A stretch of DNA of 64,000 bases, from NCBI GenBank assembly GCA_964187785.1, contig OZ076410.1, forward strand, positions 50,778,001 to 50,842,000. The letters are read 5' to 3'. The position numbers and the translations under genes are program-made. Numbering within the stretch: position 1 is the stretch's first letter; each line of letters opens with the position of its first letter. The notes under the pieces were generated by a model. The model made no database searches. It was not told where the DNA came from and saw only the letters and a list, made by a program, of their open reading frames with translations. Shown one piece after another: positions 1 through 64,000 of this stretch. Source of the stretch: Amphiscolops sp. MND2022 (lineage: Eukaryota).

Positions 1-2576
1 TCTTTCTCCTCAAATCCTCTAGCGACTAATCGAGCTTTCTTTCGTCTGTTATCCTTGATAGTTAGAACCCAACGTGTAGTGACACGCTGTTGGCCAGTAT
101 CGGGAACGATCTGGAAAACGTCATGATTTTTCCAGCTTTCAATTTCGTCAAGTTTGGCAGGATTAAAGTCATCAAATTCGATGGCTAAGAGTGCCTCGGG
201 ATTATCAATATAAGACCACGACTGAATATCACCTCCAAAGTCTACGGCACCAACCTCACCATCCAACTCCTCAGGTGACGTGTACCTCACATTAAGCCAA
301 TCCTTGTGTTTTCCTCCAGCCTTACCAGCACGGCCGATGACAGTAGCTTCATAGTCTTTACCAGTACTATAGTCGGAAACAGTTTTGAAACGAATAGTTT
401 CGTTCTTCTTGGGAAACCTACTGCCAAGAGCCGTCTGAGAGGCATCCGAAACTTCATCAGCGACACAAGTGGATGTACTAATTCGCATCGCCTGATTTTC
501 ATCAGCTTCCATTGTTTCCTGATGATCTTGTGGGATAAGAGAATCGATTGTACCACTTTCGACTTCATCACCAGATTCGTTTGTTTGTTCTTCCTCTTGA
601 GTGCAAATAGGGAAAATGTCTGATGCTTCTTGATTCTCCTGTGAAGGAGACAAACCACGAACACGTGACTCGTGTACCCGCAAAACATTTCCTGCATGTT
701 TCAAAACAACAGTACGACTCTCAGTCCCAAGGACAACTGCGGGCCCGTGCCATGTGTCTGCCGTCCGTTTTCTATACAAAACGTGTTGACCGTTTACAAA
801 AGGACCCCCATAGATACGGGTCTTGCTCTTCAAAGCCCGTTTGAGCCGGTCACTACTCTCGGACGCTAGATACTGCTGTCGGCTACTTGCAAGAGCGACG
901 ATGTGGTCCCTAAGTAATTGAGACGTCGTTACGTTCTCTAGGGCCGGTGTTGTAGCGTTTAGAACCGTCGGTATGGTTGGATTCTCACCAAAAACAAATT
1001 TTTGCGGGGAATAACCATGGTTGTTCAAGAGAGTATTCTTGGCAAAACACGCGTATTTTATGAGAACATTTTTGGTCAGATGAAGCGAATTATCGGCAAG
1101 AAGTTTCAGATAAGTTTCAGTTAATGTGGCATTGTGTCGTTCGCAAATGCCGTTCGACCAAGGACTATTGGCTGCAGTATATTTGACAACAATGCCAAAG
1201 TTTTCGGCCATCGATCTAAACTCCGAATTATCAAATTCCCCTCCGTTGTCTGTCAAGGTGGATTCCGGAACGCCAAACAGCCAGACCCACTCATTAATGA
1301 AACCTTCAATTACAGTTTCGGGTTTCTTGTTGTTGATAATTATAGCCCTGCTATATCGAGTGAAAAGGTCTATGATATGTAGATAATACTCTCCATCGCT
1401 CATCTGGTGCAGATCCATTGCTACTGCTGCGTTGAATCTGGTCGACAAGGGCAGGCATGTTGCAGGCTTGTTGAAAGGTCGTCCAGAACGTAAACATATC
1501 TCACAGTTCTTGCACACTTTTTCAATTAACTTAACGACGTCGGCAGGAATTGGGCAAATGTTTCTTAGGAAACTTCGAAGTTTATCGCCCGAGCAATGAG
1601 CAAACTGCCGATGTAACTTTGTAATATCTTTTTCACTGATGTTCAAGGGATCAGTAGCGCTCAATAAGGTAATGCAATCAGATGCAACAAACAATGGCTC
1701 CATTAAGGGTAATCCAATGAGGCCTGTGCTCAGTTTCACCAGTTTAATACTTTTCCCGCAGTCCATAATCTGAATTTCAGCACGATGTATATCAAGAACG
1801 GCATGCAGCTTTTCTAACGACTTGAGACTTATCAACAGTGGAAAGTTTCCAGGAATGACTTCAACTTCCAAGAAACAACCAGAGCCCTCTCCAAAAATTG
1901 GAATAAAACACACTTTGGAGCTCCGGATACGCGCGCCATCACCAAAATTTATTGACGCTCCACTCTTTTCAGAGGAAACCATTTTCTGAGCTTGTGAGGG
2001 CAACTGCCTGTAGAATGAAGCAAACCAAGCATCTCCCGCAACAGTTTTAGTACAACCACTATCAACTATTCCCACATTAGCGGGTTCTACTCTAAGCGAC
2101 TGGACGGCTGAAGCGAATGTAAAATAGGTTTGCTGGTCATTAGTCTTGCCTTCCGGAGTAGCTTTCACGTTCGTCCCTTCAGTCTCTGGACAGTTGCGAA
2201 TGAGTTGGAAGCGCGATCCACATCGGAAACACTGACACATTTTGCCTGCTTGGTTGAGTGGGTTTGTGCCATTCTCCGAATTTCTACCAGCTCCAAAGTT
2301 GCCTCCTCTGCCTCGCTTAGTAAAATTCCCACGGTATCTGCCTCGATTGCTCCAGAAAGCATAATCTGAATTAGAAGCTTCATTGTCGACGGCAGCAAAT
2401 ACCGGTTCAGCTTTGACCACGGGACCAAGCAAGCTTTGTTTTGAAGATTCACCACCGAAAATTCGTTTCAACGAAGCCTTCATATTTTCATAATCTAGCG
2501 TGCTGGTAGCTGAAAGCACCATACGCCTTTCAACATCGGTTATCCCTGCCGAATACAGTAGTTTACAAGCAAGCAT
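1..2576 (-). mobile_element. Ty1/copia gag(C-half)-protease-integrase-RT open frame, running off the window edge (GalEa/Hydra-like architecture)
   Basis: Manual translation from ATG 2576 shows no stop: MLACKLLYSAG..., knuckle CFRCGSRFQLIRNC, protease IVDSGCTKTVAG, integrase HHCC (KLHRQFAH...CKNCEIC) and DDE core (MDLH, TDNGGEF, SNGICERHN), then RT start RWVLTIK...KARLVARGFEE. PR-IN-RT order is diagnostic of copia. Absent from the ORF track because its stop lies outside the window. Confidence 0.93.
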
Positions 2577-2679
2577 TGGTAGCAGGAGGTAGTTGAAAGA
2601 AGAAAAAGACGTCGGTTCATTGCTAGAAAACATTTAGCCCTTCATGCGTTTTCACATTTGTCGGACATCAAAACATCGG

Positions 2680-3180
2680 AACTTGCTAATTGGGGATTCA
2701 CAGATCAAAAGCTTAGTTTTCCCAAACTTTTGCATCATATCAATCTCTGGAGGTAGAGTGTCACATGCGGAACTTCATCCCTCAACAAGGAGAATTTGAT
2801 ACAATTACACTTTTTATTGGAGCGAACGATCTGTTCAACGGAGAACTGCCTTCAGCTAGCATCCCAAAAGACGTAGCCCAAGAAATCTCAATACTTGCTG
2901 ACGAACTAGTACCGCTTGCTAGAAAAGTTTTCGTTATTGGACTTCCACCCAGACTAAAACAGTCCGAACGAACCAAAGCCGTTAATTCTGTTTTGGCTGC
3001 TGAAGAGAAAGCCTGGAAATTCCGAGGGATATCCGGTGTCATCTATCGTGATAAGAAACAAACTGAGAAGGACAACGTGCATCTCACCGAGAAGGCATTA
3101 AGTGGACTGAAATCAGTACTGAAAAACAAAGTGCTCTACAAGCAATTCTGTGCTGAGATTTCTAAAGAGTCTCACCCACA
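2680..3180 (+). pseudogene. SGNH/GDSL hydrolase-like coding remnant, copy 1
   Basis: LLIGDSQ (block I, 2692-2700), LFIGANDL (block III) and KDNVHL (block V DxxH); a frameshift near 2765 separates the Ser motif from the rest; truncated at ~3180 by the copia sequence. Confidence 0.7.
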
Positions 3181-3189
3181 GAATTTTTT

Positions 3190-3417
3190 TGTGGAAACAT
3201 TTGTAAATGCGGTTATTGGCATAATTGAATTAGTTTTTTGTAAAATAAACCTTCCGACTGTCTCCTTTTCAGGATTCTATACGGATAGGGAATTATTTAC
3301 GCGATTACTCCCACTGGTTCCTTCTCAGGAATCTACGGGAACTAGAAAAGATAATTGTTACATTCTGACAGGTTCCTTTTCAGGAATCCTTAGGATTTTT
3401 TTTGGGTCACTAGCAGA
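3190..3417 (+). repeat. Putative copia 5' LTR/leader
   Basis: Starts TG where SGNH homology stops, contains AATAAA at ~3244 and precedes the gag ATG. The partner LTR is outside the window, so boundaries are unconfirmed. Confidence 0.4.
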
Positions 3418-3823
3418 TATGACCGGCGCAAAGTTCAAAGCCCCGCCGCCTTGGAAAGACGGCAAGGCGTTTGAGAAATGGGATGAAGAAGTAAAATTGT
3501 GGCAGCTTGTTACACACCTCCAGAAAACACAACAGGCACCAGCATTGGCACTAAGTTTAGAGTGTCGGAAGAGAGAGGTCGCTCTGCAATTAACTCCTAC
3601 ACAGTTGAGCGGTGAAGATGGAGTGACCACATTACTTGATCATCTAAAGACTGTATTCGCTAAGAATGAAACGGATCAAGTTTATGAGGCTTACCTTCAA
3701 TTTGAAAAGATATCTCGGGGTGACCTAACCATGAACGACTATATACTAGAATTTGAGAAGGTTAATCACCGATTGCAACAGATGAAGATTGCTCTCCCAT
3801 CTGTTTTGCTTGCTTGTAAACTA
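3418..3823 (+). mobile_element. Copia gag N-terminal half, inverted relative to its C-half
   Basis: MTGAKFKAPPPWKDGKAFEKWDEEVKLWQLVT...QQAPALALSL...LPSVLLACKL; joins in frame to the minus-strand ...LACKLLYSAG at 2575-2559. Confidence 0.88.
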
Positions 3824-3962
3824 CCTCCTGCTACCAATGTAGACAATACAAGGGGGATATTGAAGTTAAATTAAATAAGCCCCGCCAATCATTGCTACGA
3901 CTGAAACAATATAAATATGTTACTAATATGATATTAAAAAGGTAGTAACAAAGTAATGTCAA

Positions 3963-4289
3963 CATGAGATACATTCGGAGCTCTTTGCGCAACTTGTCCT
4001 TTGAAGTTGAGTAATTTAAGAAGAACTTCCCAACGTCAACCCAAGCAATTGGGTCCTGAGCATGCAGATCCTGGAAAGCCGCGTCTAAGTTTCGGAGAAT
4101 CAAAATAAGATCTAGACTTGCCTTTAACGAGTTTTTTTCTAATGACTCATTTTTGCAAAGTCATCAATTGGCGCATTATGGATGGTACCTGTGAACAAGC
4201 TGGTCCATTCTGGCCATTCAAAAGGGTCTCCATGAAGTTCGGATAATTTTAATTTAGGTAAACTTGTTTGAACAAAATGTACAGGTTAC
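3963..4289. repeat. ~326 bp direct duplication, second copy at 5722-6047
   Basis: Near-identical sequence from CATGAGATACATTCGG to TGTACAGGTTAC at both positions. Confidence 0.92.
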
Positions 4290-5090
4290 TGTACAGGTAC
4301 AGCTGGTCTGAAGGAAAGAAATTCACTTTCTATTTTGAATAAGGGTTTCGCGAATTCATATTTGGCTTCGGTTTTTCATTGCCTTGCTGAAGCAAGGCGT
4401 TTCTTTTCGGAAAAGTAATTCCAGTGTTTTTTCTCTGGGGTGACTTACTCGCACTTAGCGATTGTAGATTTTTGTGGTCAAATATTCGGAAGTTCAGAGA
4501 CGGTTCACTCGACTCACCTACATTTTCTACTCTGCTAGATTCCTTCGGTTGCGAGAAGCACTTATTGAAGTCTTCAACTCCTTGGTCGAACCAACTTTCG
4601 ATTTCGCTGTTGTCCTCCAGGGTACGAGATATCAGGCTATGACATATTGAAGAAGCACGAATTGATCCTTCCGCCTCTTCAGATTGCAATTGCTGCTTTT
4701 CAAAAGCTTCCTTACTCTTCAGTTCAGCGACATCCGATTCTGCTTTCAACTATTGGAGCCTCTTCTGCATTTCGACCTCTTCTTTCCATAGCCCTTTTTC
4801 TTCAGTTCCTCCAAATCTACCTCCATTTACGTGTTTTCTTTAGTTCCAACTCACGCTCTCTTTTTTCTATTTCCATTTGTGATTTTTGATCAATCAATTC
4901 AGCTTGTATCTCCAATCGTCTTCGTTCGCTTATTTTCGAAGCATTGGAGCCTATTATTGAACCGGCATTTTTTGCTGGCCTACTCATAGCTAATGTTCTA
5001 CTAGGTGAGTAGTCTGCCAAAGAAAATCTTTTTGGGAACCTGGAGTAGCCGATTGAGGATAACAAGATAGGTTATCGAATCGCCCATCAA
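4110..5090 (-). mobile_element. BEL/Pao gag fragment (coiled coil + DUF1759-like start), decayed
   Basis: Minus translation LPKLKLSELHGDPFEWPEWTSLFTGTIHNAPIDDFAKMSH*KKLVKG, with a Glu/Lys-rich coiled-coil region upstream. Confidence 0.8.
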
Positions 5091-5376
5091 TTTTGAGGCA
5101 TAGTCCCGATTGATTTGCTTCTTTAAGCAATTTCAATCGTTTGTCAAATGTTTCATTCGCATTTGTTTTTTTTCAAAGCATGAGAACGGTTCTCATCGTC
5201 TTTTGAAAACTCAGAACTTTCCATACCAGAAACTTCAGGCGCTTCTGTGTTATCCAATGTATCGTTTGCCGCTGCATTGCAGCTATCAACATAATTCAAA
5301 GCGGCAGTCAATGCCTGCTGAATAATAATGTTCAGTTCTGTGACGATGTTTCAGCGTTTGATAGAAGGTAAAGGCA

Positions 5377-5862
5377 TCAGATTTGAGAAGGTTGCGTGTA
5401 CTTTCGAGACTTTTTATCTAAAATTGCTTTGTTGTCTTGAAGTTTTTGAATAGCCATTTTCACTCTACTCGACTTCACGCCCTGCTCAATTAGTTTATCT
5501 ATTGTAGTTTTTTCAGCGGTAATTACTCGTTTGGGGTCGTGAAACTGATCGCAGAGTTTGGAATACTTCAAAATGTCATTTTCAGACTTTAAGTGGGAGG
5601 AATCCCTACTCACGCTCCTGAGACCTTCGAATGTTTTGCTCCAAAGCTCAAAACGTTTTTCGAGTTCGCTTTCCATTTTGCACAAGATCTCCATACGGTT
5701 GCCTTGAAACTTATCTTTCAGCATGAGATACATTCGGAGCTCTTTGCGCAACTTGTCCTTTGAAGTTGAGTAATTTAAGAAGAACTTACCAACGTCAACC
5801 CAAGCAATTGGGTCCTGAGCATGCAGATCCTGGAAAGCCGCGTCTAAGTTTCGGAGAATCAA
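5377..5862 (-). other. Unassigned 161-aa ORF, probably TE-derived
   Basis: Charged, helical-looking ORF (MILRNLDAAFQDLHAQDP...) abutting a BEL gag piece; no motif recognised. Confidence 0.3.
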
Positions 5863-6330
5863 AATAAGATCTAGACTTGCCTTTAACGAGTTTTTTCTAA
5901 TGACTCATTTTTGCAAAGTCATCAATTGGCGCATTATGGATGGTACCTGTGAACAAGCTGGTCCATTCTGGCCATTCAAATGGGTCTCCATGAAATTTGG
6001 ATAATTTTAATTTAGGTAAACTTGTTTGAACAAAATGTACAGGTTACAACAACAAAAAATAAGATCTGAGACGCGTTTTTCGTGTTCTATCCATTCCTTC
6101 ATTGTTGAATTTTTCAAGCAGTCAGTAAAAGAGACCTTTCGTTCAAACCCGCTTTTTGAGGAAGTCATGTATGTGGGGTCCCAAAAACTGCTTACAATTG
6201 GTTTTGCCATTATCTTTTCTTTTGCAAATCGAATCGAATCGCACACAGTGCCTTCCCGGGTAGAGGCACCAAAACTTTACGTCTGCAAGGTAGATCAACT
6301 AACCAGGCTTTACGACGGCCCTGGTCTTCA

Positions 6331-6900
6331 CTATGGAACAACCTCTTCTAATAATTTGTCCAGGAAAGACTTGCAGGTTCCTTTGCACTCGAGAATTTGC
6401 GAAAATTCTTCCAATTCAGGACAAAAACGTTTGTAAAGAAGTTTAGATTTTAGAATATAACCAACTCCACTTAAAGCGTTAGAGCTAAAATGGACGACAT
6501 TCTTTTTTGAGTAATTGTCACTAAAAATCTGTCTAGAAATACCTCTGAATTTCCAGCCTTCTTTTAGCGAAGCTAATAAGGCAATCACAGTTTTGGATCT
6601 CTGGGGTAGAGAATGGCGTAATGGTATGCCAAGAACAAAACACTTTTAACTTTGGTAAGTAAGAAATCAGCAAGATCTGATAACTCTTGTGTTAAATCTT
6701 GTGCTGATTTTGTGGAAGGGACGTTAATGCAAAAAAGATCGATACCTCTAATGAACAGGACAACAGTATCGTATCTGTCCTTGTTCGGGATAAAATTGTA
6801 AACGTGTCATACATAAGCTACTGGTAACGCGAAGACGTTGAAACTAGCTATATCAAGTTCTTCAGCTTGACTATCGGCAATAAGCAAACTTCGCGACCTC
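6331..6900 (-). pseudogene. SGNH/GDSL hydrolase-like coding remnant, copy 2
   Basis: LLIADSQ...NFIPNKDRYDTVVLFI...GWKFRGISRQIF...NVVHFSSNALSG...KLLYKRFC aligns with copy 1 (NFIPQQGEFDTITLFI...AWKFRGISGVIY...DNVHLTEKALSG...KVLYKQFC); carries stops and frameshifts. Confidence 0.7.
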
Positions 6901-8212
6901 GACGACTGAAATAGATGACATCGCATCTATTTCTTTGGTTGGAAAAACTATTAGGCACAACAAACAAGCGTTCGTAGTCGGTGACGCATTTACTGCATCT
7001 TTGACTGTTACTTGTGTTTTCTATGCAACATGAAATTCTCTAACCTCTGAGAAACAATTTGTTTTCTAGTACATCTACTTTATCTACTTTCACGTTCACA
7101 AGAACAATAACGGAACCTGTCGATCCGATGACGATGAAACGACCACAAGATTGAAGCAATAACCTCAGTTGAAGATGGAATCTCGAATCAACTTGTTTTT
7201 ACTAGGCAATAATCAATTGGTCAAAATAAAATCCAATCTATGCTCGAAATTGGTGAAATTTCCAACGATCAATTTGCAAAATATGCCTTCTTGAGGTATT
7301 CGAATCGAAAGTAAGATCAACTGTTCGGTAAGGTACTTAGTTCTCTCCTTCTCGTCGGTTTTTAGCCAGATTGGGCACCATAAAGGCTCTTCTAAGATAC
7401 ACAAAGTTAGCAAAATGCCCACTTTCGAGGCGATAAAGTATATAAAGATATTTGTATATCAACATCTGAAGCATACATTTACCTGATTTTGTGGTCCATG
7501 ATTATATTTGTTATTTGCCTTCAGAGAATCTATCAGGTCACAAAAGCTCTATCGGCTTCCGCGTGGATTAAATATAACCAAACATGGCCTAATGAAAGCT
7601 TAAATACACAAGCAGAAGGATAAAATACCAAATTTGTACTAGATTGGATGAAATGTCTGATTTTGAACCAGAAAAATTTTTCAAATTTTTGCCTTTGAAT
7701 TTCGGTTTTTTGACCTAAATGGTTAAGTTGGTTAAAAAATATGTCGGTTCCCGACCATCCTAGAGTGTGAATTCTCGAAACCCAATCTTTTACAGCCATC
7801 ATTTAGGAGCTATTCTAATGTACTTTTCAAAATGCTATTTTTCAGTCTTTTTTCGAGGCCCCAAAAGGACTTTCTTTACAAAAATGGTCATACCTTTCCA
7901 AAATTCCGTTTTTGGCGAAATCCACTTTTCTCAAAAGTCCTTGACCTATGAAGAAAAGCAACCCCACATATTTCCACAAGACATTGTGCAACAAAACCAA
8001 ATAACATGCTGTTGTTAATAAACGCCCCCGCACAGCGGACCGCACGAAGAGTGAATAGACGCGTAGCAGTGGCATCGAAAAAAAATTCTGAAGAATGGGG
8101 CGACCGGGATATTAACGATTTCAAGTTTTTTTTATCAGACTTTCTGAAAATTTGCAAAAACTCACAGGTCAATTAGAATCCATTATTTGGATGACACAAA
8201 ACAATGCATAAC

Positions 8213-11200
8213 TGTTCATGCCGTTCTCTCTCAATTCTACGTTACTAAAAAGTCACGTTTTACCAAACCAGTTTTGGTGGCCACCGTTAACAACTCTCAT
8301 TCGAAAGAACAACGAACCGATGCTTTTTGGGGAAAAAAGGCTTGCCGAATTACCTCAAAACAAGCTTCATTAAAAAATTGCTGAAGTTCTAACATTTAAC
8401 TTCTCGGCTCAAATTCAAAGCTCAAAGCAAAGTGATAACTTAAAACAATTAAACGCCAAGAATTGAAAGTCAAGAATTCCATTCATTCAAAGTATTTCTA
8501 TTCTAAGCACCCCATCTTAAACAACAACAAAGCTACCCAAACTGGACCTGCCGACATTCTCTGGAGATTACCTCACCTGGACATCTTTTTTCGCCCTTTA
8601 AAGGAGCAGTTCACAACAACACAACTTCTCGACAGCCAGAAACTGCAATATCTCAAAACGTCTTCGAAGGGCGACGCAGCAAAACTTTTTACATTGGTAA
8701 CAATTATTGATGCTAACTATACAGTCGCTCTAAAAATGTTACGAGACCGATACCAAAACAATCGCATGATATTGCGCGCTCATGTGAACGCAATTTTTGT
8801 CCAGGAGCCACTCACCAAGGAAACAGCCAAAGACTTTGGACAACTTTTGGAAACAGTAGAAGAACACCGCTTAGCTCTGGATAATATGGGACAACCAGTC
8901 AATCAACAAGACGTTTTTCTGGTTCAACTCATAACAGAGAAACTGCCATCAGAAAAATTCTGTGAACTTTCAACTCCTGGAACAGAATCACAGACCTACG
9001 ACAACCTCAAGAAGTTTCTCGATGCCAAATGCCAGGCCCTGGAAGCAGCTACCGTCTCAACGCCGCCAACTTCAACTTTAACACAACCCCGCATTACAAC
9101 TCGTCAGAACAGTCAGCCTTCCTAATCATCACAACGGAGCTACAACATCAACGTCGCAACATCCGAGTCAAATGCAAGTGTTGCAATAACACTCGCAAGC
9201 TACACCTTTGCCTGAAGTTCAAGGATCTCACTGCCTCGAATCAAGCGGCAACTGTCAAATTGAAAAAACTCAACTTCAATTGCTTGAATGCAGGTCATCG
9301 ACATCAAGACTGCAGATGTCACCCTGCCGTCAATGCAACTTGAAGCATCATACACTTTATCTGCAATCCTCTCGACCAACTAGATCCGTCAACAACACAG
9401 TAAAAGACAACAACCAGAGTCTCGCCGCTGAAGATTCCGTTGGCACAACGCCGTCGTCACCAGAAAATCAAATCATCGCCACCTCGATTTCTCAACAAAG
9501 AACCGGAAACATTTTCCTGCAAAATGCAATGATTCCCATCTTAGCAAATGGTGAAACCACCTATTGCCGAGCTTTTTTGGATTCAGGTTCACAAAGCAAC
9601 CTGATCACTGATATTCTAGTCAAGCGACTAGGTCTACCACTTCGAAAACATCAAACGCGAATCTTTGGTCTGGGCGCCATGGATGAGCTACATCATCAAG
9701 AAACGACTGATTTCCTCCTCACACCAAAGAACGAGACAGCCATCCCATTGCGAGCCTTTGTAAAGCCAAAGCTCACTAACGTCCTACCTTCATCCACAGT
9801 CCCAACAACGTCTTGGAAGCATGTCTCAAACCTCAGACTTGTCCACCCAACATTCAACAAACCATCAGGAATTTGTATGATCTACCTTAATTCTCTGTTC
9901 GGTTCGGTTGTCATTGGAGGTTCGCCTTCAGTGCCAATTCAATCGCTCACAACATGCTTCAGTTGAATGAAATTGATTCCAGAAGATCCGTTGAAGAAAT
10001 TTTGGGAGATGGAACAGCTTCTACAAGGTCGCCATTTCACCTAAGAACAAGCCTGTGAAGAACACTTCCAAAAAACGACCAAACGTAACCAAGACGGACA
10101 ATTCGTTATCAAACTACCCTTCAAGGAAAACGCCACACCTCGGCGATCCCTTCCAACAAGCGAAACGCCGCCTCGACACACTCCTCCGACGACTCATTAG
10201 AGATGAATGTCTCTACGCCAGATACGCAGCCTTCATCGAAGACTCTCTGGATCTGTGACACATGGAGAGGATCCCGGACTCCGAAACTCCCATCGAATCC
10301 AGCAAAAGCTTTACCTGCCACACCACTGAAGGAATCAAGCACCACAACAAAACGTGTAGTTTTCGACGCTTCCGGAGTGTCACTCCACGATAATCTGATG
10401 CTCGGATTTTTTTGACAGCTTGATCAGATTGCGATTCAACAAAGTGGCTTTGTCAGCCGACATCGCCAAAATGTACCGCCGATTACTCCTCGATAAATCT
10501 ATCCGGAAACAGCAGACACCAAGCACATAGACGCCGAAGAATACTTCATCACAGCACTTGGTGTAGTCTGAAACCAAAACACGTCTTCACCTACAACGCC
10601 AATCCATCAGAAGGATCCCCGCAAACCAAACGACAAATCCTATCCGAAGTTACTCGCTTCTTCGACCCCTTGGGTCTCCTCTCGCCAATCGTCATCCAAT
10701 TGAAGTCATTTATCCAAGCACTTTGGTTGGATCAATTGAGATGGAATGACCCACTCAATCAGAAGTTGTCGCAACAGTACCAGAACCTCCGTCAGCATCT
10801 CGAATCAATCGAAGAAGTCCAGATTCCAAGGTGCGTTCTGGGTAAGAATCCGCCTTTCGAAGAAGAACCTCTACAACTTCACGTCTTTTGTGACACCTCA
10901 ATAACCGCCTACGACGCAACCGTGTACATCTGTCAACCCATTTGTCAAGGACACTTCTGGCCAAAACCACAGTCGTCCCTATCAAAACTACTTGTCTTCC
11001 TAACAAGAACTCTGTGCAGCTCTTTTGGGAGCACAATTGGTTGAATTCATCAGGAACGCTCTCGAAGAGGAAATAAGTTCGAATCTTCAAGTCTTTGCTT
11101 GGGATGATTCCACAGTCACTTTGGCTTGGATAAAAAATCATCCGAGTCGTAGGAAAACTTTCGTCGCCAACCGCGTGGCAAAGATCCAAAAATCAGTCCC

Positions 11201-13754
11201 AGCAGAAAAACGGAACCACGAGCCCACCGACTCCAACCCGTCCGACTGCGCAAGCAGATATTGTCGCTTCAAGAGCTTAAAGATCACCAACTCTGGTGAA
11301 GAGCCAACGACGCGAGTGGCTGTGCATTCCAGCTTCAGCGTGATCAAGAAACGACATAGTTCTGCCGAAAGAAAGCCTCACAGAATCCAAGAGATCTCAT
11401 CAAGCTGATGAGAACTACCGCCAAACGATTGTAAGCAACGAAACTTACAATGACCCAGAAAGTGAACTACATACGGTTGTTTGCCTGTCAGCATGCAAAC
11501 AACAAGATTCAACACATCTCGATTCAACCGCAACACTCAACAAATTCCACTACCCTGTTGAAGAAAACGAACTAGAAGACGGAGAACTATAAACACCATT
11601 AAAACCTCCTGAAATCGAATCACCTTCAATTAAGTTCACCCGCAAAGTTGGAGGTTACGAAGGCCCAAAGGACACCGATAACCCACTTCTCATAGCCGCG
11701 AATAAATTTTCAAGAAGCTTATCAAGGTTTTCGCATTCGTCCTCCGATTTGTTTCCAGTTTGAAACAAACAAAACAGCCGAAAGAAGAAAAGGAACTCGC
11801 CGTCTGTCCCTCACAAACTCGATAACAACCCCATCTGCCGACGAACTTGAAGAAGCTAGACTTTTGATCTTCCGAACCGTCCAAAGATATCATCTATCGG
11901 AATTTGAAGTCCTTCGTCAAGGTAAAAGTTTACCCCGGAAGAGCTCCCAAGCTCCTTTCTTCGACGAAGAAAACAAAGTTCTCCGAGTTGGTGGACGCCT
12001 AGCCAACAGCAATTACCAACTGGATTTCAAGTTACCAATCATTGTTCCTCGACAGTAGGTATCATCGCACAACTGATCCATGAAACATCACCATTGCCTC
12101 CACGGATGTTGGCAACTGACTTTATCAACCTTGCGACAAACTGTCTGGATACCAAATGGTACACGTATCGTACAATCGACAATTCGACGACGCCCTCAAT
12201 GCACCCGTTTCAATAGCCGCCAAAGCCAACCGTTTCAATCTATCCGAAGAACGCATCTCTCCATCTTCGGCCTTCACCCACACCGGACTCGACTACTGTG
12301 GCCCAATCTCAACAAAATCGAACAACAAAAGGGTCTAGGTCGCCATCTTCATTCGCTCGTCAACAAAAGCCGTACATTTGGAGCCAGTCGAAACACTTAC
12401 TGAAGAAGCCTACAACGATTTTTCGCACCCGTGGGTTGCCTCAAGCAATCTACAGCGATAACTCGCGCACCTTCACGGGGAGCCACGCCGAGCTAGAAAA
12501 AAAGAATGCTAGCCGAACAGAAGATTAACGACATCCTGGAAACCTTTGCTGCTTGCCACAAGATACCATGGCTCACAAAACCACCACATTCTCCCCACTT
12601 TGGTGGCCTGTGGGGAGCAGCAGTCGAATTCTTAGAACGCCATCTGATGAAGACAACTGGAAAAACTACGCTACCCCTCGCTGCACCAGATCGAAGCCAT
12701 AATGAATTCTCGTCCGCTTACAGTTCCATCCAACGATCCCAACGACTTTCCTGCTCTCACACCAGCTCATCTTCTAATCGGACGACCACTACTAACTGTT
12801 CCCGATATTAAGCTACCCGATTCTGCAGACTTATCGCTTGTCCGAAGGTTTCAACAACGAGAACACGCCATGAATTTCTTCTGGAAGCGATGGTCTAGAG
12901 AATACCTAACGACGCTACAACAACGACATAAGTGGACAGAAGAACAACAGAACTTACAGATAAGAGACATCGTTTTCCTGAAAGATGACAACACACCACC
13001 GATGATGTGGCCATGGTGACTAAAGTTTTCAAAGGAAATGACCAAATCACGCGCGTCGTCGAGATCCGGACCGGAAGAGGATCCTACGTGCGGACAGTTC
13101 ATCGGTTATCTTTGTTTTTGCCAGCAAAGGAGTGGGATGAACGCAACAAGGAATCAAGTAACAAAGAAAGTTAATACCAAAAGGAAAATGAGATACACTT
13201 AGTAACCAAGAAGACACCCAAAACAACGAAGACCAGAAGATCGCAGCTGAAGACAAAGCCTCTTGCCAACAACTAAAATGGAAGCGACATCGTTCTAGAA
13301 GAAAACAATTACTACAGCCATTTGAACCAAAACAATCAGTAACCATTCACTTATTTTCGAAATTACAAATAAATCGTTTTTTAAATAGGCTTCGCAGTTT
13401 TGAGTTTTCCTGCTTCTGGCTAACCCTTACTTTGGAGATTCCTTTACCGTAAATTATTATGGGTAATGGGTCTCTTCTCTCTGGTTTATGTCTGTAGTGT
13501 TCATATTTTCCACAAACCAAGCTTAGTATACCTTCCTTTCACCGAAAAAAATTCTAAAGTTTTTTTGCGTTATTACAATTGCTACTTTGTCCCAAATGTT
13601 TCAGTGGAAAAGAGATTTGAACCCGTTCAAGGGGGCGGGGAAATGTTCACGCCGTTCAGTCTAAACTCTAAACTTCCGTTAACTTTTTTCACCTTTTGAT
13701 TTTATTTACTCCTTCTCAATTCTACGTTACTAAAAAGTCACGTTTACCAAGACA
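8213..13754 (+). mobile_element. Full-length decayed BEL/Pao LTR retrotransposon (BEL-1), 5-bp TSD ATAAC
   Basis: LTRs 8213-8270 and 13644-13754 (TGTTCA...CA); ATAAC on both sides; TGG PBS-like site at 8275; PPT AAGGGGGCGGGGAAA; gag (KLQYLKTSSKGDA), knuckles, PR FLDSGSQSNLI, RT, RNase H LHVFCD, IN (GLDYCGP, YSDN, PHFGGLW, FWKRWSREYL). Many frameshifts. Confidence 0.93.
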
Positions 13755-13991
13755 ATAACATTACATATGGCATTACACTTTTGCTATCCAAAATAGACGA
13801 AAAGGAGCATAATTGACTCAAAAATTGTTACCGAAAAAGAAAACTCATGATGTTTATTACCTACAAATGACCAAGTTTTGCTCATAGCTTCTCACCCGGG
13901 CCGAAAATTTTCCGAATATTTTCACTAATTTTCCAAAACAATTTTGGTGGTGGTGGAAAAACAGAAAAGAACTAATATTCAACATACTAAC

Positions 13992-14073
13992 CAATCGATT
14001 CATCATTTTCATCGGTTTCAGCTGCAATGTGAAATAATCGCGGACGAAACTTCTCTAAACTTTCTTTCAGTTC
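13992..14073 (-). CDS. GGA: GGA exon, GAT domain (ELKESLEKFRPRLFHIAAETDENDESI)
   Basis: TTTCAG acceptor, GTTAGT donor, 82 bp, phase 0 to 1; resembles vertebrate GGA ELYQRCERMRPTLFRLASDTEDND. Confidence 0.9.
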
Positions 14074-14254
14074 CTGAAACGAAAATGGACAAGATCAAGT
14101 GGAGCACCGCAAAATGTACGAAAGTTTAATTCTAGTCATTGGCTAGAAAGGCTTATTTCATATAAATGTTTCCGAAAGCGTTGTTTCACAACCGTTGCAA
14201 GAAATTAACCGAACGCAAAAGTAAGTTGCTGCTGCTTCAGACTTTATTAATGAG

Positions 14255-14876
14255 GGTACTCCTGACTAAGTGTGGTTCCTACAAAATTTATGCAGCCGGC
14301 CTGAAAACTCCTGACTAAGTGTGGTCCCTGGCAAATTTAGAGGAGCCAAGGTAAAGCAAACATTACATGTACAGTAGTGATATATCTAAAAGCAACAAAA
14401 GGCAAATCTCAAAATCGAATCTCAAACAGCAGCGACTCTTGAAAAATGGCTCTCGACAAATGGAATGAGCGCACGAGACCTTGATCAGCCAATGATATTT
14501 GTTTATTTGCTTTCTTTCCGCGTGCTATGTTGCGTCTTCTAGAATCACTACTGTAGTTTAAAACAGCAGAATTCAATTTACTAGCTTTCAGTGCTGTTAC
14601 AGCCAGTTGCATGGAACTTGATTTGAAGAGGTTACCATATTTGTTGTATGGCTCGGTCGCTTCGCTCCCTTCGCAAAGTAGCAACATTGAGGCATGACCA
14701 TATGGCACGTTGCTCCGTTCCGCTTCGCTCCTGCATTTAGGGCACTAGGGGTATGTGAACAGAGCTGACTACGTTATAATAATATTTCCGACAAAATATC
14801 AGGGACCACACTTGTATTATAGGGATCACACATAGTAAGAAGAAATCGCTTGGGACCACACTTAGTCAGGAGTACC
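14255..14876. mobile_element. MITE with ~22 bp TIR GGTACTCCTGACTAAGTGTGGT
   Basis: Inverted copy ACCACACTTAGTCAGGAGTACC at 14855-14876; internal sub-repeats of the TIR; encloses a dispersed repeat (14596-14780) also present at 15674-15820 and inverted at ~38775-38865. Confidence 0.75.
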
Positions 14877-15034
14877 TTACTGTGAATGTCAACCGTGGGT
14901 AATTTCACGTTTTCAAAGGATTCTCGAAGCATGTGCAGTAAAAGCTACGAACAAATCTCTCAACATGACAGAATTCCACTAGTGAATTTTCAGCAGAAGT
15001 TTTTGGTTTAAATTCGTAACTTTCCCGTGGTATC

Positions 15035-15129
15035 ATGAAACAACCACGATGAAATAATGACATAAGCAACTTTAATTGTAATGAAACAACCACGATGAAA
15101 TAATGACATAAGCAACTTTAATTGTAATG
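15035..15129. repeat. 46-bp tandem duplication
   Basis: ATGAAACAACCACGATGAAATAATGACATAAGCAACTTTAATTGTA occurs twice in tandem. Confidence 0.9.
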
Positions 15130-15578
15130 TATAAGCACTCACTCCAAACATCACTGACTACGAATACATATTTACGCACCCCGAAGAATCCTACAATATA
15201 CACCGTTTCCATATTAATTGAAGAACGTCAGATATTAAATGAACAACCAATAGAAATTGACTATGTTGCTAGAGCAAATCTCAAATAATGTGAACGACAT
15301 AGTCGCTTGAATGAACGAACGCCGCATACAATTTTGTGTACATGTAGCATTCTTTGGTCAGCGTTTGTTAAATTTTAAAGCGTCGTTGGTGATTCTTATT
15401 TGCTAACTCACTTGGATGCTGATATTGTTCACTTGATTCCTGATTGTAAAGCACTTTTAGTTTGATTGCCGAGGATTGGCTGAAAGTTTGGAACGAAAGC
15501 CGAAGCGATTCACTCAACATCTGATATGCTTCACTCAACGCGGAAACGGTGTATTACACGTGTAACTAATTTAAATTC

Positions 15579-15962
15579 GGGGCCTATTCATACAGCAGAA
15601 AATGAAAACTCGGTCCCATACAGCAGAAAATTCGGCCAATCAAATACGAGTATTTTGTAACAAATTTGTGCTGTTACAGCCAATATGTATGGAACTTGGT
15701 TTATTCGCTTCGCTCCCTTAGCCAAGTAGCAACATTGAGGTATGGCCATATGGCACGTCCCTCCGCTCCTGCATTTAAAGCACTAGGGGTATGTTAACAT
15801 AGCTGACTACAAGTTATAATAATAATTCCGACAGGATCTGACACGTGTTTCAGCTTATTGAATTCAATTCGATTTCAAATGTCAGCCAATCAGATTGCAG
15901 CATAAACAAATATTCTGCTGTTTGAGACCAGTTTTTCATTCTCTGCTGTTTGGAAATTCCCC
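15579..15962. mobile_element. MITE with GGGG...CCCC ends, ~55 bp imperfect TIR and 3-bp TSD TTC (PIF/Harbinger-like)
   Basis: TIR contains a doubled ACAGCAGA motif at each end; TTC flanks both ends. Confidence 0.65.
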
Positions 15963-15980
15963 TTCAATTCGACCAAGTAC

Positions 15981-16629
15981 AGTAGCGTTCTAAAATATCG
16001 CAACTCCATTAATTAAAACTGGAAATTTCGAATCCAAATACCTTGAAAACTGTCACAAATACGAAAAAGTGTCAGCTAGGAAAATTTATCAAAATTTTAT
16101 TTAGTTTACAAAAATGTTTGTTTGAAATTTCCGACAAAAATGAGAAAAGTTGGAAATTGTAAATTTAGACAAAATTTAATCAAATTTGCACTTTTTTGAT
16201 TTTCACAAAGTTGAAAAAACATTTTTTGAAACAATTTCAGTCAATCACTTGTCCCCAAATCTCCTAAGGATGCCCCCTATGATTTGATTGAAAAACGTTT
16301 TCAATTTCAAACAAAAATCAAGTTTCTAATGACAATTCCTGAAGCCCATCTTAATACATGTACTTCAGTGCTCATAGACATAAACTAAAGTGCATTTTTT
16401 CTAATTCGAAACAAATTCGTGATCAAAACAATTCAGTAGGTTCGGGAGACTATATGGAGTCTCCGAATGGAAAATCCAAAAATTCAATTTCAAGCTAATT
16501 AATTTTCGAAAAACATTCGAAGAAAATTTCCTAGCTGGCAAATTTTTGTATTCGTGACAGTTCACGAGATATTTGGTTTTAAATTTTGCCATTTTAAACA
16601 GTGAGGTTGCAATATTTTAGAACGCTACA
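15981..16629. mobile_element. Tc1/mariner-like MITE
   Basis: TIR CAGTAGCGTTCTAAAATATYGCAAC at both ends, with TA at the left flank. Confidence 0.6.
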
Positions 16630-16654
16630 GTTAATTAGTGAGAAAAGATTGAAC

Positions 16655-16789
16655 CTTTATGAGGTCTATGTCAGCTTGGCTGGAGGTCTTGCAGTAGTTG
16701 TTGAGCATGTCTGTCATTAGTCGCATGTTGTTGTGTATTGTGTCCAACTCCTCGGTTCTCTTATACTGCTTTTGGAGCTTTTCTTCGTC
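16655..16789 (-). CDS. GGA: GGA exon, GAT domain (DEEKLQKQYKRTEELDTIHNNMRLMTDMLNNYCKTSSQADIDLIK)
   Basis: 135 bp, phase 0-0, AG/GT bounded; resembles GGA3 DEARIQKVTKRLHTLEEVNNNVRLLSEMLLHYS...RELMK. Confidence 0.9.
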
Positions 16790-17199
16790 CTAATCAGAAA
16801 TAGAAAATTGTTTAGCAACATCAAGTAATGCATAGTAAGTCATTTCATTAATTCAAGACCATTTTGCTCAGTAGAATTTGGTTATTTGGAAACGAGAGCT
16901 TTCACTTATCAACAAAAGAATTGCTAATAAAGTCCTTTTCAGTCGCCATTTTTATTAGAAATATGCTCGACTAATACAGTGATTAGTTCGTTTCGTTTAA
17001 TGAATGTATTTCAATGGTCCACTTTTTACAGACGCCTGAGATCTAAAGGATACTCAATTCAATTCATTTATTTCTTTATAGGAATAAGAAAGCTATACAT
17101 GACCAAAGGGTCCCCATTTGGACTTTTTTGGCAATGAGATTTTTCAAACTTTTCACAGATGAGCAAGAGCGTGAACCTCTTGGAAATGTTATCACACCA

Positions 17200-17800
17200 T
17201 TCGGTTTATTAGTGTCCGCACCAGAATCCCCGACTAGGATCACGGACCACCCTCAAACGCATATTGATTACATACATTATACATGAACAAGTAACTCCCG
17301 CGAATAGATTTGTCTTTGACACTCCCTACACATCTGATCAATTAGCTCTTTTTTACATCACCGAAGTAATCAATGCGCGCAAGAGTGACAACCTTTGACA
17401 AAACAAACTATGATAAAAAAGCATTCCTCGATACACAGTTTCAACCCTACCCAAACACCCCCCCCCCATGGTATGATTTATCAATGCCCTACAGTACAAG
17501 CCATGTTGTCTATGTTCATTACACTTTTATCGTTTAGTTTGGAGAAGCAAGCCCCCCTCAAGAAAAACATCAGCCAAAACCATCGATTTTCGGGAGACAG
17601 TGGTTCGACGATGAATGCAAGGAAGCTTCAGAAAACCGTCAAACACAATTCAATCTCTTTCGGACGAAGCCATCCATTGTTCATACTAGTTACAAATATC
17701 CGAATTTCATTTAAACGATAGAACGTCAGAAATAATTCATCATGGAAACAGTTCATCCGCCTACATCTCTAGTTTTTTTATCCGTAACGTCTCTACCAAG
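17200..17800 (+). mobile_element. Decayed LINE ORF2 fragment (endonuclease end + linker)
   Basis: THIDYIH...TSDQ (APE end) and QWFDDECKEA (post-endonuclease PWFD-like motif). Confidence 0.45.
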
Positions 17801-18574
17801 TGGAAGCCACTCCCAGTATTGCTCAGGAATCTCCAAATTTCTTCAAAACTTTTCAAATCAAGTTCGAAGAATATTTAATTTCTGAATCTCGCAATGAACT
17901 TCCATACTACTCTGTGGACACGTGGTGCGACTTTCGTATAAACTGAATTTTGAATAGGCGATTGTGTTCCTGCTTTTTTATCAGTCCTAATACTGAGCGG
18001 TCATCTTACTTCTTAATTAGTTCATTCATCTTTTTTTGGACAAAAAATTGAACACTTATCCTGGGTTTTTATAACTATTTCTGATAGTTTCGAACATAGT
18101 GTTTCTTCTCTCTTTCTCTCTCATAAAACCTGTCTTTTAACGATCAAAAGACTTCACACTTTTTGCGCCTTCAGCAGGGTGCCGACTTTAGACGTACCCG
18201 TGCATTTACTCTGTTAAAGTTATTCGACAGAAATCGACTCAGTATTCCCAGCAGCTGCAAAAAATAATCCTGAAACTTCAGAGAATTAATTTTCATTTCA
18301 CAAAAACTTCCAGTGAAAATCTTTCATCTCCAAGCAGATTCTCAGAAAAATGGAATTTTGCTAAGAATTGCAAAGTTAGTTTACTGAAAGCATACAACTC
18401 TTGGAATAAAAGCTTTGCTACTCGAATAAAAGTACGGGAAGTTAAAGCTGTCAGACAAAAAATTAGTAAGGACTCGCTTGCGTTAAAACTTATGCCACTT
18501 GGAGGCTGAAGGAGGACGAGCAAAAAAATGCAAAATAGGAACAATATCATGCTGATTCGTAACGCACCAATAAA

Positions 18575-21500
18575 TGTTGTAGACTTTGTCAAAAAGCCGA
18601 ATACAAAGAAGATTTAGTTTGTCATTGCATTGCGCGAATTTAGTTATTATTGAGCTTTCAAAAGCGTGAATTGATCAGAAATTTGAAAAGGGAAACAATG
18701 AAAAAACATGAACAAGTCCAAGTGAAGTATCAAAATGTTTTTCACGTGTCTTTATTCTTTCACGCGGTATTGCTTCATTGACAGAATATTTGAGCTTCAA
18801 CATTTCCGGCCCCATCGAAGCCAGCAGCTTCAGTACTTCCGAGAGTACAGGTGATGTAAATTGTGCATGACAATTTCACAGTCCAATGGATAGCACAAAT
18901 AAATCGTCATTGATTATTATAATCTGCATGTGTTTTGTCCGTTTCAATTAGGCTAAACAGATGGATTGAAAGAATGATGCAATCGGATGAGTCCAATCAA
19001 GATGTAAATATGTTCAACCACTTGTCAGATAACTGACATCTACCTATTGATGCTTTTGATGTAAGAATTTGAAGCTGCGTAATTCTAATAAGTTTAGTAA
19101 GTAAATGATGACTAATAATCAGTCACTGCAAGGAATTGTTCGATGATTGCAGAAGTCAAGTACGGAGTCACACTCAGCACTAGCAATTGAATGTGAGCCA
19201 TTGATAAACAAAAATGAAATCAAAATGGATAATACCCTAAAGCATTTATATCATTTGAAGCTCTTTTTGATGAGTAATTCAAGTTTCATCGAGTATTGCT
19301 TTTTGAAAGTAATTCAAAATTTGATGAGATTCTGTGGTATAAAACTCAGGGTAGATTGCATTCAAAATGACCTCCATCGGAGATGAGCAGTCCGTTAGAG
19401 ATGTGAGGGGTATCATTGCATTCAGGAGACTCTTGCGGAGATTTGTACAATCCAGATTTTAGAAACTCGACTTTAATGTTGATTTATGAGGTTTCGAAGT
19501 TCGAAAAAATGGAGAAAAAATTGAGGAATTGGAGTTCAGGCATTTCTTCACTCAAACATTTATGTGAGCGAGGCTTACTAAAGCTAGCGACTGGTTGGGA
19601 TTTTGAATGGGGAGCATTCTGATTTTTACTACAGGTCGAATCAAGCTTCCGTTTGATGTTTCCAAATTCACCACTCGGCTAATATCATCATTTCCAGTAT
19701 ACAATTTCTCAATTCGGGCCATTTGCCATCTAAGAGGTGGAAGATCATCTTCATCATTCAGCACCAAATCGCCTTCCGCAAAAGATGGACCCGAAGCAAG
19801 CCATTTTTTGTACTTGAAGTATCACCAGATAGTCTCTGTACCAGTGACTTCCAAAAAGTTCTTTTGATTCGTTCTAACAATTTGAATCTCTGAGTCAATG
19901 AGGTATTTTCATCCATGTTTTCAACTGCCGAAGGGATATCATTGGCTGGTCTCTTTAGTAGAAAGTGTGTTGAGGATATAGGCTGCCGATCGTTGGGGTC
20001 ATTAGACGTAGCTGCCAATGGTCTGGAATTCAGAATTGATTCGATTTGTATCAAACTGTGTTAATTTCTTCAAATGAAAGAACATGCAATCCAACTTTTC
20101 GTCGCAGATGGCGTTTCGTGCTTTCAATAGCAGCTTTCGATAGACCTCCAAAGTGCGGCGCTCTAGGTGGAATGGTCAGCCATTCAATTCCTAGCGGCGA
20201 AACGAAAGTGCCAAATGATTTTTCATTGCCATCTTTGTTTATTATTTCTAGTATTCTATCATGTCATTCCCTGTTCCAATAAAATTTAGTCCGTAGTCAC
20301 TGAAAAGCTTTTGTGGCAATCTTATCTGGCAGTAAATCGTTTTATGGCTGACATGCAAGCTTCCTTAGCCAAATTTTCTACAAGTTCAATATGTACTGCT
20401 TTGATTACAAAACATACAAAAACTGCAATGTTTTTACCATAGCTTTGGTGAAGATTGGTCCTTCTAAATCTAGGAATTCCTACTGTTTGGAAAGGTTCCG
20501 CAATTGTAATTCGTTCCATTGGGAGGTCCGCCATCATTTGCGTCAGAGGTTTGTTTTCGAACCTGCTGCATATAAAACAATCCTTTATAACTCTTCTCGT
20601 TGTATCTTTGCCATTAAGTATCCAGAATTCTTCACGACTAGTGTTGAGCGTGAGTAGCCCGCCGCCATGAAGAGTCGCTCCATGATAATACCTCAAAATC
20701 AGGACAGCTAGTGTGGACGCTTTGCTTATCAAATATGGAACCTTTTTGGAGTCTATAAACTCCCTGTGCCAAACGACCACCTGCTCTGATCGTTTCGGTC
20801 TGTCGTAGAAGGGTGACAGGTTGAGTAAAGTACTATCCCTTTTCAAACTCGATCCTCTTTCTAAAGCGTTCATTTCTTTCGGGGAAAAAGAATTTTTGAT
20901 GACTTCGTAAAAATAATTCTTTGCAATTTCCAGATCTGTTATTGATTTTCTGTTGATTCTGTGGATGTGCTCAAGTTTGATGCACAATTGGTCTCAACAG
21001 ACTGTTTGCATCAACTCTCTGGCGGGGTACTTGATAATTGGGGCTGTGGTAGTCATTCTGCATCTGAAGAGTTCAAGAAGTCTGGTCCATTCCACCAAAG
21101 TTCAGATTGCATAAGATCACTGACATCTGCACGACGAGATGACAAGTCAACAGGATTGTTTTGAGAGGGACGTGGTTCCACTTGCTCCTTGGGAAAAAGT
21201 CCTGGATTTCCGAAACTCAATTTGCGACAAACGTCGCCCAAGTTCGTGGAAGTTGATTGAGGCATGGCGATACAATTGCTGAATCAGTCCAAGCGTGGAC
21301 TGAATCAATCGTAATGGCGAAGGATTGTAGTGATTCGATGACTGTCTTGATAAGCCGAGTTCTCAATTATGCACCGCACAACTCCAACCGAAGCAAACTG
21401 ACTACCTTCACAGGCGCTACACGTGTTTTCGCAACTAGACGTTGAACTGAAATTGATCCATCTGATGATTGAAAACGACTATACACAGTGGTGGCATAAG

Positions 21501-24500
21501 CTTTCTCACTGGCACCAGTGAAAAGATGCAACTGGAAGTTCTGGAGATTCTCTAACTGTTTGAGACTGTCACGTCATGACAACCATTCATCTGTGATGTC
21601 GTTCGGCAATAAAGTATCCCACTCAAGTCCCAAATGCCAAATTTTTTGAAGGCATTTGTATTTAAAGATGATTGGTCCCAACCATCCATTGGGATCAAAC
21701 AATTTAGAAATGTCTGAAGGATGTTCTTTTTGTATGCGTTCTGATAACGTCAAGATTGACCTTGAAATTGAATGTGTCAGGATTTGGGTCGGGTTGGGAG
21801 AGCGTGATAGCAGAGCCGCTGCTGGTCCACATGCGCAATTCAAATCCAAATCTTTTTAGTTCCTGAATCAATGTGAGAACAAGTTCTTGAGCAGAATCAT
21901 TGTCCGCTGCTCCAAAAAGATATTCATCGACGTAAAAATCTTGCAAAATTGCTCTCTTGAGCGAATCATCCGAAACTCTGTTTGCTGTTTCTTGCAGATT
22001 TCAAGAATGAAGATGCATTTGCTGAAATGAAGATGCAATGCCATACGTCACTCGAGTCATTTTCAAGGGTTTTATGGCTTCCTGTGGACTATCGCGCCAA
22101 AGGATGCGATGAAAGTCTTTATCGTCCTCGTCCAATGCGATTTGGCGATATCACCAGACAATGCCAGACGGACATCACCAGACATCTTGTGAAATCGGAA
22201 ACGCAAGAAAGTGGAGTACAAATCTGGCTGTAGTTTGGCGCCTACCGTCAGAGTTTCATTCAGAGATTGTACATTGCTGGTTTTTGCAGATCCGTCAAAG
22301 ACCACTCTGAGCTTCGTTGTTGTCGAGTCTTCCTTGAATGCACAGCGGCGAGGCAAGTAATAGGTTTCACAAGATGGTTTATCAACTTCGTCGCTGGAAT
22401 TTCTTTGCGAAATTGAAAGAACACAAAGAAAGTTGATGAATTCTTCTATGAAAGCTCTGTATTTTTCATGTAGTTGAGTATTTGCTGTCAGTCGACATTC
22501 TAGTGACAGGAATCGGCATTTTGCTCGAACAAAGCTGTCACCCAATGCTCTCTGCGGTTGCTTGAATTGTAATCTAACGATAAATCTTCCATCTTCGGCT
22601 GGTTTTGTGGTTTCGACGAAATGCTGCTCGCATTGAATTTCTTCTGTCATATTTTGAGGCAGCTGAACTTCCTCCAGCTCCCAGAAACGTTTCAAGTCAA
22701 TGTCTGCTTTGAGAACAGATACAGTATGAACTTGATTAGTTTGTTTCAAAATTTTTCCAGAGACCACCCGAAATGGTATTTCGCACCCGAAATTGGACTT
22801 CGCGAATAGAGGCCGTTGTCTTCTTGCAATTTTCCGTCCAAAACGATATGTTCATAGACGTCTGATCCCAAAAATAAATCAATTTGTCTAGACTCCATGA
22901 ACTCGGGATCAGCGAGATTGAATGACCTTGATTGGAAACCTTTCACTTTGAAGAAATGGTGGTTGAATTTTGAAAGTAACTATCGCGCATGGCAGCTGGT
23001 GTGCGTTTCTGGAGTCGCTGTGCGCAATCTTCAGTCATCATTCTCAATTGAGCACCACTATCAAGCAAAACACGACATTTCAAAATGGAACAATCGGATG
23101 CTATAACTGAAATTATTGCAGTCGACAGAACCACTGTGTCGAACTGCGATATTGATTGATGCAAAGCTGTATTCTGATTGATTGGTACTGTTTTCCTTGT
23201 TTCTGCCTTTTCGGATGCAATAGAGTATTGTGTTTTTCTGGCATTTTTTGCATGTGGATTTTGAACTTCAATCCCGAGTCTTATGTCCATCTCCAAGGCA
23301 ATTGAAGCACAATTTCGAGCTATACGCAAATTTACGTCTCTCTGTCAGTGACATTCTTGAATCGATCGCACTGAAAGACTGTGTGAGCACTGAGCAAATG
23401 GGACAATGAACTGCTGTTGCTTTATAACTTTGAACTGTTTGTTGCTTGTGTGACGACTGGAATTGTTTTTCACTTCGTGGCGATTGTATTTTATTTTTCT
23501 CAGACGCATTTAGAGCTCTGGCATGTTTAATGATGAATATTCCCAAATCATCGAGTTTTCTAATATTATCACCAGCACTATCAAACTCCCACTGTCTTCT
23601 GCAATCTGGGTCTAATTTCTCAGACACAATATGAACACAGAAAAAACAATTGACTTTGGCGTTGATACTCATGGCTTCCATTGCCATCAAATTTTCATCA
23701 AAAGTTAGCGGTAATCTCCGCAATCCTTCTGATGATTCAATACAGAGGCGGAGCGTACAGGATTGCATCCATATGTGACTTCAGAATTAGCCGTTCATTG
23801 GAATACTGATCCTCCAACAATTTCAATCCAATTTATAGTTTGAGACTGTTAAGGTAAATGCGAGAGAAATACTGTGGCTTCGTCTTGCAAACATGCTTTT
23901 AACTAATTCAGTTTCCGTATGTCTGAAATACTATCGTTTCTATCCACAGCAGATATGAACTGGTCATAGAATGGCACCCAGTCTTTATATTTCCCTGTGA
24001 ACTTCGGAAAGTCAAATTTTGGCATTTTCGAACCTGTTGTATTGTTTGCTGAATGAGAGGGTGTCTCAGTAGGCTCTTTAACGGCTAGCCTAGTCAAGAT
24101 GTCTTCAATTTCCTCGAGCTGTCCCCTGACTTTCATCTCAATGTCTAGTAAATCTCGTTTTCATCCCTTGAGTCGTCTCAGTTCCTCAACTAGCGTGATT
24201 TGATTGTAGCATTGTGCGAATGCTTTTCAAATATGAAGTGTTACATCGATTTCATCTTTCCCTGCAATGGGATTGATTTTTATGGAATTCATTGTAAGTT
24301 TTCCCAAGATGCTGGATCTTGAACGGCGCAAGTGTTCCAATATTTTCGCATACAGCGACATGTTGACTGAATTGTTTGGTATGATATCTGTTGAATCCCG
24401 GGACGTATCCCACCAATAAGTCTTGTAGACTTTGTCAAAAAGTCGCATACAAAGAAGATTCAATTCATTATTGCGCCAATTTAGTTTTTACTGAGTTTTG

Positions 24501-24642
24501 AAAAGCGTGAATTGATCAGAATATTGGAAAGAGAAACAATGAAATACATGAACAAGTCCAAGTAAAGTATCAACTTGTTTTTCACGTGTCTTTATTCTTT
24601 CACGCGGTATTGCTTCATTGACAGAATATTTGAGCATCGACT
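18575..24642 (-). mobile_element. Full-length decayed BEL/Pao LTR retrotransposon (BEL-2)
   Basis: LTRs 24421-24642 and 18575-18802 (TGTTG...CAACA in the left copy); PPT-like GGGCCGGAAA; PBS-like TGGTGGGATACG; gag MPKFDFPKFTGKYKDW, knuckles, PR VLLDSGAQ, RT VVFDGSAK and FYVDE, IN LHGGG, PKCGALG, QIESILNSRPL. No TSD found. Confidence 0.9.
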
Positions 24643-24898
24643 TGCAAAAAAGAATTTACTAGAAGGCTTTCACTAGAAAAAATTGGCCGAATAACAAAAA
24701 AAATATTACATCATGTAGTGAATGAGACAATTAACGGGACATTGAATAAAGATAGTTTTACATGTATTTTTGAAATATTATATATCTCCCACCTGCAATA
24801 TTATCCGAAGATTGAAGTATTTGGCCAAGTATATTTACTGCCCACAGCGAAAATCAATGTCTCCCTAGCTTATTATTATTAACGCTTCTTTGACAGTA

Positions 24899-25574
24899 CA
24901 GTACTGTGATTAAGAAATCATCCTTTTATGTGCTGAGCGTCGTTATCAACCAATCAGAATTGCTTATTTGCTCTAACTTTCATTTCTTATTGGCGTATCA
25001 AGTGAAATCTCCGGCGCAGAAAGAACACTTCTGCTATTTTCACAGTTTTGGGCAAGCTTTTGGAAAATTTTGCTGATAATTTTAAATTCATCGAATTCTG
25101 CAGATTGTATAGAATTTCATGATAAAATTTTTGCTTCAAAAGAATTCTAAACAAAAAATAATCGCAATTTTTTGCCGCAAAACGTTCATTTCCTATCTTA
25201 ATACATGCAAAACGACGAAATTTTACCTTTCAAGTATGATATTTCAAAAACGGTTAATAATTTTTGAAATCTAAAAATATCCATAGATTCAGTAGCTTTG
25301 AGTTATTTGAGCATAAAACCTTTCAAAAAACTGTTGATCAAACGGTCATAAATTGGAAAAACTGAAAAAAGTCCCAAAGTTGCTCAAAATAGGCTATTTG
25401 TAACTTTCTCAATTTTTGTCCCACAAAAATTATAAAACAACTAATATCATGTGCAAAAAACTAGATGAAATTCTAGGAAGCTTTTATTTCTGATGTTTTT
25501 CAAAATTCCCAAGAGATTTCGAGACAATTGAGCCTAAAATCGTCCCCTGGGACGTTTTCTTAATCACAGTACTG
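24899..25574. mobile_element. Tc1/mariner-like MITE with TA TSD
   Basis: TIR CAGTACTGTGATTAAGAAA at both ends, each flanked by TA. Confidence 0.8.
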
Positions 25575-27025
25575 TATTTGTCATTAACAAAAGTAGCAAG
25601 GTTAAAAAGGATCCGAAACGACACATTCATTGTCAAAAATGTCAGATCTTTTCAAAGAAAAAAGTGAACTTAGAAAACCTTATAGCCTAGAGCTTGGAAA
25701 AACGCTTAGGAAAAATTCAATTCACAGAAAAAAATAATACAAAAAATTGAAGGGCACTTCTCCGTTCGGCTTCTGCTACCACTTCTCGGGTCCGGCATTG
25801 GCACTCGGGAATATCGCAATCTTCAGTGTCGAGTGCGTGGAGGGTCCACTGACCAGCACCGGAAACAAACCACACACGGTAATTTTCCAACTCCACTCCA
25901 CGCAACTTTCAGCTTGACCCCTTCGACGAGAGGTGGTCAAGTCTTACAGAAAGTTACAGCGAGTTAGAAACAGCTATTTACAGATCGCAAACAATGTATC
26001 ATCGTGAATCAGTAATAACTTTTCGAGCTGTGAATTTTATCATTAAGCGACTATTTAGTAAGTTCTAATAAATCGTTCGGGAATAACCCTTCGTTTAGCA
26101 AAAAATTCAGTACCTTTGTACCTCGGTAGTGTAATGAATGCTTTTCCCAGTTGTTAGGATGAAGAGGTAATTGAATAGTTTTTTTCAGAGCCTCTAGAAC
26201 AACGATTGCTGTTTGCTTTTGTGTAAAGACTGTTCAGATGATCACTCGATACCTCTTTTCTAACACTTCTAAGAGCGAATTTGACAGTTCATAGACGTAA
26301 AGTTGAGGCACGCTGAAAATGTACATTTATCATTTCTGATTCCAAACTCATTCGTAATAAATTTCTTTGCATCAATGCAAATTTCTCGAGATGTGTAATG
26401 CATTAACAATTGCATCAACTGACATCTCGAATGTGTTCTATTTTTGAAACCCAATGAATCATATTGGGATGCATCAATGTGTAGTCATTTATGATGATGC
26501 AATATTCATATATTGTAAAATTACAAAAATTTGTTTAAAACAAGGCTTACAATTATCTATTGGTTAGTTTTAGAGACACTTTACTGATAATTTTGTTTTC
26601 GGAAAAAAATGCCCGACAATGCTGAAAAACTCAAATGTGGGACCCTTGTCTCGCCCGGTATTGTACGTTACGCGGAAAAGAAAGAAAAAAACCTTTTTGA
26701 TTCTGTTCGCTAGGCCAAAAGGTTCAATTTGACACCATAAAATTTTGTAAAACTTGTAGAACTATTTTGGTCACTTCAGGTGTATCAAAAATTTTTTTAA
26801 AAAAACACTGACGAAAAGCCATGGCTATAGTCGGCTCTTTTCAAGAAACGCGCCGACTAGAAATGCAATATTGCACCCCCTGGTTATAACTTGAACGATA
26901 TTCGCGATCCTACTACAGGAGTTAAGAGTCATTTAAATGGTAGTTTAAAATGTTTCAGGGAAATGTTCATATGTCGGATTGAAATATTTCAGATTACACA
27001 GAAATAACTATTGGAAACCATCAAC

Positions 27026-27106
27026 CTCTTTGACCATTGTTTTGATTAATCTGTTCGCTGCCTCCAAATCTTCTTTGTTTTTACTCTGTAGAAGCTTCGT
27101 CAATAA
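27026..27106 (-). CDS. GGA: GGA exon, N-GAT ARF-binding helix (LLTKLLQSKNKEDLEAANRLIKTMVKE)
   Basis: 81 bp, phase 0-0, poly-T CAG acceptor, GT donor; matches the GGA motif LARLLKSSHPEDLRAANKLIKEMVQE. Confidence 0.95.
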
Positions 27107-27615
27107 CTGAAAAAAAAACGAAGTATTATAACATCAATAAACAAGATGTCGTTTTAGTTATTGCTGCATGAGATATAGAGACGACTATAATAGAGGCTTT
27201 TCGTCCATTGTTCGATTTTGCTTGTGTATATTTCTATTTAAAAAACTTCCCCGAGCGTGGAGATAAAGTTAAGTGATGAAAACAGGATAGCAGATAGAAG
27301 GCATCAATACCGATGTCATTCTGATACTTTTGGCTAGTTCAGGAGAAAGGAGAGTTCGAAGCAAGTTGTGAAGAAACTTTTTTCAAATTTTAACGAATTT
27401 TGCTCATTTTCCCTGACAAAACGATTCCAGGTCTTCTCTTATACATTCTCGAGATTCAAGCGAGCGCCCAATTGGTCCCAAAGCTTTACCAGAACTATCG
27501 CAGAAAGTGAAACTTGAAAGTAAGACTTTTTCATGGTTGATCAGAATTGAGTGAAAAACAGTTGAAACACCGTGCATGGTGCAAGCTAAGGTGAAATGAA
27601 TGAACAATGAGTTAC

Positions 27616-27740
27616 TTTGTTTTTATCTTCATCGTCAAAGATGGGATTTTTCACACGTTCTTTAGGAGCTGAGGTGGCAGTGCTGCTTTTGACGTTATCG
27701 TAGTGGCTATCGACGTGAATTGGGTCAGCTGCGATGAGTC
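27616..27740 (-). CDS. GGA: GGA exon, VHS-GAT linker ((G)LIAADPIHVD...KNPIFDDEDKNK)
   Basis: 125 bp, phase 1-0, TTTTCCAG/GTAACT; matches GIVKSDP...KNPVFDDEEKSK. Confidence 0.93.
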
Positions 27741-30159
27741 CTGGAAAACACTAAGTTACCATCACCTGCTTATAACTCTTGTGATTACGAGAACACAACT
27801 TATTCAAAAATGCACTGCTAATATGTGCAATCGCTGTAGTTCTGTCCGTACATTGTCAAAAAGACAACTTAATAGCATTAGATTGAGCAAGTCCGAAACG
27901 GGAAAAAATTAACACATTCTGAGAACATTCAATTCATACATAAGATGGCCAAATGCGTCGAATATTTACAGAGCATCAATTAGGTACCATAAATGTCAGA
28001 AAAACTATTCTTAGCAGTTAAATTTTGAGATACAAATAATGAACCGATTCCAAATATTTAAAGCAAGAACATGAATTTTCTGTTAATGTGACTTCTTTTT
28101 GACATCAATGTATCATTCTTAATTATAATCCAGAGAACAGGTAACAACAAAAACCAAAATGTTTTCATTTGCAGAAAACTCCTGTTTTTAGTCGGCACAT
28201 TTTAAAATGAGCGCGGCTGTTACAGTTTTTTCGTCATATAACAGAACGTATGCGTAGTGGACACTTATTACAGAACTACTCAACTAATAGCGCGGCCAGT
28301 GGAAACGCATCTAAGTGCAAAAGGCCCCTTTCATTTATTCCATTTTTAACGTAACATATTAAAGGGTCTTTTGACGTTACATTCGAAGTATATTGCGTTT
28401 CACTGAGGAGGATGCGGAGGTTCAAAAATAGTGCGCTATATCCGAATTTTGTTTTTTACGACCGGCATTTCATCGCCTAATTTTTATCGAAGCCCCTCGA
28501 TTTTTACTAGGAACAAAACGTTTTGGGTGTATAGAGTACTCCTTGGGGTTTTCGGCAATATGCGATTTACCGGAGGTTTCAGGTTGAGCAAAACCGTTTT
28601 CAAAGTTTTAAGGATAAACTCTGATTATTTTTCAGTCCTGTGGGACTGATATAAGTTCTCTCAATAATTATGCAAAAGACCTACGGCATTTTTCGACTAT
28701 GTGCGACTTTTTTCGAAACAGTTCTATTTCGGTGAAATGGTACCGTCATTGAGTTTTTGGCTTGAAATTTTTTTGCGAATTTAATAGGTCTCCTTTTGAG
28801 CTTTTCGGTACTATGAAACTTCTTTTCCAAAGAAGCGGGTTTACTGTTTCCAGTTGGGGAACAAGTGGTTTTCGAGTCTTGAGCCTATCCCGGTGTTTTG
28901 GGCACTGTGAAATTGATTAAATTTTAACAATAGTCATGAGCATATTTTTAAAACCTTGCGCTTTTTGAGCCTCAAGTATAGCGCAGACTTTAGACGTTCC
29001 CGTCTTGTATTGGAATTTGAAATCATGGCTTTTTTGAACGAACAAGAAAACACTCACTTACTTAGGACAAATTTTGAAAGAAATTCGAGATCAATAAATT
29101 GAAACAAGCCCACAAGAGCAAAACAGGCATTTTATCAATTTTTGAAACTTTAATGGAAATCCTAGATGGTTTTGGTGGGTGTTAAAATAAAAACCCCAAA
29201 TGCCCAAAGCAATTACGCCGTTTTTTTTTCATTTGCAACATTTTCAGCCAACTTTTGTTCGAGTGCTGCATTTTCGTGCGTATCATTAGACACAGATGCC
29301 AAAAAGTGTCATATTTCGACATCTTCGTTCAATTTTTGCACTTTTGGATGGTATTAATATCCACCGAACTCAACAAAAACTTGGTCTACAAAGCATTCCA
29401 CATTTCCAATCAAAAAAATGTATTAAATCAACCAAAAGGAAGTTTTTGGTGTTAAATGAATGAAAAGGAAGCGTTTGACTACTAAACATACATAGTTTTT
29501 AAAACAGAAATTAGTCTTCCTTTCCGGAAAAATGGCTATATGAACCTAAAAACAAATTACGAAGGTTTTTTTGGGGCTTTGGAACAACTTCCGGATGTTC
29601 CCGAAGATCCAGAGAGTTAAAAAAACAATGAGCTTCTAAGGCTACAAATCTCACAAGATACAGTTTTCTTTCAAAAAATGTGTAGAATGTTATTTTCGTT
29701 CTTGGGGGATCATGTACTGGTTACAGCATTACACCTGATGGAATTAGTTTCGAATCTGCTCCAACTCAATAATATTGAGTTTAGAGATAATTCTCCGTCC
29801 TTGGCTCAGTGCTATGGTCATGGGGAAAACGTATTTGGCGGAGAAAACAAAAATGAAAAGAGCATCGGCGAGTGATCAGATCTTTGTGACCTCAAGTCAC
29901 TTCGAAATCGCAACTGGAAGCCGACAATCTTTTGTCACATGACCGTCAATATGGTACCGTAGATTGCTATGGGGAGTATCCAAAAGAGGCTTTAGAGAAG
30001 TAGAACTGTTTCATTTTCAACCATCTAACGTCGAAATTAGTATTTCTTGGATGCTTTTATGGATTAAGTCTCCACGGTGTTCAACAAGACAATTAGCTTT
30101 TAGCATTCTCTTGTTCAGAGAGACTTTTTAGTCGGCGCTTCATGAAGTGAAACGCGACT

Positions 30160-30897
30160 ATTATAGTGACTCTTTTTTCTTTTTTTCAATCCACACGAAC
30201 TGACCAAAATAGTTCTTAAAAGTTCTACAAAATATTATTGCACCATTTGGCCTAGCGAACTGAACCAAAAAGGTTTTTCCTGTTTTCCCGCGTAACATAC
30301 CATACCGGGCGAGACCAAAGGGCCCCCTTTCATTTTTTTCGGCACTGCGAGACTTTTTCGGAAAATTTTTTTCCCCAAAGGGTCCCTCCACCCTTCATTT
30401 TTTTTGCTGTTTTGCGACAGAATGGATGTTGAAAAATCCCAAAGGTCCCCCTTTCAGTTTTTTTCGGCATTGAGATTTTTTTCCGAAAATAAAAAAATTT
30501 TCCCTTCAATTTTTTTGATGTTTTGCGACAATGGATGTTGAAAAACCCCAAAGGGTCCTCCCTTTCAGTTTTTTGGCATTGCAAGACTTTTTCTAAAAAA
30601 ATTTTCTCTCCAGAGGGTCCCCCTTCAATTTCTTTGATATTTTACAACAGAATGGGTGTTTAAAAATCCCGAAGGGTCCCCCTTTCTGTTTTTCGGCATT
30701 TTTTTGAAAAGTTGTTTTTTCGCCAAAGGGTCCCCCCTTCAACTGCGACAAAAATGTTGACAATTTCAGAAGTGTCCAATTTGTCCACTTTTTTGGTTTT
30801 TCGATTTTCGAGTACTGTAAATTGACACTTGGAAGTCCTTTTGCTATTTTTGAGCCTTGGATATGGCGCCGACTTGGGCCGGTCCCGGCTTGTTTCA
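30160..30897. repeat. Non-autonomous repeat with an internal degenerate minisatellite (AAAGGGTCCCC-containing units)
   Basis: Internal repeats at 30320-30740; the left part is an inverted homolog of 26620-26800; the right end GAGCCTTGGATATGGCGCCGACTTGGGCCGGTCCCGGCTTGT resembles 18165-18205 and 28960-29010. Confidence 0.7.
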
Positions 30898-31227
30898 ATA
30901 CGAACTAGAAAATTTCAGAAGTTCGTAGTCTGGCTACCCTCGAGCCCTAAAAATATGTCGTTGCTGAAAAGTCGGGCCGGAAATTTTCGAGCGTCCTGGT
31001 TCAAAGTCTTCGAACACTCTAATCGCAATTGAAAGATTTTGCGAGTTTCGAGGCTGAGCTGCACCCATGGCTGCTCAGCTTGTATATCCACGAGACTGGA
31101 TCGAAATGTTCAAAGTGACACAGACATGCGTTGCAAAATTTTCGCAAAATGTTTTATAAATCAGCACTCATTTGTTAGAAAAGGATTTGACTTTACTTTT
31201 GTCATGGAGGATTAGTCAAAGCGTAAC

Positions 31228-31351
31228 CTTGCTGTTTGAGCATTTCGTACGCTTCTTTTATCTTTGGTTCACTCGGAAGACCTTTAGACCAACTGTACAA
31301 TAACTCAATCGCACGTTTCTTCACTCTTTCTGGGGTCGTGTTGCCCAAATA
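31228..31351 (-). CDS. GGA: GGA exon, VHS end (YLGNTTPERVKKRAIELLYSWSKGLPSEPKIKEAYEMLKQQ)
   Basis: 124 bp, phase 0-1, TTTCAG/GTTACG. Confidence 0.96.
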
Positions 31352-31417
31352 CTGAAATTAAAACTGTATAAATTTTTAAAATGAGAGAAATGAACAGTGA
31401 AGTTGTTAACTACATAC

Positions 31418-31516
31418 CTTCGGTGACAATAACTTGATTATTTCATTGAGAAAACGGAACTTTCCGATTTCAGCGTGGAAAGATGGACCACAACTCTTGA
31501 CACAAGCTTCCACCAA
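31418..31516 (-). CDS. GGA: GGA exon, VHS (LVEACVKSCGPSFHAEIGKFRFLNEIIKLLSPK)
   Basis: 99 bp, phase 0-0, poly-T AG/GTATGT; contains the VHS motif GKFRFLNE. Confidence 0.97.
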
Positions 31517-31579
31517 CTAAAAAAAGTCAATTGGAAGAAGATCGACATCAGAAAATTAGAACCAAGTTGAGCCACTTAC

Positions 31580-31655
31580 ATTCAATGTATAGATTGCCTC
31601 CCTTTCGTTCAGCGATTGAATCTTGGGTACCACAATAGTAACAACCTGCTGTGGT
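31580..31655 (-). CDS. GGA: GGA exon, VHS ((G)PQQVVTIVVPKIQSLNEREAIYTLN)
   Basis: 76 bp, phase 2-0, TTTTCAG/GTAAGT. Confidence 0.93.
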
Positions 31656-31739
31656 CTGAAAATGAGAGTGCCAAACAAAAACCTTGTGTAGAACAAATCA
31701 CTATTCAAAAATATTTTTTTCTAACACTAGCTAACTCAC

Positions 31740-31824
31740 CCATTGATAGCTTGATTGACGGCGTCACAAAACTCTCTTATATCGTTTGGATTTTCCGTCT
31801 CTGCTTGGGGGTTGGTCACTTTGC
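31740..31824 (-). CDS. GGA: GGA exon, VHS start (KVTNPQAETENPNDIREFCDAVNQAING)
   Basis: 85 bp, phase 1-2, TTTTTTAAG/GTGAGT; matches KATNP...IIGFCDQINKELEG. Confidence 0.92.
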
Positions 31825-34800
31825 CTTAAAAAACAGTCATTAATACATGAATTAAATATTGTTGTCGAGACTCACGTTCGATCCGTAAAACTAACTATTC
31901 AGTGGAATCATCGATTAGTACAGTAGTAGTTCAGAGGGTGAGAGATCATGAATAACAAATAATTAAACAGATTACTCTCTTCTTTCTAGCATTGGACCTT
32001 AGGATTGAGGGTTGTTTTTTTAATTAGCTCAAACATCATGGTGGAAACCAAGTATTGCCGTAAACTCATGTTGCCGTAAGGATGATATTGGCAGGGTTAG
32101 TATTCAATGTTTTCTGCGCCACCGAAAAACACATGAACCCAGAACCAATGCCAGCTCATCTGACTAGTTTGTGCTTTTCACTCTTATAATTTCTCAAATT
32201 AAGCCTTTTTAATTCAATGTCAATGCGACTCGCATATTTATAGCTGATTGACCTTTTTCTAATTGACAAAGTCTATGTTTTTAGGCGACCTTAGCCGAAG
32301 CGGAGCCTTTTGCAACGACTCGTACTGAAATTAGAACGAACTGATTTTTTTTAAATCTTGCCGTCTGGAAGTTTCAAATCCCTCTCCGTTGTTTTTGGGA
32401 GCGTTATATCTCGGAGCGCATTATTCGGAGTGTTCTACTTTTTTAAAAAGAAAACTCCGCAAGCCCACATTTCACCATGGTGTCAGTTTTGGTTGTCGTC
32501 AGAAATTTTTTCGATAGTTTTTTTCCACCGGAAACTGAGAGGGCATATTTCGTTTTAGTCGAATTAGGGCCTATAACCTTAGCCAATTAGCGTGAGATCA
32601 AAATGAATCGAAGGAACAAAAAGCCATGCAAATTTCTTGTGTAACTTGTGTATCCAAAAAAGTTTCTGTTACGGAAAACGGCCATTAATTTTTAGGAGAG
32701 TTTCCCAAACTTCTTCAAAATACTCTATCAATGCTGATAAGCTCCCGAGCTTTTCAAAATTCATCTCTGAAAAATATTGTTTTGTAATCTTGCTTTTAAC
32801 ACACATTGATATATCAACGTCGACGATTTATTGTCCATTTTAGACATTTGATTCGGCGGACGTGGGAAGGAGGCATAAAAATGGAGAAAAAGTAACGTGA
32901 AAATTGACACATTTTCCCTAAAGGTAGTTTGAATTCTACTGACACATGTCTCGCCGCCGTTAGCTGTATCAGTTATGCTTTTCACAAGTTTTGCCTGCAT
33001 GCCAATGTGGGTCTATATTTAACGCGAGCCTCGTGCAAAGCTCCTTTGTGTCTATATCTTTGTATTGTGTGTATAAGAAGAATACACTTTTTATACTGTT
33101 GTGTTAGTGCGAATTCCCAGCGCAACTGGAGGAATCTCTTACTATAATTTCCAATGTATCCAGCTGTTTCGACATTGTGGGCAGTCGAGTCGCATGCATT
33201 CTGCCAGGTATATGAGTTGTTGCCGTTATAGTGTCTACTGCAAAATTCGAAGAATTCTAAAAGTCGAAATTTTAGTCCAACAGGATTGAAGAAATCTACA
33301 CCGTAAGGTAGGTTTTTGAAGAGTCGGCGCGTTATCAAGAACTCAGTTCGGGCTTTTTCGGTTCTGACTGTTAGGAGTTTAAATTTATGAAGCATTGTTC
33401 GTCCACAAAATGATGTTCACCATAAATTGAAGTCACTTGTTCATTATGATAAACGTTGAAGAGTTCTAGTAAATCTGAAATTTGGAGGAAGAGTGATAGA
33501 AGAAGCATCTTTGTCTTTGATAGAAGAGTACGATAACTTGAAGCATAGTCGTTTAGTACCCATTTCAGTACGTTTTTGGAACGTTTCAAGTTTGCTCATC
33601 GAAGCTTTGTGAGGTGAAAACACGGGGAGGCATGACTGATTATGGGTAGGAGCAAAGATTTGCAGACATATTGGATGAGCAAGAGTCAATGGTGAAATTA
33701 AAAGCTCTATTAACTTCTGTTTTTTGTATGATGTCGGTTTTGGTCGGTACGGCTCACGCTGAGTTTGGAGGCGTTTCAAAAGATTGAAGGTGTTCGACGA
33801 GTATCAAATTGATAAACTCTGTCGATGTCTTGTTCTCGGTACAAATTGATCTATAATACTGTTGTAGTACTAAATATATTCAATATTCATCCTGTTGACG
33901 TTGGTGTGACACACTGGTTGAAATGGGTGTACTTACAGATATTCTTGAATGGCATCGTAATCAGCTGATCCAAAACTGTAGTAGCATTCACATATTGGCT
34001 TTCTCATTGGTATGATCAAGTTTATTTCCGTGGATAATGGATTATGGTTTGAGATGTCATAAACTTTTTCAAAACTAGTGTTCACATAATGTTCTGCGCA
34101 GATATTATGGGCATAAACTACGTCTAGGGTGTTTCTACTACATTTGGGAACATGTACAATCTGTTCAGCTGTTCCAATATATTTAGCATATCATTCTCTC
34201 CCGAATCCGCGCTCTGATTTGTGTTCCAATTAGTGTGGGGAAAATTGATATCACCGTATAGTATAAACGACGTGTGCTCATGAAGAAGCAAAGAACTAGT
34301 TAAAAGAGTAAAATCAGCAGTTGTGTATCTGTATGGACTCTTTTTTGGAGGTTTATAAAAAACGCGTTTCTAATTGATCCAGGCGTTTCTAATTGAACAA
34401 GTACTGCCACGCATTAGAAGTTTGATGTTGTTTTGAAGCCAGAATGTGTTTGTTGATAGCAATCAGTACTCCACCATGATTTGACGCACTGGTTTTCGTG
34501 GGCTCTAACTACGAAATATTTTGAAGTTATCGCGGTATAGTTCACATTTTTAACGAGCCATGATTCTGTCAAACACAGCGCCACGAAAGGACTCACACTA
34601 ATCGTAGTTGCTAATCTCATTATTCTCTCAGTATGGATCAAACTTCCTTTGTTAAGTAGTAGGCAATGTAATTTTGATAGCACTTATATCTCTACTTTTA
34701 AGATGTGTATTTATGGCTGGCGGCTGGATGCAGGAACGGAGAGCAGCCAAGTCTTCGGAGCATGGATCACAATCCTCAGATTAGTTCTCTTTTCTTATTC

Positions 34801-35297
34801 GAAAACACAATCATGCAATTCTCTAGTTAAAGTCGGTACTGATGTTTTCTGTATTCATAAATATTATTATAGTTTATTATTTAAAGATGAACAAATAATT
34901 CAAAGTTTAAAGTTTTGTCATAATTAAAATAGCTTTAAGGTCAAAGAGTTCGTTTGATTAGTTCATTTGTCCTCAACATAGGAATCTTTCAGCTATGTTA
35001 TAATAGCCAAGCAATCTCTGTCGATTGAATGCATTCCAATTCAACTTTTTGTCGTCCATAAACAATTCGAAGCTTCTTACTTGCAGCTGCGATGGCGGAA
35101 TGCCGTTATTCAAGAACTATCGCCGTTTTTTTTAGACACAAATTTTCTTGTTTCGCGTCTTCGGCGGAAAGTGCAGGCAAGAATGTGTATGCCCATCTAT
35201 TTCGTTCTTGTTGGTTCTTCAGAGTTCTTGGCAAGAACTATTCGTATGTCCCAATTATTGCTCAGTGAGACAATTGTGTTCCTTGGGTACTCCGTTC

Positions 35298-36484
35298 CAG
35301 GGGTTTGCAATAATTAATTGGTCTTCCAATAATTGCAATAATAATTGCCAATATTATTGATTGGGCACTTTTCCAATAACCAATTAATTGGAAATCGTTT
35401 TGCCAACTATTGGTTTCATTGGTTTTCAAATTGAAAGCTCTTTTTCAGGTTTGAAATGAGTTCGAACAGAGATTTTAAAACCATATGCAAGAAGTATTTC
35501 ACACCAATGGAAAATGACATTTTCAAATGCAAATGTGGCAAAATTTTGAAGCAAAAAAAAGGTACCGGTTGGTCTAATTTGATGGTGCATATTCGAACAC
35601 AACACGAAACAACTCCATCCGGTCCCCAAAATACTTTGGACTTTATGCAATGTAAGAAGTCTCAAACCATCCATGATTGGATCGAATGGATATGCATGGA
35701 GCTTCGACCTTTTAGCTTTGTGGAAAGCGAGTATGTGAAGAAAAATGTCAAGCTTGAAGCAATATGGATATGGATACTTGATATGGATATGGACTCTGCT
35801 CGGACCTTGTTCGACGAGTTATTGAAAACTGTCGAGAATTTTGATCGGAACAAGAAATATATCCATAAGAATTGTGCCATTGCCAAAAACAATTCGTTTG
35901 AAAACGCTATTGTTAAGCTACAGTCTGGTGATGAATGTGCTCTCAACGTAAATGAAAATCTAGCGTGCAAAAAATTGAGAAGAACTTCTGATATCGAGTG
36001 CGAATTTCCACAGACGGATGACTTCGCGGGAAACGTTTTGGCGAAAAAGAAGAAAGATACCAAACAGATGAAATACATTCCCTGCTCGTTCATTTTGCCG
36101 ACATCTAATCATTTGGAACGGTTTTTTAGCGCAGCTGGTTTCGCTTCGAATGACTACCGAAAATCAACTTTGCCGATGAATTTAGAAGAGCAACTGTTCC
36201 TTCGATTTAACAAAAAGCACTGGGATTTGAATTTAGTAAATCAAATTGTGAGTGCCTCTGAGTGAGATATTCATTTGAGTGTGCATGCCGCTGAGTGAGC
36301 TGTTTTATAATGCGTCTTTTCGATGATTTTTGTAATTTAATCACTCTGAAACAGCTGTTTTTTAAAGTGCCCAATTATTGCACTTATTGCAATAATTTAT
36401 TGGTCAAGGGTCCAATAATCAATTAATTGGTTTTCAGAAGTTTTGGGACCAATAATTATTGCAATTATTTATTGCAAAGCCCTG
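35298..36484 (+). mobile_element. Internally deleted hAT DNA transposon, 8-bp TSD CTCCGTTC
   Basis: TIR CAGGG(G/C)TTTGCAATAA(T/A)TAATTG; perfect CTCCGTTC on both sides; AATTATTG-type subterminal repeats. Confidence 0.95.
35456..36265 (+). CDS. 269-aa truncated hAT transposase: BED finger joined in frame to the C-terminal dimerisation region
   Basis: FKCKCGK...GWSNLMVHIRTQH (BED) and LPTSNHLERFFSAAG...LEEQLFL (hATC); far too short to hold the whole catalytic core. Confidence 0.85.
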   Translation: MSSNRDFKTICKKYFTPMENDIFKCKCGKILKQKKGTGWSNLMVHIRTQHETTPSGPQNTLDFMQCKKSQTIHDWIEWICMELRPFSFVESEYVKKNVKLEAIWIWILDMDMDSARTLFDELLKTVENFDRNKKYIHKNCAIAKNNSFENAIVKLQSGDECALNVNENLACKKLRRTSDIECEFPQTDDFAGNVLAKKKKDTKQMKYIPCSFILPTSNHLERFFSAAGFASNDYRKSTLPMNLEEQLFLRFNKKHWDLNLVNQIVSASE

Positions 36485-36716
36485 CTCCGTTCTCTGTCAA
36501 ATTTCCCTTGTCTCTGAACTTTGTCAATTTCGACTGCAACTCTTCAACTCATCTATTTCGTTCATTACTTCTTTCAATTTTTCGTTCACTAGGATAGCAT
36601 TTTCTTCTTCACTTTTAGTCAGGTCTTCAGGTAGACCCCGTACGCGAAATCTTGATAAAATATTGTAAAACAACGGCGTTGTTAGCGATAAGTCGAATGA
36701 TTGGTGAGATTAAAAA

Positions 36717-36797
36717 AGCCATTTGGTCTAAGGGTTAAGGCGCTTGACTGCTAGCTAGATCTGTCTTGAGATGCAGGTTCGAGTCCTGTAATGGCTA
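36717..36797 (+). ncRNA. tRNA-like Pol III gene in the TRIM 5' LTR (type II cloverleaf, GCT at the anticodon position)
   Basis: Acceptor AGCCATT/AATGGCT, D-stem GTCT/AGGC, variable arm ATCT/AGAT, T-arm GCAGG-TTCGAGT-CCTGT, A- and B-boxes, TTTT immediately downstream; anticodon stem poorly paired. Confidence 0.8.
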
Positions 36798-36833
36798 TTT
36801 TCTCACAATCATGTCGAGCTTGGGTTGTTATAC

Positions 36834-36847
36834 TGGTAGCCATTACA
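36834..36847 (+). promoter_or_regulatory. Primer-binding site TGGTAGCCATTACA
   Basis: One nt after the 5' LTR; reverse complement is TGTAATGGCTACCA, the LTR tRNA 3' end plus CCA. Confidence 0.85.
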
Positions 36848-36970
36848 TAAGTGGCTTGAATCTCCAGGTGTGTTGTGTTCAACTGGGAGCTGTGTGGCAT
36901 CAGCTTCAGTTAGAAGGGAATAATATAACGGCGTTGTTAGTGATAAGCGAATGATTGGTGAGATTAAATA

Positions 36971-37051
36971 AGCCATTTGGTCTAAGGATTAAGGCGCTTG
37001 ACTGCTAGCTAGATCTGTCTTGAGATGCAGGTTCGAGTCCTGTAATGGCTA
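36971..37051 (+). ncRNA. tRNA-like Pol III gene in the TRIM 3' LTR
   Basis: Same cloverleaf as 36717-36797, with one D-loop substitution. Confidence 0.8.
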
Positions 37052-38229
37052 TTTTCTCACAATCATGTCGAGCTTGGGTTGTTATAATTATAATGTTTCT
37101 CCGACTTTTCCTTCAAGTCAATTTTTTTCCGGAATGGCATTGATTTTGGGTTCAATCTTTTACCAATCACAGTATTAACAACTTTAGTTTTTGATTCAGT
37201 TTGTTACGACATTGCTTGGTGTCCAATACTTCAGTTTTTCTGTTACTTGCGACACGGTCGTCACAGAACAAGGCGAAACGACCACCTAGTTCTTTGATGC
37301 CATTTATTGCAACGTTTGATAGACCTGTGCAGGTAGTGTTCAAATGCATTTTGTTCCATGCACAACATGCAACTGTTATTGAATATTTTGTATGTATACT
37401 TGAACATCGCCAATAACATTAGATCTCAACACACTGCTTAGCAACTAACTACAGAGAATAGTCAGATCTGGTGTCAACGGAGCAGGTGAAGAGAGAGATT
37501 GCTGGCCAGTAGAAGCTGCTCGGCCAAATAGAGCCATTTGGTAACATCTGAAAAAGTAACTGCACTTTAAAAATAAATTTCACGAATCATATATTTGTCG
37601 AATCCAGAGCTTTTAAAAACATTTCTCGATTTATAATTTTTTACTCTCAGATTACTTAGATTGTAATCATTTCTTTCGAAAGAAATATAAGGAGACCAAC
37701 ACGCGTACATGGAGACTCCTACGCAGATGTGGAAACTGCAACATCTTTGAAAAACTGCAACTAAACTAAAACTGTCTATCAAAAGGAGAAACAACCTCTA
37801 TTCTACTACTACTAATATTTATCTGCTTCGATGTTGGTCGTCATGTTAGTGGAGACAATGCTACACTCACTGGTGATCAGCAAACGAGAAGAAACAGTCA
37901 ACGAAAATCAAAAGTATCTCATTACTCATGCTAGCCACTAGCCTAGTAGAACGGGACAACTCAATACTTCTCGATATTCAGACTGCAAAAGAGTTCATTC
38001 GATTTCACATATACTGTTTTCTTCAACGAATGTATAGTCGAAACTCCTCATCCATGCAGCAACGTAAACCCATTCCACCAAAAACCTGACAAGTGCTGTG
38101 TACCAAATGAACGACTTGTGAGCATGATATACTCTACTTTTCAAAAAAGAGGAGTCTAAGCCAAGCAAAAACACTCCAGATGAAATAGATCGTCGTCGAC
38201 AATGTGATGTCAAGTTAGTTATAATGTTG

Positions 38230-38380
38230 GAGGGGATTGGTGGATAGCAGAGGTCCTCTCTTACATCTGACACTGAACTTACAATACCCAATTCAAAACA
38301 TCCATTTTTTTATTACGGTCGATGCTTCCTTAATTGGACTAGGTGCCGTCCTCTTCCAACTTAATGAAGATATCGCTCAC
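38230..38380 (+). mobile_element. Gypsy RNase H fragment (second gypsy family)
   Basis: PNSKHPFFITVDASLIGLGAVLFQLNED. Confidence 0.8.
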
Positions 38381-38384
38381 CAGT

Positions 38385-39091
38385 CGCGTAGTATGATATG
38401 TGGGGCATATCCGGTGTATGCACGCTCGTCCTCACCGTCGCAAAGACCAGCTCCCACTACGATCGCTTCTCGATCTCCGTTCCCGCTAGGTCTTTGCTCC
38501 TGTTCGACCTCGCTTAGCAAGATGGGAATATAAGCGGCCCCAAGGGGCGGCGGGGCACTAGAGGAAATGGGGACATATCCGAGGCACGTTTTATGCTTTC
38601 CACCATTCCTACATTATAGGTCTCATCGTTTTTCTTCCAGAATTCTAAAAACTGGTATTCTACAAACGGGTGGGCGGAAATAGGTCGAAGGAACGGGATC
38701 GAAAATCAGAGTTAGTCCTCAGGTCGACAATACCAAATTTTTGAATGGGATCGAAACAACTCGGATCGAAATTTTTATAACGTAGTCAGATATGTTTACA
38801 TACCCCTAGTGCCCTGAATGCAGGAGCGAAGCGAAGCGGAGCGACGTGCCATATGGCCATCCCTCAACCGAACAGGTTCTTTGTAATTCGATCAAAAGGT
38901 TCGACCTCAGTCCTTTCGACCAGAAAAATTCGACCTATTTACAGCCACCCTTCTACAAACTAGACCTAACCAGTTTGTAGAAAACTAAAAACAAAACCAA
39001 CATAATACGGGACGTTTCGGCATGAAAAATTTGCCGAAACTTCTCGAAATTTTTCTTTGCCGAAACGTCTTTGCCGAAACGTCCTGTTCCC
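38385..39091 (-). mobile_element. Composite MITE of the GCCGAAACGTC family, inverted homolog of 55202-55749
   Basis: Right end CCTGTTCCC; internal 38385-38640 closely matches 55380-55640 in reverse; left end truncated. Confidence 0.8.
38668..38950. mobile_element. GGTCGAA-repeat MITE, 10-bp TSD TTCTACAAAC
   Basis: TIR GGGTGG...AAATAGGTCGAA; the empty site is visible in the homolog at ~55345-55385. Confidence 0.85.
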
Positions 39092-40007
39092 GTTCAACAC
39101 ATGTTGGATCACATCCACATGGCCTTGGAACATATCTAGGATCGCTCTTATCAAAAAGCCGGGAAAGAAATCCTACGAACAATGCTCCAGCTATAGACCA
39201 TTATCTATTTCTAGCCATGTTGGAAAGTTATTTGAGAGAATGATTTCTGCTAGACTGAAGCTTTACTTCGAAACTCACAATATCCTTGATGAAAAACAAG
39301 AAGGTTTCAGGACTCATCGGAGAACTACCCGTTCTTTGTATCGTATGCATCTCATATCAGAGGAAGCAAAGCGCTCGAAAAAGCCGACTGCACCAATGAA
39401 TATTGATCTGGAAAAGGCATTTGATAGGGTTGAACGGAAATGGGTCAAAAGAAATGGGTCGAATCGGCCTCCTGTGCCATGGGTCGAATCTTCACCGTTT
39501 CGGAATTGGGTCGAATGGACTTGGGTCGACCTTGAAAAATGCCAAGTTCAAGGGAGACAACATATTGATTTCGACCCAAGTCCATTCGACCCAATTCGAC
39601 CTCAGTCAATTCGACTTAAGTTATTCGACCAAAAGGGTCGACCTAATTCTTTTCGACCTATTTCATTCGACCCATTTCATGCAATCCTTTGATAGCATTT
39701 GTGTCGAAGGTCTGCTTTATAAACTTGAATCGGTGAATTTGCCCCACAGGCTGCTATGTATCATATCATCCTTTCTTAGCAATCGGAAGGGATTCATTGA
39801 TATCAACGGCCATTACACTGAACTTTTCGATTTTAATGTTGGTCTCCCCCAAGGCCGTGTGATTTCCCCTCTTCTTTTTATTTTTTACCTGTGTGACTTC
39901 TTATCCGAAGTCGAGGTAAAGTTCAAATTTGCAGATGACAGCTCGGCTATCATCTCTGCTTTTAACACAGATACCTTACATTCAGCTCTACAAGCTATTT
40001 GTCATAA
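39092..40007 (+). mobile_element. LINE reverse transcriptase, N-terminal part (Jockey/I-like)
   Basis: SYRPLSISSHVGKLFERMI, QEGFR, IDLEKAFD, GLPQGRVISPLLF, KFADD; interrupted by a MITE and then by the gypsy LTR. Confidence 0.92.
39427..39687. mobile_element. GGTCGAA-repeat MITE, 7-bp TSD TTTGATA
   Basis: Inserted in the KAFD|S codons of the LINE RT; TTTGATA on both sides; removal restores the frame. Confidence 0.9.
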
Positions 40008-40626
40008 TGTAGCGTTCCGAGATGAACGTTTTGTTGAATTTGAAGGATTTTCGGGACGAGTTGAGTTGACTGGAACGCTTTTTGAAGGATACTTTTTATA
40101 TTGAATGTTAAATTAGAAGATATGTGAGGTTGAAATTGATAGACAGAGAAAATTGTATTTAGCGCGAAAGATGGTTGAAGGAAAGGTGGAAGATTCGACG
40201 CAGAAAGGCTCAAAAGCAAAATGTCTAACTTCCCAAACTTCCTTAAATACCCCTTATCAGACAATATTTTGGTGACTCCCACCATTATCGGAGTTATTTT
40301 ATTACATTATACCCAGACCTGTCGAAACCCGTTGGCCTGTGGTTACGTTATCAACATTTACTGTCGAACCCCGACAGTACAATGTGACTAAGTTATCGAG
40401 CCCGTCAACTTCAATTTACGATGTGTCACGTAAATATTATTTTATTGCCAGCCATATTTTAGGCTATAAAATCTTTCCATTTTTTTCATTTAATTCTTTC
40501 TTTAGATTTTCAAAAATATCATATAGGTTTCCTATATTTCTCCCTTTCCTATGAGAAGTTAGCACATTCAAGTAGCACCATGAAAACTAATTGTTGTTTT
40601 TAAAAGTTAACAATTCATCAGCTGCC

Positions 40627-41330
40627 TCACCCATTTAGATCGTACTCAGCTCTGGCGTCAGGGTCTGTTAGTATTCTATGGGCCCGCTGCAGACGAACGA
40701 AGTTATCACTAGTACCGCCCTGCTCTGGGTGGCTCAAGACACTCAATTTTCTGAAAATTCTTGTAATTGTTTCCACTGACGCATTATTGGGGACCAAAAG
40801 CAATTGATACAGGTTAGATGATTCCAGTTGTTTAAAATTTTCCTGGAGCTGTGTAAGGTTCATTCGAAGTTCATCACATTGTCTTCGACCTTCGTCTAAT
40901 TCGCCAATAACATTTTCATAGTCTTTTTGCCACACTTGTAATGTTCTTTTTAACTTCTTGAGTTCGTGTTTTTGCTCCTGGTTTTCCTCTTGTAACTCCT
41001 GTGCTGCTTGTTGCCACAGGTACTTTTGTTGCCCCAACTTCTGGGCAGTCTGCTTCTCACGGGCCAGCTCATCTTTGAAAGCTTGCAGTTAGTACTTGTG
41101 ACTTTCGAGTTCTATGGCCACCTCTGCGACTGACGCCTTAAAGCTGGCTGCTTCCGTTTGTGTCCTCTCGGCTCTGCCGGTAATTGATGAAGGGATTAAA
41201 GTACCCGCTTCTGCTACCTTTCGGATCTTGCTAACAGACCCCTTCACCCTGTAGACCCAGTCTTTACCACAGTTTTGATGACAAAAATTTCAGGGAGGTA
41301 GTAAACGCGATCATCCACATTGAAAGCCAT
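40627..41330 (-). pseudogene. Gypsy cargo gene 2: N-terminal motif + coiled coil + J-domain (HPE)
   Basis: NLYQLLLVPNNASVETITRIFRKLSVLSHPEQGG...FVRLQRAHRILTDPDARAEYD; upstream VYYLPE...YRVKGSVSKIRK; one premature stop and one frameshift. Confidence 0.8.
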
Positions 41331-41384
41331 CTAAAGGAGACAAAAAGACAACTGAAATGAACCAACAAGAAAAATGAAGCGGCA

Positions 41385-41428
41385 TATATACATACATATA
41401 TATATATACACACATACATATATACGGA
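41385..41428. repeat. (TA/CA)n microsatellite
   Basis: CATATATACATACATATATATATATACACACATACATATATAC. Confidence 0.9.
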
Positions 41429-41649
41429 TATAATTTTGCGTGAGAATACCCATCTCTTTCGAGAACGAAGCTCGTTCGCATAGTTCATTGCAGTTAGATC
41501 CAGTTTTATCAGAGCGAAGCCCGGTCTGAATTTTTCCTGAGGAGATGTAACCCATCTCTACTCAATCGAGCGCCACCCGTTCGCTAGTATTTCATTTGTT
41601 AACGAACGAACCCCGTTCCTTCTTTTTTCTAGTCACGCCACCTTGATTG

Positions 41650-42330
41650 GCTTGACAACACTTCCTCAGCACGCTCAAGTCCAAACAAATTATACAATTC
41701 TCTGGCCATTTTATTTGAAACACGGATTAAGCTCTGTGGATAGATTTAAACTGTTCTTCGCAGCCATTCACATCGGAATGAGTTAGAGACGCTAACTTCT
41801 TGTAATTACGTTTGATTGTCTCTTCATCTGCATCTTCCTTGACGAAAAGAACCTCGTACAAGGTGAAAGGACGTTGAATCAAGGATTTTGCTTTATTTCT
41901 TTGATGCGTTTTTTGTGACCTTAGCCTTCGTCCGTTCACTTCTAACAAGAGTTCTTTGCTTTTCCGAATCTTCGCTGTGTCGCCTTATCTTGACTTTGTG
42001 TGTATGTACATCCATCTCAAGCTGGTGGATATACCTTCGTGCATCTTCAACCTCCTGATGCACGTTTCTTCCTTCACAATAAAGGCGCTCTTTCAGACTG
42101 TTCACTTCTGCCTTGGTGAGCTCCAACTCTTGTCGAATCCTGACAAGTTGGGTGGTGGAAATGTCCGCTTTCATCTTGATGATGGATGGACTGAGGGTGT
42201 CTTCCGTTGCAATTTTTCGCATCCCCGAGACACATCCTTGAATTCGATACAAGACCGGTCTCACTTTCGATTTGATTTGATGAAGTTCGGGCAAATAGTA
42301 TACATATTCGTTTATACGGTTGTTTTCCAT
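41650..42330 (-). pseudogene. Gypsy cargo gene 1: N-terminal motif + coiled coil + J-domain (HSD)
   Basis: VYYLPELHQIK...LYRIQGCVSGMRK, coiled coil, then TLYEVLFVKEDADEETIKRNYKKLASLTHSDVNGCEEQFKSIHRA; frameshifted. Confidence 0.8.
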
Positions 42331-43067
42331 TTCTAAAAAAATTTAAGGATTTTTAATGGTTTCGTGATTACTGTTCGTCATTTAGTGTAACGGGCAATGT
42401 TGTTTCTGATGAGTTTTGGGCATGATTTAGGAGCATTGAGGATCTGGGTTGTTGATTTTTGAACTCCCTTACATCTATTAAAAATTTATTGTATTCATAA
42501 AACGGATTAGGCGGTTGCCAAGCAAATCGCCTTTTTCGTACCCAACCACTTTAATCGAATTATGAAAAATATTTTGAATCCTAGTCGAACCAGCGTTCCG
42601 AATAACGTGATTGTCAGCATAGTTACTGCTATCTCTCTTCCTATCCACCAAAAAAACAGCGTTTCCTTCTTTACCGATTGAAACCACGGTGGTACTCTCC
42701 AGCTGAACCCAATCTGGTGCTCTGGAAAATTGGATGAAACACTGTTTCATGCGAGTACGTGCCTTGTGAACCCAGATACACCTCTCTACCGGTTACTACC
42801 GGTACGGCTATGGCAGATGGAGTGCGCGCGATTGCTTCTAACAAGATCTTCCATTGTGAACAATCCATTACCCCTCAAACCCACAAATTCATGTGGCCTT
42901 AGTTCCCGTGAAGAGCTGTTCCGAAAAACAACAGGTTCGACTCGCGCTAGTTCGGTTGTTTTTCCATACGTCACCCAGGATCCGTTTAGCAATTGATACA
43001 AATTGGGGTACACTAGGTTGCATTCGGTCAGTGTGTAGTTCTTGTAAAAAAATCTTTGAAAATGGAT

Positions 43068-43958
43068 TCATGAATTAAATTCCAATCGCCAAGTCTCACA
43101 GGGATTTCTTCTGTGAAGAAGTCTAAAGTTGCCAGTGTAATTTCCATTTTTGCATATCTGTGTAAGTATACAACCTCGCCCGCACACCTCGCCCGCACGT
43201 TGAATATGTGTTCTCACCATCTCGTCCCCAATTATTGCACTGTCGAGATTTGAAATTAACAATAGTTTGAGCTTGGCCTCCACATCTTGAATTCGACATC
43301 TCTGGAAGTTGACTTCCTGCCAAACTCGTTCCATTTCCTGTAACCCTTGGGCATGTAAGAAATCAACTTGGCTCTGTAGGAGCATTTCTTTGTCAATGTT
43401 GTTCATAACTTTAACTGGTAAATCTGTATCTTCGAATGAAAAGAAAATTACCTTCATGATGGTTGTGTGAACTGTAAGATTACACAAAGAAACGGGCTGG
43501 TTATGAATTTCCAGTGCGAACTTTCTGCCTTGTCTGTTGCGAACGAATCCCGTTACCATGCTGTTTTCATCAACTAATTTGATCACATTGTTTCTTCCAT
43601 TTATTCTGAAGAGTTTATAAAGGTCGCATTCTTTTGGCTTGGTCAACAAGTAAATGAGAAAATCTTTTACGAAATCAGTTTCGATGTCGTCGCTTGTTAT
43701 AGGGTTTCCGAGAGGGTCGTTCCACTTAAGGAAGTTGCTTCCGCCAAGTTGCTTCTGAGTGAACACTTTTCCAATTGTCAGTTGTCCATTGATGAAGACA
43801 GACGCTTCAATTACCTCTCCTGTTGGTGTTGTCCAGTCAATTGGTGTTGAAAACCCAATTCCTTTTCCTTTAGCTTTCATAAATTTTGCTGAGTAGTCGA
43901 AGTTCTTAAACAACTCATGCTGAGAATTATTAACTTCTTCTATGACAGTCTTTTTCAA
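43068..43958 (-). CDS. 296-aa ORF of unknown function inside the gypsy element
   Basis: Open frame in the element's sense orientation, between integrase and the J-domain genes; no motif recognised. Confidence 0.55.
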   Translation of the reverse strand: MKKTVIEEVNNSQHELFKNFDYSAKFMKAKGKGIGFSTPIDWTTPTGEVIEASVFINGQLTIGKVFTQKQLGGSNFLKWNDPLGNPITSDDIETDFVKDFLIYLLTKPKECDLYKLFRINGRNNVIKLVDENSMVTGFVRNRQGRKFALEIHNQPVSLCNLTVHTTIMKVIFFSFEDTDLPVKVMNNIDKEMLLQSQVDFLHAQGLQEMERVWQEVNFQRCRIQDVEAKLKLLLISNLDSAIIGDEMVRTHIQRAGEVCGRGCILTQICKNGNYTGNFRLLHRRNPCETWRLEFNS

Positions 43959-44655
43959 TTGGAACCGATTTTTGCTGAATCCCGTTAATATGAAAAGTTT
44001 TGCTGCCCGCGCATGACGACGAACTTCAATCGAAATTAAGTAAAATGTTGGTATAATCTATGATTTTTCATGTAGATACAGTCCATCATCATAAACAGAT
44101 GATTTTTTCATGTACGACACCGTATACGTAGCTTGATAATGACATGTTTTCTTTTCCCGTCTACCGTCGATGTCACTGAACACCACTGAAGCACGTGGCA
44201 CTGATGCCATCTCACTCGAACCTCGAGTACAATTTTTTGATCAGTTAAGGAGCACACCGTGGTCCCTACAACTTGCTCGAAGTCGTATCCTACAGTTTTA
44301 ATGTTTTCTTCTTGCACCGATACGTAAATAATAATCAAAAGTAGTATTATCTTGTTACCCGTGTCTCTGTTTTCTCTTGGGATTTGCATTCTTTTTCCGT
44401 GTTCTCGGCTGCTCCTAATTTCCTGAAGCAAAAACGTCGTTCTCATCGAAAGAAGTGTCGTCACAGTACACAAAATAGTCACCGAATCTTTTCGGAACTG
44501 ATCGGATACCAGTACTTTTCTCCCTTTGTGGCACTATTGGAGGCCTCCTCTCGTTTTTGGTTTCGTAATTTTTGTTTGAGGCGTTTTTAAAGGAACCGAT
44601 TCATTGTTAACTCCCTCTGCACATCTTTTCATTCTCGCTCCGCCATCAGATTCCT

Positions 44656-47600
44656 TTAACTCGCTTGTGCTCGCAGTAGGCCCTTGTTCGCATTCGGTAT
44701 TTTTTCCGTCTCATCTGGACTGGCTACTCGTTCCCTCTTTCCTAATTTACCTATCGGTTCAATCTCAACCTCTATTAAGTCGTCATCGATGATCCCAGAT
44801 TCGTCTGTTTGTAGAGTTTCAGTTTGTTCCTGAATTCCGCTCATTCTTGTGAAGATTCGCTCCCGCGGTTTGTACTTTTTCATTCAATCGTAATGTACTT
44901 TGATTTCTTCTCTGGTCTCTTCGTGGCACACACGGAAATTCAGATTGTTGATTTTTTCGAGAATTTTGTATGGTCCTCTGTAGAACGAGGTGAACTTCTT
45001 TGTTTGTCGCTTCTTTACTGTAGGGAACAATATAAGCACTTGTTCACCCACGTGGTAGACAGGGTCATATGCCCGGTAATCATAATACGTTTTCTGTTGT
45101 GTTTGTTCTAATTCCATGTGCGATCTCACAAGATTTTAGCAGTTTTCTCTTTGTGTTGTAAATAAAATCACACGGAGTCGGGAATAATTCGGTATGACGT
45201 GTCTCGTACATACAATCAATCGGTAATCTCAATGGTTTACTCATTACAAGATAGTTTGGACTATGTTTAGTGACTGCATGAATTGACGAGCGATATGCCA
45301 TCATGACCAGTTGCAAATAACAGGTCCAATCGCTCTGGTGATCATCGATGTATTTCGATAAGCTTTCTTCAATTGTCCGGTTTGTTCTTTCAATCATCGC
45401 ATTGCCTTCTGGATGAAAATGAGTGGTGGATGTCCGTTCAATGCCCAAAACCCGACACAACTCTGTAAAGAGTTCCGACATAAAATTTGTTCCTTTATCA
45501 CTATGTAAATTCACGGGACATCCAAATTTCGTGATCCAGTTATCGGTTTATGCTTGTGCGACTGTTTTTGCTTCCTGATTTGCCATAGCAACGGCTTCGT
45601 ACCATTTACTAAATTGATCACCAATCAACAAAATGTACTTTTGGCCATTGGATTCTGGCAAGGGACCCATCACATCTAATGATACCTGCCAAAAAGGATG
45701 GCTCGGTTTCCACATTTTTAGACTGTGTCTGTGTTTCTGAGGGATGCCTTTTCTTCTCAAGCATTTATCACAGCTTTGAACCCAGCTGTTCACGTCTCGT
45801 TTCATACCAGGCGAAAAGAACCGTTCTTGAGCTCTCTGATATGTCTTTTCGATTACGAAATGGCCTGTGCACGGAGACTCGTGCAGCAATGGTAGTATGT
45901 TGGAAATTTAATTCTCCGCAACAATAAGCTGATGTACCCAACGATCTCCGTCTTCTAATTTTTTTCTACCGAAGAGAAGCCCTTGTATCAACCGGAGGTT
46001 CTTGAAGTCCACCCAAAATTCCCATAGTTCTTTAGAAGCTCCGTTCATGTTTTTTCGATCAGGTCTCTGCTTTTCTTCAATCCATTTTAGGACTTTCTTT
46101 ATGTTGTTATCTTCATGCTGTTTCATTTGCATACTATTACGATCTGTATTCTGGAGTAACATCCATGGGTTCGCAAGAAGTTCCTCCATCGTCGTGTTTT
46201 CTGTCAGTGCTGCCACATAGACAGTTATTGGATTTTCCTCCTCCGGCAGTAGTCGCGATAAACAAGCTGCATGAGGGATGCTTCTACCCGCTTTATGTTT
46301 AATTTCGAAGTCAAATTGTCCAAGTTTTTCCAACCAACGTGCAACTATCCCTTCTGGATCTTTGAAACTGTAGAGCCATACCAAGGCTCTGTGATCGGTA
46401 ACTATTGAAATTTTTCTACCTTACAGATAGGTTTTGAAATGATTTGTAAAATGGACAACGTCAAAGAGTTCCTTTTTAGTTGCTGAATAGTTTTTTTGGC
46501 TTTTGTTCAGAGTTTTGCTGGCGTAAGAAACAACTCGATCAATTCCTTCTTGTTGCTGTGTTAGGACTGCCCTATTTCCCGTTAGTGAAGCATCCGTAGT
46601 TAGAGTGTACTCATCTCGATTGTTTGGATACCCCAAATTAGGTGCCGACAACAATTTTTCTTTCAGCTCTTGCAAGGCCTGTTCGCATTCTTTCGTCCAC
46701 ACGAATTTGTTTTCTTTCTTCAGAAGATTGTACAGAGGTTCTGAAGTCTTTCCGGTACCCGGAACATATTTTCTATAGAAACCCACCAACCCAAGGACTG
46801 CTCTAACTTCTTTCAGACAAGTTGGTGATTTCATTTTCTCAACTACCTTCACTTTTTCTTCATCCACCTCAACCCCATTTTCAGAGTTGACATGTCCTAA
46901 GAAATGTATTCTCTTCTGGAGGAATTTACACTTTGATCCTTTGATTTTCAGTTCACTTTTCTGAAGTCTGCAAAATACCAGTTCTAGTTTTCCATATGTT
47001 CTTCGAAGTTTCTACCAAAAACGATTATGTCATCTAGATATATATCCACACGTTGTAGGATAGACCGCTGAACACCAGTTCCATGAGGTTCTGAAAAGCC
47101 CCTGGAGCTGATGCTAGGCTCATTGGTAGTCGTTTCCATTTGTATAGACCCATAGGCGTAATAAAAGCAGTGAGGTTTTGACTATCGTCTTTTAATGCCA
47201 TTTGGAAATAGCCGGATGTCGAATCAATGCTCGAAAAGAACATAGTTCCTTCTAAAGAATCTATTACATCGCTTATTCGAGGTAACGGCTAACACGTTTT
47301 TTCGATCTCTTTGTTTTAACCCCGGTAGTCAACAACCAATCGGAACAGTAGATCGGCTTCGGCTAATCCCTCAAAGATTTTTTTCATTGCTTTCCTTTTA
47401 TCAAAACTCATGTTTCCGTAGGTTCTCCTAAAAGGTTGAGCGTCAGGTTTCAGTTTGATTTGGTGCTCAATCTGATTGTTGAAACCCAAATCATTTGAGT
47501 GTCTCGAGAAAACTGTCTCGTACTTATTGCATAATGTTCTTACTTGGTGCAGCTGGTCCTTTGACACAGTTTTATTTTCTATATTAACATGTCTCTCGAA

Positions 47601-48409
47601 GCTGAAATCCTCGCGCTTTGTTTTCTCTTCTGTTTGTCGTTGTAATTTCAAAGCAAGTTCATGCAACTCCAATGTTTCTAGTGTACCTACCCTAGTATTC
47701 CGATAAGTAACAATAACTTCATTGTGTATGTTCAATAGTGTTACCCAACACGTTCCGTTGTCATTGTTCACTAAGGCCTGAGCAACCCATAATCCTGTCG
47801 CTTCTTGGAAGGTTTCGAGGGGGTTTACTAAACCTTCTAACTTGGTAGCTTTCGAACCATCCTCGTATCTCAACTCACACTGCACTTGTGTCTCATTTCG
47901 TGCAGGAATTGCTTGGTTCGACTTGGCTACCAAAAACGTTGACCCCTCTTTACTCACATTTGACTTTAGTTCCATGCTTCGGTTTGTTTTTCCATAGAAT
48001 AGTTTCTGTTGTTTCGCGTACAGTACACAGTCGTTTTGTCCAGTAGACACAAAATCTAATCCCAGTAGACACGGGAAAAATCCAATGCCGAGATTGAAAA
48101 TGTGGTCCGAAACTCGGGTGTAAACTTTTCCAGCGGAACGATCAGTTCAACTTTACCCTTTATCAGTAGAGGCAAGTTATTTGCCGTGAGTATCTTCCCG
48201 TTATACTCTTCCGTTTTACCACTGAACGTTAATGTTTGCAAATATGACCAGCTGATCAGTGAGATGCTACTACTACTGTCAACTAGAGCAGTTGTAAGTT
48301 TTCCTTGCAGCAAAAAAGTTGTGTATAAAGCGTGTGTATTAGTTTGACTCCGTTCAGTCATTCCCATAATGGCCAAAGTCGATCGAGGCAAATGTGTTGC
48401 CATTTCCAC
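44656..48409 (-). pseudogene. Gypsy pol (PR-RT-RNase H-IN), frameshifted
   Basis: PR 48056-48409, RT ~46870-47330, RNase H ~46000-46870, IN with HHCC (LHESPCTGH...CDKC) and core at 44884-45900. Confidence 0.93.
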
Positions 48410-49178
48410 ATCGGCCTGTTTTAGTTTAAAAAAGGACAGTCTTTTTTGAAATGCTGTGAGCTTCCGCAGTTATAGCAATTCCTACACTCTCTCGCCCAGT
48501 GACCACGTTGACCGCATCTATGACAACTATCCCCTGCGATTCCCGCTCGATCCGATTCTGAAATCTCTCTCGAGACTGGGATCTGCTTTGTCCTCTTTCC
48601 GACCTACCGGGCGTTTGTTGTCTGCCTTTATATCCTCCGCGTCCTCTTCTTCGTCCCCCTCGACTTCGATCTCCCCCGTTTCCGTTTCTATCACTATCTC
48701 TTGAACTACTTCTTCGGTATTGTTTCCTTTCCGGAAAACTCTTGCGGTTGTCATTTCGCGAATTTGGCGAGAGAGAGTTTTTTCTATCAACTGAATCACA
48801 GAATTAATCAATCTCTCATTAATGTCGAATTGAAGCACAGCGACTCTGGGTTCTTTTTCTTCCTCCTCAATCCTAGTGACAACTTCAAGGTGCAGAGCCA
48901 TTTCTAGTATGCGGTGAATCCCACCATTATCGGAGTTATTTTTTTTACATTATACACAGACCAGTCGAAACCCGTTGGCCTGTGGTTACGTTATCAACGT
49001 TTACTGTCGAACCCCGACAGTACAATGTGACTAAGTTGTCGAGCCCGTCAACTTCAATTTACGATGTGTCACATAAATATTGTTTTATTGCCAGCCATAT
49101 TTTAGGCTATAAAATCTCTCCATTTTCATTTAATTCTTTCATTTTGATTTTCAAAAATATCATATAGGTTTCCTATAA

Positions 49179-50285
49179 TAATATAAAGTTTTGGTGCAAA
49201 AAGTGGAGAATGGTAGTTAATGGGTCTAAAACTGAGCTACTTCTTTTCAATTGCTTGACTGACAACACTGAGCCAATCCTTCTCAACGGGGAGCGATGCA
49301 AGACGAAGCAAACTACTAAATCTCTGGGCTCAACTATAGACACTAACCTCACCTATAGAGAGCATACGTCTATTACGGGCTCGAAAGCTTTAACTAGCTG
49401 GAGGCTGCCTAAAAGTAAATGCTCTAACAGGTGGGGCCTCAGTATACCAACACGAGCCTATCTGTATAAAACCATATTCAGACCACAGTTATTATATTCG
49501 GAGCCGGAGAAACTATGCGTGCCTACAGATTGAACAAAATCGACTCATTCGCTCCAAAGTGAAACACAGCTTGTGTCCAAAGACAACAGCCAGCTTTTGA
49601 AGTTTTGATGAGGATTCCTCCTATAGATATTTATTGTTCTTCAATTGAAAGAAAATTTTTAATCAAAGCTGTGAATAAAAATGCTTTAGTTACCGCGACG
49701 CATGTCAAAACATTGACAAGACCCAGTAGTCTCTCCTCCCTTCTCCTAAGCAAACTGGAAAGATTTGAAAGAACTCATATGTCTTATTCTTACACTCGCG
49801 ACTCCATCAATGCCTTCATCAGTGATAACTGGAACCGCAGATAGAACAGTCCGTATAAGGACAATTTCCTCAGGAATTTCATTTCCAACTTGTCACAAGA
49901 AACGATTCATTCACCTTTACTGGACGGAAACACTTTGATTGCCAATATGATAAGCGACCTTCTCATCGGGAGCTCACGAAGATTAGCTGAAAACTTATGG
50001 AAATTGAGCCGCACACCATCGCCCATGTGTATTTGTGGAATGTCAGAGCAGAACAGCTACCACTATTTCTTTTCATCTCTGATGACTGTGCCATTATTAG
50101 AAATTTCATCTCTGGTACAAATATTATTTAATGTACTGAAACTGGGGAAGCGATCCTGCCTAATTTGTATGCATCCACTATATTGTAACTGTTCTTAAAT
50201 TGTTCTGTTTCATACCTGCCCGCAAAGAGGGTCTTCATTTTAGAATTTATACATATACCGCGAGAATAAAGCCAGGATCAATCAA
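49179..50285 (+). mobile_element. LINE RT C-terminal part and 3' end, duplicate copy
   Basis: KFWCKKWRMVVNGSKTELL...KSLG...YKTIFRPQLLY, SPMCICG...SYHYFF; ends AATAAAGCCAGGATCAATCAA. Confidence 0.85.
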
Positions 50286-51483
50286 CGGGACGAGTATCGA
50301 TCGCGCGAGTTGACCGTAAAGATGTAGTTGTTGAAGATTCGTATCTTTCCCTACACATTAGCATGCTAAACTGAAGATTCATTCGCACATCCATTGCGCA
50401 TTCGGAATTTCTATGTCCATTTGTCTATACCTCATTTCATGAGTTTTTTTGGTTTGTTTCAGATGATTTTACTGAGGATGGCAACATCCTTGCCGAAAAC
50501 GTCTTAATTTACCATTGGAGTTTATCTCATTTTTATTCAATGAAAATAACAGAATGAAAGTAATTTTACACAACTCTAGAATTCTCAAACCTCAAAAACA
50601 AAAACTATCTACACTTGACCGTGAATTACTTGGTATTGGACTAGTATTACTAGTATTCCGATAAGTAACAATATCTTCATTGTGTATGTTCAATAGTGTT
50701 ACCCAACGCGTTCCGTTGTCATTGTTCACTAAGGCATGAGCAACCCATAATCCTGTCGCTTCTTGGAAGGTTTCGAGGGGGTTTACTAAACCTTCTAACT
50801 TGGTAGCTTTCGAACCATCCTCGTATCTCAACTCACACTGCACTTGTGTCTCATTTCGTGCAGGAATTGCTTGGTTCGACTTGGCTACCTAAATGTTGAC
50901 CCCTCTTTACTCACATTTGACTTTAGTTCCATGCTTCGGTTTGTTTTTCCACAGAATAGTTTCTGTTGTTTCGCGTACAGTACACAATCGTTTTGTCCAG
51001 TAGACACAAAATCTAATCACAGTAGACACGGGAAAAATCCAAAGCCGAGATTAAAAATGTGGCCCGAAACTCGGGTGTAAACTTTTCCAGCGGAACGATC
51101 AGTTCAACTTTACCCTTTATCAGTAGAGGCAAGTTATTTGCCGTGAGTATCTTCCCGTTATACTCTTCCGTTTTACCACTGAACGTTAATGTTTGCAAAT
51201 ATGACCAGCTGATCAGTGAGATGCTACTACTACTGTCAACTAGAGCAGTTGTAAGTTTTCCTTGCAGCAAAAAAGTTGTGTATAAAGCGTGTGTATTAGT
51301 TTGACTCCGTTTAGTCATTCCCATAATGGCCAAAGTCGATCGAGGCAAATGTTTTGCCATTTCCACATCGGCCTGTTTTAGTTTAAAAAAGGACAGTCTT
51401 TTTTGAAATGCTGTGAGCTTCCGCAGTTATAGCAATTCCTACACTCTCTCGCCCAGTGACCACGTTGACCGCATCTATGACAA

Positions 51484-52386
51484 CTATCCCCTGCGATTCC
51501 CGCTCGATCCGATTCTGAAATCTCTCTCGAGACTGGGATCTGCTTTGTCCTCTTTCCGACCTACCGGGCGTTTGTTGTCTGCCTTTATATCCTCCGCGTC
51601 CTCTGCTTCGTCCCCCTCGACTTCGATCTCCCCCGTTTCCGTTTCTATCACTATCTCTTGAACTACTTCTTCGGTATTATTTCCTTTCCGGAAAACTCTT
51701 GCGGTTGTCATTTCGCGAATTTGGCGAGAGAGAGTTTTTTCTATCAACTGAATCACAGAATTAATCAATCTCTCATTAATGTCGAATTGAAGCACAGCGA
51801 CTCTGGGTTCTTTTTCTTCCTCCTCAATCCTAGTGACAACTTCAAGGTGCAGAGCCATTTCTAGTATGCGCTCTATGTTCATTTCAGCGTCTCCAATTGT
51901 CTTTCTGAGATCTAGTCTCACTTGACTATTACGGATTCCCTCAAGAAATCACCTAACTACCAAGTGATCTCTTATCTCTTTTGATTCACACGGGTAGGCC
52001 TTCATCGCTAAACCCTGTAAGTTGCCTAGAAAATCGGTTAAGTTCTCGCCAGGGCTTTGCGTCCTCCTCGCAAGCCGTCCCCGGAATACCACTGGTTTCT
52101 CAGTGCAATGAGTTCCGAAAGCTTTCTTCAACTCGTCATAACTCGCTTTTTGAGCGTCAGTTAAAGTTCGATAGAAATCAATCGCGGATTTTTGGAGACG
52201 GAATGCAAAATAATGCGGCAGATCATCAGTTTGTACGTCTTTTCCTTCACGAGTTTCTGTTCTAACCCAGTTCTGGAGGTTAGCTAACAGTTCGAAATGA
52301 GTTATATAACTGTCGATGTCATTGGAGCCAGTGAACGGTTCCGGTAATAACATCTTGGAAGTACCCGTAGCCATCGTAGCTATCAA
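51484..52386 (-). pseudogene. Gypsy gag
   Basis: MATGTSKMLLPEPFTG...FRLQKSAIDFYRTL...SYDELKKAF; C-part LEMALHLEVVTRIEEE. Confidence 0.85.
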
Positions 52387-53475
52387 CCCGACCTTGCTCT
52401 TCTTTCTTTTCTGTGTGCTGAATCTACTTAAGGAAACGTTACGCTAGACAACTGTTAAGATTTTCTTTTTAAGCACTAGCTCTTTGATAGTGACCCAATA
52501 GCAAAAACTTGTTGTTTTTCAAAATCAGTGAAACACCCTGATTTGTTTTAAAGACTATTTATTTCTTAGTTTCTTTTGTTTTCAATTATTGATCTTTTCT
52601 ACGCCTTGGTTGTTTCAGTTTCTTTTTCCATTAGGATGTTCCGTTTAAAATGGTTTCTACGTTGTAGCGATGTTATTTCATACCCGTCTTCAAAATAACC
52701 TCGAAATAAAATTGTTCTACCGAAAAATTATTCTCGTGCAGTGGAAGTTGGTTTTACGTTTATGTGATTTTCGAGGATTCCGATTGTAGTATCGATTCAA
52801 TTTATTTTTGAAACATTGAGTTTTACTCGTGTTTATAGTACATCTCGATTTTTTTTGAAAAAAAATGTTCAACTAACTTTTTTCTTCGTCGTTGATTGCG
52901 GGTCGGATACTATTCTAAGTCGAAAAGTCGTTTTCTTTTTTCCTTGTCACCACTGTAGCGTTCCGAGATGAACGTTTTGTTGAATTTGAAGGATTTTTGG
53001 GACGAGTTGAGTTGACTGGAATGCTTTTTGAAGAAGGTTTTATATTGATTGTTAAATTAGAAGATATGTTGAGGTTGAAATTGATAGATAAAATTGTATT
53101 TAGCGGGAAAGATGGTTGAAAGAAAGTTGGAAGATTCGACGCAGAAAGGCTCAAAAGCAAAATGTCTACTTCTCACACTTCCTTAAATACCCCTTATCAT
53201 ACAATATTTTGGTGAATCCCACCATTATCGGAGTTATTTTTTTACAATATACACAGACCAGTCGAAACCCGTTGGCCTTCTGGTTACGTTATCAACGTTT
53301 ACTGTCGAACCCCGACAGTACAATGTGACTAAGTTGTCGAGCCCGTCAACTTCAATTTACGATGTGTCACATAAATATTGTTTTATTGCCAGCCATATTT
53401 TAGGCTATAAAATCTCTCCATTTTCATTTAATTCCATCATTTTGATTTTCAAAAATATCATATAGGTTTCCTATA

Positions 53476-54583
53476 ATAATATGAAGTTTTGGTGCCAAAA
53501 GTGGAGAATGGTAGTTAATGGGTCTAAAACTGAGCTACTTCTTTTCAATTGCTTGACTGACAACACTGAGCCAATCCTTCTCAACGGGGGGCGATGCAAG
53601 ACGAAGCAAACTACTAAATCTTTGGGCTCAACTATAGACACTAACCTCACCTATAGAGAGCATACGTCTATTACGGGCTCGAAAGCTTTAACTAGATGAA
53701 GGCTGCTTAAAAGTAAATGCTCTAACAGGTGGAGCCTCAGTATACCAACACAAGCCTATCTGTATAAAACCATATTCAGACCACAGTTATCATATTCGGA
53801 GCCGGAGGAACTATGCGTGCCTACAGATTGAACAAAATCGAATCATTCGCTCCAAAGTGAAACACAGCTTGTGTCCAAAGACAACAGCCAGCTTTTGAAG
53901 TGTTGATGAGGATTCCTCCTATAGATATTTATTGTTCTTCAATTGAAAGAAAATTTTTAATCAAAGCAGTGAATAAAAATGATTTAGTTACCGCGACGCA
54001 TGTCAAAACATTGACAAGACCCAGTAGTCTCTCCTCCCTTCTCCTAAGCAAACTGAAAAGATTTGAAAGAACTCATATGTCTTATTCTTACACTCGCGAC
54101 TCCATCAATGCCTTCATCAGTGATAACTGGAACCGCAGATAGAACAATCCGTATAAGGACAATTTCCTCAGGAAATTCATTTCCAACTTGTCACAAGAAA
54201 CGATTCATTCACCTTTACTGGACGGAAACACTTTGATTGCCAATATGATAAGCGACCTTCTCATCGGGAGCTCACGAAGATTAGCTGAAAACTTATGGAA
54301 ATTGAGCCGCACTCCATCGCCCATGTGTATTTGTGGAATGTCAGAGCAGAACAGCTACCACTATTTCTTTTCATCTCTGGTGACTGTGCCATTATTAGAA
54401 ATTTCATTTCTGGTACAAATATTATTTAATGTACTGAAACTGGGGAAGCGATCCTGCCTAATATGTATGCATCCACTATATTGTAACAGTTCTTGAATTG
54501 TTCTGTTTCATACCTGCCCGCAAAGAGGGTCTTCATTTTAGAATTTATACATATACCGCGAGAATAAAGCCAGGATCAATCAA
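53476..54583 (+). mobile_element. LINE RT C-terminal part and 3' end
   Basis: Continues 39092-40007 across the gypsy insertion; near-identical to 49179-50285. Confidence 0.88.
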
Positions 54584-54779
54584 CGGGACGAGTATCGATC
54601 GCGCGAGTTGACCGTAAAGATGTAGTTGTTGATGATTCGTATCTTTCCCTACACATTAGCATGCTAAACTGAAGATTCATTCGCACATCCATTGCGCAAT
54701 CGGAATTTCTATGTCCATTTGTCTATACTTCATTTCATGAGTTTTTTTTGGTTTGTTTCAGATGATTTTACTGAGGATG

Positions 54780-56470
54780 GCAACATCCTTGCCGAAAACG
54801 TCCTAATTTACCATTGGAGTTTATCTCATTTTTATTCAATGAAAATAACAGAATGAAAGTAATTTTACACAACTCTAGAATTCTCAAACCTCAAAAACAA
54901 AAACTATCTACACTTGACCGTGAACTACTTGGTATTGTAAACGCACTTCAAACCTATGAAATTCTCATAATTGGATCTCCACATCCAATACATATTTTCA
55001 CAGATCACAAACCTCTTCTACATTGTTTCACAAAGAAAGGCACTCTCAGCCCACGATTTTATGGTGCTCAGATGCAACTACCAAAATTCTCCAAACATAA
55101 AATCATTCACACACTGGGAAGAAACCTTTCTGTTGCCGATCTGCTCAGTCAATCTTTTACAAAAACTGAACTTCAAATTAGCCAACTCAAACACAAATAA
55201 TGGGAACAGGACGTTTCGGCAAAGACGTTTCGGCAAAGACGTTTCGGCAAAGACGTTTCGGCAAAAAAACTCGAGACGTTTCGGCAAATTTTTCATGCCG
55301 AAACTTCCCGTATTATCTTGGTTTTGTTTTTGGTTTTCTACAAACTGTTTAGGTCCAGTTTGTAGAATACCAGTTTGTAGAATTCTGAAATTGATGAAAA
55401 ACGATAAGACCATTAATGTAGGAATGATGCAAAGCATAAAATGTGCCTCAGATTTGTCCCCATTTCCTCTAGTGCCCCGCCGCCCCTTGGGGCCGCTTGT
55501 ATTTCCATCTTGTTAAGCGAGGTCGAACAGGAGCAAAGACCTAGCGGGAACGGAGAACGCGAAGCGATTGTAGTGGGAGCTAGTCTTTGCGACGGTGGGG
55601 GCGAGCGGGCATACACCCGATATGCCCCACATATCATACGAAACGTTCCGGCATATGTTTTTAGGCTGAGATTTTTCGGCATTTTTTTGCCGAAACGTCC
55701 GCCACCATGTTTTTGCCGAAACGTCCGTTGCCGAAATGTCCAGAATCCCAAACAATTACGTGCACAAGTTGATTTGGCTGTTTTACAAATTAATATCCTT
55801 CAACCCGTACATCATTCAATCAAACATGAGGCACGAGGAAGTGTTACATTGTCAAAAACTTGAATCTCATCCTATCCTGATTATGGCACAGACCAATTGT
55901 CAATACGTAAGAAAGACAAAGGCAATGATGTCATTGTTAAACCTCTAGACTCTTTTTCTTTCAAATCTGTTACACCTTTTCAATCTAAATTCAAACCACC
56001 CATCAAAAAACACAACAAATCTCTCAAACAACAAAATCCTTAACTCAATGATACTGACATCATCAGTGATGATGAAGATGAAACATATACAAGAATCCCA
56101 AAAGATTCAACACTTTTTACACCTGACACTACTATTACTTCCGAAAACTTTTCTACACTCACGAACCCAAAATCTGGTACTCACTCTACAAATGCAATTG
56201 AAACACAACAACCTATCAAACATTACAACACATTGTTCACAAATCATTCTATTTTATGACCCATCAATTTTTGAAAACAAAAATTATTTTCAAGGTCTTT
56301 TTACGAGTCGACTACACTTTAGATACAATAACGCTTAAACAACAACAAGCACAAGACCCAGTACTCGAAACAGTATACTTCTGGATAACACAGAACACTA
56401 AACCAGACTCTTTAACGCAATAAACAGTTTCATATTTTGGAATGGCTCCAATAACAAAAAGTGTTAACTT
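54780..56470 (+). mobile_element. Second-family gypsy RNase H and downstream region, with a MITE insertion; duplicated at ~57300-58610
   Basis: NSRILKPQKQKLSTLDRELLGIV...FTDHKPLL...GRNLSVADLLS...LKHK. Confidence 0.85.
55202..55749. mobile_element. GCCGAAACGTC-repeat MITE, ~7-bp TSD (AAATAAT/AAACAAT); shorter copy at 57707-57899
   Basis: GGGAACAGGACGTTTCGGC...GCCGAAATGTCCAGAATCCC; same insertion site (K-H-K|Q-L) in both duplicated blocks. Confidence 0.85.
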
Positions 56471-57083
56471 AATGACTACTTCAAAATGCTGAAAGCGCAA
56501 AAAAACATTGAAAGATGATGACTCATGTATTGGCTGCCACACATGCGGTATCTGGTGGCATGGTTCCTGTGCTGGTCAATCCTCAGACGAAGTATCATGG
56601 TTGAGAAAGAAAGGCAACTGTCTCTGGCTCTGTAACCCCTGTCTGGATGATGACGTCTTCCATCACAAAACGAAGCTACGTTTACTTCATTACTTGAGTC
56701 TTTTAACACTAACCATTTCATCTACTATTAGCGATGTTTTTCCTAAGGTAGTACAATGTTCGTTGCCTAAAACCTTAACAGATGATGTAAAAAAGCTGTT
56801 AATGACTCCATTCCCTTCCGAAAAATCGTAAAGAAGCATTCTAAGCAACCTTTAGTCGATTTTACACCCGATCTGCAATTTGTAATTACTGGTGTACCCG
56901 AGGAAAACATTACTTTTTTACAGCAAATTGAACACGATTCCAATAAAGTAGAACAAATATTAAAACATAAGGGATTGCATCCTGATGGGAATGTCACTTC
57001 TATCAAACATCTTGGAAGGAGCATGAATCCTGAGAATAAGGAGAAACGTTTACGCCGTACAATATTGGTGACAACCTCCAACC
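56470..57083 (+). mobile_element. CR1/L2-like ORF1 fragment with PHD finger; duplicate at ~58610-59202
   Basis: CIGCHTCGIWWHGSCAG...LWLCNPC, followed by FVITGVPEE...IKHLGR. Confidence 0.75.
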
Positions 57084-59202
57084 ATCAACGGGACGAGTAT
57101 CGATCGCGTGATTTGACCGTAAAGATGTAGTTGTTGAAGATTCGTATCTTTCCCTACACATTAGCATGTTAAACTGAAGATTCATTCGCACATCCCTTGC
57201 GCAATCGGAATTTCTATGTCCATTTGTCTATACCTCATTTAATGAGTTGTTTTTGGTTTGTTTCAGATGATTTTACTGAGGATGGCAACATCTTTGCCGA
57301 AAACGTCTTAATTTACCATTGGAGTTTATCTCATTTTTATTTATTGAAAATAACAAAATGAAAGTAATTTTAAACAACTCTAGAGTTCTCAAACCTCAAA
57401 AACAAAAACTATCTACACTTGACCGTGAATTCCTTGGTATCGTACACGCACTTCAAATCTATGAATTTCTCATTATTGGACCTCCACATCCAATACATAT
57501 TTTCACAGATCACAAACCTCTTTTACATTGTTTCACAAAGAAAGGCACTCTCAGCCCACGATTTTATGGTGCTCAGATGCATTTACCAAAATTCTCCAAA
57601 CTCAAAATCATTCACACACTGGGAAGAAACCTTTCTGTTGCCGATCTGCTCAGTCAATCTTTTACAAAAACTGAACTTCAAATTAGCCAACTCAAACACA
57701 AATAATGGGAACAGGACGTTTCGGCAAAGAAGTTTCGGCAAAGACGTTTCGGCAAAAAAACTCGAGACGTTTCGGCAAATGTTTTTAGCCTGAGATGTTT
57801 CGGCATTTTTCTGCCGAAACGTCCGCCACCATGTTTTTGCCGAAACGTCCGCCACCATGTTTTTGCCGAAACGTCCTTTGCCGAAACGTCCAAAATCCCA
57901 AACTATTACCGGCACAAGTTGATTTTGCTGTTTTACAAATTAATACTATTAACCCGTACATCATTAAATCAAACATGAGGAAGTGTTACATCGTCAAAAA
58001 CATGATTCTCATCGTATCCTGATTATGGCACAGACCAATTTTCAATACGTAAGGAAAACAAAGGCAATGATGTCATTGTTGAACCTCTAGACTCCTTTTC
58101 TTTCAAATCTGTTACACCTCTTCAATCTAAATTCAAACAACACATCAGAAAACACAACAAATCTCTCAAACAACAAAATCTTTAACTCAATGATACTGAC
58201 ATCATCAGTGATGATGAAGATGATACATATTAAAGAATCCCAAAAGATTCAACACTTTTTACACCTGACACTACTATTACTTCCGAAAACTTTTCTACAC
58301 TCACGAACCCAAACTCTGATACTCACTCTACAAATGCAATTGAAACACAACAACCTATCAAACATTACAACACATTGTTCACAAATCATTCTATTTTATG
58401 ACCCACCAATTTTTGAATACAAAAGATATTTTCAAGTTCTTTTTTTACGAGTTGACTACACTTTAGATACAATAACTCTTAAACAACAACAAGCACAAGA
58501 CCCAGTATTCAAAACACTATACTTCTGGATAACACAGAACATTAAACCAGACTCTTTAACGCAATTAACAGTTTCACATTTTGAAATGGCTCCAATAACA
58601 AATCAAAGTGTGAACTCAACGACTACTTCAAAATGCTGAAAGCGCAAAAAAACATTGAAAGATGATGACTCATGTATTGGCTGCCACACATGCGGTATCT
58701 GGTGGCATGGTTCCTGTGCTGGTCAATCCTCAGACGAAGTCTCATGGTTGAGAAAGAAAGGCAACTGTCTCTGGCTCTGTAACCACTGTCTGGATGATGA
58801 CGTCTTCCATCACAAAACGAAGCTGAGTTTACTTCATTATTTGAGTCTTTTAACACTAACCATTTCATCTACTATTAGCGATGTTCTTCCTAAGGAAGTA
58901 CAATGTTCGTTGCCTTAAACCTTAACAGATGATGTAAAAAAGCTGTTAATGACTCCATTTCCTTCAGAGAAATCGTAAAGAAGCATTCTAAGCAACCTTT
59001 AGTCGATTTTACTCCCGATCTGCAACTTGTAATTACTGGTGTACCCGAGGAAAACATTACTTTTTTACAGCAAATTGAACACGATTCCAATAAAGTAGAA
59101 CAAATATTTAAACATAAGGGATTGCATCCTGATGGGATTGTCACTTCTATCAGACGTCTTGGAAGGAGCATGAATCCCGAGAATAGGGAGAAACGTTTAC
59201 GC

Positions 59203-62200
59203 TGTCCAAAATTGTATTATTGGTTGGTATAACCTTAATATGACTCCTTTTTTGCACTCACATGGTTTTCCAATGCTTTTATTTCACTCTTTGGATATCC
59301 ATGTTACATCCTCACTGAATGTGGAATTTACTTTTCCACTTTTCATTTCATACAAACTATTATTACACTCCTCATAAAACTCTACTCTAAAAAACTGTTT
59401 CAATAAAATTTACTCTTCAACAAAATAATACTCTTCTTAGTTCTATAGCACATGGTTTTTATAATATTATTACAGCTGAAATGGTAAAAGACCTAAACAC
59501 TTCTCACGTTCGAAGACGATTACATCCATTACCACTCACTGTCAACTGTAAATGAAAACACTTTGGATGACTCTTGTGACAACACGGATGATCCAACAAA
59601 CAAACCTAATATTTTTTTGGTATTATTTCACCACCATTTTTCTATAAAAAACGTCCAAAAAGAATTACGAAGATGACTTGATTTTAAAATTTACCAAAAC
59701 GGAAAAACTTCTTTATTCGATGAACTAATAATGACAATACCACCGACAATACTTCTACATCACACATTTCTACATTACCCCATTTTCCACTGTCAATTCA
59801 AGTCCCAATAATTATCCTCTTAATACACCATCTGTCAATACAGACAATGAAAGTCCTGTCAAAGTATACTCTAAAACTATTTAATCTTTTCCTCCGCCAT
59901 CTTTTTAAAACTGGTCATTCTGACTTTCCACTTTTTGTGGCAATAGCTGCTCTTGAATAATTCCCTAACAAACTCATTCTACACTCTGCAAAATGTCATC
60001 AATCTTCACTTGGAAAACCTCTCTTCTTTTCGCATCCTCTGCTTTCGCTTAGAAAAACTCCCTCTCTTCAAAAATTGAGCTCTTTCCTCAACTTTAATTC
60101 ACTCCTGTAAATTAAATAACCATCCATAGTCCACACATTCCAAATATAAAAGTTCGAGTTCTTGCTCCGCCTTCAAAAACTCGAGATAAATCGACTCGTT
60201 AGTGAAAATTTTTTCTTCAAAAACAAATATGACACAGGCACAACTTGACCTACAAAATCAACTTGAACAAACTAATATTACCGATCTTACAACTCAACCT
60301 ATATGTAACGATTCTGCAGTTCCCTTTCTCGAAGCCTTGGACCAAGATCCATCGGTTGCAAATTCGGAACAAAATTCTTCTTCTACTGACCAAATTGAAC
60401 ATGAAATTCCTCCAGAAAACATCAAACACCTCCAAAAACAAAAAATTATGAACAATTTTTTGAAACACCTCAAGCAAATAACTGTGAATAATCTCATGAA
60501 CACCTCCACCTCCAACAAAAGCGATATGAGATAATGAAAGACACTGAATCTTCACCATTGTTTTTACCTCCATTGCATCTAAAATCACGGTATTAACACC
60601 GGCTTGATTACAGTGTTAACATTTTTTCTCTGCAATTCAAGTTTCTTGGCCCGTCCATTTTTGACTTGAAAACGGATGAAAATGATCCCCGTCATTCCTC
60701 TCAGTTGCACAAAAAATCACTCATCTTCAAATTTGCACCAAATTCATACAGTACAAAAAACCACAAAACTACTTATTTGCCAACTATAAGTACAAGTGAC
60801 TATGACCTTTCACTATGACCAATCTATATACAATTGATCACACCAAAATTATGGAATATCTTAGAAACCATGATCCCATCAAACATTATTTTTGCCTCCT
60901 TCCTCACAATGATACGTCTCGACCACTGATAGTACCTCGAAAATATTGGGTACATTTTGACAATTTTGTGTTGCCCTGCTACATTCCTACAATAATAGTC
61001 AAACCACTCACTGTTTTCAAACATCTTGATGATAAAGACACATCTTATTATAAAGCTTTGTCAAAACAATCATACTCGTATATTGAACTTCTTTTTTTAT
61101 CTGCAAAGGTCATTTCATTTATGGTTTAATCAGAACAAAACTCAGAACAAAATCCACCTATATGGAACGCGACCGTGTCGAAAGAGACCGCCATAAATCT
61201 CCTTCTAGAACATTACAAACTACCACTGACGGAATTACTGTTATGCTTAGTCTTCGCACTCCCAAAGATATGACAGAAACACTCAAAACGTATAAAAGAC
61301 AAAATGATACTCCTCTCACTACTCTTAATAGGGTAATAGACAATTATGAAAGAACGTCAAAACTCCATCACTGAATCTCGACTCTCACATAGTTAGTCAA
61401 TCCTCACAAGCTATCCAATCTACTGTCGAAACATTGAACACTCGTTTTTCCTCTAAATAAATAATCAACATTCTACAAGAAAACAGATTTTTAAATTTCG
61501 GCACACTTGGGATTTTTTGGCACTTTTCTATATTTTTGTACCCAATCTACAGGTAACGATTATACATTTCTTTTGGAACACTATGTCCTTCTTCAAATGG
61601 TAAACTATGGCACATCCTTTTCAAACGCTTTCAATACTCTTGAACTTATTGTGTTTCTCAAATTCTTGCAATTCCTTTGAACTTTGTTCTCATATACATT
61701 ACAGAACTTTTTTTCAACCTTATAGCACTTCGAAATATATAACAAACGTATAGCACGATATAGTACACAACAAAAAACAGCTCCAAAAGGATTCGATGTA
61801 ATCAAATTCTTCTTGTTCCAGAAACTCCTCTTTTTCCTCTTCTTTCTTTGTTGCCTCCTTGGCTTACTACCGCGACCATCACATCCAACACCAAATCGTT
61901 TTATCAGAATTTTTCTCAATCTTCTTCAGCTACTTACTCCTCTTCCTTCTATCAGGACTATCCAATTGCCTCTGTTCTTCCGTTTTCTTCCATTGGCAAC
62001 CCTAGAACAAAGAAAGTCTCAGTTACAAATGCTAACAATCTCAAAGCCGCTATATTTCTCACAATGGCGTTCTAATAGTCATTAGAAACTAATAGTGACA
62101 AAATAACTTGTTCCACGAAAAAGGCATTCCTTAAAGTGCTTTATAACGTCTGTCGAATAAAGCAGAAAATATTTCTTTTGAGCATTGTTCTCGGATCCAC

Positions 62201-64000
62201 TTGGATGGACCCGAAATTGCAGTCTGTGAAGAAACTGCCTATGATTCCGTTTTTGAAATCAAAACCACATTCACAAGCAAAGATGCTTGTTTTCGTCATG
62301 CTCTGGCAGAAGCTTACGACGCATTTAACGCCACAATGCTTGAATTTGACTTCACCCAAAAATTAGAACCCTACAGCCGACTCAACACCAAGTCCAACCG
62401 CCACAAACGCATCTATTTTACGGATAAAAATACAATCACTTTGTTACCTCACTCATGTATTCTCTTCTTGCACTTTTTCTTTATGTCTTCATCATGTCGC
62501 AAGTTGAAATCGACGTCACTCTTCTACCTCCGCACGACATGCCTCATTCTTCACTGCCTGGCTGGCTCCATTTTCTTTAACGTTGCTCTTCTCCAACGTC
62601 ATCACTTTTCAGTTCTTCGCAGATCGTCCAATCATCAATCTTCGCTTCTTCGCAGATCATCTCAACGTCACTTGTCAATTCTTTGACGTTTGCCCACTCA
62701 TTAAAACTGTTTCAAACTTTCAAACTCCTAATTTATTCATCATCTTAGCAACGATGCTACCAATATATACTTTAATAACCCATATTTTCAATCGTTTTGA
62801 TGCTAATCATATGTATTCTTATAACTCATATCTAAATTATTGCTATATTACTCTTATGGCCTGAGAAATGTTTTAACCGTGTAAACTGTATAACCCCATA
62901 ATCGTGTATTTTACAAAGTTATATGGTACTTTCTCCTATAGTACATTTATTACTTTCTTGTATTGCTTTCTTTAATGTAACAAGAAACTCTCAGAAAACT
63001 TCAATACTTCCACAAAAAATGATCAAAAGAAACAAAAGGGGCAACTTAATTATTTCACTTGAAAATTAGGCTACTTTACCCAAGGCTTGAAACATTTTTT
63101 CAACGGTCACTCTTGTTCTTCATGTTAGTTGAAAAAAAAGAGAACCTTGGTTTTCGCTGACTTTCTCTAATTTTGTTCACTACCTGCCAATGTTGGTTCA
63201 TAACTCATTGCCAAATTTGTCATACTTCTTCAATTCTTCAAATTTTCCACGATATAGTACACAACAAAAAACAGCTCCAAAAGGATTCGATGTATTCAGA
63301 TTCTTCTTGTTCCAGAAACTCCTCTTTTTCCTCTTCTTTCTTTGTTGCCTCCTTGGCTTACTACCACGACCATCACATCCAACACCACATCGTTTTATCA
63401 GAATTTTTCTCAATCTTCTTCAGCTACTTACTCCTCTTCCTTCTATCAGGACTATCCAATTGCCTCTGTTCTTCCGTTTTCTTCCATTGGCAACCCTAGA
63501 ACAAAGAAAGTCTCAGTTACAAATGCTAACAATCTCAAAGCTGCTATATTTCTCACAATGGCGTTCTAATAGTCATTAGAAACTAATAGTTCATTGCCAA
63601 ATTTGTCATATTTCTTCAATTCTTAAAATTTTCCATTCGTGAATGTTCACTTGAAGAACTTCATTTTTTAAGGCCGAAGAAAGGATACTTACATGATTTG
63701 ATGCTCCAAAATTCATTAGAAAATGAGAAGTTGTCAAACAATAACTTGAACGAAACTGTCAGTCAAACTCTTTGACCATAAAACTTCGCACCAAGGTGAA
63801 CCGTTTAAAAAAATGAGATAGTAAACCGTCCTAGGTTGTTCTCACTCCTTAAGTATCATACATACTCTTTGGGACAAGAATATTAAACTGTAAAACCATT
63901 CCAAACTGAAACAAAAACTTTCAAAACACACCACGCCAAAAGTGCAGTTTTTTTTCTTTTCAAAATTCCCGGTTGATTGTGATGCCATGTTGCATGTGCT
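59203..64000 (+). mobile_element. Highly decayed retroelement-derived sequence, probably the second gypsy family
   Basis: Same C/A-rich strand bias as 54780-56470; integrase-like FISLFGYPCYILTECG remnant near 59280; no intact ORF. Confidence 0.4.
61757..62090. repeat. ~335 bp direct duplication, second copy at 63251-63590
   Basis: GATATAGTACACAACAAAAAACAGCTCC...TTAGAAACTAATAGT at both positions. Confidence 0.9.

Follow-up and report, generated by a model that had tools for sequence, protein, structure and literature searches.

[quoted passage not shown] Their primers have been assigned to host tRNAs for Lys, Leu, Trp, Arg, His, Ile, Pro, Glu and Ser and, in fungi, to anticodon loops; 4-bp target-site duplications (TSDs) are given for animal Helenus (PMC10886601). 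[quoted passage not shown] The initial annotation of our locus had correctly named Helenus as TRIMs with tRNA-like LTRs, and knew of no element whose PBS matches its own LTR tRNA, in agreement with the absence of such a match reported for Helenus (PMC10886601).

Other systems share parts of the architecture described below. tRNA-derived SINEs likewise have A and B boxes in a tRNA-like Pol III head, a decayed anticodon arm and hundreds of copies, but they lack LTRs, a PBS and a PPT, and they have A-rich or LINE-derived tails and TSDs of variable length. Cassandra and Ajax are TRIMs with a Pol III small-RNA gene in both LTRs and a terminator after the module; their module is derived from 5S rRNA and is not tRNA-like, and we know of no reported relationship between it and the PBS. 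To our knowledge, the tRNA-primed retroviruses and LTR retrotransposons studied to date all borrow a host tRNA, with the Tf1 group as the sole exception. Elements of this group prime by folding their own mRNA back. Tf1 primes from the 5' terminus of its mRNA, which the element's own RNase H cuts; a tRNA-like fold, a Pol III unit and a CCA complement are all absent. Self-priming is established in Tf1, Tf2, Maggy and Skippy (also listed in PMC6934838).

The element studied here lies in a window of 64,000 nucleotides, the whole stretch of DNA analysed, from Amphiscolops sp. MND2022. It resembles Helenus in being shorter than 1 kb, in lacking an ORF, in having a PBS, a PPT and a tRNA-derived, Pol III-type LTR module, and in occurring in multiple copies and tandem arrays; its family also makes 4-bp TSDs, as animal Helenus does. 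Unlike Helenus, its PBS is a 14/14 complement of its own module plus CCA, with no fitting host tRNA found by the genome searches described below, and its LTR termini are TA...TA rather than TG...CA. The part of the Kojima 2024 consensus file available to us holds neither the window PBS nor the window LTR motifs (PMC10886601). We conclude that the window element is a Helenus-type (TRIMp3) TRIM, and that the match between LTR module and PBS is new for Helenus. Because Kojima 2024 raised the idea of such a match and found none, it is no general by-product of the Helenus architecture. The proposal that this TRIM supplies its own primer for reverse transcription is plausible and unproven; judged from the sequence evidence set out below, we hold its chances to be about even.

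Anatomy and dispersal of the element

Window positions 36666-37086 contain a complete TRIM, as the initial annotation had observed (Table 1). With LTR boundaries set by TSDs across copies and by a 51-LTR consensus, the consensus element measures 167 + 91 + 167 = 425 bp and is non-coding, the 91-bp interior being too short for protein-coding capacity. The 167-bp LTR consensus has the termini TATAACAAC...GTTGTTATA, runs TATAACAACGG...GGGTTGTTATA, and carries a 9-bp terminal inverted repeat. The direct repeats at 36694-36832 and 36948-37086 share 99% identity, and the similarity reaches in the 5' direction to about 36666 and 36924. Seen against other copies, the 3' LTR of the window copy carries two deletions relative to the consensus, AAC (3 nt) and T (1 nt). 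The interior is composed of a C, the PBS TGGTAGCCATTACA and the PPT AGAAGGGRATAA; the PPT consensus AGAAGGGGA is followed by TAA, a gap of 3 nt, and then by the 3' LTR. Two short direct LTRs, a length below 1 kb, no coding sequence, and a PBS and PPT adjoining the LTRs are together the hallmarks of a TRIM. The two LTRs of ~165 bp, the 91-bp interior, the PPT and the PBS had all been noted at first reading, and sequence, repeat search and copy consensus bore them out. The span first given, 36664-37086, holds at its end; its start moves to 36666, positions 36664-36665 being part of the ATTG duplication. At the window copy, ATTG and ATTA match at 3/4 positions of the 4-bp TSD.

Table 1. Positions of the features of the TRIM in the window, with the evidence for each
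Feature	Position	Strand	Evidence
Left target-site duplication, ATTG	36662..36665	+	TSD comparison across copies
5' LTR, 167 bp	36666..36832	+	TSDs across copies, 51-LTR consensus, direct repeat
tRNA-like module of 5' LTR, 81 nt	36717..36797	+	ARAGORN; RF00005 46.4 bits, E=8e-9; fold
TTTT after 5' LTR module, candidate Pol III terminator	36798..36801	+	Sequence; directly after discriminator A
Internal domain, 91 bp	36833..36923	+	Consensus of 26 elements, BLAST structure of copies
PBS, TGGTAGCCATTACA	36834..36847	+	Sequence, genomic copies; one base (C, 36833) past 5' LTR
PPT, AGAAGGGAA	36912..36920	+	Sequence and consensus
3' LTR, 163 bp in window copy	36924..37086	+	Direct repeat, copy comparison
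tRNA-like module of 3' LTR	36971..37051	+	ARAGORN; RF00005 43.8 bits
TTTT after 3' LTR module, candidate terminator	37052..37055	+	Sequence
Right target-site duplication, ATTA	37087..37090	+	TSD comparison across copies

The family numbers hundreds of copies, with at least 645 candidate matches distributed over all large contigs. Perfect 4-bp TSDs flank 19 of 27 simple copies, and in one DNA contig 36666 is followed immediately by 37093, an empty site that is either allelic or paralogous. The dispersed copies and the TSDs exclude a one-off tandem duplication, which the initial annotation had named as an outcome that would overturn its reading. Tandem arrays of the form (LTR-interior)n are frequent, and in one long-interior locus (L056) a non-LTR fragment is nested inside the TRIM. 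In the 260 kb of loci analysed, all tRNA-like calls but one belonged to the window family. LTR-LTR identity within elements is 95-99%, which suggests that the family may be inactive now.

The family was probably mobilised in trans by an autonomous LTR retrotransposon making 4-bp duplications. BEL/Pao peptidase candidates in the genome exceed 6,000. At a tentatively placed location near C2:8.916 Mb, examined for BEL/Pao LTRs with tRNA cassettes, neither an LTR pair nor any tRNA-like sequence turned up. Among the 30 of 144 PBS contexts inspected, the two PBS matches outside the family (L034 and L044) had no ORFs nearby.

The tRNA-like module and its match to the PBS

The module occupies LTR positions 52-132, and both window copies score well above the gathering score of 29 of the Rfam tRNA model RF00005 (Table 1). 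It has the acceptor strands AGCCATT/AATGGCT, a discriminator A and a long, class-II-like variable arm. In the Infernal alignment to RF00005, the 7-bp acceptor stem and the 5-bp T arm both pair. The anticodon arm is degenerate, with two non-canonical stem pairs and an 11-nt insertion. ARAGORN labels the module tRNA-???, with an aberrant anticodon loop, a 2-nt 'anticodon' and no valid anticodon. The two programs bear out the original description of well-paired acceptor and T arms beside an anticodon arm that is not well paired. Neither found the mark of a decoding tRNA gene, a canonical anticodon loop of 7 nt closed by 5 paired bases. The minimum-free-energy fold of the 5' LTR module is cloverleaf-like. 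An 81-nt cloverleaf with A and B boxes followed by TTTT had been claimed; the fold, the B box (GGTTCGAGTCC, a perfect match) and the TTTT stand, while the A-box region TGGTCTAAGGG, compared by eye, is a partial match only. Across the genome, an exact 26-mer running from the B box through the TTTT is kept in 242 LTRs. Every copy that we inspected lies in an LTR context, and among them we found no tRNA-derived SINE form of the module.

When CCA is appended to TGTAATGGCTA, its reverse complement equals the PBS at 14/14 positions, just as first reported; with CCA added, the 3' terminal 14 nt of the predicted primer read UGUAAUGGCUACCA. The chance that 11 genome-encoded bases match at two positions fixed beforehand is ~4^-11. 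It is established in retroviral biology that the primer serves as template for a new plus-strand PBS in each replication cycle, so a perfect match of TGG plus 11 is the trace expected of repeated use of a CCA-tailed primer with this sequence. Exact copies of the PBS number 144 in the genome, compared with 2 in a reversed control, and 28 of the 30 contexts inspected are copies of the window TRIM. Among anchored copies, 73/102 have the exact PBS and the others carry scattered single changes.

The whole family has a single PBS type, and variability is uniform along the LTR at 2-3%. With one acceptor stem and one PBS shared throughout the family, no covariation between them is seen; the comparison has zero power and is neutral as to selection on the pairing. 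The same uniformity bears on a reading in which the complementarity has no priming role. It could be a U5-PBS stem serving primer access or packaging, or a chance inverted repeat of the founder, with some other RNA priming through a short match. Stems between the U5 or leader region and the PBS are common in retroelements, and in a family that looks like one burst, decayed evenly by 2-3%, every copy would show the features of the founder, functional or not. Inverted rearrangements also occur at this very PBS/module inverted repeat, in three loci (L046, L047 and L051). Against this, the match starts exactly at the discriminator and, with the CCA complement included, fills exactly the canonical PBS position, neither of which a regulatory stem need respect, and the four genome patterns described below detected no alternative primer. 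We consider it very doubtful that the match has a non-priming role or none.

Candidate sources of the primer

Under the self-supply proposal, a non-autonomous Helenus-type TRIM would be moved in trans by an autonomous LTR retrotransposon, and each LTR would carry a Pol III unit, a tRNA-like gene that has its A and B boxes inside and stops at T4. The predicted transcript would retain the acceptor stem and T arm, which RNase P, RNase Z and the CCA-adding enzyme recognise, and would have lost a usable anticodon arm. Once matured and CCA-tailed, the last 14 nt of this RNA (UGUAAUGGCUACCA) would anneal to the PBS on the full-length RNA and prime minus-strand DNA. Any of ~240 or more intact LTRs could be the source of the primer, and the expected priming junction would join tRNA-like-CCA to the complement of ...GGGTTGTTATAC. 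The template would be a full-length RNA made by Pol III read-through or by Pol II. Since the T4 follows directly on the module, Pol III should stop before the PBS, and the origin of the genomic RNA is left unexplained by the self-supply model.

A read-through RNA that contains both module and PBS could also prime in cis, in the manner of Tf1 and Tf2. [quoted passage not shown] As in Tf1/Tf2, the primer sequence would be encoded by the element, with ~11 nt upstream complementary to the PBS and a predicted fold-back. RNAfold of 36717-36860 pairs UGUAAUGGCUAUU with the PBS over 13 bp, and the minimum-free-energy and centroid structures agree on this stem. Of the 14 pairs, 11 plus two G-U pairs can form within such an RNA, which explains the 11 templated bases equally well, and self-priming has the precedents named above.

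One old copy is relevant to both routes. At C7:3253824-3253884, duplicated at C7:3315939-3315999, the PBS continues seamlessly into 42 nt of antisense tRNA-like sequence, with 35/39 positions matching the LTR consensus; no further extended-PBS copy was found in the genome besides this duplicated locus. Such an extension is the outcome that would be expected if reverse transcriptase read through into a tRNA-like primer. It equally fits the copying of the element's own LTR strand in cis, and template switching at the 11-bp inverted repeat can equally well explain what is a single event. Separately, we considered whether the interior as a whole descends from the primer as an antisense copy now decayed, and rejected this: beyond the 14-nt PBS, similarity is at chance (1217/2000 shuffles scored as high). 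Colinear sense similarity of the interior to the tRNA-like sequence was not significant either (703/5000).

Three features argue against priming in cis. The TGG of the PBS pairs perfectly with CCA but makes only G-U wobble with the templated UU, so that in cis it would be a 1-in-64 coincidence or a relic. The segment used by Tf1 is an mRNA 5' end, whereas here it is internal, at the 3' edge of a full tRNA-like fold with a terminator; it closes a complete tRNA-like gene on the 3' side, and TGG is part of the PBS that it faces. Finally, a hairpin needs no B box, 7-bp acceptor stem or T4, yet these are intact in 242 LTRs. We regard the cis route as fairly unlikely, yet still a live rival.

The primer might instead be a host tRNA, or the Pol III transcript of another repeat, with the same 3' end (...AAUGGCUACCA). 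The LTR module would then be a captured or decayed copy of it, and the complementarity would reflect shared ancestry and not self-supply. All described Helenus families have been assigned host tRNA primers (PMC10886601). We ran four exact-pattern searches of the whole genome, three on the 3' end of the module and one on its 5' end, with patterns built to exclude the family's LTR flanks (3' flank, 5' flank and variable-arm side). All four failed to find a free-standing tRNA gene or SINE with the acceptor AGCCATT/AATGGCTA outside family LTRs, and none detected a host tRNA with a matching 3' end to make this a host-tRNA-type PBS of the kind known in Helenus, where an autonomous Gypsy or Copia partner has it too. 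The matches returned were family LTR copies or chance sites without tRNA-like context, apart from one truncated-looking match on the minus strand (C12:10027175-10027204, TCTAACCAGGTTCGAGTCCTGTAATGGCTA), whose T loop and 3' end are identical to the family and whose upstream sequence differs. With that match set aside, the multi-copy host tRNA matching the PBS that the initial annotation had named as the main threat to its reading did not appear.

The pattern searches are not a full tRNA census, and RF00005 scoring of the genome covered 63/117,979 candidates; together with the C12 match, this leaves the host-primer explanation some room. A multi-copy host gene, on the other hand, would almost certainly have shown up. 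An A1-U72 stem with the module's sequence is also not known from any conserved metazoan cytoplasmic tRNA, and the initiator tRNA has only 7 nt, GCTACCA, in common with the 3' end of the module. Weighing these points, we think a host or other outside primer unlikely. A second module, tRNA-Val-like and with the same T arm, occurs in one locus (L067). It was evaluated as a second self-matching case and gained no support, its predicted PBS TGGTAGAGCGGACA occurring 3 times against 1 in the control.

Significance of a possible self-supplied primer

With the self-supply proposal so placed, the window family may be the first LTR retroelement with a gene for its own primer, one that would be transcribed by Pol III, processed by RNase P and RNase Z, CCA-tailed and active in trans; we infer these steps from sequence features, and to our minds the claim could as well fall as stand. 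The suggestion that a private primer would let the element escape host tRNA pools or tRF silencing is pure speculation.

If the proposal is true, a dedicated primer gene in the LTRs would be a third solution to priming, and primer supply would be a property of the element family, not of the host tRNA pool. The tRNA-like modules of TRIMp3 elements would gain a function and may be primer genes as well as promoters, and it would become clear why the acceptor stem and T arm, the upper half of the cloverleaf, are all that has been kept. The author who defined Helenus raised the idea of a self-match and reported its absence; the perfect 14-nt match makes this dismissed idea testable. There is a warning for annotators as well, since the tRNA predictions in this genome include hundreds that are LTR modules. 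The family also offers a system for studying the co-evolution of PBS and primer, and for asking whether the choice of primer limits which autonomous element mobilises a TRIM.

A dispersed family of non-coding LTR elements

A short interior lies between two direct repeats in the window, forming a miniature LTR retrotransposon (TRIM). Comparison of junctions across copies delimited the LTR as TATAACAACGG...GGGTTGTTATA, 167 bp long with a 9-bp terminal inverted repeat, and gave a consensus element of 425 bp (167 + 91 + 167). The window copy has the target-site duplication (TSD) ATTG/ATTA, and its left flank (36400-36500) is itself repetitive. A contig of a second sample fuses 36666 to 37093 without the element, skipping 426 bp, with SNPs nearby; it represents either an insertion polymorphism (allelic) or a paralogous empty site.

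Features of the window copy and of the surrounding window
Feature	Position	Strand	Remarks
BEL/Pao gag (DUF1759) and aspartic protease ORF fragment	8463-9966	+	
Integrase zinc-binding domain ORF fragment	20322-20987	-	
269-aa ORF, BED zinc finger	35456-36265	+	~400 bp upstream of TRIM
5' LTR	36666-36832		
tRNA-like module, 5' LTR	36717-36797	+	ARAGORN, 81 nt; Rfam tRNA model, 46.4 bits
Primer-binding site (PBS) TGGTAGCCATTACA	36834-36847		one base beyond 5' LTR
3' LTR	36924-37086		two small deletions
tRNA-like module, 3' LTR	36971-37051	+	ARAGORN, 81 nt; Rfam tRNA model, 43.8 bits
Two overlapping RVT_1 ORFs	39057-40104	+	

Each LTR carries a tRNA-like gene, here called the module, at positions 52-132 of the consensus LTR. 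Against the Rfam tRNA model (gathering score 29), the acceptor stem is fully paired (7 of 7), the T arm is paired as well, and the anticodon stem has two non-canonical pairs; ARAGORN reported an abnormal anticodon loop in both modules, and TTTT follows the discriminator A immediately. The LTR pair, the cloverleaf with a defective anticodon arm and the TTTT, all described in the initial annotation, were confirmed. The genome contains 242 exact occurrences of the 26-mer GGTTCGAGTCCTGTAATGGCTATTTT, which runs from the B box through the T arm and the acceptor 3' strand into the terminator; the control has 0.

The family is dispersed and is not a one-off tandem duplication, which that annotation had named as a refuting outcome: a 423-bp query, searched against the 1.07-Gb assembly that contains the window, had candidate matches at 645 places or more, and 4-bp TSDs were perfect in 19 of 27 copies, with agreement at three of four positions in 4 others. 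The best 74 of these places were 86-100% identical to the query, all but three at 94% or above, with every large contig represented. Among 60 loci compared by BLAST with the LTR and interior, copies took the form of simple LTR-interior-LTR elements, solo or truncated LTRs, or (LTR-interior)n arrays with a period of 258 bp. An array of ~25 units lies on contig C11 (C11:55289693-55296052), with further arrays at C6:71.47 Mb and C7:21.16 Mb. The 95-99% identity between LTRs of the same element, together with decay that is uniform along the LTR (2-3% per site), indicates a single burst that was not very recent.

Of the retroelement fragments in the window, one belongs to BEL/Pao, which is very abundant in this genome (6,212 peptidase candidates) and is the evident candidate group for a partner element of the TRIM and for independent examples; none of the three is accompanied, inside the window, by an LTR with a tRNA-like module. 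The BED zinc-finger ORF may derive from a transposon or represent a domesticated gene, and the TRIM may lie in its 3' region. Several direct repeats (94-98% identical, 150-300 nt or longer, at spacings of 2.1, 2.9 and 4.3 kb) make window 47692-58904 either a segmentally duplicated or a tandem-repeat block.

The PBS and candidate sources of its primer

The PBS is the exact reverse complement of the terminal 11 nt of the module, TGTAATGGCTA, plus CCA, which confirms the 14-nt complementarity first read from the window. Because the LTR end sets the PBS and the cloverleaf sets the module end, a templated 11-nt match would arise by chance with a probability of ~4^-11. That the match has a non-priming role, or was an accident of the founder, seems quite improbable. 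The exact 14-nt PBS occurs 144 times in the genome, versus 2 for the reversed control, and 28 of 30 contexts inspected were copies of the family; the other two, at loci L034 and L044, lack neighbouring ORFs and probably match by chance. The exact PBS is present in 73 of 102 copies anchored by fixed flanks, the remainder having scattered single changes; no second PBS type was found among these 102, and the family is highly homogeneous. Outside the PBS, the interior has no significant similarity to the module, sense or antisense.

We give about an even chance to a primer that is supplied by the element itself, CCA-tailed and acting in trans; transcription, processing and priming by the element are steps that we infer from sequence. 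The alternative source, a host tRNA fitting the PBS, had been set against the self-match in the initial annotation. None was found in four exact whole-genome pattern searches. The patterns combined a canonical T loop with AATGGCTA and excluded family LTRs by a non-T after the discriminator (17 matches), a base other than C at +5 (21 matches), or the absence of two family-specific Gs from the upstream flank (6 matches) or from the variable-arm side (10 matches). All inspected matches in a tRNA-like context were point-mutated, truncated or rearranged family LTRs, and the remaining matches (L073, L074, L077 and L082) have no surrounding tRNA-like sequence. At C12:10027175-10027204 (minus strand), TCTAACCAGGTTCGAGTCCTGTAATGGCTA shares the family's T loop and 3' end, and its upstream sequence is unrelated; it looks like a 5'-truncated family copy and is the sole candidate left for a free-standing gene with the module 3' end. 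In 260 kb of retrieved loci, 106 of 107 ARAGORN tRNA-like calls were the TRIM family. Together, the pattern results and these calls effectively exclude any host tRNA or SINE that shares the module 3' end and is present in several copies; a single-copy host gene of this kind is unlikely. With no tRNA-like match outside family LTRs among those inspected, an unseen host tRNA is an unlikely primer.

A different, 71-nt module (L067:178-248; tRNA-Val gac by ARAGORN) has a T arm, GGTTCGAGTCCTGT, in common with the TRIM module. It was rejected as a second example because its predicted PBS lacked genomic support (3 occurrences versus 1 for the control), and is probably a SINE or other LTR cassette. Canonical tRNA genes (60-74 bits) occur in large tandem clusters at C7:5.23-5.34 Mb, C8:47.9 Mb, C9:57.55 Mb and C1504. 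A genome-wide first pass flagged 117,979 tRNA-like candidates, a number implying that most tRNA predictions in this genome are repeat-derived.

Cis priming and rearranged copies

In a hypothetical read-through RNA (36717-36860), RNAfold placed the module 3' strand on the PBS in cis over 13 bp, including two G-U pairs, which makes Tf1-like self-priming a real rival. We nevertheless consider it rather unlikely, since the TGG of the PBS gains three extra Watson-Crick pairs only with CCA, and since the features of tRNA maturation (B box, 7-bp acceptor stem, T arm and immediate terminator) have been kept whereas the anticodon arm has not. The T4 right behind the module should halt Pol III before the PBS, so the genomic RNA must be a read-through or Pol II product; this position is an unexplained difficulty for every model.

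One old copy, duplicated 62 kb apart on the minus strand (L070, 1460-1530, and L071; C7:3253824-3253884 and C7:3315939-3315999), has an extended PBS. After its 5' LTR, TGGTAGCCATTACA continues without a break into AGACTTGAACCTGGATCTCAAGGCAAGG, a further 28 nt, and the resulting 42 nt are antisense to the module from its variable arm through the T arm and acceptor strand, with CCA added; this 42-nt stretch agrees with the LTR consensus at 35 of 39 positions. TATAG comes next and leads to a normal PBS, behind which lie the interior and the 3' LTR; the TSD is ATAT. This arrangement weakly suggests plus-strand synthesis that ran too far into a primer of module sequence; a template switch at the 11-bp inverted repeat that the LTR and the PBS form can also account for it. 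No further extended-PBS copies were found, making this a single event confined to the duplicated C7 locus. Three other loci (L046 and L047, at C2:21130543 and 21138958, and L051, at C2:40570288) show an inverted LTR-end piece abutting the PBS, or head-to-head elements joined at the PBS, and may be by-products of the same inverted repeat.

Relationship to Helenus elements

The element is a new family of the Helenus type (TRIMp3), TRIMs with tRNA-like sequence in their LTRs (Kojima 2024, PMC10886601), and has the structure by which that group is recognized. That paper gives 4-bp TSDs for the animal members and infers their mobilization by Gypsy elements. All Helenus PBSs were assigned to host tRNAs, and a match between LTR tRNA and PBS was sought in the families described so far and was absent (PMC10886601), whereas the present family has one. 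Its PBS and LTR motifs have no match in the consensus file of that paper, in which line wrapping could mask one. A bivalve TRIM paper (PMC6934838) describes an unrelated family without a clear PBS, and in the literature that we searched no LTR-encoded primer was described. A PBS that matches the element's own LTR-encoded tRNA-like RNA is new for Helenus.

Follow-up and report, generated by a model that had tools for sequence, protein, structure and literature searches.

Two J-domain genes downstream of a class III-type envelope gene in a decayed Ty3/gypsy element

A Ty3/gypsy LTR element in the window (the whole 64,000-nucleotide stretch of DNA that was analysed) has the layout gag-pol-env-J1-J2-PPT-LTR, with two J-domain genes between its envelope gene and its polypurine tract. 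J1 and J2 are very probably a selected part of this element family. On balance, opinion leans slightly towards a broader picture, that of an old enveloped Ty3/gypsy lineage of marine animals which acquired the layout of a complex retrovirus independently, and whose spliced post-env genes would be a new family of Hsp70 co-chaperones, hijacking particle assembly or sabotaging Piwi/Argonaute loading.

Architecture of the element

The element reads on the minus strand, and its features, listed in element order, are as follows.

53475 to 40008, minus strand: LTR element, Ty3/gypsy, recognised by its LTR pair and pol order
52954..53475, minus strand: 5' LTR (element sense), 92.5% identical to the 3' LTR
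51400..52374, minus strand: gag-position ORF, broken, named by position only and without a Pfam match
47692..50638, no strand assigned: duplicated block, ~98% copies of 50650-54937 with a 1.3-kb deletion
44880..48469, minus strand: pol, broken, with protease, RT and RNase H plus an integrase (H2C2, core, C-terminal), by Pfam
42507..44389, minus strand: env, a chuvirus/gB-type (class III) fusion glycoprotein gene of ~627 codons, broken, named through its relative P0069 with PF24664
41629..42330, minus strand: J1, with beta-domain, coiled coil and J-domain, motif HSD, from Pfam DnaJ and relatives
41380..41426, no strand assigned: TA/CA microsatellite in the J1-J2 gap
40587..41330, minus strand: J2, with beta-domain, coiled coil and J-domain, motif HPE, from Pfam DnaJ and relatives
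40539..40550, minus strand: polypurine tract (PPT) GGAAAGGGAGAA, a purine run ahead of the 3' LTR
40008..40536, minus strand: 3' LTR, paired with 52954..53475

The LTR pair is flanked on both sides by ATAA, a 4-base target-site repeat, and a PBS-like TGG lies one base past the CA of the 5' LTR; both LTR copies start with TA, not TG. A LINE reverse-transcriptase frame is split by the element and picks up again past the 5' LTR. The LINE RT frame is also broken by a TCGAC/GTCGA-rich insertion at 39420-39690, and a dispersed repeat whose GCCGAAACGT units occur in either orientation (38391-39094, 55199-55367 and 57704-57877) is present in the LINE flank as well.

Pfam matches along pol follow the Ty3/gypsy order, namely Asp_protease_2 (weak, under the cut-off), RVT_1, RT_RNaseH_2, RT_RNaseH, Integrase_H2C2 and rve, and the integrase end additionally matches Integrase_p58_C and SH3_Tf2-1. 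Peptidase_A17 and DUF1759 were not found in the J-bearing element with Pfam, and both are present in Bel/Pao fragments elsewhere in the window. These fragments belong to two decayed Bel/Pao elements, at 8439-11408 (plus strand) and 20322-23780 (minus strand), with DUF1759, Peptidase_A17 and Integrase_H2C2. The Pfam scan of the gag-position ORF gave no capsid match. The duplication consists of two pairs of blocks, 98% identical (47692-48913/50650-51870 and 48913-50638/53211-54937), and takes in some of gag/protease and of the 5' LTR, together with LINE sequence from the flank. This tandem duplication at 47692-50638 may post-date the insertion, either as a real rearrangement or as a feature of the assembly; the element measures ~13.5 kb with it and ~10.5 kb without it.

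Other features of the window include a BED zinc-finger transposase-like fragment, probably hAT, at 35435-36265 (plus strand), and a tandem 167-base repeat with two tRNA-like genes at 36666-37086, possibly a SINE or a pseudogene pair. The region 56000-64000 has a strong negative GC skew (to -0.39) and direct repeats of 2.1 kb and 1.5 kb.

The envelope gene and the J genes

A chuvirus/gB-type env is present in the element, upstream of J1 and J2. The env frame breaks in about six places (near 44240, 44060, 43190, 43060, 42810 and 42740), and it has a hydrophobic N-terminal stretch and, by hydropathy, a C-terminal transmembrane-like stretch at ~42632-42560. The gene was recognised through P0069 (582 aa), the single env relative among 2115 longer candidates, which is 80% identical and maps onto 44389-42651. 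P0069 matches PF24664 (Monjiviricetes_fusion) with an E value of 4.1e-21 and 75 bits against a cut-off of 27, and its cluster mate P0155 also matches PF24664 above the cut-off. The largest open env piece of the window gave no match in Pfam or PDB sequence searches and a weak Atlas lead (0.86) to viral fusion glycoproteins, and a single-sequence structure model of env had a pLDDT of 27.9. Since the element has an envelope gene, it probably had an extracellular stage.

A preliminary description of this DNA had put the J genes in the env position. This is wrong, as the 1.9-kb broken env at 44389-42507 separates them from the integrase; the same description's placement between integrase and PPT holds in so far as the genes lie inside the LTR pair and before the PPT, and fails in leaving out the env. 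Its other main observation stands, as 40560-42330 does take in both J genes, and these are diverged paralogues that have in common the N-terminal motif, the coiled coil and, at the C-terminal end, the J-domain. They lie on the minus strand and are 30% identical. The DnaJ profile match which that description asked for was obtained, as PF00226 matches the J1 piece with E 1.1e-9 and 38.7 bits and the J2 piece with E 5.1e-13 and 49.4 bits, both above the cut-off of 27.8. The J1 frame breaks near 41920, 41885 and 41725, and J2 breaks near 41270, 41091 (a stop) and 40625. The density of breaks is similar in env, J1 and J2, with about six, three and three of them, indicating that the whole copy is decayed. 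Spacing along the 3' region is 177 bases from env to J1, 298 from J1 to J2 and 36 from J2 to the PPT, and no terminal or target-site repeats bounding the J cassette were found in the window sequence.

Relatives of J1 and J2 and their linkage

A search with the J1 N-terminal piece gave 18 relatives among 26 candidates, with open forms of 229-243 aa carrying HPD, and the J2 search gave four among 73 candidates, with open 248-aa forms carrying HPD in clusters of 20 and 5. Pfam DnaJ was found in all six open relatives tested. Of the 57 distinct J records from outside the window, many of them near-copies, 53 keep HPD and the other four read HAD, LPD, HSD and QPD. The J family has the HPD motif together with a basic helix II, and the window copy, in which HSD and HPE were read again as first noted, lacks HPD; the earlier suggestion that these two motifs arose by decay after insertion gains support from the 53 relatives.

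An N-domain profile recovered 68 proteins among 50%-cluster representatives. Of 63 such relatives scanned, six had a DnaJ match (one under the cut-off), and most of the others are cut short or carry frameshifts, as copies in decay would. P0129 was dropped as an N-domain relative, being a repeat-driven false match. P0085, P0153, P0095, P0103, P0111 and P0124 make up another subfamily of the N-domain, whose coiled coil differs; as one of its members keeps a decayed J-domain, there may be families with a third paralogue or a J-less form. The subfamily of P0107 and P0134-P0146 has 14 nearly invariant, open members with HPD, on contigs of up to 9.3 kb from many assemblies, and its called start falls inside the N-domain.

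The preliminary description had looked to other copies for the same genes, and relatives do carry them, with J1 and J2 paired by contigs of equal size. For 12 of 19 J2 records on long contigs, the contig has exactly the same size in bases as that of a J1 record, an equality that indicates a shared contig only and from which neither adjacency nor LTR context follows. This count excludes five records on contigs of 613-1,932 bases as too short and draws on 15 of the 20 main-cluster members among the records listed; for the other 7 of the 19, the records listed include no J1 partner. P0013 (of J1 type, 68% identical to the near subfamily) and P0127 (of J2 type, 37%) make up a distant pair that is similarly found on 10,100-base contigs, and env P0069 and J1 P0028 are both on contigs of 4,063 bases. 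Identity between the window copy and the open lineage on short contigs is 80.5% for env, 83.2% for J1 and 79.1% for J2, an equal divergence such as joint inheritance would give. The distant subfamilies P0076, P0102 and P0145, represented by protein records, may belong to gypsy elements as well.

In a tree of 13 proteins, midpoint-rooted and subject to a long-branch warning, J1-like and J2-like rows are parted by a 100/100 branch, and P0013 and P0127 fall on opposite sides, which argues that the J1/J2 duplication predates those subfamilies. The J-domain is likely to derive from capture of a host class A/B DNAJ gene, with its duplication preceding the division into subfamilies.

Locus searches of viral contigs, metagenome contigs and prokaryote genomes gave no relative. 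Contigs from sequencing runs X1 and X2 (apparently one data set) and X3 hold pieces of the LTR, env and pol, and those of X3 include a 204-base J1 piece. In X1/X2 the part 40812-42331 is without cover and no contig spans it, hence this gap in cover is no sign of J-less copies.

Pattern of change in the J proteins

Between sister copies, private amino-acid changes are spread evenly over domains and coil (binomial p 0.74, 0.84 and 0.37), the pattern that decay following insertion would give. From one subfamily to another, variation is lower in the N- and J-domains than in the coil (Fisher p 6e-5, 6e-7 and 3e-5, in a protein-level stand-in for dN/dS that uses related, non-independent copies and an unsure coil alignment). 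Mean pairwise identity is 53% in the N-domain, 50% in the J-domain and 25% in the coil (45 pairs from 10 proteins). At the protein level, the pattern between subfamilies thus appears not to be neutral, in agreement with the non-neutral evolution anticipated at the outset. Judged by sequence comparison, the N-domain constitutes an unclassified conserved family and is the most conserved part of the J proteins.

Predicted proteins and their expression

An AlphaFold2 model of an open J2 relative (mean pLDDT 81.7) predicts four beta strands and a short helix (residues 8-45, pLDDT 60-75), a helix of 113 residues (58-170) and a J-domain. Its best Foldseek match was the J-domain of Sis1 (E 7.5e-5, rmsd 1.5), and a VIA match was obtained to the J-domain of ERdj5 (Z 10.1, rmsd 1.9, 69 residues aligned). 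By sequence, the J-domain is closest to DNAJA1, DNJ-12 and DnaJ2 among the best 60 of 62 solved matches, where score differences are small. Matches from the viral fold library are confined to the J-domain and include giant-virus and phage DnaJ proteins. The J-domain is C-terminal, after beta-domain and coiled coil, and the class A/B DnaJ layout, an N-terminal J-domain with a G/F region and domains for client binding after it, was not found; with the modelled fold and the profile matches, J1 and J2 are best classed as predicted class C J-domain proteins.

The N-domain had no match in Atlas, PDB or Pfam searches, which returned blanks or coiled-coil noise. Its strand pattern may resemble SH3/Tudor-like barrels; no sequence match to known barrels was found, and the matches of the whole-model structure searches fell on the helix and J-domain. 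An origin of the N-domain from the integrase C-terminal SH3 was considered and is not supported (probability 0.1%). Transmembrane and signal-like stretches are absent from ten of ten J proteins, so the J proteins would act in the cytosol or nucleus, away from the env ectodomain, which lies in the ER lumen.

Each J gene begins next to an acceptor-like tract.

42333..42355, minus strand: splice-acceptor-like tract, two bases before the J1 start codon, rank 2 of 23 YAG-ATG sites
41331..41375, minus strand: splice-acceptor-like tract adjoining the J2 start codon, rank 1 of 23 YAG-ATG sites

Among 161 pyrimidine-tract/YAG sites of the element strand, which has 936 AG altogether, the J2 tract ranks first; a second acceptor-like tract lies 21 bases upstream of it, and a weaker acceptor-like site lies ahead of env, at 44423. 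In 27 relatives with upstream extensions, Phe accounts for 15.6% of the residues immediately before the conserved start, compared with 6.9% further up and 1.7% inside, and several J subfamilies have no Met at the conserved start; both observations fit a conserved splice acceptor. A pattern search between the 5' LTR and gag gave no strong splice donor and one weak site. The sequencing-run search gave three DNA data sets with a small share of matching sequence and no RNA data set among the matches listed. A marine metagenome with matching DNA and the Bel/Pao fragments of the window suggest a marine animal as host. From these signals in the DNA, J1 and J2 are likely to be expressed from cis- or trans-spliced RNAs.

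Possible roles of the J proteins

The reading put forward for the J proteins, tentatively and with confidence a little short of even, is that they are spliced, soluble Hsp70 recruiters which serve the assembly or uncoating of the element's own Gag/Pol particle. J1 and J2 would be made from spliced subgenomic RNAs as soluble cytosolic proteins, and the 113-residue helix may provide for their oligomerisation or coiled-coil linking. The conserved N-terminal beta-domain would bind the client, presumably the Gag/Pol particle, and the J-domain would stimulate host cytosolic Hsp70 for the assembly or uncoating of that particle.

The main rival to the particle as client is an attack on silencing, in which the J proteins would divert Hsp70 from DNAJA-dependent Argonaute/Piwi loading, or carry Hsp70 to silenced chromatin via the beta-domain. 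This is considered rather unlikely, and has several points in its favour. DNAJA1 and C. elegans DNJ-12 are among the closest solved J-domains (best 60 of 62), the fast-diverging paralogues (30% identical) and the further subfamilies would fit an arms race, and the strand pattern of the N-domain may be like that of SH3/Tudor barrels. DNJ-12 is reported to connect an Argonaute with HSP70 for small-RNA loading (PMC11194074), and SILENZIO, a plant J protein, to work with HSP70s in transposon silencing (PMC8616336). Nevertheless, the N-domain is without a match to any Pfam family or solved chain, and that the most conserved part of the proteins is this domain suits a constant partner better than a fast-moving host defence.

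There are two further explanations. In one, which is improbable, the J proteins would behave in the manner of T antigen and, without particle contact, reshape a host complex of the cell cycle, of stress or of trafficking in aid of germline infection; the J-domain of polyomavirus T antigens offers a precedent, as far as the accessible part of that report goes (bioRxiv 2022.02.15.480533), and env implies a probable extracellular stage, but no polyomavirus T antigen was among the best 60 of 62 solved-structure matches, that in the viral fold library was a weak fragment match at rank 49, and no known host-binding motif was found in the J proteins. Least probable, and clearly disfavoured, is a passenger pair, riding in the 3' region as a separate mobile unit nested there or as a host gene once captured, and doing no service to the element. 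The distant relatives are known as protein records, which would leave room for it. The cassette, however, lacks terminal or target-site repeats and is tightly spaced, divergence is equal for env, J1 and J2, both paralogues are kept in the distant pair P0013/P0127, and domain-biased conservation and HPD persist across subfamilies that are 30-40% identical, all of which weighs against a passenger.

Comparison with known systems

Complex retroviruses carry spliced accessory genes 3' of env, such as HIV nef and foamy virus tas/bet. The window element resembles them in that additional genes, with an acceptor-like site before each, separate env from the 3' LTR, and differs in belonging to another family, with a Ty3/gypsy pol and a class III env; HIV nef and foamy virus tas/bet are not known to encode J-domain proteins.

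There is a close likeness to the HSV/gB-type (chuvirus-glycoprotein-like) errantiviruses of Chary and Hayashi (PMC13524379), animal Ty3/gypsy elements that bear an env, with which, on the available text of that survey, the element shares gag-pol-env order (gag being named by position), Ty3/gypsy pol order, LTRs and a PF24664 class III-type env, and from which it differs by two more genes after env. That survey, in its available parts, annotates gag, pol and env only; its text holds no mention of DnaJ, J-domain, Hsp40, chaperone, accessory or splice, and its seven supplements hold none of four of these terms. With the same pol order, LTRs and env family, the J-bearing element would work like a gB-type errantivirus. 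LTR retrotransposons of bdelloid rotifers have also captured non-envelope ORFs 3' of pol, described in the accessible text of Rodriguez et al. (PMC5408684) as GDSL esterase, DEDDy exonuclease, coiled-coil and TM ORFs; there the extra ORF takes the place of env, in contrast to two after env here, and no DnaJ is reported in that text. A search of the literature, with Repbase and most subscription papers outside it, found no J-domain cargo in LTR elements.

J-domains are known from viruses, occurring in 11 RNA virus families and polyomavirus T antigens (bioRxiv 2022.02.15.480533, in the part available) and in the Rki-type J protein of a phage (PMC3486835, likewise in part). These cases are alike in the presence, on a mobile genome, of an HPD J-domain whose recruitment of Hsp70 is presumed or has been shown. 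In viruses, such domains are parts of replication proteins or polyproteins, or of large DNA viruses, whereas here they occur in stand-alone paired genes, with an unclassified N-domain and a coiled coil, in an LTR retroelement.

Errantiviruses have been described as three-gene elements, and two conserved post-env genes, if true, would amount to a complex-retrovirus layout outside Retroviridae. LTR elements rely on host chaperones, and small-RNA silencing requires Hsp70 with DNAJA co-chaperones. As both depend on chaperones, J proteins borne by the element itself make the chaperone question directly testable for retroelements, setting chaperone access for particles against an attack on the chaperone step of silencing, and the partner of the unclassified N-domain would name the client.
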